From contig CM119372.1 of assembly GCA_051294905.1 (NCBI GenBank), positions 1,178,001 to 1,242,000 on the forward strand: DNA of 64,000 bases, in the 5' to 3' direction. Every line of letters begins with the position of its first letter. Within the stretch, counting starts at the first letter, position 1. The notes under the pieces were generated by a model, which was given only the letters and a program-made list of their open reading frames with translations, made no database searches and had not been told where the DNA came from. Source of the DNA: Botryllus schlosseri (Eukaryota). Both the position numbers and the translations under genes were made by a program. Shown here piece after piece: positions 1-64,000 of this stretch.

Positions 1-1033
1 CAGCGATTGTGATTAATGAGTGACATTGCGAAACTGAATGACATCAAATGTTCGCATTCCGGAAACATGTTCGTGCGTGCAAGCGTAATTGATTTCCGCT
101 GATACTAAATTCGAAAAAAATCGAAACCACCTCGTTTTATTTTAAACACCCTCCTTATTTTTCGGCTGGCTACGGGCATGATCATGTGAATTTCTCGTGG
201 AGAAATTAGAGCGAGCTATCATCAGGATCGAAGCGCTGCTTACTATATTCAGCCTTGCTTAGCCTACTATAGTTCAGCCCATTTTGTGGAAGCAGAAAGA
301 GCATTTAATACGTGTGGACTCTTTGTTACAAAACTCCGGTCCCGGTTACAGGATGCCAGAATTGATGCGGTGTGCTTTATAAGGAGGGAGCTGCAATTAC
401 ACCGTGTAATGATTTTGCGATACATTTTTCATGCGAAACTCGTGAAATCGATTATCTCACTTAGGATTCACTATCCGGTTAACCGGTTAGCTAAATTTCA
501 AATATACGGATATATCCGTTATCCGGATAGTGAAAATTATTGATATCCGAACTAACCTATCGATAATTTTCCCTCCAAAATTGTGGTTGTTGCATATCAC
601 AATAGCATGAATGATGTTGCTAGTTCACATATGCAGGCGCGTAGCCAGCCGAAAAATAAGGAGACGGTTTTGGAATGAAAGGGAAGGGTTTCGACTTAAC
701 TATTAAAGTATCAATTCGTTAGGGTTAAGTACATGCGAGAATGACGATCATAGAATCTCCTCGTGTGGCTTGATCACGACTTCACAAATATGTCATTTCC
801 AGTAACACGAGTGACTCTGTACTACATATTTCGTATGCTGAGATAGTAACAACCGAGGTTTCTAGGCTCCGCAGTGGAAAATGATATCGAAATTGAATTT
901 TCGTTGAGAAACGAACTCCAGTGGCAAGAAGCATGTAATTTCAGCGCTCGAAAGAATCGTGACTCGCTACTGGAATCATTAGATTGACACTAGATTCAGA
1001 TTCGAATCATGTTTTCCAACTGTACTTGTGGTG

Positions 1034-1099
1034 TTCACGTGATGACGTCTCACCGCCCCAGTCTGATGTTGAATGACTGATTCGGTTTGACTGATGGAC
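1034..1099 (+). ncRNA. SNORD31: Box C/D snoRNA, SNORD31/U31 (snR67)-type, copy 1
   Basis: Box C GTGATGA 1039-1045, guide CACCGCCCCAGT plus D' CTGA 1063-1066, D box CTGA 1091-1094, short terminal stem. The guide is antisense to the LSU rRNA P-loop ACUGGGGCGG. It ends about 76 nt before the 3' splice site at 1175. Confidence 0.85.
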
Positions 1100-1175
1100 C
1101 CGTGTCAAAGTGTATTTGTCCCTCAAATATGATTGTCAGCTCTTGCTTGATTTTGACGATGTGACATTTTCCCAG

Positions 1176-1262
1176 CGAAACGGATGTACGAGATTGCCGG
1201 CTGCAAATGTGAAGTGAAGAAAGCGCTATCGCGAGCCGAGATGGATAAAGCCAGGGCGGACG
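1176..1262 (+). CDS. HNRNPA1-like: hnRNP A/B family (A1/A2B1/A3-like) exon, end of RRM2
   Basis: cccag|...|gtacgt, phase 1-1. Encodes KRMYEIAGCKCEVKKALSRAEMDKARAD, compare hnRNP A1 HNCEVRKALSKQEM. The upstream exons lie outside the window. Confidence 0.88.
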
Positions 1263-1298
1263 GTACGTGGGTTTGCGTTGTAATGCGGCAATTAAATC

Positions 1299-1362
1299 TT
1301 CGTGTGATGACGCTTTACCGCCCCGGTCTGATCGCGGTGACTGATTTGGTTCTGCTGATGAA
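1299..1362 (+). ncRNA. SNORD31: Box C/D snoRNA, SNORD31/U31-type, copy 2
   Basis: Box C GTGATGA 1304-1310, guide TACCGCCCCGGT plus CTGA 1328-1331, D box CTGA 1355-1358. Confidence 0.8.
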
Positions 1363-1896
1363 AAAAATTGCCTCGGCCGTGTGCTTGTGACTTTTGGTTT
1401 CAAATGTGACTTCCTTGTAAGAAAGGGGTCTTCCTATCAAACTCGAGCAGGGGTTTCCAACCTTTTCAAAATTCATTTGCAACTTTTGAAAAGTTGATGG
1501 CTTGCATTTTTTCAACTATTAGCAAAAATTGAAAAACGTTTTCGTAATTGGAACACTGGTTTATATCGTAATCGATTATTTAGTGATGAAATGATATGAA
1601 CACAACACACGATAAACGTGATAGTGCATAGATTACTTGTTGCATATTTAGTTATTGTGATGGCTGAGCTTGTTGACAATGTCTATCGTAAACTCGTGAT
1701 CAAGTATCCTGTTACTGTACTGGTATTTTTATTGATCATTTTAATTGCTTTCTTTCATTGTAGCGGAGTGGACTTCATGATATTGATTTTTTTTCATTGC
1801 TCCTTAGGTTGGTGACCCCTGAACTAGAGGAATTTTAATGCCTCCTTTCCTACATGAGAGTGAATGATAAATTTAAGACGTGTTTTGGCTTTGCAG

Positions 1897-1959
1897 CTGA
1901 AAGTAAAGCTACCAGAAGTGACGGATTCGGCGGTGGTGGTGGTGGCGGCGGCGGTAGAG
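1897..1959 (+). CDS. HNRNPA1-like: hnRNP A/B exon, start of Gly-rich domain
   Basis: ttgcag|...|gtaaat, phase 1-1, AESKATRSDGFGGGGGGGGR. Confidence 0.8.
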
Positions 1960-2079
1960 GTAAATCTTTTGTGTGTATCTACTCTGTAGGTGGGGTAGGC
2001 TTATTCTGAAAAATGTACACATATTTTTATACTCTCATCTAATTGCCAGCAAGTAATTTCCATTTACTTTTTTTGGCAG

Positions 2080-2106
2080 GTTATGGCGGCTACGGTTTTG
2101 GCATGG
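2080..2106 (+). CDS. HNRNPA1-like: Candidate 27-nt hnRNP A/B micro-exon, copy A
   Basis: ttttttggcag|GT TAT GGC GGC TAC GGT TTT GGC ATG G|gtaggt. Frame-preserving, GYGGYGFGM. Confidence 0.55.
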
Positions 2107-2558
2107 GTAGGTCACGAGGGTAATGTGGTTTAACTTGATTTGCGATAATTCTATTACTAAATATATCGATAGTAGTGTGTGTGTGTGTGTGATGGTAGAA
2201 TCCAGGAGTGTGCAACGTTTATTCCGCAGTGACAAGATTTTAAATTTTGTCTGTTTTTTAGCTGACAGGGTAATAAATGGCTCAAAGCACTGAAATATGC
2301 ATACGCTTCCTTTTCGCTTGAATTTCGTGACAAAATTTGTTGAATAACCCGAGAACAATACTTGCCTCTAGTTTTTCGTGATTGTTTTGTGTAGTCCGAA
2401 TGCATTAGCGGGTCTTTTTTTCTGTCAACGTTACCAACTCTTGGCGAATCGATGGACCTTGCCAATGCTGCTAGAAAGCAGCCTTGGACAACTGGATAAT
2501 TGCAGCCGTCTAATTGAAGTCAAATTTTGTTGATCTCAGTGATTCTAGTTTCGATCTG

Positions 2559-2889
2559 CAGGGTTGTAAACAGGTCACAAGTCAATTCAGCTTTTATAGT
2601 TTTGAGTCAAGTCACTTTCAATTCAGCACCGAGTCATAGCGTTTTGACTTAAGTCCAAGTCATATGTTCAGTTTTAAGCTAAACCCACTCTTTTGATATG
2701 GAATGGCTCGCATTCCTAATATATTAATTTCCCTCTGCCTTGATAGTTTCTGGTCCTATTTTACAAGTATCAGGACTGATGGACGAAATACCAATGTTGC
2801 AATGCAATGTTTGTCTCGGCCCTCCCAGTCTCGAGTCATACGACTTATCTCGAGTCATCCACAAGTACAAGTCGAGTCATTACAACCCC
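2559..2889. mobile_element. MITE (CAGGGTTGTAA termini, GACTCGAG-rich)
   Basis: Short TIRs. Related copies at 7876-8266 and about 25040-25447. Confidence 0.6.
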
Positions 2890-3090
2890 GTCGATCTGGC
2901 AATTTTCCAGCTGCATCTGCTAGTAACTGCAGTTTTGCAGTGTTATTTCAAAACTGACCGCTCGCCACAAACGTTGTGCATTCCTGGTGTAAACTGGTAA
3001 CTAGGACCGGCTTTCTGACAATGCTGATATTTGGGCTGTGTTTGCCTGCAAGTGCTTGATTCAGATCGAGGGTGACCTTTTCCGTTGCAG

Positions 3091-3165
3091 GCCGAGGAGG
3101 TGGGGGCGGTTATGGCAGGGGACAGAATGGGTACGACAGTTACGGAGGATACGGTGGCGGCCGAG
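3091..3165 (+). CDS. HNRNPA1-like: hnRNP A/B exon (RGG/Gly-rich)
   Basis: ttgcag| GRGGGGGYGRGQNGYDSYGGYGGGR |gttgga, phase 1-1. Confidence 0.8.
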
Positions 3166-3237
3166 GTTGGACCGTGTTGAATCCTGACCCTGTAATGATA
3201 CGTGATGTAAGCTGATAACTGCTTGTAATTTGTTCAG

Positions 3238-3312
3238 GCGGTGGCCGTGGCGGAGGCTATGGCGACGGAGGTGGGTATGGAGGCCAGGGCTATGGTGCCT
3301 ACGAAAGTGAAG
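3238..3312 (+). CDS. HNRNPA1-like: hnRNP A/B exon (Gly-rich)
   Basis: ttcag| GGGRGGGYGDGGGYGGQGYGAYESE |gtgagc, phase 1-1. Confidence 0.85.
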
Positions 3313-3771
3313 GTGAGCGAGCCTTGGTATACTTATTAGCTTCTTCCAGACTAGACAAAAGACTGGATTTTTAAAATGCGTGTCTAGAGCTACTCACTTT
3401 TTGAAACTCAACAGGACTAGAACTACTTTTCAAAACTAGAAACTAGATTTGACGACCTTCGAAATTCGCAACTAACTGAAACAACTAAGTAATATCTGGA
3501 TTGCAAATTAGCCAAGTAATATCGCATCTGCATTTCGAAGCGACGGGGTTTCGTGTTTATTAAGGGCGGGTTTTCGAACCCCCAAACCCACCACCCGCTG
3601 TTGACTCGAGCCGCAAGAACATTGGTGGCACGGTTCTTGTCTAATGACGACTCATGGTTTTTTGTGTGTCTACTACGTGGGTGGGGGTAGGCTGATTCTG
3701 AAAAATGTACACAGATCCTAATGCTCTTATCTAGTTGCCAGCAAGTAATTTCCGTTTACTTTTTTTGGCAG

Positions 3772-3798
3772 GTTATGGCGACCCCGGTTTTGGCATGG
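3772..3798 (+). CDS. HNRNPA1-like: Candidate 27-nt hnRNP A/B micro-exon, copy B
   Basis: Paralogue of 2080-2106 inside a duplicated block. GYGDPGFGM, both splice sites intact. Confidence 0.45.
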
Positions 3799-4369
3799 GT
3801 AGGTCATGAGGGTAATGTGGTTTAATCTGTATTGCGATAATTCTATTACTCAATTTATCAGTAGTAGTGTGTGTCATGGTAGAATCAAGGGGTGTGCAAC
3901 GTTTATTCCGCAGTGACGAGATTTTAAATAGGATCTGTAATTTAGCTGATACGTCTGAGCTGAAAAAGGGTAATGAATGGGTCTAAGCACTGAAATATGT
4001 TTGCCCTTCCTTTTCGCATGAATCTTGTGACAAAATTGTGGAATGGATGAATATCGCAGATGCCATCGTCATTTCCATGTGACAGGGTTTCAAGTTTAAG
4101 AAGGGAGGTTTCTGACCCCTGAAACCCACCCTCTAGTGACTCCAAGCTGCACGAACATTGGCGTCACGATTCATGTCTAATGACGACACATGTTTTCTAG
4201 TTGATCGGCAACTGAATTTAGTCAAGTACACAATTAGAACTACTGACTTTTCGACTGCAGCTGAAATTATCTGCGACAAAAGTATAACTGCTCGAAAAAC
4301 GCCAACTAGCTAGATTGATAGTTACTACGAGTCTACGTTCTTCCCCAACTGAATGCCGTTTCTGTTTAG

Positions 4370-4441
4370 GGTTTGGAGGAAGCAGATATGCAGGATATGA
4401 TGGATACGAATCTGGTGGCAGAGGGGGAGGAGGCTATGGCG
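4370..4441 (+). CDS. HNRNPA1-like: hnRNP A/B exon (Gly-rich)
   Basis: tttag| GFGGSRYAGYDGYESGGRGGGGYG |gtgagt, phase 1-1. Confidence 0.85.
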
Positions 4442-4482
4442 GTGAGTGCTGGGCTAAAGAGTATCGGTGCTGCAACTTGATC

Positions 4483-4545
4483 TTCATATGATGAGCAGCT
4501 ACCGCCCCAGTCTGATTTCTGTGACTGATTCGGTGTTCTGATGAA
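4483..4545 (+). ncRNA. SNORD31: Box C/D snoRNA, SNORD31/U31-type, copy 3
   Basis: Box C ATGATGA 4488-4494, guide TACCGCCCCAGT plus CTGA 4512-4515, D box CTGA 4538-4541, ttca/tgaa stem. Confidence 0.85.
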
Positions 4546-4945
4546 TAATCCTGTGTCTGTTCGCTTGTCTGGATGATGAGTACATGACACTATCATAATA
4601 TCCATTACCCAGGATGTATAGTAAAAGGCCTTAATCATAAGCGCCAGTGGCCATTCTAGGTATTGACCATTTGAATAGGGACGGGCACAGTGAACAACTA
4701 ATTATTACAGTTCAAGTTATTGAATCCGGAATTGTGTATTAGGCTTGAGTTGGGCGAGTATCCCTTATGTGTATGGATGGTGTGGAAAATTGGAATATGT
4801 ACCTTTTATGCGACCAGAAATAGAAATGAATGCCGGTTCTACGCCAAACAATGGTGTTTTGGTAATCTTTTTACCATGCCTACCTCGTTGTACTTGGTGA
4901 CAATGCTACGGGTCGATCAGGACTACGCAGATGTGTCCTTTGTAC

Positions 4946-7539
4946 TAGGGTGGAGTGAAAAATGAAAATTTTTGAATTTCAAAAAAGGGTCTTGATATGT
5001 GGTGCCAAATAGTAAACAAATAAATTCTATCATAATTTTGGGTTCGTACACCCTCTAGTGGTCGTGCAATTTCACCCAACGAGCCAAAAACAGCTAATTT
5101 CGCCATATCTTGATCATCACTTACACTAGAAAGTCAGTTTTGGGCTTAAAAGATGCAGAAGCAACATGTTTCTATCTCACTTCCACAGAACTTACTCCTA
5201 AAAATGAACAGATAAAAAGTTATAAGCAAATTTCTGATTTTATAGGTAAAATAAAACACCGAAGCAGTGGGTAGGATGTCAAAAGCGTGTAGTGATTGAT
5301 CTTATGACTGAGCAACATACCCTATCAATAAGAACTACTTTTCAAAACTTTCTCAAACAAATGAAAGCCCCTCCAAGCATAAATAGGGCTCGGGCATCGA
5401 ATAGAGACTGCTAAAACTATTTGAAACAGCGTCTATTGGTAGTGCGGCATCACGATATCGGTAAGTTTATAACAACGGCCCTCATGAGATTTCTTACCAA
5501 AATGCTGACGTAGGGTTTGTATTATATTTGTCGGAAAGCTCCTGAATGAAAGCGCAAAAATTGAAAGTATACATTCAAAACACAAACATCAATTCGGTAC
5601 TGGAAACATAAAATTTTTGTAGCAGTATCACATGAGTGTCAGTGTGCACAAACAATAAAGTCATGTTTAGTATTGAAAGATTTCATCTGCTTTCAAGACT
5701 TCAGTTTGTCTGATGAGGCCTACGTCTACGTTTAAATCCTGAAACATTGAGCAGATGCTTAATTGCTTATGTCACCACTGTTACATGTCTTTCCACTGCC
5801 TGGTGGTGGCAAGGATAACTGAGCCTTAATGGTGATGATCATAAGTTTCCCAGCTCGTGATCAGACAAGGTCGTGATTGGGAAGCAGGCGGTTCAATATT
5901 TTTGAGGTTTAAGTTGACAATTTGGCGGAAAGATTAAGCCTTGATGTTGATAACTGGAATTTGGAAGAATCTGATGCTGGTGTGAATGTTGCTGCTTTAG
6001 GATTTGGTTTCATTTATATATTCACCTTCAAAGTCGTCAATTGGAACCATATCTGCAATATTTCGAGGCTGGGCCCCTCGTTCATTCAGTATGGTTAACT
6101 CTCGCATCTCAAATTTCAAAGTACTACGTGGGACAGAGTCGTCCATCGAGAAATCTGAATTGTCTTGCTCAATTCTGCATGGAGGTCTATTTTCCGTCAT
6201 GGTTTGAAATAAAAATGCACAATTCCATTGTAGACGGTGCTAAAAATTTCCACAATATAGTTTCCCGCGTCACAAAGCTAATTGATACCCGAATTCACTC
6301 CCTTGCACTATCTTTGCTAGGAAGAAATGCTCATTTTGAACCCCCAGAAAATATTTTGCTGGAAATGCTTTGGTGACGAGGAGGGAAACGTCTGAAGATT
6401 TACAGTTAACAAGATTACAGCTATGCGCAGAACAACCACACCATACCAAATTCCAATTATGAATTCGAAGGAAGATATATAAATGACACCGAACCTAAAA
6501 ACAGCGACATTGAGCATCAGTTTCTTCCAAATTCCAGTTATCAACATCAAGGCTTAATCTTTCCACCAAATTGTCAACTTAAACCACCAAGATATTGAAC
6601 AGCCGCCTGCAATCAAGACCTTGTGAGATGTCGACGTGGAAAACCTAAGATCATCACCATTAAGGCTCAGTCATCCTTGCCACAACCAGGCAGTGGAAAG
6701 ACATTAAAACGTGGCTACAGAAGCATCTACCCATGTTTCAGGATCTAAACGTATAGAGATAGCCTCATCAGACAAAAACTGAAGTCTTGAAAGCAGATGA
6801 AATCTTTCAATACTAAACATGATTTTAATGTTTGTGCACACTGATACTCATATGATACTGCTACAAAAATGGTCTGTTTCCAGTATAGAATTAATGTTTG
6901 TGTTTTGAATGTGTATTTTCAATTTTTGTGCTTTCATCCAGGAGCTTTGTGACAAATATGATACAAACCCTACGTCAGCATTTTGGTAAGAAATCTCATG
7001 AGGGCCGTTGTTATAAACTTACCGATATCGTGACGCTGCACTACCAATGGACGGTGTTTTAAATACAGTTTTAGCAGTTTCTATTCGATGCCCGAGCCCT
7101 ATTTTTGCTTGGAGGGGGTTTCAACTGTTTGAGCAAGTCTTGAAAAGTGGTTCTAATTGATAGGGTATGTGGCTCAGTCATAAGATCAATCACCACACGC
7201 TTTTGACATCCTACCCACTGCTTCAGTGCTTAATTTTACCTATAAAATCAGAAATTTGCTTGTAACTTTTTTTCTGTTCATTTTTAAGAGTAAGTTCTAT
7301 GGAAGTGAGATAGAAACATGTTGCTTCTGCATTTTTTAAGCCCAAAACTGACTGTCTAGTGTAAGTGATGATCAAGATATGGCGAAATTAGCTGTTTTTA
7401 TCTCGTTCGGTGAAATTGCACGACCACTAGAGGGTGTACGAACCCAAAATTATGATAGAATTTATTTGTTTACTATTTGGCACCACATATCAAGACCCTT
7501 TTTTGAAATTCAAAAATTTTCATTTTTCACTCCACCCTA
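4946..7539. mobile_element. Foldback hAT-type (hATm-like) element with ~1.08-kb inverted arms and a decayed transposase C-terminus
   Basis: TAGGGTGG...CCACCCTA termini, 8-bp TSD CTTTGTAC (4938-4945 and 7540-7547). Arms about 4946-6031 and 6464-7539. Transposase remnants VYFPSWFEIK...RNAHFEPPENILL and HPCHNQAVERH...FNTKHDF. Confidence 0.9.
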
Positions 7540-7639
7540 CTTTGTACCACATATTTTAGATATGCCTAGCCTTTTAGTGATAAGTCCTGCAAGAACTGCC
7601 GTTTCTTTCTGTATAATTTATACTGTTATGCAATGATAG

Positions 7640-7792
7640 GTTATGGCGGTGGCCGAAGCGACTATGGTGGTTACGGCTCTGGATGGGGCGGCTCCCCCGC
7701 AGGCAGGGGAGGAGGTGGATACGGAGGCGGCTCTAGTTACGGACCGGTCCGAGGCGGAAGTTATTCTCAAAGATCTTCGGGGCCTTACGGAG
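7640..7792 (+). CDS. HNRNPA1-like: hnRNP A/B exon containing the M9/PY-NLS
   Basis: [21 protein letters not shown] resembles the hnRNP A1 M9 [21 protein letters not shown]; ag|...|gtgact, phase 1-1. Confidence 0.9.
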
Positions 7793-7875
7793 GTGACTAT
7801 GGTGATATTTATCGCACTACCCTTGGGCAGGAATAGTCGACTGGAAAATTTCTGTTTTCCAAGTTGAATTATAAC

Positions 7876-8266
7876 AGGGTTGTAATGACTCGACTCGAGT
7901 CGCGATTTTCTGATGACTCGAGACTTTAGACCAATTTAGAAGAATAGTTCACTAACCACACTATTGGTATTTCGTCTATTGGTACTGGTATTTGAAAATG
8001 CGACCAGAAACTGCTAAACAGTGAGGAAGATTAGTATAAGTATATTATGAATGTGAACCATTCGATGTCACCAAGCAGAGTTATAGAAGGTTGGTTTAAC
8101 AAGACTTTAACTGGAAACTGAGCAGTCAACAGATTGACCTGGACTCGACTCTGCTTGCTGACTTGGACTCAGTGGTGAATTGAAAATGACTCGACCTGGT
8201 TCGAGTCAAAACTGTAAAAGTGAGATTGACTTGTGACTCGGAGTCGTGTGACTTGGTTACAACCTT
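7876..8266. mobile_element. MITE (CAGGGTTGTAA family)
   Basis: TIRs, near-identical flanks aattataa/gattataa, homologous to 2559-2889 in reverse orientation. Confidence 0.6.
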
Positions 8267-8449
8267 GGATTATAATTAGAAATGACCAAATTATATTTAA
8301 ATTGTCTGGTTAGTCATTCTGATTTGGAGCGGCTGGAAATTTTCTAGTCTGATTCTGCCCCGCTGCGGCTGTTATTTTTAATCACGTGCGCTTCGTTTTT
8401 GCGTTTTCCTGCTATGAATGTACGTTATCATCAGTTTATCATTCTGCAG

Positions 8450-8553
8450 GCGGGTATGGCTCTAGTGGGGCGCAAGGATACGGGGGTGGCGGCTACGGAA
8501 ACGGGCAAAGCTACGGCAATGGAGGTGGCAATTATGGCGGTGGCCGATATTAA
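8450..8553 (+). CDS. HNRNPA1-like: hnRNP A/B last coding exon (...GGGNYGGGRY*)
   Basis: ctgcag| phase 1, TAA at 8551-8553. The exon runs on to the donor AAG|gtaaga at 8590, giving a 3'-UTR intron. Confidence 0.88.
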
Positions 8554-9033
8554 TTTTTCCGATCAATCATTTTACCAGCGCCAAAGCAAGGTAAGAATCG
8601 ACTTGTGTGCCTTTTGTCCGCAGCATCGACTCACCCTCGCTTGTGTGGGTATACTTATCTGGAAATTTCCGATGGATGGGTACCTGATCTATTATGAATT
8701 TATGATTCCTGTCAAGATCCCATGCGTAATCAAGCGTCTTTGCTCAACTTGAGTGGTGGTAATGCAGAGGTTGTCAGTAAAGAAGCACTTCTTTTTGCTT
8801 GCACCACTTTTTCAAAGGGTTTTGTTTTAGATAGCTTCTACTTTGACAAAATGGATTTTGAGCATAAAAAGCATGTGAAACAGTCCCTCTGTCATCGGTC
8901 ATTTAGCATTAGTCGCATACATCACGAAATTTTTAAAGTATCTGATCTTCGATTAAATCTGCATTCGAAACTACTCGAGTAGTTTTCATTACTTCGATCA
9001 TTTACATCCATTAAGATAGTTTTTACATGCATG

Positions 9034-10201
9034 CATAGGCGCCGAACCTGGGCATGCAAGGCATGCCAGGCATGCCTAGACATTTTTTTAGGCATGCGGC
9101 ATGCCTAGAATTCGGTTCGGCATGAATCGGCATAATCCCCGATTGTGTTATTTAGAACGAATCGCAATGTATTTCCGTTTACGACATTACCTGCTACCGC
9201 TTATGTGAGCGAGGTAACCCATTGCGCGCGGCCAATTAGCTACAAGCGCGTTGCCAATTAACGAGATATGTCTGTGCACAATGTAACGCGACACGATCTC
9301 CCGCTGAGATGATCGCGAAATTGTGTCATTGATTGCCGTGCGTTCGGCAATCATCGCTTGGGACGCTTGCCTGCTTTATCGCGTCTCCTACAAGCCTAGT
9401 TTCACTCGCTTGAGCATGATGAACAATCACATCAGCAGTAGGCCCGGTGCCATCGCTGCCTGCACATTCGCATCTGCATTGGCGCACACGATATTATCGC
9501 TTGCCTACACAATCGCATCTGCAACAGGCCTGGTACGAAAGATATCATCGCTGGCTAACTATCGCGTCTAGAGCCGAGCATGCGTTGGCTCCCATCTCTC
9601 GAGCCTAGCATGCGCTAGCTCCAATCTTTCGATGGCTTGGTGACAATGCCGTTAGGTGTTTGTTGGTTAGCGATTGTAATTAAAGAGCGACATCGCTAAC
9701 CTGAATGACATCGAATGTCCGCAGACATGTGCGATTGTGAGTGCGCCGTGCATGCGTAAGTGAATCCCGCTAATACCTAAACATAACCATCAGAAGATGT
9801 GTGTCAACTGTCAAGGCTTGAGTTGTAAAAGACGGGAAAGGTTTGAATAACCTGAAATCGGTGCCATTATAGAACAGATTCCATAACAACTCTGACATTT
9901 TGCCTTGCGCTAATCGTCGCCGAGGTTACGTGAAACGCGTTGATAAGCGGCGTATTTAATTGTTCGCTAGCGATCAGGGACTCGCTAATTGACAGCACTT
10001 CCGGACTCGTTGACAAGCTTATCATACGCGTAAGTTGGTTAACACGCAGATATTGCATAATCGGCATTTATGCAGGCACTTAACCCTCATGAATTGATGC
10101 TGTATTATCCCTAATTATCAATTCCGTCGGATCATGACGTCATTCCTTTGTGACGTCATCGAACTCGCATGCCTAAGGAAAATTAGCGTTCGGCGCCTAT
10201 G
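9034..10201. mobile_element. Non-autonomous TIR element (CATAGGCGCCGAAC termini)
   Basis: 14-bp TIR, 8-bp TSD CATGCATG. An internal segment near 9670-9725 resembles positions 1-56. Confidence 0.8.
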
Positions 10202-10857
10202 CATGCATGTCCTCAAAATTGCTACTTTTAATTGAGTAGAGGCTTACTTCTGCTTCGCTACATATGTCATGTCAACCCCCCCTCTAGCCTTTGTCAAACC
10301 TGCTTATGATGCTTGCTCGTTGCTCAATCGCAGCAGTGGTTTTGTGCCTTAAACTACAGAAACCCACAAAGGTAAGTAATGAGCCGATAAAGTAAGTAGC
10401 ACATTTTGGTTTCCCCCTCACCCTACCGACCATTCTGTGGAGCTTTTATGAGCAAATATGATGGCCATCTCCTGTCTCTAGTGACACCCACAAGCAGACT
10501 TGGACAACTAGATAATTCTAGTCTAATTTGAGAAGTGTTTCAATGCTCTCGTGTTGAATCTAATCTACTTTCTGGTTGTCCTGAAAATGCTACAGGAGAA
10601 CTGTATAACGTGACGGGAGCCAGGCTCGGCAGATGTTTGTCACATCTCATCCTTATGAGAATCGACGCTCTATTTCTTTCTAATACGAAATATGATTTAA
10701 TTTTCGCGTTTTTGCAAAATCGGTCATTGTAATCTACGTTGAAAAATTTGCAATAATTTAATGTGATTCGGAAAAGCTGAAACTTCTAGTTTTCCAAGTC
10801 TGCCCGCAAGTCCTGAACTTACACACCTTGCTATCGTGGTTTTCCTAACTTTTTCAG

Positions 10858-11410
10858 GTAGGGGAAATAGGTGGCTTCGACGTTATCCAGTGTGTTAGGC
10901 TCATTAGCCTAGGCTCCGACACCAGAGCATCATCAACGAGGGTTGCTAGGATGAGAAACGCTAGATAGGCGTTCTGCGACGATCCAAAATTTTATAGGAT
11001 GACCGGCACTCTATGTAGCATCACCTGATGGTCGTAGGAAGATATCCAAGATTCTAGGGTAGGAATCTACTCAACTCAAGGTCCAATACCTAGAATGTCG
11101 TCTGGCATCAGAGGACTGCGCGCAGTGTGGCTGCTTAGGCTTCCAATAAGCCAGGAAATCAGCTGTTCGAGTGTAGATTCGAACTAGAAAGAATGTGGGA
11201 CAAGTTTCGTTCTGAACATACTGATCGTCTTCGGAAATGTTGCAACTTTTTACTTCCCCTGGCTTGCTGTGGGCTGCAGATATTTTTGAACTTGTTGATG
11301 TCTATTGTGAGTCTATTTCATGCCGATTGATGTGGATCGCAGCGTGTGTGTCTCATTTTTTACGTATCTGTTTGAGAGCTCGGAAATAATAAATCCTGGC
11401 TATGCCTTTT
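10858..11410 (+). other. hnRNP A/B terminal 3'-UTR exon with polyA signal
   Basis: Branch-like CTAAC plus ttttttcag acceptor at 10857; AATAAA at 11388-11393; dense TAG/TAGG motifs. Confidence 0.65.
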
Positions 11411-11667
11411 TCCAAAACTCGCATTTTTTTGCTTGTGTCGTCAGTAATGGTGGTGGGTTCAGCAAGATGATTGAATATTCCGGTACTCGGTCAGGTTAGG
11501 GATTTTGAGCATCATTAGCCAAGTGTGGGAATCACGTGCCGCTCGGACTAGTGGCATCTACTCAAAAGTCTTGAAACTTTAATTAGTCTTATGTGAAATT
11601 TTGATCACAATAAGGTCGATAGAAATACAATTTAGCGGTAGCTTGTAATTTATGGATTACTTATACT

Positions 11668-12196
11668 TAGGGCTGGGCAAAATCGAGTACCTGAGTGATT
11701 CGATTCTGAATCACGTAAAATGCTTCGAGTCGAGTCGAGTAATCGAGTATCACTCATTATGACGTCATAGCAGAATATTATTTGTCAAAGTTCAAATACG
11801 TACCTTTTAAGCGACCACAAAGAATATAATGCCTGTTATCCATCATATTACGGATACTTTGTTATTTTTTTCGACCATACCGATTTCATTGCACTTGGTG
11901 ACAATATTGTGGGATGATCATGACTTCGGAAATGTGCTATTTCCAGTAACGTACGTAGCTTTGTACTTCATGTTTCGTATGCTACGATAAGGCCAATCAA
12001 TGTTTCAAGGCTTCAACAGTGAAATTCGCATAAACCCATTGATCATTGATAAACTCTTCGTTGATAAATCAACTTTCAGTGGCGAGGAGCGTATAATTTC
12101 AGTACTCGAAAAAATCGTCTTTTACTACTCGACTCGAATCATTAAAATTAATACTCGATTCAGATTCGAGTACTCGAATCATTGTGCCCAGCCCTA
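11668..12196 (+). mobile_element. hAT-type MITE (TAGGGCTGGGCA family)
   Basis: TIRs, 8-bp TSD CTTATACT. Other copies at 13440-13961, about 23731-24191, about 45418-46290, 50828-51339, about 51348-51720 and degenerate at about 720-1010. Confidence 0.9.
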
Positions 12197-12788
12197 CTTA
12201 TACTGACTGAGCCCAACGAGAGGCACGGGATATGTTGGTGTGCCGAGACAAGAGTTCAACTATTTTCCGAGGCGATTCAATTTTAATTCTAAATGGAAAG
12301 CTGGTAATTGTGTTATAACAGGCTGCTTACTACTTGATGTGTTGATTTGATACTAGGTATTGAGAAAGTGAGGATTAATTTGCACAATATATTTGTTCGG
12401 TTCCGTTATCGCAACAAACTGAATTTGGCACTTCGTTATACCCACGAGATTGAACTTATAAATTTATAGACGGAAAATAAATTTCGTGTTGGGTGGGATC
12501 GGAGTTGTGGGTGCTGGATATTATGGTTTGAAGTGGGTTGGGATACCCCAATATTAGGGTTGTGAATGGGATATATTAGGGCTATGAGGAGGGTTATTAG
12601 TGAGATAGAGTTGGGGATAAAATATAATAGGGTTGTGGCCGTTAGTTCGGGGATTTTATCACCCCTAATATCTCTCACCCACAGCCCTAATATTCCGTAC
12701 CCAACACTGAAAAAGAATTATTTTTACCGTTTATAAATTTTGATCTCGGGCGCTTGAAATTTATTCCACCCACGGCACGTAGATGGAC

Positions 12789-13299
12789 TGTAGTGTCCTA
12801 TATGGTGTCGACACAAGAAAATCTCGCGGCTCAGTGAAATTGTATCACGTCACAATTTCCATTTGGCTACAGGCAATTTGACGGTCATTTTTGACCAGCT
12901 TGTCGAGCATTAAATTTGGTAAAACGGGTATCAATCGAAAGCTGACTCTGCACTGATTACGAAAATATAAAGTTTATTCCGCTCGCGGCCCTGGAACCCC
13001 CACAAGTAACTCTCTCGTTTCGCCAGACAGCATTGTTGCGTCTCAATGCCAATCTCCATAACAATGAAAAATTCGAGGCTGATTGTGCGGGTTCCTGGGC
13101 CGCGAGCGGAATAAAATTTATATTTTCGTAATCAGTGCAGAGTCAGCTTTTGATTGATACCCGTTTTACCAAATTTATTGCTCGGCAAGCTGGTCAAAAA
13201 TGACCGTCAAATTGCCTGTAGCCAAATGAAAATTGTGACGTGATACAATTTCACTAAGCCGTGAGATTTGCTTGTGTCGACACCATATAGGACACTATG
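12789..13299. mobile_element. Palindromic P/Galileo-like MITE
   Basis: Near-complete palindrome, (CA)TAGTGTCCTATATGG termini, 7-bp TSD GATGGAC. Confidence 0.85.
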
Positions 13300-13439
13300 G
13301 ATGGACACTGAACAGGCTTTGCAGTAGACGCAATTCCGTTTATACAGCCCTTGGTTTTAGTCCACGTTCAAAAGTAGGTTTTATATTATAAGCGACTTCT
13401 CGAGGGCCGCGAAGTAGGCCCTACCCGGTGTCTCGAGAG

Positions 13440-13961
13440 TAGGGCTGGGCACAATGATTCGAGTACTCGAATCTGAATCGAGTATTAATTTCAATGATTC
13501 GATTCGAGTAGTAAAAGACGATTTTTTCGAGTACTGAAATTATACGCTTCTCACCACTGAAAGTTAATTTATCAACGAAAATTACAGTTTCTATACTAAT
13601 TTTCACTGTTGAAGACTTGAAACCTTGCTTGGCGGTATTGCAGCATACGAAACATATAGTGCAAAGCTACGAATGTTACTGGACGACGTGGACGTAGCAC
13701 ATTTCCGAAGTCACGATTATCACACAACATTGTCACCAAGTGGAGTGAAATCAGTATGGTCGAAAAATACCAAAGTATCATTTATGAGATGGATAACAGG
13801 CATTATACTCTTTGTGGTGGCATAAACGGTAATATTTGAACTTTGACTTATTACATTCTGTTGTGACGTCATAATGAGTGATACTACTCGATTACTCGAC
13901 TCGAAGCATATTGCGTGATTCAGAATCGAATCACTCAGATACTCGATTTTGCCCAGCCCCA
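13440..13961 (-). mobile_element. hAT-type MITE (TAGGGCTGGGCA family)
   Basis: 8-bp TSD CTCGAGAG; inverted relative to 11668-12196. Confidence 0.9.
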
Positions 13962-14155
13962 CTCGAGAGAAGTGTTCGTGAAGTTGAATAATCAGACTGG
14001 CGCTGTGGCCTATATCAAAGTATATGCGCAAATATTCCGCGGTATAAGAGCAAGCGACGAAGAGGCATATTCTGTAAAGTCCTACATGGTGCGCAAGTGC
14101 TGCAGAGATATTAGCAACGTACACATGCGGAAGGAATCTATCTAGGCCTACATAG

Positions 14156-14369
14156 GAATTCAATTCAATCTATTACTAAAAATTTCAATGCACCACAAGA
14201 CTGTGGTGATACGGTGAAAGATAGGAAGGTGTCGAAACGACTTGGACTTGATAGGAAGTCATGGATACCAGTGTTACTAATCAGGTCTTTGGTCTGACCC
14301 GGCCGCGGGGGTCGAGCCCACGACCTACCTATCAAGAAGCCGGACACTTCACCATTACGCTATCTTGTC
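14156..14369 (-). mobile_element. tRNA-derived SINE with LINE-like 3' end
   Basis: A-box TAGCGTAATGG and a B-box-like GGCTCGACCCC. The 3' part CAAGTCGTTTCGACACCTTCCTATCTT...TGTGGTGCATTGAA matches the LINE tail near 23024-23082. Confidence 0.75.
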
Positions 14370-14997
14370 AGCTATAATCTTGTTGACTACTGGGAATTGA
14401 AACCCGCGTCTCATGCTAGGATAAAATCTACTGCAAGCATGATGACTGGCCCGGTCTACTTCAGTCGTTGTCATATTAACTTCACCGGTAGCCTACCACG
14501 ATCAGGTTCACAAACTGCCATTCTTTGATTAAATCTAAGGATATTAAACAGTCTGTAGACGAATATTAACTGCTAAATCTCCAAGTATAAATTATTTGAA
14601 GCACACCAAAATAGCATCCTCATCACAAGTATTTTTCATGAAAAAAATACTTTAGATTGGCCGAATTTCGAAAAAATGCACTATAACATCAGGTCAATTC
14701 AGAATTCACTAGATGTGGTGAAAAAGCACTAGGAGTGGCAACACTGACCATGAGTAGAGTATACTGCACTTCTTGCACACTATATGCTATTTGCTCGGGT
14801 AGACTGGTATATATACTGCTGGGAGGTCGACTTTTGGACAAGCTGGAAGGCACTCTCATTTGTCTGGAATACAGTACCACACCTCGGTCCGTCCAGCCTG
14901 AACTAGCGTTTTGTCTTCTACAAGCTAGGTATAACAGGACGGCGACAACGCACGTCTGTTGTAGTTCATGCGTGTTGGATTCGTCATCAGTCTATTG

Positions 14998-16804
14998 CAG
15001 TGGTTCTTGAACCTTGCCTCCAGCGCCCCCCGAGGGGCGCTGGAGAATTTGAAGGGGGCGGAAACGTTCAGGGGGCGCTGGAGAAAAATGGCTTCGCAGT
15101 AGATGATGTGGTGGTAGGACATAGGCCTATCCCTAATGATTATTCAGAGAAAATTAACACCGAAAACTTCGACATATAGGTTTAATTGTCCATGGGCGCC
15201 TAAATGACTGGTACCGAATGTTCCTGTCTTGGCAATCTGAACCCAAGAAGACGAATTCATCTGGCAGGGAAAAATTACATGCCAGTGAAGAAATTCCAAT
15301 TGGAAATCGTGTGCGTCTTTTACTTTAGTACGATTGGGCGACAGGGATATCTAAAGCTAGATATTCCTGTTGGGCGATTCTATATTTTTTGATATAGCAG
15401 ACAGGAGGTCGCGAAATAACATCATTCCACGAAGTCATACCAACGGGTTCGCCCGCCCGAATATGTTAAATAATTAGTTACGGGCCCTACAGTTTCCAAG
15501 ACACCTCACAATGTTCGCACTACGTTTGACGAGTCTGCGCACACTCAACAACTCACTGCGCAGACCCTTGGACGACAGTGCGTAACGACTAAAAAAAGGT
15601 CATGACTTCGGATTTGTTGTGCGCAACTTAGATTTTCTGTGCGCAGATACCGTGTCAGCACTGCGCACGTGCGCAGCTTAGGGGGAACATTGCCCCTCAC
15701 TCAGCTCTAACGGTAAATCCGGTAACGTGAGCAGAGAGGACAATAAATTGATTTTGCAAGATATATGCAATTCCCGATCTTACTGACCGATTTTATCATG
15801 AATTATCGAAAGTTTTCGCGCTTAGCACTGGTTCGCTAAACAGTACAGCTGACTTCGTGGCTAAAGCTAACAACGTGATGGGGGCGGTCGGTTTATCACC
15901 CTATGGGAGCCCAAGACCTAATTTTTTTTTTCGGGGGGCCTGACGAAGTGCCGTTTCGTTCCTGCCAACGGGTATACGCCCGAAGATGTATAATTATTAT
16001 TGAGGGGTCCTACCTTCTCAATCATACATCATTCAGCTCTACCGGTAAATCTGTTTACGTGAGCAGAGAGAGGATAAAAATTGATATCAATATACATGCA
16101 ATTCCCGATCATATTGACCAATTCAATCATTATTTATTGAAATTTTTCGCGCTTCGCGCGTCTCGGCAACAATAGCTGCATGGCTCAGTAAACGGACACC
16201 CAATGTAGATGACTAGTATCAGCAAATAGCGGATAGCCGAAGAAGGGTCTGCGGGCGAAGACCCCCGAAAGTCTGGCTTATCACCCGATGGGGGGCCCAA
16301 GACAAACGTTTTTTTTGGGGGGGAGGGGCTGACGAAGTGCTGTTACGGCCCTGGTGACGAATTAATTGTACCTACGGGAACGCCCGAATATGTTTAATTA
16401 ATAATTACGTGCCCTTTATTTACCCATGCAACAGCTCACTCAGCGCTACTGGTAAATCTGATTACGTGGGCTGAGAGGATAAAAAGTTTATGGCGACTTA
16501 TATATGTAATTACCACCTATTCATTCGTGCATTATAGAAAATGTTGGTACCTTAGGGCGACCAGGCCACACAAACTTTGCCTGCCATCGAAATCACGCTA
16601 CGGCGTTCTTGGGGGCGAAGCCCTCAGAAGTTTGGTTTATCACGCTATGGGTGCGCAAGGCAATCGTTTTTAGGGTGGTTGACGAAGTGCTGTTACGGCC
16701 CTCCCTCTTAGTCATTGTCTCTATTACAATATGAGGTTGGGGGGCGCTGGAGCACGATAATTTTTGAAAGGGGGCGCTGGAAGAAAAAAGGTTAAGAACC
16801 ACTG
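14998..16804. mobile_element. hAT (Charlie-like) non-autonomous element with internal diverged tandem repeats and a nested MITE (15509-15692)
   Basis: CAGTGGTTCTT...AAGAACCACTG termini, 8-bp TSD GTCTATTG. Confidence 0.8.
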
Positions 16805-19438
16805 GTCTATTGGTAATAGATAACACTTGCCAACAAAAAATTCATCATGGAAGGTGAATGCGATTTTAGGATATAACAGGGGCGCTGAGTTCGAAAAGGA
16901 CAATAGTTCTGTGCTTTTCAACCTATAGCTGTGTCCCGGTTCGCACTAGTGCGAATGGAAAAATTGCGGTGCGAATGACGAAGGCGATGCGAATAAAAAT
17001 CGTGAATAATTGTTAATTTTTCTGACGAGGAATAATTCAAATAAATAAAGGAAATTCAACGACATCAGTGTAACTTCTGTAGTTGAGACGCAATTGTAAA
17101 AACTTTTTCAATTTACGACGCACCACTAATCGTAGCTCTCACAAGCCGAAGCGAATTAATATTTTCGCACTATAATTATTACGTAACCAAAAGCCTGGTT
17201 TGGAAGCTGGTGTAGTGGCAGACATACATTATATACCAGCCTGTCTGAGCCTGCGATAGACTGGGAAAATGACTTTCTGCTTTCTTTCGCTAAACAATCA
17301 TATTTTCGTGATAACTGTTCGATTAGCGCGAGGCAAGGCACGAGGATAGTAGTAAATACCATCATTACATAGGCTACTCACATTTGCAAGTTACTGTAAC
17401 GCAAATTTTTACCCCTTCAGGGGTTTAAAGTATGGACCGCAAAGGGTATAATTTTGGATCGACACGGTGCCGGAGCTATCTGTTAATATATGTATGTAAT
17501 ATTTGTTGAATTTATTGCAAAAAAATCCTGCAATGGTTTTACATATCCAAGGCCACTGTGCTGGGTACTGTAGCCAATAAGCGAGACGCGCATAAAATAT
17601 GGCTTTATCGTGAGGATTCATGTCTGACTGGTTTTTCAGGAAAACTTGGTCGAAGACCGTTGGGATAAACTATTATGGGGTTGAGCGAGTTCAGGCCTAT
17701 GAGACTCGCATTCATTTCAGGGCCAACACAACCACTTCGAGTCGGTGCACAATTACACATGAAAATGCTAAGTTCTTGTCAACAAACCGCTGATAAGATG
17801 CGGTGCCAAAACCTTGGCCAAAAAATGACCGATGCTGGATGGCCAAACCTTTCGCTATGGATATGATTCGATGTGATGAAAATGGTGCCTATACCCAAGC
17901 TATTTTTAAAAAAGCCAGAGTAGTCCCTGTACACAAAGCTGAGGATAGAACTGGTGTCACCAACTACCGTCCGATATCTGTACTCCCATGCATCGGGGTT
18001 GTATTCGAAATGTTGCTCCTCTCCCGCCTATCGTCATTCCTCGCCAAAATGTCTGTCATTTCCCCACAACAATTTGGCTTCCGAAACAAACATCAAACCT
18101 CACATGCCCTAGTCTTGCCATTTTAGCGCTAGATCTAGCGATTTTTCACCCGGTTTAGCGCCAAAAAATATGGATCTAGCGCCTAGCGATAAATCTAGCG
18201 AATTTTGAAAAAGTATTTGGCGCGAAAATAACCACTAAAGATCAGTTCTGGCTGACGACTGCATTGGCTATACCGGTCACCAGAGTGCGGACTCAGATGG
18301 TATATAATTATAGATCACTACCTACCGATAGATATAGTAATAGCATAGCAATTTACAACGGAGCGGAGTTATGTGAGTTTTTCGATGATAATCCTCGGAT
18401 TACCCCTGATCGGTGGATAATACGCGATTTATCAACGAAAAGCTCACATAACTCCGCTTCCACTGGTCGGAATTGACTCAAATTTGTTTTGCCACGTCTT
18501 TGAAGACAGCTCAACAATTTCATGGGGTTGGCAGAAAAATTTGAATTTTTTTTTCAATTTTCCATAATAAATTAAAAATTTTAATTGGATCTGCGGAGTC
18601 TTATACTTGTTAGAATTGAACCAAATGTGGTGTGTAGCGTTTTTTAGGGTAACCTCACAATTTAATCAGTGAATGACAGGAATCCGGAAAAAAAGTTATT
18701 TTTGAACAGCCCTAGTGTTCACGTATAGCGATCATTGCGCAAAGCGATCTGCTTTATCGAAATGCACTGCACGTTTTGTCCCGCTTAGATATATGACTAT
18801 TACGTATTATGAACTAGAAATATGATAAGTGACTTTGGCCCCAGACGAGTAAAATATCTAGCTGAGAAGAATGTATCGATATAATGGTTCAATTTAACAC
18901 CTGTATCAATTAATGCAGATTTAGCGCTTTTTTCTCAATATTTAGCGCCATCCGACAGTCGACGAGCATGTCCACATTCAAGTCTAAATACAAGCAATTA
19001 CTACTAAATAAATACAGTCCATCCTCAAGATTACCGGACCTCGACTGACCTATCGATCTCGCTCCCCATGACATGCCGCCCTATTTCTTGTCGCTTTCTT
19101 TTTCTATACTATCTTCTTTACTTTCATTCAGTGTGCCTGCCTCCTCTTTACATCGCTTAGGCCAAGGTGGGTGTCAGATTCCATAGACTACTCCTTGTCG
19201 CTTCGACATCTTCCTGTCTTTTCATTGTATCGCATTTTTTGTGGTGTATTGAACTGATAAAGTTGCTAATAAACCAATGATGATGATGATGATGATCTAG
19301 CGATTTTTGACACCAGTTTTAGTGATTTTCTTCCATCAGGAGTTGGCAACAGTGGCTGACTGAACAGTATTGTGATGTCTCAGAGAAGCGGAATGTAGCA
19401 TTTTTCTCGATATAAAAAAAGCGTTTGACTGCGTAGAT

Positions 19439-20888
19439 CAGTGGTTCTCAACCTTTTTGGCTTCGCGGACCCCTTTTGACCGTCGCGGACCCCCTCAAGT
19501 TTTGGTTCAATTTTAGCTCTATTATGGTGCAACATTCATCTGTCTTGTGCAAATATGAGCTGTAGGCTTGTGATAAACAGCAAAAGAATGATTTTTCTTG
19601 AAAATAATATTATACTATTTATGTATAAATGGGTAAACTTTCATTACTTCAAAACTAATTTTGCTGCTGTATTTCTTGAAGTACGTGGTCGTGTCTTGAA
19701 AATCCGGGTCTTCGTTTTGATATGAACGAAGAGTGCCGGAAACCATTTCCGCAAAGATAGATGGAGGCCAATGCAGTATTACCGCATAACGCTTCCGACG
19801 ATACTTTTAGTGTGATCGCAACATTTATGGCACCAAATGAAGAAACATATCACACTCAGCATCTAGCGCAGGGACGGGCAACATGCGCACCGCGGGCCGG
19901 ATTCGGCCCGCAGATAGTTTTTACCGTCAAAGTTAAATCCTAATCTAAAAGTATAGACAGATTTTATGCGTCAAAGAATGTATCCAAGTTTTCCAACCTG
20001 AGAAAGACTGTCATGAAACGACTTGTTCTGTACGGGTCTACAATGTCTACCTACATATGTATATTTACGAGCAAACATTTGCGACCATGAACAATTGAAC
20101 ATTAACACGACAAGGCTGCATACCAATATAACTGGTGATGTGAATTTCAGGGTTGGAGCGTAATGCTTTGACAGCAACTAAACAGTCCTTGTTAATTAAA
20201 AAAACAGCCTTGTCGATAGGGTATCCGCAATAAGAATGCGCCAAATCTGATAGCCGAGTTTTAAGAGTAGATATATCATTGTCCGATTTCTGACGAGTGT
20301 CAGCCTTAAATATTCGGGTTCATTTCAATATGAATATACTATTCAATTGTATATTGAAGTTCTGTACCTCCAAGAAGCTGTTCAAATAGTGGTTATGTAT
20401 ATCACAGGATAAATGGATTTTGTGGCGAGGTTTCAATCCCTGCATTGGGACAAATTAGGGAAATATTTCGGGAATTTTTATCTCAAACGACTGTTCACTA
20501 ATTTGATGACAACTTCAAATCGAGAAGGTTTCGCAGACATTACGAAGTCACGCTGATTGACGTTACTATCTCCATATTTTTATTTTAACCCCAAACCCCC
20601 AACGAAACGTATTTAAACAGCAATATGTTTGTATCATCAGGTTATTGGAAAATGGACAATGAAAATGAATTTCCACACAACGATAGCTCATGTCAGACGA
20701 TTATTATGATGATATGAGTCATGAGGTTTTAGCAGTTGTGGCGCGAAACTGCCTCATGCTTCCTTAAATTAAAAAATTAAATAAAAATTAGGTTATCAAC
20801 CATTTTAAAAATTTAGAGGTCTCGCGGACCCCCTGAAATTGCTTCGCGGACCCCTAGGGGTCCGCGGACCCCCGGTTGAGAACCGCTG
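19439..20888. mobile_element. hAT (Charlie-like) non-autonomous element
   Basis: CAGTGGTTCTCAACC / GGTTGAGAACCGCTG termini, 8-bp TSD GCGTAGAT. It interrupts the LINE RT at AFDCVD|H. Confidence 0.88.
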
Positions 20889-21578
20889 GCGTAGATCATA
20901 AAATGATCATCTCGAAATTGGCGCGTTAATACGGACTCCGGGGCCCGCACTGGACGCCGACAAATGGTTGCAATCTCAAACTACTTGTCCTCTCCTCACC
21001 TAGTGACCTGTGGTGTACCCCAAGGCTCCGTACTTGGACCGGTCCTCTTCACCTTATATGTCAACGACATTTTTGATACCTCCTCACTGAGCACCACTCT
21101 GTTCTCTGATGATACTCACCTCCTCTCTTCCGCATCTTCGACGGCAGATCTGGGTTCCCTGACCAGTGACCAAATGCCCAATATGCATGGCCCAAAATAA
21201 CCTTTGCATATAGGCCTACACCTCGAAATCCCATTGCTAACCTACTACATAACGTACTCCGTATCATAGCTAGGGCCCCAAATGGGCCTGGTTGTCCATT
21301 TAAAGTCGCTGCTGAAGAGATTCGGAGTCCTAATCATAGAAGATATGTGGAAACTAGAAATAGCCAAGTTTATGTATCAGTTCCACTGCGGTCATTGCCC
21401 CGAATATTTCAATGACTTCTTTACCTCGGAATCAAAAGCGCACAAGTAGGCTATAACACACGCGCGTCCTCGTCGTCCAAATATCATATGATCGACCGAA
21501 AAGATCATCGCTCCATCAAATATGCCGGACCTGATGCTTTGAACAGCACCCCGCCGGCCATCCGACGAGCATGTCCAG

Positions 21579-22198
21579 TAGGGCGGTTCAAAAATAACCT
21601 TTTTTCCTTAATCTTGCGGGCTACGTGATTAAATCGTTAGGTTGCCTTAAAAAACGACGCATACCAAATTTGAATTCATTCCAACCAATATTCGCCGTTT
21701 ACGTAGAGTTTGAAAATTTTGAATTTGCCCAGAAACGCAAAAAAAAAAATTTTTTCAAATTTTTCTGCCAACCCCATGAAATTGTTCGGCTGTCTTCAAA
21801 GACTATGCAAAACAAATTTTACTTAATTCCAAGCCGTAGAAGCGGAGTTATTCCAGTTTTTCGATGAAAATTATTGGATTATCCACCGATCAAGGATAAT
21901 CCCAGAATTATCAAAGAAAAACTGATATAACTCCACTTCTACGGCTTGGAATTGAGTCAAATTTGTTTTGCATAGTTTTTGAAGACAGCCCAACATTTTC
22001 ATGGGGTTGGCAGAAAAATTTGAAAAAAAAATGTTTTTGCGTTTCTGGGCAAATTCAAAATTTTCAAACTCTACGTAAACCGCGAATATTGGTTGGAATG
22101 AATTCAAATTTGGTGTGCGTCGTTTTTTAAGGCAACCTAACGATTTAATCACGTAGCCCGCAAGATTAAGGAAAAAAGGTTATTTTTGAACCGCCCTA
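21579..22198. mobile_element. Palindromic hAT-type MITE
   Basis: TAGGGCGGTTCAAAA termini, TSD ATGTCCAG, near-perfect palindrome. Confidence 0.92.
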
Positions 22199-22354
22199 AT
22201 GTCCAGTGTCCACATTCAAGTTGAAATACAAGCAATTACTACTAAATAAATACAAGTCTATCCTCAAGATTACCGGATCTCGCCTTCCATTTTTTGTCGC
22301 TTGCTTTTTTCTATACTATCTTCTTTTACTTTTCATTCAGTGTACATTGTACAT

Positions 22355-22960
22355 TAGGGTTGTTCAAAAAAAACTTTTTTTTCCAAATCTCACTCGCCTA
22401 GTGACTAAATCGCTAGTGACTAAATCGTCAGGTTGTCCAAGAAAACGATGCACACCAAATTTGACTCAATTCCAACCAGTAAAGGCCGTGCAATCTTGAA
22501 TTGAAATTTTTAAATTATTATTAAAAATAAAAATTCTCAAATTTTTCAGTCAACCCCATGAAATTGTTGAGCTGTCTTCAAAGACGATGCAAAACAAATT
22601 TGAGTCAATTCCGACTAGTAGAAGCGGAGTTATTCGAGTTTTTCGTTGATAATTCTCGGATTATCCTTGATCCGGGGATTATCAACGAAAAACTCAAATA
22701 GTTCCGCTTCTACTAGTCGGAATTGACTCAAATTTGTTTTGCATCGTCTTTGAAGACAGCTCAACAATTTCATGGGGTTGACAGAAAAATTTGAGAATTT
22801 TTATTTAAATAAAAATTTAAAAATTTTAATTCAAGATTGCACGGCTTTTACTGGTTGGAATTGAGTCAAATTTGGTGTGCATCGTTTTCTTGGACAACCT
22901 GACGATTTAGTCACTAGGCGAGTGAGATTTGGAAAAAATAGTTTTTTTTGAACAACCCTA
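22355..22960. mobile_element. Palindromic hAT-type MITE
   Basis: TAGGGTTGTTCAAAA termini, TSD TTGTACAT/CTGTACAT. Confidence 0.9.
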
Positions 22961-24254
22961 CTGTACATGCCTCCTCTTTACATTGCCTAGGCCAGGGTGG
23001 GTGTCTGACTCCACAGACTACTCCAAGTCGCTTCGACACCTTCCTATCTTTTCATTGTATCGCATTTTGGTGGTGTATTGAACTGATAAAAATTGCTAAT
23101 AAACCAATGATGATGATAATTTACGAAAATGTGGGGGTTGCCCCTTTCGCCGCCATATGCCAACATGCCGAAAATGTTCCTATTCTTGTCAACATCGCAA
23201 ATTTTGCGGTCAGGCTAATCAAAGTTTTGGTTGACCTTGTAAATTCACAATTACTTATGTCGGCAATTGATTCATTCTTTGATTATATAAAGAAATTTGA
23301 AAATTTGATTGAGGGCCATGCAAAATCTTCTTGCGGGTCATGGGTTAACCACATCTGTCGTACAGTGTGGCGAAGCGCAATAAGGAGAAACAGGCAGGTA
23401 GACCAACATTGATTTATTTTGAATTTGCATGAAAGATAAACAAAAGTACACAGTGAGCACCAGAGGTGGTCAAAGTGGCCATTGCTGGTACTCAAGTAGA
23501 AACAATGCCATGAATTTCTACTCAACCACGAGTAAGTGAAAGATTCTAGGCCAAATTTTAACCAAAAAAACTGAAGTAGAAGTGGATACTGTTGCAAAAT
23601 CGTAACCACTCAAGTATGTAGTGCAAATAGGCAAAACCTACTGGAGGAATCCGAACAAGCAGTATTATGATATTGTCCATATGTCCAATTTTGGACGTTT
23701 TTCACAATTGAAGACAGTTATGATATGTTACAGGCAGGGCACAATGATTCGAACACTCGAATCTAAATCGACGTTTAATTCTAATGATCTGAGTTGATTA
23801 GCGAGAGATGACGTTTTCGAATACTGAAATAATACCCTGCTTGCCACTAAGAGTTAATTTATCAACTACTTTCCACTGTGGAATCCTTGAAATGCCGATT
23901 GCTTGTGTTGCAGCATACGAAACATGTTCTACAAAGCTACAAGTTTGTAAAATGACATATCTGTGAAGTCGTGATCAAACCACAGCATTTTCACAAAGTG
24001 CAATGAAACAGGTAAGCTATGGTTCAAAAAGACACAAAGTTATCTTCAATGTGATGCAGAACTGGCATTGAAGTTTGAACTTTTCGCATCATCCATACTG
24101 TTGTGCTATCATAATGATGTTTGACAGAACTCAACACCTGATTCTCGATTCAGAATCGGATCACTCAGGTACTCGCTTTTGCCCGGCCCTAGTTATCATT
24201 CATTGAAATTTAGAGGTTTCGCAGACCCCCACCAATCTACATGCTATCCAAAGC

Positions 24255-24977
24255 TCATTTCTTTTTTTTGTCTCTCTCCTCCCTACACTTAGGACAAAAC
24301 CATTTCCCTTTCGGCTTCGAAGTCAAACCCACGCAACCAAAATGAAACCATTCTATCGGACAGTCCTGATTATCGCAGCCGATCATCTCTCCGTACGACA
24401 CTTGATGACATAAGCAATACGTCGGCTCGTTTGGATCTACCGGCATATCCAGCACGTCTGAGCTCGAATACGATAATGCTAGCGATGGGAGAGTAGGCGT
24501 TTCGGCGACCTTCTTTTTCTTGCTATTCTTTGCTTCATCGTCGGAGTTATTACGGCCTTTTTTACGTTTTTTCTTATCATTTGTGGCAGATTCTTCTGCT
24601 TTTGAAGTCGAGGGTTTAGTCGACTCTTGAAGAGACTTGTCTTTTAAATCAGCCTCAAACCGTGCCAAATCTGAGTCCAATTTACGAATGTGTTTATCGA
24701 CCATTTCGTAAGTTTGCATAGCAAGCTGTACTTTATCATCTGCATACTCCTGGCATTTTATGTATAATTCTTGAATTTTCTTGATTCGTTCCAGTCTGAT
24801 GTTTGGTTGAATCTCTTTGGCCTCACTGACGTATTCCACTGTGAGTTTGTCGATGTCGACTTTGAGTTCTTCTGTTCTTTCATCGAGTTGCCGCATTAAT
24901 TGGAAATTTCGTTGCAGCTCGGCCGGTAATTCCTCCAAACTGTCGAGGTACTGTTCCAGATATATTGCGGTAGCCAT
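24255..24977 (-). CDS. ING5: Inhibitor of growth protein 4/5 (ING domain plus PHD finger), single-exon CDS
   Basis: [32 protein letters not shown]... and [38 protein letters not shown]...KGKWFCPKC. 240 aa from the ATG at 24977. ING4 versus ING5 cannot be resolved by eye. Confidence 0.95.
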
Positions 24978-25487
24978 TTTAATCTGTTTATACCGATCCG
25001 GAATATGAAACCACTCGGTCACTTTTTCGAATGCGTAAAATAACTCGACTCGATATTTGTATTGACTCGACTTGTACTCGAGTCATTATGTATGACTCGA
25101 ACCAAGTCCTGACTCGAGACTATAGGAGGGTCAAGACAGACATTTCATTGTAACTTCGAAGAATAGTAAAGTTGCAAACCACATTATTGGATTTCATCTA
25201 TCAGTCCTGATACTTGGAAAATATGGCCAGAAATTGATAGGACCGAGGAAAATTAGGGTATTATGAATGCGAGCCATTCCATATAACTCGAGCAGAGTCG
25301 CAAAAAATGGTTGAACCGGATTGAAATCAAAACAGAACAGTGAACACAATGACTCGAACTCAACCCGCTACTTGCTGACTTGGACTCGGTGGTGAATTTA
25401 AAATGAATCAACTTGACTCGAAACCTTATGACTTGGTTACAACCCTGGACTAGATTGGAGTAAATCTGTCCAACTGGCAAGTGTTTC

Positions 25488-26180
25488 GGCACTTCTTCGA
25501 TAGTAGCAAGACATCGTACAATGTTCACCATGATCACCAATGAATGTTTCTCATGAACACGTCAAAATTAATAAACATCAAAATATATTGTTTTATGCCT
25601 TTGGAGTGACGGATATTTTGGATTGGGAGAGGGTTAGGGTCAAAGTTGGGGTTAGGCTATCGCAAGATTAGGGTTTTGGTGGGGTGGGGGATAATGGATA
25701 TTAGGACCTTTAGGGCTTGGTAGAGGGATATCTTATGTTTGGGCATAGGGATATTAGGATTTGGTGGGGGATAAAAGGGTTGGGGCAAGGGATATTAGGG
25801 TTAGGGAATGGAGATATTAGGGTTAGGTAACATTAGGGTTAGAGGTGGGTCAGGCTCAAAATTGGGGTTACGGCATTCCAAGTTGAGGGAGGGGGTATTA
25901 GGGTTGGATATCGTGCCCCAACTTTGAGTTGACCATAACCCACCTCCAATGCTAATATCCCCCAACCCAATCCCCCCTCCTCCAACCCTAATATCCATCT
26001 ACCCAACCCTAATATCCCCCACCCCAACCCTAATATCTCCTCCCCGGCTCCCCCAACCCTATTCCAAATGGCCAATGGGGGAATAAAAATTATTTTGACA
26101 TTCAAAGAAACTTCGACGTGTTCATGGGAAACATTCATTGGTTAGCATTGTTCGATGTCTTCTACTATCGAAGAAGTGCC
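25488..26180. mobile_element. TIR element (GGCACTTCTTCGA termini) with inverted telomere-like arrays
   Basis: About 100-bp TIRs, TSD AGTGTTTC/AGTGTGTC, GATATTAGGGTT-type units followed by CCCTAATATC units. Confidence 0.8.
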
Positions 26181-26852
26181 AGTGTGTCAACGCTAATCTA
26201 TTAATTCACAATGTTAGGCCTACACTTCAATGATAGAATTTATAATACTATTGCATGATGGTCGTTTTGACAGAAATACAAGCAATATTGTGAGTCGGTG
26301 GTAATGGTAAAGTGAATAAATTTGATGCTTATAAAGACCACCTGACCGAGCTGGGAAACCTTTGATAAATTCTAGGTTTAAAAACATTTATATTGATACG
26401 TAGTTGAACAGCATTTCTAACTGCTAATATCATCAAATACAAATTTAAATTCAAAGACTTGCCAAGGACACTGTGACTCACTCTGACTGCAGAATAGTTT
26501 GGAAACGAAAAACAACTCAAAAATCACTCTGATACGATTGTTGATATACAATGCTCTTTCCAATTCTATACTATAGTTGCTGACGAGTGTCAGCCGAATA
26601 CATTTGGGTTCATTTCAATATCAATATGTTATTCAATTGTATTTCGAAGTTTGAAGTTCTGTCCAAAGTCCAACCAAAAAGGCAAAAGCTCCTCTAGTTG
26701 TCAAATTTCACTGAATTAGAGCGAAATGCCAGTAATCCAATTCTAATCTAATTTGGAAAGCTGAAAATTTCCTAGTTGTCCATCGTTCAACTCTGCACTG
26801 CAGCCAGGGCCAGGGCAGGGACTGTTTACATTGCTCAGTGAGAGTATAGAAT

Positions 26853-26889
26853 CAAAGTCACTCAACTATGACATAGTTGAGTGACTTTG
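26853..26889. mobile_element. 37-bp perfect hairpin micro-element
   Basis: 18-bp perfect inverted repeat with a 1-nt spacer, flanked by the 8-bp direct repeat TATAGAAT. Confidence 0.65.
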
Positions 26890-27823
26890 TATAGAATGAG
26901 AGTGACTGCAGCCCGTAATCCTTGTGATCATGTGAAGCATTGCGTAAGAACAGGTAAAACACTAATTCTCGAAAACTCGGAATATTAGCTCGCAAAGATC
27001 CGCGGCGGAAAGAGAGAGAGAGGGCATTGTACATTATTGAAGTTTTCAGTCAGCATAAGGGCAGTCCTTTTCGGCGAAGGTTTTCTCGCTGCCGATCGTT
27101 CTGGCACACTTCTCGGAGTCGCATGTTACATGACCTAAAACTGTATATGCCTTGATGCGTCGTGGCGCGATAATGGCCGACGCCGAAATGCCAATTCCCA
27201 TAAATCATGCGCATTTTTTCATGGGGAAGGGTATGAAGAAATTTGGCAACCGTAAAACGTGCATGGTGCGAAAAAAATTTGGATAAAGTTGCATCAATTT
27301 TTAAAAAAATACTTAATAATTTATGTTAATTTACGAAATAATTTTGGGCCCTTGCGAGCTCGCCCTTCATTGGGGTTTGGGGTGTTTCAGTAGCGGTCCT
27401 GGTTACAGTAATATCGGCGGTGCACTTTTGCGACGCTAGAGCAGGGGTGTCAAACACACGGGCCGCCAAACACACGGGCCGCATCCGGCTTGCCAGGCAA
27501 TTTAATCCGGCCTGCGAAGCAATGAAAAATGCTTATGTTATTCAACAAATTTGTAACGAATTGAAATACTTCCATTGAATAATCCCTCAAGATAGCAAGT
27601 GTCGAGCATGCTCATTGTCCATTCATTATAACCATCCGACGGAAACGTTGTTGTTTCGCTCTAGTTCAGCGGTTCTCAACCTTTTTTGACACGCGCCCCC
27701 TTGGCGATGGTCAAAAAAATCGCGCCCCCTGACCCCCCTTCCATTTATCGTCATGTCAAAAAGAGCACATCATCTAATATCAAAGTGGGCAAGTAGGGCA
27801 ACCTTCCTGCTAATCATGGCCGC

Positions 27824-30500
27824 TAGGGTTGTTCAGAATTGACCGACTTTCAAAAAGTCTAGGTTTTCAGTCCGTTTCCCATGCCTTATACCTTAAAAAC
27901 AAATTCTGGAAACTTTTTTTTGTAATTCATCCCCTGCATCCGTGTGCACATTGCCGTTTTTTCATGCACCTAAAAATTTCTTCGAATTAGGGGATTCCCC
28001 GTTGTCAGTGACTCGACGGGAATGGCGTGTGTTCTCATTGACGTGACGCGTATGTTCTAGCGCTGATGAAACGCTGAGCACAGCTGTGAAACGGGGATCA
28101 TTGATTAGTCAGGTGCCTTGCTGCTTTGTTGTTGATGGACTGTGTTTACGATTGACTGAGGAGCAGGACTTATCAGGCGGCGTTTTGACTCGTGCTATTA
28201 GCGAGTTTAGCGCGTGATTAGTGAACATAGTATTATAGCAGTATACAACTATTTGATATAATGGACCTGATACTCTTTTCCTTTCTACTGGGATAGAAAC
28301 AAAGCTTGCAAATGTCTATTCCAGTGACTGGGGAAAACCGCCAGTCGGTTGCTCTAAATTTTTTGTTATATCCCAAGATATCAATATACTGGTATGAGTT
28401 TTTCCAATTTAGGAATAACTATCTTCGATAATCTATAACTGGATCTAATCTGGCTACTCCTGTGGAAGTTATGCAGTATGTGTTCGACCTAAAACTCTGA
28501 AAGAACTGAAATGTTTTCCACTATTCTTTGTTGCTTGACTGAGTTTATGTATATCTGTTTTTCTAGGATTAGCTGTAGTGCGAAATGTCTGAAAAAAAAG
28601 AAAATCGTCATCTAGTGAAGCAGTACCAAAGAAAACTAGAAGAACACGATCGCAGACACAGCATTTCTGGCACTTCTTCGATGGCAGTCAGAGATCGAAA
28701 AGTGTTCACCATGATCACCAATGAATGTTTTCCATGAACACGAATAAAAATTTATAAACGTCAAAATATATTGTTTTTTCGTTTGGAAAGGGTTAGGGCA
28801 AAGTTGGGTTTTGAGTATCCCAAGATTAGGGTTGGAGTATTAGGGTGGGGGAGGGGGATATCAGGGTTGCGGGAGGGGGATATTAGGGTTGTGAAAGGGG
28901 GTATATTAGGGTTGGGTTAGGGGGGATATTAGCGTTGGAGGAGGGGAATATTAGGTTTAGGGTTAGGGGGATATTAGGGTTGCGGGAGGGAGGATCTTAG
29001 GGTTAGGGAAGGGGATATTAGGGTTAGGGAAGGGGATATAAGGGTTAGGGAAGGGGGATATCAGGGGTTGGGGTTAGGGGTATATTAGGGTTGCGGGAGG
29101 GAGGATATTAGGGTTGGAGGAGAGGGAGATTGGAGGTGGGGTAGGTATCTCAATCTTAGGGTTGGAGGAAAGATGGATATTATCGTTGGGGGAGAAGGGG
29201 TTGGAGGTGGGTTGGGTTCAAAGTTGGGGTTAGATTACCCCTAACCGGGGTTTAACCCACCTCTAATCTCCCTTTCACCCAACACTAAGATCCCCTCTCC
29301 CACAGCCCTAATATACCCCTTTCCCCAAGACCCCAACCCTAATCTTGGGATACCCTACCCCAACTTTGACCCTAACCCACCTCCAATCCCCCTAACCCTA
29401 ACATCCTGCCAACTCCCAACCCTAATACCCCACCTCTCCCAACCCTAATATTGGGATACCCTAACCCCAACTTTGACCCTAACCCACCTCCAATCCCCCT
29501 AACCCTAACATCCTGCCAACTCCCAACCCTAATACCCCACCTCTCCCAACCCTAATATTGGGATACCCTAACCCCAACTTTGACCCTAACCCACCTCCAA
29601 TCCCCCAACCCTAATATCCCCCTTCCCTAACATTCCTCGACCCTAATCTTGGGATACCTAACCCCAACTTTGACCCTAATCCACTTTCAATCTCCCTTTC
29701 CCCCACCCTAATATCCGTCTCCCCAAAATCACACAAAAAAAACACAATTTATTTTGACGTTCATAAATTTTCATTCGTGTTCATGGAAAACATGCATTGG
29801 TGATCATGGTGAACACTTTTCGATCTCTGACTGCCATCGAAGAAGTGCCGCATTTCTTAGTTGAGCCATCTGAGGAAGCCATTACAAGATCGAAGTTGCC
29901 CACTCTGAGGCAAGTTATGCAATATGTGCTACACCTGAGAGAGCATTCATTTTTAAAAAATGAACCAGTCAAGTCACACATCCAGATCGCAGTAGATGAA
30001 GTGATCGGTTTTTGGTTACTTGCTGGCATAAAGACTATCACAAAAGTCCATGCCACTAAAAGATTGGAAACAGTATGGAAACAATGGCTGTCACTAAAGA
30101 AAACTGCAGGCCGGCAATATGTATCAAAAAAAAGCGACTTTGAAGCCAAACTGAGTAAGCTATGGAATATAGGAGCCCCTGACGCGATAGCGACAATTGA
30201 AGCAAGTAGACTTCTTTCTGACGATAAAAAACGTGAAGACATTGCATTTTATCAGGATCAAAGGGGTCCGAGATTAACAACGATCGGTGGCAAAGATAAA
30301 GTGTTGAAAGCGAAAATCATGCAACAAAAGAGACGGACCATGAGTGCAAGAGAGTCTGCACCAGCATCAAGTAGCGAAGGTGAATTTACAGAGAGCTCAT
30401 CTATATCTTCACAGGTAGCTGACACTTCTCACAGCACTGATTTTGAACTTGCACAGTCGACATCTGGTCATTCCTCTAAATTTGTGACTCTAAAAGCTCC
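27824..30500 (+). mobile_element. 5' part of a hATm-like transposon with a disrupted transposase N-terminus
   Basis: TAGGGTTGTTCAG left end. ATG near 28584 with a frameshift in an A-run. The frame TRSQTQHF|LVEP...SKLPTLRQVM...KLWNIG...EDIAFYQDQRGPR...GGKDK is restored on removing 28669-29849. The 3' part is truncated. Confidence 0.7.
28669..29849. mobile_element. TIR element (GGCACTTCTTCGA termini; Merlin- or MULE-like) with head-to-head TTAGGG/CCCTAA-like arrays
   Basis: About 100-bp TIRs, perfect 8-bp TSD GCATTTCT. G-rich arm about 28790-29235, C-rich arm about 29240-29715. Confidence 0.88.
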
Positions 30501-32562
30501 TGGCCGCATTTCGATTACTTATGTAGCCCAAGGCCGCATTCCAGGGCATGGCCGCAATGAACGATCTGGACGCAAAATACCTATGGTAAACTGTCCAATA
30601 TCCATATCCATTCCCGGTGAACTCCGGACTATTCTACTTTTCACAACGGCCTATCGTACGCACCGAAATCGCGAGTGGCAATGTTATGATTAGTTTCTGG
30701 GAGTGCATATTGTCGCGCCAAGCGTGAAAAGTTTTCAGAGCCGCGAATGAATTGTTATTTCTTGAGGATTCCCATTCCTGCTCCAATTAAAAAGGGCGCT
30801 ACTGCATTAAAATCGAAAAATGAAGGCTTGTTGAATTGCGCGGAGCGCGAAGAAAATTTCAAGATTAAATAAAATCTCTCGAAAATTCGGGAGTGAATTC
30901 GTAATTGCAATTTGCATGTCTAGTGTCTACGGCTGCCAAGACATACCGATTGAATAAGGCGTCGACGGTCGCACAAATTCCCTTCTACGGCTGTATGCGG
31001 CCGTACGGGCTGCCCACCCCTGATCTAATAGTACACATAAGGTATATCTTACGCCAGTTTTGAATCCGCATTCCAGTTGTTTAGTCTTTTACATTGCTGA
31101 CAAACCTCCCCAAACTTGTTTGAAAATAACAAAAAAACATTGAAAAGGACATCAATTAATTTCAAGGTAGGTTGCACACTTGCACTGAGAATCATCCTGA
31201 TGCTGGCAGTGACTACAAAGAGCACGGCGTGCTTCTGTCCTGCCATGCTAAATTTGATCAGTTTTGGAAATGAATTAAATTGTGTTGATTTATAGCCAAA
31301 TTGAAAGCGAAACCGGGCAACCTATATTGCATCTAAGTCTGTCTTAGGCAGTGCAGTTCGCCAGCTATCAACAACAGCTACCTAGCGCACAGAGACTTAG
31401 GCTACTGCCAAAGCTATAAAGTAATGAATGACTTGCACTTGCATGTAGGAATTTCACTAAATCTTCAAAGAATATTAAAAATTTGCTCAAATGAAGTTGA
31501 AGTCAGCCTATACTCCGTTGAGCGCGACTGCTGGAGTTTGAGTTTGGCAAGCTTTCTAGAATACGAATTAAGTTTAATCTTCAATAATCGTATCTTCAGA
31601 ATGGTTGTGAAACACATGTTTAATCACAATTTATACAGACATTGACAAAATTTTCTCGCGCCCCCCTGAGAGCCTCCCGCGCCCCCCAGGTTGAGAACCC
31701 CTGCTCTAGTTCACTAGGAACAAGTCGGTGATATTGACACCCAATTTTGAGAAGGCAAAAATACTGTGCACACCGAGTTAAGAGTTTTATGAGAGAGAGA
31801 GAGAGTCTTTTATTTTTCATCAAACCAAAATACATAACACACGGCAGTGGTGGTGGTACAGAAAATATGCATGCACAGTATTCGGTATTAGATAGGAATG
31901 ATCGATAAGACCGTGAGGGTCATCTAGTCTGATCACACCAGCATCAAACAGGTACACTTGACTCTAAACAGTCTGGCTGTAAAAAAAGTTACAGTAGTTA
32001 AAAAAATAAAATAGAAGAAAAATTAAACGATGGTAGCAAATGATCAATGAAGCAATGTCTGGGCGAGGTAGGGCAACAGTGTTAGTGTAACGATAAGAGG
32101 TGATCAAGTAGGGCTTTTTTGAATCTATCATAAGGCAATTCACGGCTATGTGGCGGTAATGCATTCCAAATGATAGGTCCCGAGTAGTCGATAGATCTCT
32201 TAGTTAGGTTGCTATTGGGTAGGGGTAAGTAGATATTCCCCTTTGACGAGGATCTCGTGTAATGGCAATGGACATTTTTAGCAGGTATGAAAAAGTCATC
32301 AAACACAGGAGGCAGACTATTGGAAAAATATTTGTGAAAAACTTTTGATACTTCGAAGCGATATAGCTCATCAACTCGCAAAATTCGATGCTTACGGTAG
32401 TAAGGCGATAAATTGGTACGTAAAGGTACAGATGAGATCAGCCGTATCGCACGGTTTTGCAGGGTTCGAATTCTGCACAGAAATGTTTTGCATGCACTTC
32501 CCCATACTACGATTCCATATTGCAGGTGAGAGTGGAAAAGAGAAAAATATATGGTTCGTAGT

Positions 32563-35500
32563 CAATGTTCCCTCTAATTTTTTAGGAGTCTGCGCAAACA
32601 CGCCAAGTCACTGCGCAGGCCCTCGGACAACAGTGCGCAACCACCCTCCAATAGGGTATGATAAAACTAACTACTGGGGGGCTTCGCCCCCCAGACCCCT
32701 CGCGGCTCTAGGCTTTTTCCGGTACTTATAATGTACTGTCGGCGCCCATTTAGTAGTAGCGTACCTAAACGCGCGAAGCGCGAAAAATTTTCTATAATTT
32801 ATGATTGCATCGGCCAATATGACCGGGAATTGCATATATATTGCTATAAATTTTTATCCTCTACCTGCCCACATGATCAGATTTACCGGTAGAACTTATC
32901 CAGTGAGGGGTGTTGGAATAGATGGGCGGCCCTCTAAATAATAATAAAACATCTTCGGGCGCACCCGTTGATATAATGACTTCGTTACATGACGCTATTT
33001 CGTGACCCCCTATCTGCTATGTCAAAAGATATTGAAATTGCCAAAACGTATTAAAGTAAAAGACGTACACGATTTCTAATTGGTATTTCTTAACTGGAAA
33101 ATATAATGTTCCTTCGATATGGCATTTGTCTTGTTTAGGGACTCGGATCGCCAGGACAGGAACATTCGGCGCCAGCCATTTAGGCGCCCATGGACATGGA
33201 CAATTACACATATATTTGTATATATCGAAGTTTTCGGTCAGCACCGTGGCAGTCTTTTTCGCCCAAGGTTTTCTCGCTGCTGATCGTTCTGACGCACTTC
33301 TTGGATTCGCATGTTACATAGCCTTTAACTTCATATGTCTTGGCGCGTCATGGTGTGGTAATGGCCGACGCCTAACTTCCCATTTCTATAGATCATGCCA
33401 AATTTTTGTTGGGAAAGGGTACCCAATAATCAGATGTCTTACAATAATAAAACGCGCGTAACGCGAAAACAAATTCCTGAAAAATTTCAAAAACTACAAC
33501 ATGATTTATGTTAATTCTCGAAATAATTTTGGACCCCTTTCGAGCTCGACCCCTCCAATTGGAGGGTTTGGGGTGCGAAAGTTACGGTCCTGAGTAAATC
33601 TTACGCAATGTTTATGCCACGCGAAAAAGACTATCATTCGTTAGTTTCTCGAAGATTAACTTCGAGCTAGCCAATTGTTATATAAAACTTTGTTAAACCA
33701 TGTTATTTCGCCATTCCCAGAAAATAATGCGCTATTGAAATGATATCAGTATCGCTCAAGTGTACGAGGCCATACTAAAATAATATCTTCCGTGAGGCGC
33801 AGGTGATTGTGAACTCTAATTTCTTCACGGAGCGCAATAGGCCTTTTGCAGGACTTCGATCACGTGACTAGATACGCATAGCAACAACAAATTGGTTAGC
33901 AAGCTACTTTCTCGCGCACCTGCTTCAGTGCTAAATATCGCATAGTGTACTGTTGATTTCTAGTTGTAAACGTTTCGGAAATTTGTTGTAGAAGTCATCA
34001 GAGATTCACCTATGCTAGATGTCAATCATGTACAAAGCATTTAGAATGATATCGTCAGAATTACGCAGAAATCCATCGGTAACGTAGTCGTATTACGGTA
34101 CTCAACTCTGATCATATGTACTTAAATTTATGCATTTGAAGTAAAGCGATTAGCTTATATTCTGGTAAGAGTATTTGTTAGTTCAAGCAGTACTATTTGT
34201 CTGTTGTGGAGCCTGATTTTGGATGGAAGATATGGCTGAAGCAGTCGGGACCCGCAAGGATCAGGATATACTGTCTGCTGGTTTGGGTGCTGGCGTGCTG
34301 CTATAAAACAAATGTCGCTGAACACATCGGAAGTATCTTTTGGGAAAACCTGCCGTCAAGACTAAGCAAATCAGTGCACTTTATTGTTGCCTTATGCAAT
34401 GCCAATTTTATTACCACTACTTCGCAACTGCGATTGAAGTGGATTTGGCAAATCACACTCGATTTTGATAAATAGTTGATGTCACATATGTGCGATATTT
34501 AGCGAACTAAGGGAAGTAACTATCATATAACTCTTAGAGCAGCTCAAACGCAGTGACAAGATCGGTCATCCTATACCCAGACGTGGTCAACGTGGTCATT
34601 GTTGGGAACCGAGTAGAAGTAATGCCTTAATTTATACTCCAGTACAAGTAGCACTAATTACTTCCAGGACATGTCCAAAGTACTTCAAGTGGAAGTAGAA
34701 ATGAATTTCTGAAAAGCGGTCAAGAAATTCGTTACATGAAGTAGATTTGGTTGAGGGTCACTTAGTTTTAGAAATTGATGCCATGTGACAACTGTAAACA
34801 TTGCATGTTGCATCTTCTTGATCAACGCAAAAGGGTGATGACACCACAAATAAGTGCAATTTTCAAAAATTAATTTAGTTACCGTGGTACTGGGGATATT
34901 TTGCCCAGTTGTTATGACAACCTCACGCTTGAAGGGGATGCAATCATGCGCCAAAGCTACTTTCTAGTTGACAAAATCCCAAACCTGACAAAAAAGTACT
35001 ACCTAAAAAGTGTCAAGTAGAAGTGGAAGTAGCCTAAACTCATAATGACGCTAGTACTCAGGTAAAATAGTACTTCGTTGCTGACCCCCTCTGTGTATTG
35101 GCTCAACCAACTCAGAAACATCCTCTAAAGACGACTAACATTGTTCCTTTCGCATTGACTCTGTAATATTCTGAACTTATGATATTCTTTGATTCATTGA
35201 ATTTACTAATAAACTTGCAACGAAGATCGATTTATTAATTTTTGTGCATTCGATACCCAGAGCATAAGAAATAGTTGAAGAAAAATGGATCTTAACCTTA
35301 TCAAGTTCAATGACTGCCGAGACTGTTATGCCTATGTATTTTCCTCTACCTCCATAGCCACTTGTCTAAACATATTCATAGCATCCACGGACGAGCGCTT
35401 GTCTTGCTGTACACAAATGAAATATCATTTTCAAAGCAGACATCAACATCGAGAAAGAAGTTCAGGACAGTTAGTCAGTGGTCAGATCATCTGCTGACAT

Positions 35501-36844
35501 TTTCTGTTGGCATGAAACCACGCTGCCTTCCACCGCGTGAGCAAATTTTATGTGGTGATAATAATTGGCTCCAGGCTAAATTCTTGACGAGGGCATCATC
35601 AATTTCTTAGTTGACTATGTTCGGCTCTCTTGTGATAATCCATCATATCATTAATCCGTATGCATGTGGTATAGCCATATGTCTTGAAACTCAAGATATT
35701 TGCACTGTGCCATAGAGTGAAGTAATCCAATCCAGGCAATTAATCAAGTAATCCAGGCCCCGGGACAGTTTGTTTCACCCTCAATTGGAGCTGATGATCA
35801 TTTTCCTTCGGGTAGTGGCACTTGGCAGCATGACAGAATGATCAATAACTTGTAATATAGGTGTAGAGGTCTAAATATTTTGAATTGTTCAACTGAGAAG
35901 TCATACAACAGCTTAGGATATTTAATATATATATGGTATGTAGCACATTGCATGAATTCATAGCACATCAACGTACTGGCACTGGCAGTCATTGTCTCTT
36001 AGGCTTAAAAATAGCAGTATCCTACATATATTGCAATCGATATCAATCATCAAAATGCTGCAATGATTACCAACTACCGCTACAATACAACTATAGTATA
36101 CTATCCACACCTAACTTAATGCTGCAATAAATATCACGCAGTCAATGTCCTGCAATGTCGAATTTTGTGTCATAAAATCATAGTTGACTACCAAATAACG
36201 GCTACAATGTCGATCATTTTGACGCAAGGAGTTTACATAGTTCATGAATCAAAGACATCCGACATATTTGAATCCTTGCGCATCTCCATGACACTTGCGA
36301 ACGTTTACAGCCCGAAAACGATAATATACTGTATCCGAAATACGGCTACGTTAACGACGGATTTCTGCGTAATTCCGACGATATCATTCTATGTGCGTTG
36401 TACACGATTGACATCTAGCATAGGTAAATCTCTGATGACTTCTACAACAAATTTCCGAAACGTTTACAACCAGAAATCAACAGTACACTATGCGATATTT
36501 AGCACTGAAGCAGGTGCGCGAGAAAGTAGCTTGCTAACCAATTTGTTGTTGTTATGCGTATCTAGTCACGTGATCAAAGTCCTGCAAAAGGCCTATTGTT
36601 ACCTTTGCGGGGCGCACTTGTACCTCGGTTTCAGACTTCAGTGATAACATTATATGGCCCTGGCAATGTTCCATCTCAATTTTCCCGAATCTGCGCGCCT
36701 GCGTGGTCCATTGGACAACAGTGCGCAACAACTATAAAAAAAAACATCATTTCTGATTTTTTGTGCGCAGCGTAGATTTTCTGTGCGCAGAGACCGTTTC
36801 AGCACTGCGCATTTGCGCACGTGCGCAGCTTAGAGGGAACATTG
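32563..36844. mobile_element. Composite hAT-type element (CAATGTTCCCTCTAA termini)
   Basis: 15-bp TIR, 8-bp TSD TTCGTAGT in LINE coding sequence. The right end is a complete ~180-bp MITE (36664-36844). Confidence 0.8.
33835..36598. mobile_element. Non-autonomous element with ~260-bp TIRs (CAATAGGCCTTTTGCAGG termini)
   Basis: About 33835-34090 is the reverse complement of about 36345-36598. Superfamily not determined. Confidence 0.75.
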
Positions 36845-36967
36845 TTCGTAGTATTGATCTGGAAACCAAAGATTGCAGACGGGTCATTATTCCCACACAC
36901 CGAGCTAGTTTTGATATTGTGCATTCAATATGCTGCTTCCAAGACATTTTAGCATCAATAGTGACAC

Positions 36968-38888
36968 CATAGTGTCCTATATGGTGTCGACACAAGCAAA
37001 TCGCACGGTTCAATGAAATTGTATCACGTCACAGTTTCCATTTGGCTACAGGCAATTTGACGGTGATTTTTGACCGACTTGCCGAGCATTAAATTTGATG
37101 AATCGGGTATCAATCGAAAGCTGACGCTGTACTGCTTGCGAAAATATAAATTTTATTCCACTCATGGCCCTGGAACCCCCACAATCAGCCCCAAACTATT
37201 CATTGTCGAGTAGATTGGCAGTGTGACGCAACAATGCTTTCTGGCGAAACGAGAGACTAGCTCAAGAGCAAGGATGATAGAGGTGATAGAGATATGTAGG
37301 CTACGTCTAAGTAGTCTACATTGGATATGTCAGATTATTATGATATCGATTGCCTTAGCCCGCTTGTTGCGTAGGGATCCAGAGATGCGTGGCGCTGTTG
37401 ATACTTTCTATAGGCGCTTCGCTAAAAGCGAGCACACACCAGCCTTTCCTTGACTTGTAAGGGTAGAACTGGGTCCACAGAATGTATTTGGTCCCTACCA
37501 ATTTTCGCGCAATCCTTCAGCTGATAGAGATATTTCTAGTAAGAAAAATATACTTTCAAGTAATAAGATTCACTCAAGACAGCAAATTTAGATAATGTAA
37601 ATATATCATATTGTAGTAATACAACTACAGTGTTGAGTTTTCACTCTAGTCCCCATAAGCACCACGTCGGTGACCTTGCCAAATTCCAAGAAGGCGAAAA
37701 AGTGCAAACTCTGTTGGGCCGAGTGGACAATGAACGTTCAGTTATTCACAGATGCGAAAAAAATAATGCAAATCCGTTTTACGTAAGTTACATTAGGAAT
37801 ATATATACAGGCTACAGAATGAATATAATTCAAATATCTGTGATACCACTGTATTACTTTTGACACAAAAGGTCCTCGGCATTCAAAAAAACTGTTTGGT
37901 GATTGAAAAATGCTAAACCAAATTCCAACGTCAACGTTTATAGTGATATCAGATATATTCCAGTGAAAAACAAAGGTATGAATTTGGCGTTAACATTTTG
38001 GAATCATTTGGCAGATATGGCCCGCAAGCTTTCTAGTAACGGATTGAATCTGGACAGCGATACCAGTTTAATTCGACACTCCTGCTGTTAAACTTTATTC
38101 AACAATCAACATTTTACCTGATGCATTCGCGGACCAAGTCATACCCATATACGGATCAAATAAAAGCTTGTAATGTATGCTCATGCTCAATGCTCCTTGC
38201 TCACACTTAACCATAAAAGCAACTATAGAAAGTATTGACATCGACACCCGCCATCAACAGCGCGACGTGTCTCTGGAGCCCTACGCAACAAAAGCGGGCA
38301 AAGGCAATCGATATCATAATAATCTGACATATCCAATGTAGACTACTTAGACGTAGCCTACATATCTCTATCAGCTGAAGGATATTGCGCGAAAATTGGT
38401 AGGGCCCTAATACATTCTGTGGACCCAGTTCTACCCTTACAAGTCAAGGAAAGGCTGGTGTGTGCTCGCTTGTACCGAAGCGCATAGAAAAAGTATCAAC
38501 AGCGCAGCGTTTCTCTGTGGCGCGCTTGCACATTGCTATTGCCGCGACGTCAGCTGATCCCACTCTCGCCGCTCGGCCGCATCCTTGCTCTTGAGCTAGT
38601 CTCTCGTTTCGCCAGAAAGCATTGTTGCGTCACACTGCCATTCTACTCGACAATGAATAATTTGGGGCTGATTGTGGGGGTTCCAGGGCCATGAGTGGAA
38701 TAAAATTTATATTTTCGCAAGCAGTACAGCGTCAGCTTTCGATTGATACCCAATTCATCAAATTTAATGCTCGGCAAGCCGGTCAAAAATCACCGTCAAA
38801 TTGCCTGTAGCCAAATGGAAACTGTGACGTGATACAATTTCATTGAACCGTGCGATTTGCTTGTGTCGACACCATATAGGACACTATG
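36968..38888. mobile_element. P/Galileo-like foldback element
   Basis: CATAGTGTCC termini, ~295-bp TIRs followed by internal inverted repeat modules, 7-bp TSD GTGACAC. Confidence 0.88.
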
Positions 38889-41437
38889 GTGACACCGAGA
38901 TATTTTGCTGAGTCACATATGGAGATTTGTTTATGATTGATGTTCACAGTGAAACTATGATTGACATTATTTAAAAGGAGCATCTCGGTCTTATCTGCAT
39001 TCAAGCTTAGTTTGTTTGCTTGGAGCCATCTCGACACTTTTGGGAGTTCCCTATTCACGGATGCATGCAAATCATTGCCAGTGTTGGAGGTTATGAAGAG
39101 GTGAGTATCATCAGCAAATAGGGTTGTGCGGTATAAAGATGCATTAACAATGTCGTTAATATAAATGAGGAAAAAAGTCGGTCCAAGGACTGAGCCTTGT
39201 GGGACTCCACAAGTTATATCTCTGGTATAGTCGATCTTAATGTCCCCAGTTTAACAAATTGTTTGCGATTTGCCAGGTAGCTTTCAAGTAGAGTTGCTGC
39301 AATACCCCTGATTCCATAGTGTTCTAGCTTGTATCTTAAGATTCTGTGGTTAACTGTGTCGAAAGCTTTGCGGAGGTCGATAAAAATGCTGCAGCCACTT
39401 TTTTTTGCTTGATGGTTTTGTAATAGTCACTGGCATTACTCTGGCAGTTTTCAGTGCATCTGGGAAAATGCCCAGACGTATCGACATCACATATAACATC
39501 ACCAATAATATTAAAGACTAGCTTCAGAAAGTGCGTTGGGATGAGATCGGGTCCTACTGCTTTGCTACTTTTCATTTCAGATAGTATGATGGCAACTTCT
39601 CCTTCACTTGTCGGCTCAAGAAAAATGGATTTCTGAAGGCCAGGACTCAAGTACGAGAGAAAGTCATCGGAAGAGTTTGGTATTGAAGCTGCAAGATCCG
39701 GACCAATGTTGCAAAAATACTGATTTAACTTTTCTGCTACTGCAAGCTGGTCTTTGATCATGCTGCCATTCTCGAGTAGCTCGATGTCAGCAGCACTCTT
39801 GGGAGCATTACCTTTAGTTAGGTTGATAATTTCTCCAATGGTTTTCCATGTGTTCTTGGGATCCTTGGAGCACTCTTCGAATCTTTTTTGGAAGTATGCC
39901 TTTTTGGCATTTTCTTTCATATGCGTCACTTGGTTTGCATATTTTTTGTACACTTTTTTGCCTTCGCTTGTGCCTTGCAGATAGTAGTGCTTATGCATCC
40001 AATCCCTTGTTTTGATCGCAACTAGTATGTCATGACCAATCCAGGGTTTCGATTTCAAGCGCCTTATGGAAATGAGCCAAAAGGTAGTTATCCACAAAAG
40101 CGAAAACTCCATTACGGAACCGTTAAATGCGCTTTACATGGAGAATATAGCTCATTATTTACGCAAAATATAATTCAAGCATGCAGCTATGGTCGCACTG
40201 CTGTGTCACCTCCGACTCAAAAGGTCCCAGACCCGAATCGCGATTCGATAATAATAAACCAAATTCCAACGTCCGCGTTTACAGTTGAATATCTGTATTC
40301 CTTAAAACTCATGTACAACATGCACAATCATGCACATATGCAAGACTGAATCAAAGGGAGCATAGAAATATGACAACTTATATCGTCGTTAGCGCCTCTG
40401 TTCGAGTGTTCATAATTGACCGGCCAATCATCGTATTTTGCCAGCTATTCCATTCTTCGCGAATAAAGGTGTTGCTAATACTTGCTATAATAAAACCCCT
40501 ATGATCCGTGATACAATTTATTATAAAGGGAAAAGTAAGGGCATGAGGTAACATTTTGGAAGCAGCTGACGGGTCCGGTCCACTAGCTATTTGAAGGTTC
40601 GAATCCGGCCCGCGACGCAATTTGAGTTTGTCACCCCTGCGTTAGAGTGTGATCAGATTATAGTAGACCTCCAAGGTCATATCGATGATTGCTATCCGAT
40701 ACCTATGTGTAATTGTGTATGCGTATATTCCGTATCCTCATTGCGAAATGCTGAAAGCATGTTCATCACATAGAGGCGTTACATTGGGCTCTTGCGTGTA
40801 GGACAAGGAAGCTAAATATGCGTCGGGCGACAGCCTTCGAGTCCGTTGCGTCATTGGCTATAATCAGCGATTGACCATAGCAACCTTTTGTATAGGACTT
40901 TGGTATATCTTACACGATTGTAACACATCGCCCAAGCTGCGGCTCCCTATTACATCTGGAATTTGGCATTTTGTTTCAAACTTGATGGTCTGCTTCCGTT
41001 ACAGTAATTCTGCTGATATGCGCATGCGCATAACCAAGATAAGCTTGTCGTATAATGGCTATGTGTGATTCTTCTCATTGTTTCTATTGTATTTCGAGGA
41101 TATACGGCGTCAAATATCTCTTCCTTGAGACAACAGTGCCCGGGCTTATATTTAAAATATCTCTTCCTTCAGACAAATTAGACGGGCTCCGATTCATAAG
41201 ATGCGATATATTTAATAAATCAGTTTCACGTTCGTGTAATCGTATTATTCGTATTCTCGTATTTTAAAAGGTTCATAGCTAACCAATACGGCGTATTACT
41301 ACTGCTGTTAGAATGAAGAACGCTGTGAAGTGCGTAATGATGTTGATTGTGATGGCTGGCTCAGCTAATCACATATCAGCATGTCATTCGTGGCGGCACC
41401 ATTGGAGGTAAAGGAAGAGTCGGTTACATATATACAG

Positions 41438-42099
41438 TAGGGCTCTTCAAAAATGACTTTTTTTCTCAAATCGTACTGGCTACTTGATAGAATTGTTAGG
41501 TTACCTAATTTAAGCCTACACACAAAATTTGGTTGAATTCCAGCCAGTAACCGCTTTGCTACAGGAGAGGATAGTTTATATTTATTAAATGAAAATAAAT
41601 AATAAAAATTTGAAAATTTTCTGTTCACCCCATGAAAGTGTCAGGCTGTCTATAGAAACGATCCTCGCCAAATTTGGTTCAATTCCAACCAGTGGAAGCG
41701 GAGTTATTGCCGTCGAAAAATTTGGATTTGAATAAAATAGTATTTACGGTGACCGATTGTTTGTTTATTTATTATAGTTGTGCTCACCGTAAATACTATT
41801 TTATTCAAATCCAAATTTTTCGACGGCAATAACTCCGCTTCCACTGGTTGGAATTGAACCAAATTTGGTGAGCATCGTTTCTATAGACAGCCTGACACTT
41901 TCATGGGGTGAACAGAAAATTTTCAAATTTTTCATAATTTATTTTTATATGATAAATAGAAACTTTCTTCTCCTGTAGTAAAGCGGTTACTGGCTGGAAT
42001 TGAACCAAATTTTGTGTGTAGGCTTAAATTAGGTAACCTAACAATTTTATCAAGTAGCCGGTAAGATTTGAGAAAAAAAGTCATTTTTGAAGAGCCCTA
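41438..42099. mobile_element. Palindromic hAT-type MITE
   Basis: TAGGGCTCTTCAAAA termini, TSD ATATACAG. Confidence 0.92.
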
Positions 42100-42965
42100 A
42101 TATACAGCCCCCGAAACTCAATTTGGCAGCGCCAAGTTCAACATTCACCATATATAGCCGGGATATCTAGAACTAGATATCCGTGATATATGATCCCCGC
42201 TCCCCGGGCTAGGCTCCGGATTGACCATTGACGTTGATATAGTTCATACGGTATAGTTCTTAGCATATCCCCGAATGAAAAATGTTAGAACTAATTGTAC
42301 TTTTAACATTTAATGCGGTTATTATTTGCAGAACTCATCACTACTACTACCACCACGGAGACTCTCAGCAACAGGTACAGAAAGTTTTCGATACGTTGAA
42401 ATTAGTTAATCGTGAGATTTTGGACGCCCTGTTGCTCAGTCAGTAGTTCTCAACTTGTGTACGTAAGTCATCATTTCATGTGATATGCAGTAAATTCATT
42501 TCCTTTTTGAGTAAAATTTCTGTTTTCCCAAACCATTAACTTGATTTTTTCTAATGTAGAAAATGTCTTCATCGACAACATAGTTAAATATAGTATATTT
42601 TGCTCCCCGCTTAGATCAGCATGTGGAGAAGAAACAATTTAATTTCTTTAATTAGAGGAAAAGCGCTTATACTCTTGAATTCTGGAAATGAGATATAAAA
42701 TTTTAGCATATTTGTCTGACAGGCGGTGAGAACCACCGCTCTATATAACGCACGAGTCTTTCTTGCCCATTTTAGATTTCGGAGCATGAAGATGAGATGG
42801 CTTTGACCGATATTGCCGATATGCTTTCGCCACGCTTGAAGGAGGAAATCGCGTCACAATGGGAAAACTTGAACGATGCAGTTTTTCGCGACGTCGGCTC
42901 AGAAAGCAGCGACTCAATACTCGAAAACAGAGGTTATATTTACCCATATATATAAATATCTAGAT

Positions 42966-43276
42966 CAGTGGTTCCCAACCTGGGGGGCGTGAAAGCATCT
43001 GAAGGGGGGCGCGAAGAGGTGGTCAACTGAAAAAAATTTTCTCGCTCTGCGCGATTTATCTCCAATACACACGTGTTTCTCTGTATATAGACCGAATTTG
43101 ATATTTTTAATTCTCTCATCAACAGTCATAACCTTCCATGTCATCAAACAATCTGTTATGGTTGCTAGCATCCCGGTTAGATTTTGTGATATGCCGATAA
43201 GGGGGGGGGGGGGGGGGCGCGAAATTTTTCACTATCATAAAGGGAGGCGTGTCTAAAAAAAGGTTAAGAACCACTG
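42966..43276. mobile_element. hAT (Charlie-like) MITE
   Basis: CAGTGGTTC termini, TSD ATCTAGAT. Confidence 0.85.
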
Positions 43277-43965
43277 ATCTAGATAGATAGTGATCTATAA
43301 TTGGCCTCAGAATGACTTGTGTAGTGTTTTGACTCTTATAGGTGTTTTGAAGTGATGAGATTCTTAATAAACTCAGAGTCATGACAGAAGCTTTACATAT
43401 GCCAATATAGTTATCGCCTAATATAGTTTATATGGTTTCAGATGCAAGGGAGAATGTCGACGAATACAATCGCGACCGTTAGGATCAAGTGCAAGCTTCG
43501 GTCTTCACAGTTGTCCTACTTTTTTGGAACTGTCGTGTAATAATAAACGAGAATGAAGCATACTATTTCGTAGGTATTTCCGGCGCATTCATCAGACTGA
43601 CAGAAGTTTATTTCCAAAAATTGAGAGAACCTATTACAGTATTTGAAGAGTCTGTTTGAGGTAGGCCTACCGAATTTCAGTACACAATTAAATTAAATAT
43701 CATATTCGTATTGAAATAAACCCGAATATTCCTTACATACACTCGTCATGGGCAATTGTCAGTAACTAGAAGGGAATTGAAAAGAACCTTGAATATCAGC
43801 AATCGTTTCACAAAATATGACGTCACCGGCGAGAAAGTTTGAGTAATCTAGCACGGCTTAAGTTCAACTTATTATACACGGACTCCTTTTGTTGGCTGGT
43901 GTATTTTTGATGAAAGTAGACTCAAAGGCACGTTAAGTGAAATGTTGATCAGCTACACGACGCGA

Positions 43966-44290
43966 TCATCGTTTATAATCAATTTCTAGATAGCCGCTGT
44001 CGTCATTCTGTTGTGTACCGAGCTGCGAACGTCCCTGATCAGTCTCGCATCGCTCATAGTACGAATTGTCGTAGTCATTTTCGCAACCAACTTGCACGGG
44101 AGATATCTTGGTTTCTTTCGAGACGTTGCTCGCTAGCTCGGTTGCTGAAATTCCTTTTTTCGATTTCGTAGAGTCGCCGTTAACATAAGCCTCGTATGTT
44201 GTTGAAGTCATAGAAACTTCAGCGTACGGTGAAATGGTGTTCCCATTCGTTTCGGGGTTGGCGCTGCGGCCACGGCGTTTCGTTCTATTT
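43966..44290 (-). CDS. Type-I membrane receptor-like gene, exon 7: cytoplasmic tail with ITIM-consensus motifs
   Basis: gtcag| phase 2; RNRTKRR...SPYAEV...SGYLEIDYKR*. Confidence 0.8.
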
Positions 44291-44335
44291 CTGACGCAAT
44301 TACAAGTTTTATTAGAACATTGTAATTTTCGAAAA

Positions 44336-44508
44336 TAGATTAGGACAGATAGATAGATGGATGGGGGGAGGGAGAGGGAGAGGGAGAGGGGGAGAGCGCC
44401 TAGCAGGTCAGCTGCGGATACCAGTTTTCGAGTCGGTCGGAGATCGAACCCACGAGACACGACCTACCGATCAAGAAGCCGGGAGCATCACCATTACACT
44501 ATCTCGCT
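44336..44508 (-). mobile_element. tRNA-derived SINE fragment
   Basis: Head shared with 14156-14369 (TAGTGTAATGG...GGTTCGATCT), ends in simple repeats. Confidence 0.65.
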
Positions 44509-44594
44509 CTGGATGTATGTATGATTGTATGTATGGATGGATGGATATAAAATACACAATATATGCGTTTGTAACAAGAATCTCGACTTTTTAC

Positions 44595-44754
44595 CTGATG
44601 TGGCAGAACCCACATCCCACACAGACCAGAAGAATAAAGCACCCAACTGCAGCCAATGGTATCGCAATCTTGATTGTCAAGTCTGAACTGATCATCGGCA
44701 ACGTCGTCTTGATTTCCTCGGTGGTTCCAGGTACGGTCGGCTGTGGCTTTGATT
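44595..44754 (-). CDS. Receptor-like gene, exon 6: Thr/Pro stalk plus transmembrane helix
   Basis: ctcag|...|gtaaaa, phase 1-2; IAIPLAAVGCFILLVCVGCGFC. Confidence 0.82.
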
Positions 44755-45215
44755 CTGAGTAGAGACATGAATTACATTACCGGCATATTGCACTAAATTA
44801 GGCTATAAAACTACAATTCTGTCTATTTGTCCAAATCTGGAAACGGCTAACCAGACTTGGAAAAATAGATATAATTGTAATTGTATAATTAGACTGATTA
44901 TAGCAAAATGCCGGTAATCTGATTATAATCTAATTGCGAAACGTTTCTATGCTCTGATTTTAATTCTAATCTAATGTCTGGTTTTCCTGAAAATGCAACA
45001 AGAAAACTATGTAGAGCGAAACGAGCCAAGCTCGGTGTGCAGATATTTGTCATTCTCATGTTTACGAGAATAAACTCTGATTTGCTACGAGCTGAACTCG
45101 ATTTTGTTGTGTTTATTTCTAATCAGGAATTCAATTCAATTTGCAAGCTTTTGCGAATTCTAATTTAATATCCATCAATCGATTTCATCACGAGAACAAT
45201 AAATACGGCACTTAC

Positions 45216-45389
45216 CGCGAGGGCATTTGTTGTTCGGAATGCAGGCCCCGTTGTGTCTGACGTAACCGCCCTTGCAAACGCAACCAGCAGGCGCGCAACG
45301 TCTGCGGCAGCTAACTGATCGCTGGGCGCAAGTGTCAGGGCATAACGAAGGACATGTCGCAAACTCTTCCGTTTCAGAGCTACATGGTT
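45216..45389 (-). CDS. Receptor-like gene, exon 5: TIL (trypsin inhibitor-like Cys-rich) domain
   Basis: cacag|...|gtaagt, phase 1-1. CSSETEEFATCPSLCPDTC...CRRRCAPAGCVCKGGYVRHNGACIPNNKCP has 10 Cys in TIL spacing. Confidence 0.85.
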
Positions 45390-45670
45390 CTGTGAATAAT
45401 ATTCTCTAGCGTTAGAAGCAGGCTGGGCAATAATGAGCAGGCTACCTTAAGTGATTCGAGTCTGGACCGAGTATTAGGTTGTTATAGTATATTCGAGTAT
45501 CACATATTACGACGTCGCAACAGGATGAACGATACGGGAAGTTCAAATATGTACCATTTATGCAACCACAAAGAATATAATGCCAGTTGTACATCACATT
45601 AAAGATATACAATTTGGTATTTTTTCGAACATACCTATTTCAATTGAAAAGTATATTCATATTGAAATGA

Positions 45671-45704
45671 ACCCGAATATTTTCGGCTGACACTCGTCAG
45701 GGGT
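45671..45704 (-). ncRNA. Minimal type I hammerhead ribozyme motif
   Basis: Reverse complement reads ACCC-CUGACGA-G(UGUCAGC)C-GAAA-AUAU-UC-GGGU. Confidence 0.7.
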
Positions 45705-45949
45705 AATCGTCAGCAACTATAGTAGAGAATTGGAAAGAACATTGTATATCAACAATCGTATCACAAAATATGACGTCACCAGCATGAAATTTCGTGAATG
45801 AGAGAGCATTCAATGTACTATTTTTAGGTACATTGAAAAAAAAATAGTACATTGAGTGCTCTCTAATTTCATGCTGGTGACGTCATATTTTGTGATCCCA
45901 TTGTTGATATACAATGTTCTTTCCAATTCTCTACTAGTTGCTGACGATT

Positions 45950-45983
45950 ACCCCTGACGAGTGTCAGCCGAAAATATTCGGGT
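45950..45983 (+). ncRNA. Minimal type I hammerhead ribozyme motif
   Basis: Stem I ACCC/GGGU, core CUGACGA, 1-bp stem II, GAAA, palindromic AAUAUU stem III, UUC triplet with predicted cleavage after 45979. Confidence 0.72.
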
Positions 45984-46374
45984 TCATTTCAATATGAATA
46001 TACTTTTCAATTGTATATTGAAGTTCTGTACCTCGAAGAAGCTCTTCAAATACCTATTTCATTGCACTTTGTGACAATGACGTGCGGGTGGATCACGACT
46101 TCACAGATACGTAATTTTTTATTAGTGCGTGGTTTTGTATTACATATGTTTCGTATGCAATCAGCCTTCCACAGTAGGAAATAGTATCGAGACAATAATT
46201 TCCGTTGATAAATTGTCTCTTAGTGACAAGCAGTGTGTAATTTTAGCATTCGAAAATATCGTATTTTTTCTACTCTGCTCGACTCCTAATATACACGATT
46301 ATTATAATAATAATATTCAATATTTATGTGAAAACAATTAATGCTATGGTAGTTACAGCAACTCAATTCCTCAC

Positions 46375-46578
46375 CTGCACAGTTAATGACCTTGTAATGG
46401 ATGCTAAACGTGATATATGACCATTGCACGAAGGTGACGTTCATTGGTTCTCTGTTCGAAATGGCTACATTTGCACAGGACTTATTTGCACTCGAGAACT
46501 GACATTTCGCGGCGGAAGTGGTACGCGCGTACGTGAAGCAGCCCTCCTGAATCCCATGAACTTTGCATATAGACTTCC
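46375..46578 (-). CDS. Receptor-like gene, exon 4: C-terminal part of a CUB-like domain
   Basis: aacag|...|gtgagg, phase 1-1, open frame KSICKVHG...NVTFVQWSYITFSIHYKVINCA. Confidence 0.72.
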
Positions 46579-46598
46579 CTGTTAAAACATATACCTAT

Positions 46599-49466
46599 TT
46601 GAATAGCTTCTTGAACGAGGTGCAGAATTTCAATATAACGCGATTGAGTAGTATATTCATATTGAAATGAACGCAAATAGTTCCTGTTGACACTAGTCAG
46701 GGGTAATCGTCAGCAACTCAGAATCGGAAAGAAAGAACATTCTAGATCTAGAATTTAGACCAGTGGTTCCAAACGTGGGCGATATCGCCCACCAGGAGGC
46801 GATTTTAAGAAAGAAGGAGGCGATGGTGGCGAAAATGTTAGAACGTCCTGTGAGATATAGGACATGGTACCGATGATCAAGAATTGCAAAATGATATCTG
46901 GCCCTCAAATCTCAAGTCGATGAGAGCAGATCTTTTGTTGGCTCAAGACTTTGATACAAGCTCTACCTATCGGAGATATATACATGGATGGATGGATATC
47001 CACCAATTGAAAAAATAGTTCTGAACGTTCGAAATTTGTTGCTGGAACGTATCGTCGGTCTCCACCAGGGGGGTCGGAAGGAACACGACCTGTGAACCGA
47101 TACGAGACATACACTCAAAAAGTTAAATGTTCCAACTTTTCTTGCTGTGTTAAATAATCTAAGCTACAGCAAGCAAAAAAGAATAAATAGAATAAATAAT
47201 ACGTCAAATGTTGCCATGAAATCACGTTTTGATTTAAGCACAAACTTACAAATTTGTTTGTACACTGTTCACACCACCTCTCTGTGGCGATCACGATCGC
47301 CCTCGTTTATGCTAAGACCTACCGGTCCCCCGTCATCTCCCAATCCATACCAATTTACATGTTGTGTTTGTTGGTGAGATGAATAAAAGCATACTGACTA
47401 CCGCCTTATTCCGCGCTTGTTCGTCCGCTGCGATTCTACCGACCGTGCGCATAATATCGTCAAAACCCAACAAAATCGCGCATCTTTGGCCGGAACTAGG
47501 CGCTTGAAGACGGGCGGCGTTTGCCGGCTCATGACTAAATGTGAGCATTTACGAATTTCTTTCAATCATACCGTAAAAGAAACGCGATTTTCAGGCAATG
47601 TCTGTATCGTATTCGTACATCATGATATATCATTGGCCTCACATGTACAAATTATGTATTTGAATTGAAAAAAGTCCACTTAAGGATGATATTGAATAAT
47701 AAATATGTGCCGTTATATAGCCTGGTAGAAGCACTACAGTTCACATAAAAATTATGGTAGGTTTGTTCGTGTTGAATGTTACAAAGAAAAATGAATGCGT
47801 CGATCGAAATTTATTTTATACCACCCGAAACAGAAAACATCTGTCAGAGACCCCAAAACTCATGCAGGTTCAAGTTTTTTGCATGCGAGGAAAGATTCTG
47901 CCAGCATGCAATTATAGACAAATTCACGGAGTGTAATCATGGGATTATCATAGAAAAATTTTCAAGTATTTTCGGTCCCAGTGTCAAATAGGTACCACAT
48001 CTCCCCTATTTACTACCCCGGCCAAAAATTCACGTGGAGACTGCTTATTAGGGATGGTGTGAACTTGAGGTTCACGTTCGCGTTCTGTGTGTGAACCTCG
48101 GAAATTTAGAGGTTCGCGTTCACAACAGAACCTTGGTTGGTTCTGCACTGTGAACCTTTTTCATATATTACAATTTTCACATCAATATGATATTTTTGGT
48201 TCGAATTTATTGCATTTCAACTGCGGGCCACTCTATGCATGACGCTGGCAGCATAAAAAATCAACGCAAAACGAGCATGCACCTTGACAATCTCAAAGAT
48301 TTTATTTGCTTTGTTACAAAGTTTGCACGAAATATCCACCTTCCCGTTTGTGAATATTTAGTGACTCTCTGCTGTGAGCTTGACCCGCAATCACACAACA
48401 TCACGAGCAACATGCAGTACCTGTAGTCAGCGAATGATGCTTATTCAACCAATCAATGAGATTGATATCGCTTTTTGATGTAATAAATCTAGCAGTCAAT
48501 CTTGACTTCATATGTTTATAGTATCATTAAAACAAAATCCGTGCGATTGAGGTGTTGGCTACAGCTGTATCACTTGTGGGGTAGCCGAATATCGGTACCA
48601 AATATGGAAACATGTTTTACGCTCTGCCCAATATCAATGTAGCAATAGTCAGACGCCGCATACATTGTCCGGTCTGGCGAAGGCCGTTGAGGCGTAAGCT
48701 TATATTCACTGGCAACTCCTCGTCGAAATTGTCGGCAAAGCGACGGATGATATTGATTTTATGGGAGTATCATATCATTTGACTGCCTCAGTTGATACAT
48801 TTAGCGAGGTTTCAAACGCCAATATGTATTTAAGCATTGTGTCATTATGTGGCCCGAGTCGTCGTTAGGTATCGTGTACACTGTACATGTACACATTAGT
48901 ATAGGCTATCCATTAATTGAAATGTAAGGTTGAAATTAGCAATATGACGTCACGTGACGTCATGAGGTTCACGTTCGTGTTCACACAGAACCTTTCAAAA
49001 AGGTTCACGTTCACACGAACCTGAACCTTTCGGAGGTTCACACCATCCCTACTGCTTATTCTGCATATGACGCGAAAGCTGACTAAAAAAGGTCAACTCA
49101 ACCGAAAGTAGACGCGGAAATCGGATTTCCGAGCACCTACTCGGATAAATGACCATTTTTTAGTTAGTCAATTCACCAACGATCAGAGTTAATTGAATAA
49201 ATTTCCCGTAATATATATGTCCTCTTTTTCGAATCTGTAAATATTGGGGGGGGGGGGGGGGCGGACATTTGTGACGAGCTTGGTAAGGGGGGGATGAGTC
49301 GAAAAAGGTTGGGGACCACTGATCTAGGACCAACAATCTCCATATTTTGGGATCCGATTGTTGATATATAATGTTCTTGCCAAATTTCTTCTATAGTTAC
49401 CGACGATTACCCAGACCAGTGTCAGTCGAAAATATTCGGGTTCATTTCATTATGAATATACTATTC
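46599..49466 (-). mobile_element. Older copy of the hammerhead-bearing palindromic family, expanded by nested insertions
   Basis: Same asymmetric ends, 13-bp TSD AACATATACCTAT. Contains a CAGTGGT-ended element (about 46761-49321) that itself contains 48049-49051. Confidence 0.7.
48049..49051. mobile_element. hAT-type non-autonomous element (TAGGGATGGTGTGAAC termini)
   Basis: TIR, TSD CTGCTTAT; second copy at 60790-61748. Confidence 0.9.
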
Positions 49467-50034
49467 AACATATACCTATATGAAAAAGGTCGTTGGAAAT
49501 TATTACAGAGAAATTGATATAGTCTTCATTTGTCAACCGCACAGAAATTAGAAAAGCCAGATATAAACGGGAGGCGCGATGTAACAGTTGTCTAATCCGA
49601 TCATTTTAGAGCGAAATGCCGCTAATCTAATTTTAATCTACATTGTGAAATGTTTCCAATCAATCAATTATGTGACAATTAATCAGGTTCTAATATTCTA
49701 AGCCAATTTCTGGTTTCCCGGAAAATGCTAGAGGAGAACTGTGTTGTGCGAAAAGAGCCAAAGCTCGCTGCACAGACATTGGCTATTGTCACGCTTTTTA
49801 TAATGAACTGTGATTTGACATGGGGTGAACTATGATTTAATTTCCAAGTTTTCGCGAAATCTCTAATTCTAATTGTATAATCTACTTATAATGTGTATCA
49901 ATCATTGTAATTCGAATTGGGAAAAGCTGAACAAGTGAACATCTTGACGTTGTCAAACTTAGAATCATTGCCCAGGCTGGTCCAGCAGCTTCGCTAATAT
50001 AGCAAGGCGTATGACAAACCGGTAGTCCACCCAC

Positions 50035-50175
50035 CTTTAGGTAACATCAGAAAGTTGTCTAATCTCGGAAATATCCAGCGGTGATCGCAGCTGAAGCGGA
50101 ATTCTGCGATTTGTCCTTCCGTTAGAAAGTCTTGTGGGAAGACGTAAGTCTTTCTCGAACAGAGATCGTCTGTAG
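50035..50175 (-). CDS. Receptor-like gene, exon 3: CUB-like middle
   Basis: ttttag|...|gtgggt, phase 1-1; TDDLCSRKTYVFPQDFLTEGQIAEFRFSCDHRWIFPRLDNFLMLPK. Confidence 0.68.
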
Positions 50176-50695
50176 CTAAAATAGCAGCGCACGTTGACTA
50201 TCAATTTCACTGCAACTGAAGACTTGGACAACTGTGTACATAATCATAATTGTTTAATTACCTGGAGCGAAATGCCGGTAATCTAATTTTAATCAAATTG
50301 TTGGTTTTCCTGAAAATTTTACATGAGAACTGCTGATGTATCGTGCGAAACGTGCCAAGCTCGGTGTACAGACATTTGCCATTCTCGTACTTATGAGAAT
50401 GGACTCTGGTTTGATACAAACGGAACTTGATTCAACTTCAAGTTTTCGCGAATTTAGTAATTCTAATGAAGATCTAACTTGAAATACACTGTGCATATAG
50501 CTATAATACTAATTCGAATTCAAATTTGGAACAAACTGTGTAGCTATACTTTATATTCTAATCTAATTTGGAAATACTGAATATATTCTAGTTCCAACTA
50601 AGAACGTGTTGAATTTTCGGGCGCTTGTCGATCGGATCGTATTGTACTCAAAAATATCGCATGTATCGCATATATCGATATTCGGCTGACTTTAC

Positions 50696-50755
50696 CTGTT
50701 ATTCGTCCTTTCGACGCTCTGACGGTGTCAGTACACGTCCCGGGTTGGGTATTGC
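50696..50755 (-). CDS. Receptor-like gene, exon 2: CUB-like start
   Basis: ttttaacag|...|gtaaag, phase 1-1. NTQPGTCTDTVRASKGRIT resembles the CUB start CGGxLxxxxGxIxSP. Confidence 0.65.
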
Positions 50756-50827
50756 CTGTTAAAAGAGTGTTTTGCATTTGCACACCTTATGTCATCAAGA
50801 AGGTCGAGTCTAAACGCAGGTTTTAAG

Positions 50828-51339
50828 TAGGGCTGGGCACATTGATCGAGTACTCGAATCTGAACCGAGTATTAATTTTAATGATTCGAGTCGAGCAGTA
50901 AAAGACGATTTTTTCGAGTACTGAAATTATACGCTTCTCGCAACTGAAACCTAATTTACTAACGAGAATTATAGTTTCGATACTATTTTGCTCTGAGGAA
51001 GCCTTGAAACCTTGATTGGCCGTGTCGCAGCATACGAGGCAAAGTAGAAAGCTACTAACGTTACTGGAAACAACACATTTCCGAAATCATGATCATCCCA
51101 TAACATTGCCAAGAAGCGCAATGAAGTCGTATGGTAAAATAATACCAATGAATCTTTAATGTGACGGATAACGGGCATTTTGCTCTTTGTGGTGGCATAA
51201 AAGGTACATATTTGAACTTTGATATAGTACTTTCTGTTGTGACGGCATAAGGAGTGATACTCGAATACTTGACATGACTCGAAGCATAATATGTGATTCA
51301 GAATCGAATCACTCAGGTACTCGATTTTGCCCAGCCTTA
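50828..51339 (-). mobile_element. hAT-type MITE (TAGGGCTGGGCA family)
   Basis: TIRs, TSD GTTTTAAG/GTTATAAG; an older copy follows immediately. Confidence 0.85.
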
Positions 51340-52182
51340 GTTATAAGCAGGGCTGGGGTACGATAATAATTAGAGTATAGTCGAATCTGAATCGAGTATT
51401 AATTCTAAAGACTAGAGCCGAGTATTGAGAGAGATTTCTTCGAGTACTATGATCATTGATCATACGCTCCATTGTCACCAAGAGTTAATTTATCAACGGG
51501 GATTATAGTTTCGATACTATTATCTTGAAACCACCATTCGTCGTATGACAGCATACGAAACATGTAGTACAAAGTTACGCACGTTAGTGAACATGACACA
51601 TCTGCGAAATCGTGAGCAGCCTACAATATTGTCACAGAGTGCTATGTAATAGGTAGGCCTACCGTCGACAAAAAATGTTAAGTTAGAATGTCATATCACT
51701 ATTCTTTGTGATCGCAGGAAAGGTATGGTTAAGGGGTGGGCAGCCTTTGATTGCGGCTCTTTAATAATCGCACATGCGTTTCGCCATTTTGCTAGAGAGG
51801 TTTAACCTGATTATAAATTGATGTATTTTATCGCGTATTGTTTTCGTCTTGTTTCTTTCCTTATGGTATACGCAAGACTTGTAGGGGTAGGTGGCACTAC
51901 AGGGTTAAAAATTTGCAATTGAACTCTCGAATGAATTCACATAAACGTCTCGCCCGCAACAAGGGACGCCTGGTCAATAGGGTCGTTCAAAATTAACTTT
52001 TTTTTCTGGATTCCAGCCATTCAGGCATTAAATTGTCAGGTTACCCTAAAAATCGCTGCGCACCAAATTTGGTTCAATTCTAACAAGTATAAGGCTCCGC
52101 AGATCCAACTTTTGGTGTTGCATGGTATTCCTGATGGCTTTTTAGTATGGTTGATAATTGTTAAGGTTAAAAGCCTCATACT

Positions 52183-52528
52183 TAGGGTTACCATACGTCC
52201 TCTTTTAAGAGGATTTGTCCCCTTTTTTGACTGTTTTGAAAGTGTCCTCAGAGGACGCCCAAATGTCTTCTTTTTGGGGATTTTGTCATCTTTTTTGAGA
52301 ATTTTGGTCAAATTTACGGCCAAATTCGACTGAAATGCCGTAAATGAGCACCGAAGTAACGCTCTGGCGGGCATTTCGGGAGCTGATCCGGAAAGTTGAC
52401 CCTTTTTTAGTCAACCGACCACGATGTGGGAAAAATTGACCATTTTTCAGGATTTTCCTCCGGTTTTGCAAGTCTGAAAATTTTGAAAAAGTGTCCCTAT
52501 TTCAGATTTTCAAAATATGGTAACCCTA
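52183..52528. mobile_element. hAT-type MITE (TAGGGTTACCAT termini)
   Basis: TSD CTCATACT. Confidence 0.85.
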
Positions 52529-52645
52529 CTCATACTAAGTCAGTTATACGAGATCATAAGTTCGTCTTGATGTTATTCTTAAATGCGAGGACCCATGATG
52601 GCATACGTAGGTGGAGCCAAACATGATCACTTTATCAGTATACAT

Positions 52646-53028
52646 TAGTGCGGAGCATGGACCAGAGCCGGATTGGATATCCGGCCGGATTTTTACAATT
52701 TTGGCCGGACCGGATCGGAGCCGGATCAGTACATTTTCTGTTACGGCCGGAGCCGGATCACTACTTTTTTGATCCGGCCAGAATCTTTATGGATAAGCAT
52801 GACTTTTATACTATATAACTACCAACCAACCACACGTAAGTAACCTCCAAACCAGTGTGAACATAAACGAGGCATATTTATCAATTCACGGAACCTCCGT
52901 ACCGAGTAGGGCCGGATTTCTGGCCGGACTTTTTCATTTTTGGCCGGACCGGATTGGAGCCGGATCAGTACTTTTCCTGATACGGCCGGAGCCGGACCAG
53001 AGAGAATTTGTCGATTCGCTCCGCACTA
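52646..53028. mobile_element. hAT-type MITE (TAGTGCGGAGC termini, CCGGA repeats)
   Basis: TSD GTATACAT. Confidence 0.85.
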
Positions 53029-53316
53029 GTATACATGCATACCCATTTGTGGTGCGTCAGTGACGTGAGGTCAGGGGAGGCAAGTGAGGCAGTGCTCGCC
53101 TGTCTACTAGATTTTAAACATTTTTACTACCAAAATCACGCCACTTGCCTATTTATTGTTAGAAAATAGAGTTCGAAACAGAGGCTAAGGCATTGTGATA
53201 GCGCAATTCATCGTAAATATCATAGAATGTATAATAACTGATATTATTCGAATGTAATTGTCGCTCTGATTCCGATTCGGCTTCTCAATTCTCAAAGTGT
53301 TCGGCGGTATAAAATT

Positions 53317-56300
53317 GAGACGGACTTTCAGCATTCCCGTGGCCACTTACTGGCCACGGATAATTTCGTGGCCGGCCACAGATATTCCGTGGCCGGCCAT
53401 GAAAAGTGTTATTCTGTGGCCGGCCATGGTAATTTTCATGGCCGGCCATGAAATTTCAGTATGGCCGGCCACGAAATTTCCATGGCCGGCCATGTCAAAC
53501 TCATTGTCATGGCCGGCCATGACTAAATTTCATGGCCGGCCATAGCCAAATTTCATGGCCGGCTGCAATATATCAAGTTATATAGTATCGATGATAAGTA
53601 CTGTATGTGGCCCAATCGTGGACAAATGCATGATCAATTATGTTCTATTATGGGCGTACAGTAAATAGAACTAGGTGAGAGCGAGAGTTTAGCTCAGTTT
53701 ATATGCATTTTCACCTGAAATACCAGATGAATAGCGATACAATGAAACGATAGGAAGAAGATGAAGCGATATGTAATAGTCTCTATATATCAATTAAAAA
53801 CACAAAAAATGATGTAAAGAATGCATTAAAAAGGGGGATATCCTCTAAATGAAACAGGAAATAATGGTATAGAAAGCTAGAAGTGATGAAGACATTATCA
53901 AAACTGGTAACTGGTAAGTGTTGATTTATATCTTTTTTATAGAAATATACCTAAATATTCGGCTGACACTCGTCACAGCTAATCGTATGCAACTGCATAG
54001 AATTGGAAAAAACAATGTTTACCAGATATCTGTCAGAAAATCTCTATAAGTTCCCCAAAAGCTGTGAGATTCACATGACATTCTGTGGCCGGCCACAGAA
54101 CAGATCAGAGCTCGCTGTGGCCGGTGCTTCCCCCGTTCTGATATTGATTTTCAACCGTAAGATGTGCAATGTGCATTGTGCAGTTGCAATCGATTGTATA
54201 GTTAGTTTTATTTTGTAAATATGCAAACCGACGATTAAACAATATGATGATGATAATGGCCTTCATTTTTCAACCATGTTTATCGTTTATGATGAGTCTG
54301 CGATGCGAATAAGTAATACATATATATTTGATCATGCCTCAGTTTAATGATGTTTGTAGGGGCAGTTTAAAATCTTTCGTGGATTGCCCTGATGAATTTA
54401 TGAATAATACAATACTGTACTGGGAATTTGTCTTAATTCACTGCCAATTTTCGATTTACGCTTAAGTAGACTCGACTATTACCTCCTTGAATGCATAATC
54501 TGTTCCATCGAGATACTGGATCGGTCAATATGCGGTCATTTTACCTGTTTTCTTGTTTCAATACTAAATACCGTAATGAAAGTACCCGAACGAAACAATT
54601 AGGGAATCAAAGAACCAAGAATATGTGGAAAATACTGTTTCAAGTTCCAGAAAAGCTGTGAAATCCACATAACATTCTGTGGCCGGCCACAGAGCAGCTC
54701 GCTGCTCGCTGTGGCCGGTGCTTCCCCCGATCTGATATGTCTTTCCAACGGTATAGGACATGTAGGCTAGTTGCTAGTTTGTTATCTTTCGTATAGCTGA
54801 ATAGCTGTGAATTTGATAATGCCAGGCTGATACAATCCTTCCTCTCTGTATCAGGTCTATGATAATTCCGCGATATGCGGTTATATACATATTTGATTAT
54901 CGTACTGCTATACAATACATACGACGTTCGAGATCCTCAACATCAATGGAGCTTGCACTCATTTGCACGATGAGAATTGTGTCGATGCATCTAAGAATAT
55001 TTCTATGCTGTAGCAGCACGTGAACTTGACACACTGCAGATGTGCTGTGGATGTAGAATAAAGACAACGATGTAGCCTAACCTGCCGGTAATATTGGTAA
55101 AATGTGGGGCTTTGTTCCCAGAAATTTGATTTTGGTCACGTTTTCGATCCTATATAATTTGTATGTATAATGTATATTGTATATCCACCTAGGTGCCGTT
55201 CTTCCAGGCTGAAGCAAATACGAATGAGATGCATGTCGCAGTCACTAACGATGCCGTGTATGCCAGAGGATACTTGATTACTTGGGTGCAAGGATCGTTT
55301 TGTATCGCATGTCGTTGTTAGATCAAGCTGCTAACCGATGTGGTGGGCTTAGGACGTAAATGTGCCTGCTATATAATTAAATTATTGTTATAATAATAGA
55401 TAACTTCAGATACTTTGCGTCATCTAAGGCAGCAGCATCGATCGATGCGACATCAAATGCAGCGCCATCGATCGACGAAAAAATGCTCATGTCAAGCCTG
55501 CGAATTGACCAATAGGCATGATATATTTGTGGTTGATGCAGGGAACAATGTGCAATTCAGCGAAAAATCTTGATGACACAGACAAGTCCCAATCATTCAT
55601 TATAATTCGACATTTGAATGCAGTACAAATACTTATCGCCGTGCAAAGTGCATCCGATCTCTCGTGCCCCTGGGTGTTTTCTGTGAAAAGCATGTACCGG
55701 ACACATTGCATTCATGCAACTACTTGCATGAATTGTGAATGATTGTAATCATATCTTCAATTGCTACAGATTTTGTGAAATTGGTAACGGAATAAACAAA
55801 CTTTTTGTAGCAAAATATGACGGCTTCTTTATGTAAAAAACGAAGGAGGGGCAGGGAGTCAGTTTATCTACGTTTCCATCGCTAATGGGCTTGGGCGATG
55901 GAGATGCGAAGAAACTGCAAGGCTATCGAGTCTGCACCACGGTTTTATCTTTCACGCAATCCCATTGCGTTGATCGCCTGGCGTGGAAGCTGTGTGGACA
56001 CCAGTTTTAATGTAAAGACGTTTGTCTGACCGAGCAATAAGATGTACGCAGTACGCTCATACATTACTCTATCAAATATATATCTAGATTCTAGAAAGTT
56101 CAAGGAACGTATGTTTCGGTGTTAGTTTACAATGCACCGTCCCAGAGTACTTTTTCAATAGTCAGTGGGAATTAAATTCATTTCTACAGCGAATAGAGAA
56201 GGTAACACGTGTAAAGCCGTGCAAATTTTGAACCCATCCCTAAACTAATCAATAAAGTGGTAATGTAACTTATGTACGTGCGATAAAATAGTGGAAGTCG

Positions 56301-56590
56301 TCTATACAAACCTTGCCACCAGCAAGTTCGTATTGTAAATGACGAAGATCTAGTTGACTATTGTCAAATTGGATGCAAAGGGCGGATTTTGATCCAACTA
56401 GATGTGCCAAAATCACGAACTGGCCATGAACTCGTGGCCGGCCACGATGAATTCTCATGGCCGGCCATGAAATTCACTGTGGCCGGCCACGAGACAACGC
56501 ATTTTCATGGCCGGCCACGAGAAATTCGTGGCCGGCCACAAAAAAATCTGTGGCCAGTAAGTGGCCACGGGAAAGCTGAGACCCCTACTG
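53317..56590. mobile_element. 3.3-kb TIR element with subterminal TGGCCGGCCA arrays
   Basis: Inverted ends TCAGC(A/T)TTCCCGTGGCCACTTACTGGCCAC, 8-bp flanking repeat ATAAAATT; the outermost left bases are degenerate. Confidence 0.72.
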
Positions 56591-57253
56591 ATAAAATTTG
56601 CGCAACACGCCTACATTTTAACAGCGACTACAAAGCTACGTTATCAATCAAGAAAGTGGATAGCTATGGCGTAGTTTGTAATTTGAATTTGTGATTGTGA
56701 ATGTCACTTCCACGGCATTTCATTTCTCGCCGGAGATCAGAAATACAATGTATATTTGAAAACTGCATTGTGATACAGGCGCCGCCATGTCTCCTTAGTC
56801 TCTTTGATCAATGAATGCATCGTGCAATTGAAGATTTCGTATCGGGTACATCGAATTTGCGAGTGATATTGGTTGCCGGCGCGACAGCAACTTAAATTTG
56901 AGGATTTTGAAAAGAGGTTCCGAACCCCTAACGCTGAATACGTCACTGTATTAACCTCTCAAATACATTTTTGTGCTGCCACAAGAGTAATTATACTGCT
57001 CGTGCTGAAGATTTAATAACAAGTTGCCGTAATATTGGTAAATTAGGCACAGAAATAAAAATTTTGCAAAGAGCCATATCTTATGCCCAAAAGAGCCATA
57101 GGTTCCCGACCACTGCTCTAATCCGTTATAGTTATTCAGCTTAACTCAAGTATGATCACAATGCCATTGCTGTTATTTGATGTGCCGCTTCCCTCCGTAC
57201 TATGCCGATGTGCATCCTGAGCTGTAGGCTAGACTCGGTTATCGGTTACTCAC

Positions 57254-57311
57254 TTTCAGATGACTGCAATAAAATGTAAAGTAGATGCGCAAATGTCAGG
57301 CTTGCTCTCAT
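57254..57311 (-). CDS. Receptor-like gene, exon 1: signal peptide
   Basis: ATG at 57311, MRASLTFAHLLYILLQSSE then A|gtgagt; phase 1 matches exon 2. Confidence 0.6.
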
Positions 57312-57823
57312 TGTAGTGCTTTTCCCACAGTCAGATACGCATTTCGTTGTGAGGCTTTCTGTTGAAAAGTTACGAAACTCGACTGCAGTGCCTAACAGAT
57401 GAATGACGATCGAGCCAGGTACAGGGAGACACTCTTTATCTGACGAACTGAACAATGAACATTTTAGGCTAATATTCCAGCACCGAGCATGAACATTACA
57501 GAAACTGGCTAGAGTCACGAAACTATCGAATGAACATGATGATCCTTGTATGGAAAGTCAAATATGTTTTTATGAACACAAACAAGAGTTAGTCATAACC
57601 CGAACAAGCCTCGCATCGCCACGGAAATAGGCCTGTACTACACGACGAAAGTCCACGTATATCACGTCGTCAGAATATACACCTATATTAATGGCTTGCT
57701 GAGCGATTCAAGTAAGTTTACCAAAAGTCCTCCTTTTTCGGGTTTTTGAAAATGTCCTCCGAGGACGCTTAAATGTCCTCCATTTCGGCAATTCGTCCTC
57801 CTTTACAGCTTCTACAGCTAGGG

Positions 57824-59338
57824 CAATGGTTGTCAACCTTTTTAGACTTGCGGCACCCTCTCCAAATGGAAAATAGTTCGCGGCACACTAGCACATTTTT
57901 TTTTGGGGGGGGGGGGGGGGGGGGGTTATTTATGGTGTTGGTCGACTACTATGGTCATTTACACCAGGCCGATATTCTTCTTATTTTCCGGAACTGCCGA
58001 CTTATAGCACGGTCTACCTAGGCTTTTGTCAGACCCCGCTGACGCGGATGAGGTGGCGAGGAGGAGCTTAGGTAAACCTCCAACACTTAGGTATCGGAAT
58101 TCTGAAGTCGACCTCGGTCGGACTCGAAACCGCACCCATTGGTGTTGCAGCCGCGGATTATACCACTGTGCTATCTCGCCACACTAGCACATAGTGGTTT
58201 TGAAATAGCTCGGCTGTTTGTCAGGCAAGTGCCTATACTTTTTGAAATGTTCCTTTTCAGGCAGCATAGCTTCATTTGACATTTTGCATGATAGAAAAGG
58301 CTATCTGGTACAGGTTGCAATTCACCATCACACCAGATGATGCCCTTATTTAGATAACTGTTGCAATGTATGCGTGCTCTACAGCTTCCTTTTCTAATGT
58401 ACCTCCACTTCCCAAATCTAGTTTCTTTACTGCAATGATAATCACCACTTGTATTCCTTTCTTTATAAATAAAATATCCATTTTAATATTTCTAAAAGTA
58501 AATATTTGTAAGCAAAGCGTCGCACATATTGATTACTAAGCCCTGATAAATAGTCGCCGCAATCCTCGGGCCAGAATATCGTTCCTTCGTGATTACGACA
58601 AGCAGGGTGTATTCAGACGAAAAAAATGGGTCATTTTGAATTAGTAACGATTTACGACGTCACAGAAATTTCGAACTGCGCTTGGATACTATTTCATAAG
58701 ATTTGTTTGACAAACTCTGAACTCTTCTGCATTATCGATGTAACTAGCTACGGACGCCAAACGCATTTCCACGCAGATCGTGTAGCACACGTGAGGGTGG
58801 CCATAGACCACGATAGCTCTAGTGTCAGTCACCCGCAGTACAATTATAGCTCCAAGCTTCCAGCAAACCTGGATAATAACTTATGCGGTCAGGAAATTTG
58901 TTAACTGATACAATTTGACTAGCTACACTTCTCAGTCTCAAATTCGTCGCCTGTATAACATAACGTTGCGCTACAGGCCTATATTTTAATGGCAGTGCTG
59001 GTACGCTGCATAACAAGGACTTGAAAATTGCATTGTCACACAGGCACCGCCAAGTCTGCTCTTCTCCGAGATAAATCAATAACGTATTGTGGAAAATTTA
59101 ATTCAGCCGTTAAAGCACGCGATATGTCGGATAAAGCGAATTAGCAGGGATATTGATTGCCTGCATGACAGCAATTTTGATTTGACAAATATACAAACTG
59201 CAAATCGAGCCCATCAATTTAGATTAATGATTGTAATTTTGCGTATAATTTCCAAATTTCGAAGAAATCTCTCGCGGCACACTTGCGAGACGCAAATGGC
59301 ACACTTTTGTGCCGCGGCACACCGGTTGAGAACCACTG
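57824..59338. mobile_element. hAT (Charlie-like) non-autonomous element
   Basis: CAATGGTTGTCAACC / GGTTGAGAACCACTG termini, TSD AGCTAGGG. Confidence 0.8.
57897..58180 (-). mobile_element. Full-length tRNA-derived SINE
   Basis: A-box TAGCACAGTGG, B-box GTTTCGAGTCC, C-run plus A tail, 12-bp TSD ACACTAGCACAT (57885-57896 and 58181-58192). Confidence 0.8.
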
Positions 59339-59581
59339 AGCTAGGGTAATGGACAGATTCGAGTGAAAATGGGGCATAAATGACGCTAAATAGCAATTAC
59401 GGACGTTCCAGCGGGCCATTCGAGACTTGAGCAAGAAAGCGGACCTTTCTAATTTTAGCCAACTCCACAAATTTTCCAGCAAAAATTGCAAGATCGGCAG
59501 TTTTCAGTTTTGATCAACTAACTTTTCTGATTTGGTAAAAGCGTCCTCCTTTCCCGATTCCAAAATATGGTAACCCTAGAC

Positions 59582-59955
59582 CAGTGGTTCCCAACCTTTT
59601 TCGACCCATCGCCCCCTTTTCAAGGTCAACACCGATCATAGCCCCCCAAATTTTGTGTACCGAAAATTGGGCATACAAACTGTAATCACCGGCCGGTTGA
59701 CTAAAAAAAATGGTCAAATTTTCGGCTCGATGTCTAATTCGACACACTTTTGTAACTAAATTTCCGTGGGTTGACTAAAAAAAAAGGTCAGCCGTTTTGA
59801 CGCGTCATCGCCCCCCTATCGCCCCCTTCGCTATTTTCGCCACCCGTCGCCCCCTTTGTCCATTTTCGCCCCCTGTCGCCCCCTTCGTCATTTTCGCCCC
59901 CTAGACCGCCAAATCGCCCCCTGGGGAGCGATATCGCCCACGTTGGGAACCACTG
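59582..59955. mobile_element. hAT (Charlie-like) MITE with TCGCCCC repeats
   Basis: CAGTGGTTCCCAAC TIRs, CCCTAG-containing flanks. Confidence 0.8.
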
Positions 59956-60789
59956 CCCTAGGTCCCTAGATTCAACCAACTTCGGAAAATCATTAAACTT
60001 AATGATCAGTAACGTTATCAGTTTATTAATAATTTCATCATATCAAGGCACCACAAAGACTGCGATAAAACATGGGAGAATGTCGAAACGACTTGAAATC
60101 ACACCGGGCCTACCGGGCCTAGGCGATGTAAATAAGGGGCATGCACATTGCACGTACTGGATGCAAAGAAATGTGGGATAACATAACACGACTAGTGATG
60201 AAAATGAATGACGCATGTGTCGATAGGCGAGGCTGATACGTCAAGTCGAGGTTCAGTAATCTTGAAGGCCGACTCCTACGTAGCTACACAGTGTTAGATC
60301 ACATCATCAAGATATACAATTCGTAAGCTACAGTCGCTCATCACGGTATGCAACACCGTTAAAATCTACACCAATACTCTTACACAGACCTATAACGGTT
60401 TTTGAGGAAGAAGAAAATGCCTTTCTAAACCCATTGCTATCAGTGTGGGTGCAGAGGTGGTCAAAGTAATCAAGAAAGTTACTCAAGTAGAAGTAGAAGT
60501 AGCGACGAAAAAATCTACTCAAGTTCGAGTACAAGTAATTCTTTCATAAGCAACCTAAAACTACTTGAAGTAGAAGTAGAATTGACTGACTTTAAATCTA
60601 CTTATGTAAGTAAGTAGTTGTGAAAACGATCGTCAAAAGCTGCAAATTGAGGTATGCTTAAGGTGCAGAGCTTGATTCATATTGATACATACCAGGAGGT
60701 ATAAATTTTCGACACCACAAGCGTTCGTCCCATCACGGGATGAAAATGATAGTATTGATAAGAAAATGCGATACTAATCCTGTGTTTAC

Positions 60790-61748
60790 TAGGGATGGTG
60801 TGAACGTGAGGTTCACGTTCGCGTTCTGTGTGTGAACCTCGGAAATTTAGAGGTTCGCGTTCACAACAGAACCTTGGTAGGTTCTGCACTGTGAACCTTT
60901 TTCATATATTACACCATTACAAACTCTATGCATGGTGTTGGCAGCATTAAAAATCAACACTAAACGAGCATGCACCTTGACAATTTCAAAAGTCTTACTT
61001 GCTTTGTTACAAAAGTTTGTTCGCAATATCCAGCTATCCGTTTGTGAACATTTAATCACTCTCTGTTGTGAGTTTGACCCGCAATCACACAACATCATGA
61101 GCGAAATACGTGGTCAGCGAATGATTCTTATTCAACCAATCAATGAGATTGATATCGTTTTCTGATGAAACATAATCTTGCAGGCGTACGGGGTCAATCT
61201 TGACTCCATATCTTTACTGCATCATTAAAACTAAATCCGTGCAATTGAGGTGTTGGCTACTGCTGTATAGTGTATAACTTGTTAATGCGATAATATTTAA
61301 AGCAAGTATAGAAAGCCGTTTTACACTCAGCTCAATATCAATGTAGCGATACTCAGACGCCGAATCCATTGTCCGGTCTGGTCTAGACCGTTGAGGCGTA
61401 AGCTTATATTCCCTGGTAAGTCTTCGTCGAAATTGTTGGCAAAGCGACGGAAGAATGATTTTATGGGAGTATTATATCCTTTAATTGCCTCAGTTGATAC
61501 ATTTGGCGACGTTTAAAACGCCAATATGTACTTTGGCATTGTGCCATTATGTGACACGAGTCGTCGCTAAGTATCGTGTATATAATTGTACATAAATATA
61601 GGCTATCACTTCATTGAAAGTTAGGGCTGGAATTAGTAATATGACGTCACGTGACGTCATGAGGTTCACGTTCGTGTTCACACAGAACCTTTCAAGAAGG
61701 TTCGCGTTCACACGAACCTGAACCTTTCAGAGGTTCACACCATCCCTA
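60790..61748. mobile_element. hAT-type non-autonomous element (TAGGGATGGTGTGAAC termini)
   Basis: TIR, TSD GTGTTTAC; homologous to 48049-49051. Confidence 0.9.
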
Positions 61749-62662
61749 GTGTTTACTCGAACAGTCCGTTTCAGAGGGTGTCTGATCTTAACACTACTAC
61801 TTGTCGTTTCGGCATCTCCCTATCATCCATTGTATTGCAGTCTTGTGATGCATTGAAGTGATGAAATTTTATGAATAAACTTGAACTTGAATTTGCTAAT
61901 AAGGTTGGACTGATTTTTGCAAAAACATATGGTTATAATGTGTCATGTGCGTCAAATCATAGTGTCCTATATATGGCGTGGACACAAGCAAGTGTCCCGC
62001 GGCTCATTGAAATTGGTCTACATTACACTTTCCATTTAGTCAAAGGCAATTTGATGGTACATTGTGACCGGCTTGCCGAACATTAAGTTGGATAAATCAT
62101 TTGGCGAGCCATGAAAAATCATCTCGCGTGCCACAAATGGCGGGTTAGGGTTGCCGACCCCTAATCGCTGGTTGATTGATCGTCCGGCTAGTTAGAAAAC
62201 TCAATGTTGCATAACGATTAACCATGAACATCTACGGAGAACGCTGGTGACGATTTTCGATTAAATGTAGACTACCATACGACCGCTAACGACGTGACCA
62301 CATATTCATAAATCAGACTTTGATGCACAGACAGAGCTTTTAATGTACCGATGCTCCGAATCAGTTTCCCGTAGTCCATGGCACACGCATCTACTCTCAG
62401 CGCCTTCCAATTTGTAGCTAGCTCCCCTTCTAGGTTGCAAACACCCCTATAGATTTTATTACTCGTCGACAATTGGTACAAGCTTAAAATTGTATCATAT
62501 GGATTGTGTATCGAAGAATCGCATCATATAAATATGTTTCTGAGGTTTTATATTCCATCATCTATTTGGCTGATGTAGTTTAGCAGTTATACGTATTTGA
62601 ACAGCTTCTTTGAGGTACAGAACTTCAATATACAATTGAATAGTATATTCATATTAAAATGA

Positions 62663-62696
62663 ACCCGAATATTTTCGGCTGACACTCGTCAGGGGT
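62663..62696 (-). ncRNA. Minimal type I hammerhead ribozyme motif
   Basis: Identical in sequence to the 45950-45983 motif, on the minus strand. Confidence 0.7.
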
Positions 62697-63044
62697 AATC
62701 GTCAGCAACTAGTAGAGAATTCGAAAGAACAGCGTATATCAACAATCGTAACACAAAATATGACGTCACCAGCACGAAATGTCGAATACGAGAGCGTTCA
62801 ATGTACTATTTTTAGATGATACACGAACTCTTTTTGTTGACACAGCCTTGGCTTGGAGCTTGGAGTCGACTTTTATCAAAATACTCCAGCCAAGGCTGTG
62901 TCAACAAAAAGAGTTCGTGTATCATCTAAAAATAGTACATTGAACGCTCTCGTATTCGACATTTCGTGCTGGTGACGTCATATTTTGTGTTACGATTGTT
63001 GATATACGCTGTTCTTTCGAATTCTCTACTAGTTGCTGACGATT

Positions 63045-63078
63045 ATCCCTGACGAGTGTCAGCCGAAAATATTCGGGT
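63045..63078 (+). ncRNA. Minimal type I hammerhead ribozyme motif
   Basis: AUCC-CUGACGA-GUGUCAGCC-GAAA-AUAUUC-GGGU; the single change gives a U-G wobble in stem I. Confidence 0.68.
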
Positions 63079-64000
63079 TCATTTTAATATGAATATACTA
63101 TTCAAGTTATACGTATATACAGAAGCCGTGCAACACCCCATTGAAGCTATAAATAACTCGCCATTCATTACTCGATCCGACTTAATAGCGACTCAATCAT
63201 CATGTAGAATGCCCCGCACTTCGATATGACTTTGTGCCTGGACTTGAGACACCTCCAAAAACGAGCGACATGACTCGAGTCAAAACGTGTAATGAAAATC
63301 TCCGTGATCCCAACGCTGTCTACTTTGGAAAAGCTGAAAAATTTCTAGTTGTCATATTGCAATCAACAAGGCGCGGGCTGTCTACGTTCTACAATGCCCG
63401 ATGATTTGCGAGTCACAGGTTGTAGATGCACATTGCACACCCAGTGTAGCCAGCTTGATTGTACGTCCGCCCGATTTACATAAATCTTCTCAATTCCTTT
63501 CCAACTTAGCTTCAACACGTCCCTAGTCAGATTGTAACAACGACATCGCACAACATAACCGTTGTTTATAAACCGCGCATCAGAATGTGACAGTACACCA
63601 GCAAATCGTTGAGACATCGCAGAATAGCGACCAAATATACAAAATCGTAACGGTTATCGTTGTGGTCGCAACATTTCAGGTCAAAATGAAATTTTCACCT
63701 CAGAACAGAGTTGGAATCACCATGAAATGCAAACGATTAAAATCAAATAGGTATTTGCACAAATGAATTATACATTCTCAAGATTAGTTCGCAAAATCCA
63801 GTTTCTAACTAGGAGCATCAGAACACATTTTCGATTACCAAAGCTGACATGTTGTAACCTGTGAGCCGAACATTTGCAGACAATCCTTCGGTTCAGGAAG
63901 CTACTTTTATACTGATCTAAAGGAATACATGGAGAGAGAATATTCTCATTGTACAATATGCGAGAAAAAACGTTCCTTTTTGACAGTAATAGAGCTGCAT

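Follow-up and report, generated by a model that had tools for sequence, protein, structure and literature searches.

Zonadhesin is a membrane protein bearing a trypsin inhibitor-like cysteine (TIL) domain, in mucins and vWF this module plays a structural role, CDCP1 contains three CUB-like domains but lacks TIL, and we know of no multi-tyrosine scaffold in HAI-1 or HAI-2, whose inhibitor module has the Kunitz fold. Botryllus FcoR proteins (PMC12582321) are type I, with a single helix and a fast-evolving ectodomain; their tails mix ITIM, hemITAM and 'core' forms of the YxxI/L/V motif, and in some of them the first domain is split across three exons. They are built as Ig-Sushi-Ig-Ig, measure 520-610 aa, and are clustered and paired with Fester-family genes (PMC12582321). 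CDCP1 is single-pass; its CUB-type ectodomain is a substrate of trypsin, matriptase and plasmin, and an ITAM-like tyrosine pair docks SHP2 and Src kinases (PMC4395315). A CxxC motif adjoining the helix and Grb2-type YxN sites, placed in a long multi-tyrosine tail, are hallmarks of LAT, NTAL, PAG and LIME, the last of which combines YxN, Src-type and ITIM sites; the YxN site is defined in the same reports (PMC2194117, PMC2196071). HAI-1 and HAI-2 hold a canonical serine-protease inhibitor module on one helix (PMC12940448), and TIL inhibitors of the Ascaris type (PF01826) belong to a family whose criterion is ten conserved cysteines (PMC10004685).

The locus analysed here, in a 64-kb window (the whole stretch of DNA examined), shares features with each of these systems. 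It lies on the minus strand at 43966..57311, as do all features given below. The first-pass annotation had proposed seven GT-AG exons with compatible phases and an open frame of 373 aa, and all coordinates (7/7 exons), phases and the length were reproduced: every intron is GT...AG, the phases are 1, 1, 1, 1, 1 and 2, and the spliced coding sequence of 1122 nt encodes 373 aa and a TGA with no internal stop. Exon 1 (57254..57311) holds the start codon and a predicted signal peptide (residues 1-19); three ATG-to-GT candidates of phase 1 in the 13 kb on the 5' side of exon 2 have a good donor, and of these it alone is hydrophobic. Exons 2 (50696..50755), 3 (50035..50175) and 4 (46375..46578) encode an unnamed domain of 130 aa, and exon 5 (45216..45389), of symmetric phase 1-1, encodes a TIL domain. 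Exon 6 (44595..44754) supplies a stalk in which 12 of 25 residues are Ser, Thr or Pro, the transmembrane helix and the juxtamembrane C257-x-x-C260-x-x-C263, and the coding part of exon 7 (43966..44290) adds a basic stop-transfer stretch directly after the helix and a cytoplasmic tail of 108 aa; the ectodomain measures about 220 aa. The signal peptide and transmembrane segment proposed earlier were both found, the former as a modest hydrophobic stretch in exon 1 (best 9-mer KD 2.2) and the latter as one strong helix (best 19-mer 242-260, mean KD 2.67). The start codon is preceded, at a distance of 31 nt, by a short upstream ATG-stop, and an ING protein is encoded next to the gene.

The TIL domain, likewise part of the initial description, is firmly identified. 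PF01826 was matched at 40.8 bits against a cut-off of 24.5 (E 2.5e-10, profile positions 2-55 of 55), and exon 5 contains ten cysteines (C157, 167, 171, 175, 182, 186, 191, 193, 204 and 210), whose pairing is predicted from the family. Related PDB entries are 1ata, 1ccv and 8j3q, the ESM Atlas matches of this exon were TIL clusters only (best 0.84), and a single-sequence structure model gave a pLDDT of 48.9. The C5-C6 reactive-site loop, C182-R-R-R-C186 (45295..45309), has five residues, as in Ascaris-type inhibitors, and aligns ungapped to C-T-R-E-C of the Ascaris trypsin inhibitor (1ata), with Arg184 over its Arg, which we take to be P1. The loop is predicted to carry a basic P1 (Arg184), as do TIL-type trypsin inhibitors, in which Arg or Lys at this position confers activity towards trypsin (PMC10004685); an Arg at P1' would be odd for a stable inhibitor. 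The three solved relatives are small (56-62 aa), whereas here the domain forms part of a membrane-anchored protein whose tail is of signalling type.

The N-terminal domain had been called CUB-like, a label marked as tentative from the start, and this survives in weakened form. Exon 2 carries its first cysteine and a CUB-like first strand pair, exon 3 its mid-part, and exon 4 its end, with five cysteines and N-glycosylation sequons at 118 and 133. Pfam returned nothing for exon 3 alone or exon 4 alone, and neither exon had a match in a PDB sequence search. When scored against a CUB HMM built from 185 domains, mostly bacterial plus 18 from three other proteins (two lamprey), the spliced model reached -1.1 bits, and a glocal test gave z values of -0.6 to 0.4 in 6/6 settings. 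A test of the order of eight beta-strand blocks, devised after these two profile tests had failed, yielded a score of 28.2 (median of the training CUBs, 99); 9 of 500 shuffles scored at least as high, as did 17 of 623 natural non-CUB windows (p ~0.02-0.03). Folded alone, exon 4 gave an AlphaFold pLDDT of 38.5, too low to be informative. The region is possibly a disulphide-rich beta domain of divergent CUB type.

The gene appears lineage-specific and fast-evolving, with no relative found in the searches made; the earlier description of a fast-evolving, single-pass receptor-like gene is supported. A word-index search of exon 4 and the TIL exon against longer proteins, weak evidence in itself, produced no candidates, and the ESM Atlas gave no usable match for exon 4. 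HMMER placed exon 4 against 1.84 billion representatives and returned one match, a DUF11 repeat protein (E 7.9e-4), which was rejected as chance. A metagenome scan gave two loci, of which L001 was rejected as a short chance frame in GC-rich, bacterial-looking DNA, while the match of L002 extends over 16 residues. A search for paralogue clusters had been suggested in the first-pass annotation, and tblastn showed no paralogue within the 64-kb window. That annotation had also not recognised the architecture, and a combination of TIL, CUB and transmembrane segment was indeed undescribed in the open papers searched, subscription papers lying mostly outside that scope, so that an earlier description may exist. 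In mostly open papers, nothing was found on a trypsin inhibitor-like cysteine domain together with an ITIM; the combination of trypsin inhibitor-like, ascidian and transmembrane led only to flatworm adhesion and venom topics, and that of a TIL receptor with a tyrosine cytoplasmic tail only to bovine mucins.

The tail contains eight tyrosines in 108 aa (7.4%, vs 2.3% of the ectodomain), and seven matches to an acidic-before-tyrosine pattern, a number reached by 2.4% of shuffles. SPYAEV and SGYLEI, the two motifs originally reported, are present together with further tyrosines. SPYAEV (residues 286-291, Tyr288; 44215..44232) may be read as a loose ITIM, an SHP/Csk-type site or a YxxPhi sorting motif, and Tyr298 follows it at ITAM-like spacing; YVN (Tyr301; 44179..44187) is a Grb2/GADS-type YxN site, YDN (Tyr339; 44065..44073) is a second one within an acidic tyrosine cluster, and DDSGYLEI (Tyr366, SGYLEI at 364-369; 43981..44004) is a loose ITIM that is also hemITAM-like and PLC-gamma-type. 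The loose ITIM consensus, V/I/S/L-x-Y-x-x-I/V/L (PMC12669754), was matched twice, and at least two matches arose in 1.4% of 100,000 tail shuffles, this being one of 12 patterns tried, uncorrected. Both motifs have Ser at -2 and therefore fit the loose consensus only, outside the I/L/V form; the canonical I/L/V-x-Y-x-x-I/L/V had 0 matches in the tail. The I/L/V form is the one used for Botryllus FcoR ITIMs, and under it Ser -2 motifs would be 'core-1', with function unassigned (PMC12582321). Strict hemITAM, ITAM and ITSM patterns all failed in the tail; the hemITAM pattern [ED][ED][ED]-x-Y-x-x-L is not matched by D-D-S-G-Y-L-E-I, which has two acids and a Ser, with G at -1 present. Activating hemITAMs are marked by Gly at -1 and upstream acids (PMC12669754), and FGFR YLDL is bound by PLC-gamma (PMC6747522). 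Among patterns picked after viewing the tail, the hemITAM-like one occurred in 0.08% of shuffles, the PLC-gamma-type one in 1.4% and both jointly in 0.02%; single motifs were unremarkable (two YxN 13%, two Yxx[ILV] 21%, Y[AST]x[VIL] 22%). The initial designation of the receptor as inhibitory is not supported, given the lack of a canonical ITIM in the tail, the activating-type G-1 and acids of the distal motif, and the Grb2- and PLC-gamma-type sites.

Compared with FcoR, the protein is likewise, by prediction, type I with one helix, a fast-evolving ectodomain, an N-terminal domain split over three exons and mixed tail motifs. FcoR or Fester identity was nevertheless rejected: the second domain is TIL, Ig and Sushi were undetected, and the length is 373 aa. 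YLEI, the TIL-loop motif and the start motif had 0 occurrences in the FcoR dataset and the YAEV core had two, and no likeness was seen by eye in parts 1 and 3 of its 8 parts. With the raft adaptors it shares C257xxC260xxC263, the eight tyrosines and YxN at 301 and 339; this is a likeness by features, as NTAL and LIME have an outer peptide of 6-9 residues whereas here there are a signal peptide and an ectodomain, and NTAL has five YxN sites vs two. A Cys next to the membrane helix is present as well in some of the FcoR sequences inspected, and is not adaptor-specific. The likeness to CDCP1, which is far larger, is again by features, with a putative CUB fold and similar spacing of Tyr288 and Tyr298.

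Our preferred reading, which we hold tentatively and with rather less than even confidence, is a predicted single-pass cell-surface receptor, likely of an ascidian, with a TIL domain that probably baits a trypsin-like protease and a tail that would form a mixed phosphotyrosine scaffold rather than a pure inhibitory switch. The exon structure, the TIL domain, a single membrane helix and the tail motifs are observed, as is RNA covering exons 4, 6 and 7, while the function is inferred. In a type I topology, the disulphide-rich beta domain and the TIL domain would be held out on an O-glycosylated stalk, and the canonical loop, with Arg at P1, would bind an Arg-cutting serine protease of the host (a wound, haemolymph or gamete cascade) or of a microbe. 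Protease binding or clipping may then cluster the receptor, which palmitoylation of CxxC would keep in ordered membrane while Src/Syk kinases phosphorylate the acidic-context tyrosines; the YxN sites could recruit Grb2/GADS, YLEI could bind PLC-gamma or Syk, and YAEV could bind SHP or Csk, so that the output would be activation with a built-in brake. Src, Syk, SHP-1, SHIP, Grb2, GADS and PLC-gamma are expressed in Botryllus vasculature (PMC12582321), and CDCP1 sets a precedent for a receptor of CUB type that serine proteases cleave and that binds Src kinases as well as SHP2 (PMC4395315). Of the immune, protease-sensing or allorecognition roles suggested earlier, protease sensing remains plausible from the TIL loop, and allorecognition finds no support, as neither a paralogue in the window nor Ig or Sushi was detected. 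If the preferred reading is true, the coupling of a canonical inhibitor loop to a phosphotyrosine tail would offer a mode of sensing extracellular proteolysis distinct from PARs and from cleaved receptors (CDCP1). Ascidians have been reported with GADS, Grb2, PLC-gamma, ITK and Syk but without LAT or SLP-76 (PMC12582321, PMC12065747), and the presence of CxxC, YVN/YDN and GYLEI in an orphan means that it could be an unrecognised LAT-slot protein. A receptor with a LAT-like scaffold in its own tail, fired when a trypsin-like protease bites the TIL loop, is a very unlikely reading; it would be a candidate answer to a question of chordate immune evolution, namely the scaffold for Grb2/GADS and PLC-gamma in LAT-less ascidians.

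The view first taken of this gene, a purely inhibitory immune receptor recruiting SHP/SHIP through two ITIMs, appears unlikely: SHP-1 and SHIP do exist in Botryllus, in the PNAS dataset the YAEV core occurs twice, each time at the end of an FcoR tail, and two loose ITIM matches are seen in 1.4% of shuffles, but that pattern is one of many tested, uncorrected, the canonical form has 0 matches, the distal site carries activating-type G-1 and acids, and the two sites stand 78 residues apart among six other tyrosines, two of them in YxN. Judged similarly unlikely is a membrane-anchored protease inhibitor resembling HAI-1/HAI-2, with TIL in place of Kunitz, which would capture and remove a surface protease, use YxxPhi for sorting or endocytosis and signal little. 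A stalk-borne canonical TIL domain whose P1 is Arg and the match of both tail motifs to YxxPhi agree with it, and HAI-1/2 are membrane-bound and regulate type II serine proteases (PMC12940448). A 108-aa tail with eight mostly acidic-context tyrosines and CxxC goes, however, beyond sorting needs. A receptor for adhesion or recognition between gametes, between cells or with matrix, whose N-terminal domain binds the ligand while TIL only acts structurally to space it, like the TIL modules of zonadhesin, vWF and mucins, seems a little more doubtful still. The distal domain is Cys-rich, without relatives and the most exposed part, and a TIL exon of phase 1-1 is typical of modules spread by exon shuffling; against this, the TIL is unaccompanied by vWD or another mucin-type module, and its loop retains the canonical length and a basic P1.

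Extremely improbable is that the gene model itself fuses pieces that do not belong together or is incorrect at its 5' end. RNA was compared in four runs from four studies, of which run X1 was taken as RNA by guess and X14 is of a type not on record. A 2,009-nt contig of X1 (depth 20.3) covers 43440-44290 and breaks off precisely at the acceptor of exon 7. At 44648 and 46474, variants with this same depth, each in one contig, lie 54 and 100 letters from the piece ends, which places these ends at the donors 44595 and 46375, and X14 has an identical piece end at 46375 (exon 4 donor). Judged indirectly, by depth and by where the pieces stop, the 2,009-nt contig seems to link exons 4, 6 and 7. For the junction support named earlier as a check, piece ends coincide with three predicted borders (exons 4, 6 and 7), contigs of two studies contributing; exons 1-3 and 5 were not individually seen among the RNA pieces shown, and none of the gene's junctions was among the 15 of 759 joint-table rows listed. 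These unseen exons, the long intron 1 (6.5 kb) and the modest signal peptide would suit a merged model, but the contig runs on for 905 letters past exon 7, a length that fits exons 1-6 (797 nt) plus a leader of ~108 nt, the CUB-like blocks run in order over exons 2-4, and exon 1 is the sole hydrophobic candidate. The 3' UTR (42650..43965) has ATTAAA at 42652 and 42643; its stretch 43439-42931 is apparently missing from the RNA contigs, whose end would fall at ~42680, and single-cell reads pile up near 42893 (159 reads, one orientation).

The seven minus-strand exons proposed for the candidate receptor gene (window 43966-57311) were all found in their places, with GT-AG borders at six of six introns and intron phases of 1, 1, 1, 1, 1 and 2, and their splicing gives the single open frame that had been claimed (1122 nt, 373 aa and a TGA stop). 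The claimed transmembrane segment is a single strong hydrophobic helix by hydropathy (best 19-mer at residues 242-260, mean 2.67), and because it is followed by a basic stretch, the product is predicted with high confidence to be a type I membrane protein. The claimed signal peptide held in part: of three phase-1 ATG-to-GT candidates that lie upstream of exon 2 and have a good donor, exon 1 alone is hydrophobic, but the strength of the peptide is modest. A three-codon upstream ORF (window 57331-57342, minus strand) begins 31 nt before the start codon, within the inferred leader.

The run search for the gene gave 18 holders across seven studies, none recorded as RNA, and six raw RNA runs bearing the same species label were added; four of these 24 runs were compared with window 42200-59500, most tables being swamped by repeats. 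In run X1, RNA by our guess, a 2,009-nt contig (depth 20.3) covers 43440-44290, ending at the exon-7 acceptor; what remains of it past exon 7, 905 letters, matches the joint length of exons 1-6 (797 nt) and a leader of ~108 nt. Single-contig variants of X1 at 44648 and 46474, equal in depth to this contig, lie 54 and 100 letters from piece ends that coincide with donors 44595 and 46375; a piece from X14, a run of unrecorded kind, likewise ends at 46375. These depths and piece ends argue strongly for co-splicing of exons 4, 6 and 7, and more weakly for the 5' end of the model, exons 1-3 and 5 being outside the displayed RNA rows. For the proposed RNA-seq check of junctions, piece ends were found at the borders of exons 4, 6 and 7; the joint rows listed (15 of 759) contain no junction of this gene. 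We hold the gene to be real with near certainty, and an erroneous model to be very improbable. Raw bulk RNA (X21) gave 5 and 4 reads at the two exon sites 44648 and 46474. Single-cell run X19 gave none there but 159 reads, sharing a single orientation, at position 42893 of the 3' UTR; read depth drops from there toward the coding sequence, the profile expected if the library captured the 3' ends of a minus-strand RNA. Because the strand label is ambiguous for second-mate-only reads, strand is not independently shown. Of the two coding variants seen, that in codon 248 is synonymous and the other is A122S. The X1 and X14 RNA contigs appear to omit 42931-43439 (509 nt of 3' UTR), which ends GA...CT, is no intron and holds an inverted-repeat element; it is likely an insertion allele of the assembled individual. 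X14 contig 10 (44489-44755) joins exon 6 to 106 nt of intron 6 at depth 6.65 versus 27 for exon 7; such read-through would meet a stop right after exon 6, giving a membrane form without the tail, or the contig may be pre-mRNA or DNA.

As claimed, the receptor is a TIL domain family member: exon 5 matches Pfam TIL (E 2.5e-10), carries all ten TIL cysteines and aligns with three PDB sequences (Ascaris trypsin inhibitor, bee chymotrypsin inhibitor and LL-TIL). Its Cys5-Cys6 loop reads C-R-R-R-C versus C-T-R-E-C in the Ascaris inhibitor (1ata), whose Arg we take to be P1, and this alignment places Arg184 at P1 of the predicted inhibitor loop. In silkworm TIL proteins, P1 Arg or Lys confers trypsin inhibition (PMC10004685). 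Whether the receptor's TIL binds a protease seems to us evenly balanced.

The N-terminal domain, which spans residues 25-154 over exons 2-4 and has eight cysteines, had been called CUB-like; its single-exon queries gave no match in Pfam, PDB, Atlas or protein collections. Against 185 CUB domains, mainly bacterial with 18 from two lamprey and one unnamed protein, the spliced model scored -1.1 bits by hmmsearch, and glocal alignment gave z of -0.6 to 0.4 in all six settings. In a test devised after these two, eight ungapped CUB strand blocks fell in CUB order over exons 2-4 with a score of 28.2, matched by 9/500 shuffles and 17/623 natural non-CUB windows and far below the median of 99 for true CUBs. 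Near the last strands the domain lacks the acidic Ser-Asp motif that the CUB consensus carries there, and relative to CUB it has a ~30-residue insertion with three cysteines. Overall, the domain is no more than a possible, very divergent CUB.

The tail holds eight tyrosines in 108 aa, and most of its single motifs are frequent by chance. In 100,000 shuffles (12 + 4 patterns, p-values uncorrected), two Yxx[ILV] occurred in 21%, two YxN in 13%, the loose ITAM-like pair Tyr288/Tyr298 in 2.5%, the acidic-before-Tyr count in 2.4%, Y[LIV][ED][LIV], the PLC-gamma-type consensus, in 1.4%, and the hemITAM-like DDxGYxxI, a pattern fitted post hoc, in 0.08%. The two ITIM-consensus motifs of the first-pass annotation meet the loose consensus (1.4% of shuffles), but strict ITIM, ITSM, ITAM and strict hemITAM have no match in the tail. 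SPYAEV and SGYLEI are 'core-1' motifs, not ITIMs, under the definitions for Botryllus Fester co-receptors (FcoR), which assign 'core-1' no known function (PMC12582321); the label 'inhibitory' is not borne out. A pure ITIM receptor, for which the loose matches speak and the strict count does not, is unlikely, and a purely inhibitory output is doubtful to the same degree. The activating Dectin-1 hemITAM is set apart from SHIP1-restrained DNGR-1 by a Tyr-adjacent Gly and upstream acids (PMC12669754), FGFR YLDL is a PLC-gamma binding site (PMC6747522), and Botryllus expresses Src, Syk, SHP-1, SHIP, Grb2, GADS, ITK and PLC-gamma, LAT and SLP-76 homologues not being found in ascidians (PMC12582321, PMC12065747). 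The tail is probably used for phosphotyrosine docking.

Our preferred mechanism, held tentatively, is that the TIL domain would act as protease bait outside and the tail as a mixed phosphotyrosine scaffold inside. An HAI-like tethered inhibitor, whose tail motifs would serve in sorting, is improbable; an adhesion receptor in which the TIL is structural is slightly more so. The bait-and-scaffold receptor may work like CDCP1, by analogy: serine proteases cleave that CUB receptor, and its ITAM-like pair of tyrosines was found to bind SHP2 whether or not cleavage had occurred (PMC4395315). The inner half of the present protein is constructed like the raft adaptors LAT, NTAL, PAG and LIME, whose hallmark is CxxC adjoining the helix plus YxN sites (PMC2194117, PMC2196071); identity as a raft adaptor was rejected because of the large ectodomain. 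Identity as an FcoR was also rejected, FcoR architecture being Ig-Sushi-Ig-Ig. FcoR were compared by eye in dataset parts 1 and 3 of 8, where some of them also show Cys adjoining the helix, and in the whole file for six motifs. The Tyr288-Tyr301 stretch (window 44170-44230, minus strand) resembles by eye the acidic, Tyr-containing stretch in the tail of FcoR8, a likeness that may be chance. The architecture had been called unrecognised, and the literature searched, of partial coverage, yielded neither a description of it nor any TIL-bearing signalling receptor; the collections searched yielded no orthologue.

The proposed search for paralogue clusters found no paralogue within the 64-kb window; the flanks examined are mainly inverted-repeat elements and LINE-like fragments. 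An intronless ING4/5-type gene (24255-24977, minus strand; ING domain E 4.9e-30 and a PHD finger) sits 19 kb downstream of the receptor gene, and its single exon suggests a retrocopy origin. Short Gly/Tyr/Arg-rich exon-like stretches on the plus strand (window about 1900-8600: near 1930, 3090-3320, 4420-4480, 7640-7820 and 8430-8580) probably form the low-complexity region of a gene for an RNA-binding protein. A 1.1-kb inverted duplication of 90% identity (4946-6046 and 6451-7539) likely represents DNA transposon arms. The 308-aa ORF at 29767-30693 (plus strand), with no Pfam match, begins within a repeat also present at 25484-25605 and 28664-28787 and is likely transposon-derived. Broken ORFs that are LINE reverse-transcriptase-like by eye lie at 38840-40133, 32082-32561, 17797-18126 and 20907-21200, and there are several palindromic elements, nearly perfect and 370-670 bp long, for example at 41438-42099, 21576-22201, 62629-63111 and 45641-46013.

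Follow-up and report, generated by a model that had tools for sequence, protein, structure and literature searches.

The insertion units of canonical, endonuclease-positive Penelope-like elements (PLEs) were reportedly treated by Evgen'ev and Arkhipova in 2005, and the minimal hammerheads of metazoan PLEs are said to have been covered by Lünse, Weinberg and Breaker in 2017. Retrozymes, another group of hammerhead-bearing elements, consist of direct tandem repeats and are expressed as circular RNAs. Canonical PLEs form partial tandems that create pseudo-LTRs (pLTRs), are strongly 5'-truncated and carry a hammerhead in the pLTR; in the accessible part of the same account, ordinary PLE insertion is characterized by an adjacent inverted 5'-truncated copy together with a one-sided tail of 30–40 bp (Craig et al., 2021, PMC8557442). 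For the PLE Poseidon PAc of Anolis carolinensis, nicking and extension take place on both target strands, the tail is defined by two reverse-transcription start sites that lie internally and next to each other, and the ORF start overlaps the hammerhead (Frangieh et al., 2024, PMC11167929). The minimal hammerheads of metazoan PLEs are described, in the available sections of Cervera and de la Peña (2014, PMC4209133), as type I motifs in the pLTR, with a short helix III whose palindromic loop implies action as a dimer; dual motifs lying 100–700 bp apart on opposite strands were read there as truncated PLEs. Metazoan retrozymes belong to the non-autonomous non-LTR retrotransposons, carry type I hammerheads and are thought to depend on other retroelements, as far as the accessible text states (Cervera and de la Peña, 2020, PMC7229834).

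Palindromic inserts of this general appearance occur in the 64,000-nt stretch of the Botryllus schlosseri genome analyzed here (the window). Their architecture has already been published (Cervera and de la Peña, 2014; Craig et al., 2021; Frangieh et al., 2024), and they are no new kind of system. They share all the above features of canonical PLEs, and no structural difference emerges from the accessible part of that account, the presence of a single tail being a rule here (23 of 23 complete pairs) vs "often" there (PMC8557442). With PAc they share an ORF start adjoining the hammerhead, two adjacent reverse-transcription starts inside the beginning of the ORF that define the tail and the nicking and extension of both strands (both from biochemistry there, presumed here), AT-rich targets and a hammerhead cut site without RNA-seq ends. 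On the other hand, the start sites lie about 16–28 and 55 nt into the ORF here vs 111–118 nt in PAc, and the ATG is placed 3' of the cut site, whereas the PAc cut site falls 26 nt after the ATG (PMC11167929). The minimal hammerheads of 2014 also resemble ours in the U3-A8 core variant, the conserved G10.1-C11.1 pair and the occurrence of opposite-strand motif pairs in truncated copies; the consensus given in the available sections has a 6–8-bp hairpin helix II and a bulged base after A9, whereas helix II is here a single pair and its 7–8-nt loop forms base pairs with a six-base stretch 5' of helix I (PMC4209133). That hammerheads in general may have a helix between stems I and II is already known, according to the accessible text of PMC10085705. 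Metazoan retrozymes are comparable in being non-autonomous, in their type I hammerheads and in their supposed dependence on other retroelements (PMC7229834, available text); unlike the direct, non-coding repeats of retrozymes, the present inserts consist of PLE ends that contain ORF sequence and are paired in inverted orientation.

The 62.6-kb insertion and its source element

Positions 62597–63104 of the window are occupied by an inverted repeat of 508 bp. Both of its arms contain a hammerhead-like motif, only one end has the 39-nt tail, and a 12-bp target-site duplication, AGTTATACGTAT, flanks the whole (62585–62596 and 63105–63116; direct-repeat search, 100% identity). By repeat search, the inverted arms span 62636–62853 and 62888–63105 (218 nt each, 34-nt spacer) with 100% complementarity; inspection by eye gives one mismatch, in helix I (left G, right A). 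The left arm including the tail (62598–62853, minus strand) is a 5'-truncated PLE copy that matches positions 2427–2682 of the PLE unit with 99.2% identity, and its tail (62597–62635, minus strand) corresponds to about codons 6–18 of the PLE ORF (unit ~2644–2682; string and unit matches). The right arm, without tail (62859–63105, plus strand), is likewise a 5'-truncated copy (unit 2398–2644, 98.4% identity), whose inner 29 nt constitute the hairpin centre. Each arm comprises the last ORF codons, the pLTR and the opening codons of the ORF that follows. ORF residues 840–857 are encoded by the left arm at 62854–62801 and residues 830–857 by the right arm at 62857–62940 (tblastn), followed by the stop TGA read from the letters at 62941–62943; at the other end of the right arm, the first 16 nt of the ORF, from the ATG at 63089, extend to the probable proximal, no-tail start site of reverse transcription (63089–63104, plus strand; letters and unit match). 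The 39-nt tail probably marks the distal start site, by analogy with PAc. A preliminary description had regarded the arms as non-coding, wrongly so: tblastn places the last 18–28 codons of the PLE ORF in them, and the tail represents the ORF start.

The arms represent the 3' terminus of an autonomous PLE which is intact elsewhere in the same genome, in line with the Penelope-like derivation initially proposed. Arm and tail together correspond to the 3' end of a unit of 2683 bp, which occurs in 100% identical tandem copies and holds an 857-codon open frame. Tandem units of 2683 bp were found in locus L048, and tandems also in L049–L052, forming partial-tandem pLTRs; the end of the ORF runs into the arm, and the tail letters continue as ORF at the tandem junctions (MNMLFNCILKFCTSKKLFKY...), terminal copies ending at ...CTGTTCA. 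The Pfam RVT_1 domain is recognized in the PLE ORF (32.2 bits vs a cut-off of 29.6, E 1.1e-7), and the translation contains PDKGSG, that is, the DKG motif considered diagnostic of PLE-type reverse transcriptases (PMC8557442, accessible part). The C-terminal 172 aa score just below the Pfam cut-off for GIY-YIG (21.3 vs 22.6 bits, E 3.3e-4), as does family C (18.7 bits); the relatives P0013 (60% identical) and P0085 (43%) exceed it with 27.5 and 25.9 bits, and VVYEF...YVGRT is legible by eye in the PLE translation. Copies adjoining an ORF with reverse transcriptase plus a candidate GIY-YIG domain, a check suggested at the outset, do exist.

The PLE unit matches all seven places first singled out in the window. 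Besides the insertion at 62598–63105, these include a second head-to-head pair (45641–46049, unit match to 46048), a member of the sister subfamily B (93.5% identity to B, 90.3% to A), in which a minus arm without tail (unit 2465–2647) faces a plus arm (unit 2467–2682) with the tail at 46011–46049, between the duplications ATACCTATTTCA read from the letters at 45631–45642 and 46050–46061. An old pair at 46599–49468 consists of a tailed minus arm (46600–46733) and a plus arm (49341–49468) with identities of about 80–83%, split by 2607 nt of non-PLE sequence; its duplication, AACATATACCTAT, was read from the letters at 46586–46598 and 49467–49479, and its cores are mutated, as had been noted. 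All three copies are real palindromic inserts with asymmetric arms and a one-sided tail, and the 12–13-bp duplications claimed for them were found. The decayed single arms reported near 20290, 26580, 43720 and 53950 also match the unit: a 95-nt tail-bearing copy (20290–20384, plus strand) stands head to head with an internal ORF fragment (20135–20290, minus strand, aa 228–279; unit match and tblastn), two decayed single 3'-end fragments lie at 26530–26651 (plus strand, 79.7% identity) and 43668–43929 (minus strand, 71.8%), and a decayed 60-nt fragment of the pLTR/hammerhead region lies at 53955–54014 (minus strand). A 24-nt tail string has three matches without mismatches in the window (20347 plus, 46011 plus, 62612 minus) vs 0.00 expected, and the motif CTGANGA..CGAAA..TCGGG has four (45672 minus, 45954 plus, 62664 minus, 63049 plus) vs 0.00 expected from 100 shuffles. 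These four matches bear out the motif described for each arm of the 45.6- and 62.6-kb copies, except that the right arm of the latter reads AUCC and not ACCC.

The hammerhead module

At the sequence level, the motif reads as the minimal type I hammerhead with palindromic stem/loop III initially recognized; stem II is a single base pair, and loop II forms a pseudoknot with the 5' flank. The core CUGANGA ... GAAA ... UH and the helix order I-II-III-I are both present. The left-arm module (62663–62706, minus strand; motif search with core 62664–62692, and shared module layout) runs from strand a through a linker, helix I, the core CUGACGA, loop II strand b, GAAA, AUAU and UC to GGGU. The right-arm module (63035–63078, plus strand; motif search, module layout and alignment) comprises strand a (63035–63040), the helix I 5' strand AUCC (63045–63048), the core (63049–63055), strand b (63058–63063), GAAA (63065–63068) and loop 3 (63069–63072), and its predicted cut lies between C63074 and G63075. 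One layout is common to all 12 instances of the module, which represent at least five lineages, and the motif was found in each lineage examined. Variants of the core are UUGANAA, with U3-A8, and UCGAUAA, an off-core form of one lineage in which U4 is replaced by C.

The hammerhead fold is supported by covariation between lineages, of which at least five are represented. In the alignment A2, 85.9% of the pairing cells are paired vs 70.0% in shuffles (0 of 500 reach the observed value), both sides change in 10 of 15 pairs, and covariation is 0.485 vs 0.206 (0.03–0.11 with slid partners), as measured on the same 10 sequences from which the structure had been derived. Both-side changes affect four of six pseudoknot pairs, with 96.3% of cells paired, and five of eight helix I pairs; the C3-G8 position is CG in two rows and UA in seven, and loop 3 is palindromic or near-palindromic throughout. 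Judging from its sequence, we take the module of the master element for a conserved hammerhead of type I that includes a pseudoknot, and consider its self-cleavage putative. The curated Rfam hammerhead model, run as one of the checks proposed, gave no match at the gathering score, nor at E values up to 10 on 62560–63140; the miRNA-family matches of a relaxed Rfam search are artefacts, as the perfect inverted repeat produces spurious look-alikes.

A tentative alternative, which we regard as possible although rather improbable, is that the module 5' of the ORF start is chiefly a structure for binding the reverse transcriptase or for initiation, with little or no cleavage in vivo; it concerns only the hammerhead and is compatible with the explanation preferred below. 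The predicted cut site without read ends would fit such a role: no pile of read ends was found there in three raw RNA runs, whose libraries are not end-specific and whose reads come mostly from truncated copies, and the sole sizeable pile in these runs (X22, position 1489 of L048) lies near the tail end. The unfavourable fold energy points the same way, since the monomer hammerhead fold was computed at +5.2 kcal/mol vs -10.5 for two competing hairpins, and helix III is also absent from the minimum-energy fold of the dimer. Furthermore, one lineage whose frame is intact (I/L) reads UCGAUAA, in which C replaces the conserved U4; the Anolis PLE hammerhead cleaves only with protein, is dispensable for in vitro insertion and shows no RNA-seq ends at its site (PMC11167929); and minimal hammerheads have low activity even as dimers, according to the available sections of PMC4209133. 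Against this alternative, the changes between lineages are those permitted in a hammerhead: C3-G8 becomes U3-A8, G10.1-C11.1 and GAAA are invariant, loop 3 remains palindromic, and both helix I and the pseudoknot covary. The preliminary description had also implied action as dimers; this does not hold for a hairpin, whose motifs are on opposite strands. No sense-sense dimer is thus possible, and only one arm per transcript presents the hammerhead in sense orientation.

Head-to-head pairs among the top-scoring loci

Loci were the top-scoring matches, the best 40 of 2929 candidates; 27 head-to-head pairs were listed, and the pair statistics use the 23 that are complete. Tabulating duplication lengths and tail asymmetry, as had been recommended, gave duplications of 9–16 bp and exactly one tail-bearing end (tail of 39 nt) in 23 of 23 pairs. 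The outer ends are tail plus no-tail in 22 of these, the remaining one (L044) combining the tail with an intermediate end at unit 2662. Duplications measure 12 bp (8 pairs), 13 (8), 14 (4), 15, 16 and 9, thus 12–16 bp in 22 of 23, vs chance matches mostly of 3–6 bp and at most 8 in 257 random placements, and the duplicated targets are 79% A+T vs 59% for the window. Inner truncation points differ in all 23 pairs, ranging from unit 255 to 2644.

Arm variants in 19 of the 23 pairs amount to 71 differences from the reference copy common to both arms vs 45 private ones, some of the former being possibly private to the reference copy itself. Arm lengths fall within 50 nt of each other in 9 of 23 pairs, which independent truncation alone does not predict; at least two of these nine (L061, L067) were found only via the hairpin-centre search, which favours such pairs. 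The tail arm is the shorter of the two in 13 pairs but the longer in 10, and the expectation from a trailing polymerase that it should always be shorter was rejected. Self-primed (snap-back) synthesis was also considered as an origin of the symmetric hairpins; it predicts an identical outer end on both arms, and such ends are never seen.

Single, non-inverted 5'-truncated copies with the same ends also exist (14 examined), and 10 of the 14 bear the tail; a search of their 5' junctions for short pieces of inverted tail gave nothing above chance. Among the loci examined, only L008 has a tail-only inverted arm. Full-length copies beginning at the hammerhead cut site were not found among the six upstream partial units in the loci examined; four of these end inside the locus (unit 2473, 2512, 489 and 1633) and two are clipped by the locus edge (2465 and 2262).

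Origin of the hairpins

Each hairpin is very probably the product of a single insertion event of the autonomous, putatively endonuclease-bearing PLE, a reading built on the observed anatomy, autonomous source, per-copy truncation and covariation. With double-strand priming and the two start sites modelled on published biochemistry, the PLE protein would nick both strands of an AT-rich target some 12–16 bp apart, and each 3'-OH would prime reverse transcription within the element RNA, starting about 16–28 nt into the ORF at the no-tail end and 55 nt into it at the tail end. Both minus-strand cDNAs would stop early, and their 3' ends would meet, anneal over a few bases and be filled in mutually. 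The outcome would be two 5'-truncated copies head to head, surrounded by the target duplication and with the 39-nt tail on one side, in which the hammerhead-like module of the pLTR, just 5' of the ORF start, is carried along passively. The inserts retain little or none of the ORF, and are so dead on arrival.

As a tentative refinement, itself on the doubtful side, both arms may be copied from one RNA by two subunits of a PLE-protein dimer, 39 nt apart, each priming from one nicked strand. This would explain the single tail of every complete pair (vs 10 of 14 single copies tailed), the sequence variants common to both arms, why either arm can be longer, and the arms equal within 2–44 nt in some pairs, as both cDNAs would run off the same RNA 5' end.

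The preliminary description favoured instead a distinct non-autonomous hairpin retroelement made of two inverted pLTRs, transcribed and mobilized in trans by the PLE protein, which we now consider very unlikely, since the arms are 5'-truncated autonomous ends with their own truncation points in 23 of 23 pairs. Several hairpin centres do fall in one zone of about 60 nt (unit 2370–2430), but this zone is ascertained, having been found with a hairpin-centre query, and the inner ends of the 23 pairs spread over the whole range given above. A copy at C3:37.74 Mb, with another flank and duplication, has nearly the inner ends of the 62.6-kb copy (2396/2423 vs 2398/2427), in favour of this element; against it, the junction letters of the two differ. 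Among the best 40 of 1034 candidates, the 90-nt centre of the 62.6-kb hairpin has a 100% match only to itself, the next one (94%) having another junction and its own 13-bp duplication, and no internal junction common to independent loci, as expected of propagation as a unit, was found. The hairpin arms are transcribed on both strands in the raw RNA runs, which favours this element; against it, the arms contain ORF sequence, the 508-nt hairpin RNA is predicted to fold as one perfect duplex (-408.7 kcal/mol), and it would lack ORF sequence past the start sites, whereas the Anolis element needs the first 172 nt of the ORF as such a template (PMC11167929). A DNA-transposon MITE with terminal inverted repeats, suggested by the short, AT-rich, palindromic inserts with target duplications at their flanks, is refuted by the 39-nt end asymmetry in all 23 pairs, the duplication length that is not fixed (9–16 bp), the arms composed of a retroelement ORF 3' end and UTR, and the 14 single non-inverted 5'-truncated copies that share the same ends.

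In genome annotation, the hairpins should be treated as PLE fragments and masked accordingly, and not as MITEs, microRNA precursors or a new element class. If both arms were indeed copied from one RNA by a protein dimer, perfect hairpins could feed small-RNA silencing of the PLE. The Botryllus genome contains unusually many young PLE lineages whose full-length frames are open (850–877 codons), and is thus a good natural data set on the origin of the PLE tail and inverted copies, and on the role of the hammerhead.

The 62.6-kb hairpin and its autonomous relatives

A near-perfect inverted repeat spans window 62597-63104, with arms of 218 nt each at 62636-62853 and 62888-63105, separated by 34 nt; the inverted-repeat search gives 100% complementarity between them, and one mismatch is seen by eye. 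The 12-bp direct repeat AGTTATACGTAT flanks the hairpin on both sides, and 39 extra bases (the tail) are present on one end only. The 24-nt core of the tail occurs three times without mismatch in the window, and the hammerhead-like string CTGACGAGTGTCAGCCGAAAATATTCGGG four times, with none expected in either case; the latter is found once per arm in the 45.6-kb and 62.6-kb copies. Repeat and motif counts thus bear out what the preliminary description had observed (inverted repeat, one-sided tail, duplications and one motif per arm), and its remaining duplications and copies were all found in the window. A relaxed Rfam search scored window 62764-62977 as plant and animal miRNA precursors (MIR447 at 100.7 bits on the hairpin, under its gathering score of 200); inverted pairs of Penelope-like elements (PLEs) could be wrongly annotated as miRNA genes.

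When one arm was searched against the assembly from which the window comes (219 contigs, 495.5 Mb), many of the best 40 of 2929 first-look candidates, those that were scored, proved 100% identical to it. Some arm pairs lie 1-3 kb apart, and the open frames between them carry YRRYVDD and VVYEF..YVGRT, their C-terminus (..PRLCQQKEFVYHLKIVH) extending into the arm. The search with a reverse transcriptase piece (best 150 of 992 candidates scored) yielded open frames of up to 857-877 codons, many of the matches being in tandem or head to head; locus L048 holds two 2683-bp units that are 100% identical. The 857-residue frame exceeds the Pfam cut-off for RVT_1, contains PDKGSG, and scores 21.3 bits for GIY-YIG in its last 172 residues, just under the cut-off of 22.6, which relatives at 60% and 43% identity pass. 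Among 8000 candidates, 888 protein relatives had E <= 1e-10, the best being 64% identical; almost none carries a name.

Along the L048 unit, the end of the stop codon is at 2482, the first base of the hammerhead core at 2588 and the ATG at 2628, with the predicted cut after 2613; copies without tail end at about 2644-2655 and tailed ones at 2682. The tail letters end at ...CTGTTCA in terminal copies and run straight on as ORF (MNMLFNCILKFCTSKKLFKY...) at tandem junctions, so the arm holds the final ORF codons, the pseudo-LTR (pLTR) and the initial codons of the unit that follows; the tail is coding sequence. The genome contains eight or more additional PLE lineages whose open frames span 850-877 codons (e.g., C10:6486463-6502194, C11:890969-905154 and C13:6124141-6139330), many in 3-5-unit arrays and head-to-head arrays, and apparently young PLEs are unusually numerous in it. 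A CRE-like TGACGTCA or the half-site ACGTCA/GCGTCA was also seen in every PLE lineage read, ~70-100 nt ahead of the hammerhead, as in the pLTRs at window 62973-62980 and 62761-62768 and in loci L078, L079, L084, L088 and L089; this other conserved block of the pLTR is a candidate promoter element.

Probable independent origin of head-to-head pairs

Every retrieved locus was mapped onto the unit, and minus-then-plus neighbours were extracted, giving 27 pairs, 23 of them complete, a set drawn from the top-scoring matches and no census. Of the four incomplete ones, a deletion or insertion interrupts L066 and L036, L015 extends further than its hit, and the L048 row represents a junction within a larger array. 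The inner ends differ in 23/23 complete pairs, ranging from unit 255 to 2644, and each pair has its own duplication, of 12 bp (eight pairs), 13 bp (eight), 14 bp (four), 15, 16 or 9 bp; chance duplications in 257 random placements were mostly of 3-6 bp, with a maximum of 8. A+T reaches 79% in the duplications versus 59% in the window. The 90-nt centre of the window hairpin had a 100% match only to itself among the matches scored; the next best (94%, C3:37.74 Mb) has inner ends nearly equal to those of the window copy, a 13-bp duplication of its own and other letters at the junction. Besides the pairs, 14 copies stand single; these are 5'-truncated too and have 3' ends of the same two types. 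The hairpins fit independent abortive insertions of the autonomous element, not the copying of one hairpin sequence. Family and motif had been correctly named in the preliminary description; the new non-coding, MITE-like retroelement that it proposed is not supported, given the independent truncations among the top-scoring loci and the source PLE found. Such hairpins are an ordinary by-product of PLE integration, already described.

Regarding the other copies in the window, the 45.6-kb pair belongs to subfamily B, and a 95-nt tail-bearing copy at 20290 lies head to head against an internal ORF fragment. The 46.6-49.5-kb pair, an old one at 80-83% identity, is interrupted in its centre by 2607 nt without PLE protein similarity (window 46734-49340). 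Ends and middle of this insert recur at window 59575-59955 and 60783-61758 (the ends near 59.6-59.9 kb, the middle at 80.7% identity to 60783-61758), which makes it a nested, unrelated repeat; the insert, whose two ends resemble inverted repeats (..GACCAGTGGTTCCAAAC / GGTTGGGGACCACTGATC..), is probably a DNA transposon with another repeat nested inside it. Two SNORD31-type C/D box snoRNA matches, both on the + strand and 3.2 kb apart, lie at window 1297-1364 and 4481-4547 (46.1 and 53.9 bits, gathering score 40), probably in introns of a single host gene.

The hammerhead module across lineages

No hammerhead was found by the Rfam search, and the lineages were therefore compared; in each of A, B, C, D, E, H, I/L and J, either the 3' end or the junction preceding the ORF start was read. 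A common layout was present in 12/12 parsable instances (L048, L049, L050, L053, L056, L078, L079, L080, L084, L087, L088 and L089); a thirteenth (D3, L086) did not fit it. The layout consists of six bases (strand a); eight bases with the linker and the helix I 5' strand; the core, a G and one base; six bases that pair with strand a; a C followed by GAAA; a loop that is palindromic or nearly so (AUAU, AGCU, AGUCU or AGUUCU); and U and H followed by the helix I 3' strand. The pseudoknot strand lies a constant 8 nt from the hammerhead core in all 12 instances, a distance spanned either by an 8-bp helix I without linker or by a 4-bp one together with a 4-nt linker. Strand pairs include GCUGAC/GUCAGC, CGUGCC/GGCACG, UGUGCC/GGCACA and ACUAAC/GUUAGU, with 5/6 pairs in lineages H and J, and helix I is ACCC/GGGU, ACUC/GAGU or UUCGCUA/UAGCGAA, depending on the lineage. 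The core reads CUGAYGA or UUGANAA, the latter with C3-G8 replaced by U3-A8; that of lineage I/L, UCGAUAA, departs at U4.

In alignment A2, with a structure derived from the very sequences used to test it and ~5 independent lineages, paired cells amount to 85.9% versus 70.0% in shuffles (0/500 reach it), pairs changed on both sides to 10/15 (reached in 1/500), and covariation to 0.485 versus 0.206 shuffled and 0.03-0.11 with slid partners. Based on the common layout and this covariation, we call the module a type I hammerhead, with a predicted one-pair stem II, a loop II/5'-flank pseudoknot and a dimer-type loop 3. Small PLE-associated hammerhead variants were reportedly described by Lünse et al. 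in 2017. The U3-A8 pair, palindromic loop 3, G10.1-C11.1 and dimer action are already in print (PMC4209133), as is a helix joining stems I and II for hammerheads generally (PMC10085705).

Folding of the monomer prefers two hairpins at -10.5 kcal/mol, with both core boxes buried, over the hammerhead fold at +5.2 kcal/mol. In three raw RNA runs (one bulk and two single-cell), coverage is concentrated on the pLTR. Of the mapped reads, 64-98% continue into unlike sequence, so their sources are truncated copies embedded in other transcripts, on both strands. No read-end pile was present in these runs at the predicted cut site (L048 4233/4234 and 1550/1551), in agreement with the Anolis PLE report; the sole sizeable pile sits near the tail end. 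Since one arm is antisense and the 508-nt hairpin RNA is predicted to form a single duplex (-408.7 kcal/mol), the cleavage question would be moot in hairpins.

One tail per pair and a proposed mechanism of insertion

A tail end is combined with a no-tail end in 22/23 complete pairs, and with an end at unit 2662 in the remaining one (L044); exactly one tail-bearing end is therefore present in 23/23, with no exception seen (L003-L070 and the window). Of the two outer sides of the complex L048/L041 array, likewise only one bears a tail. Tails were found in 10/14 single copies, and ends choosing independently would give ~41% discordant pairs, versus all observed. The tail arm is shorter in 13 pairs and longer in 10; arms are equal within 50 nt in nine, at least two of which (L061 and L067) came solely from the hairpin-centre search, which favours equal-arm pairs. 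In the L008 pair (L008:1497-2551, C15:6.16 Mb; 14-bp duplication), the inverted partner of a 1016-bp truncated, tail-less copy is nothing more than the 39-nt tail (unit 2644-2682, 100% identical), as though synthesis of the second cDNA had ended right at the other start site. Differences from the reference copy in 19/23 pairs (L008 and L024 left out for too little overlap, L021 and L047 not entered) comprise 71 common to both arms versus 45 private, although some of the shared ones may be private to the reference copy.

PLE insertions are described by Craig et al. (2021, PMC8557442) as strongly 5'-truncated, often in partial tandems or with an inverted 5'-truncated copy, and with a 30-40-bp tail often at one end only, whereas here the one-sided tail is present in every complete pair. 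The Anolis PLE protein, a predicted dimer, nicks and extends both DNA strands at AT-rich targets, with two adjacent internal reverse transcription starts in the beginning of the ORF, the tail being the stretch between them (Frangieh et al., 2024, PMC11167929). From the point-for-point agreement of our loci with both descriptions, we infer that the two nicked strands would each act as primer, each at its own start site, and that the two minus-strand cDNAs would then anneal and fill each other in. The strict one-tail rule, together with the variants shared between arms, suggests that one RNA may serve as template for both cDNAs, synthesised by a dimer with its two active sites 39 nt apart. Only two results deserve to be carried forward: the regularity of one tail per pair and a data set rich in lineages.
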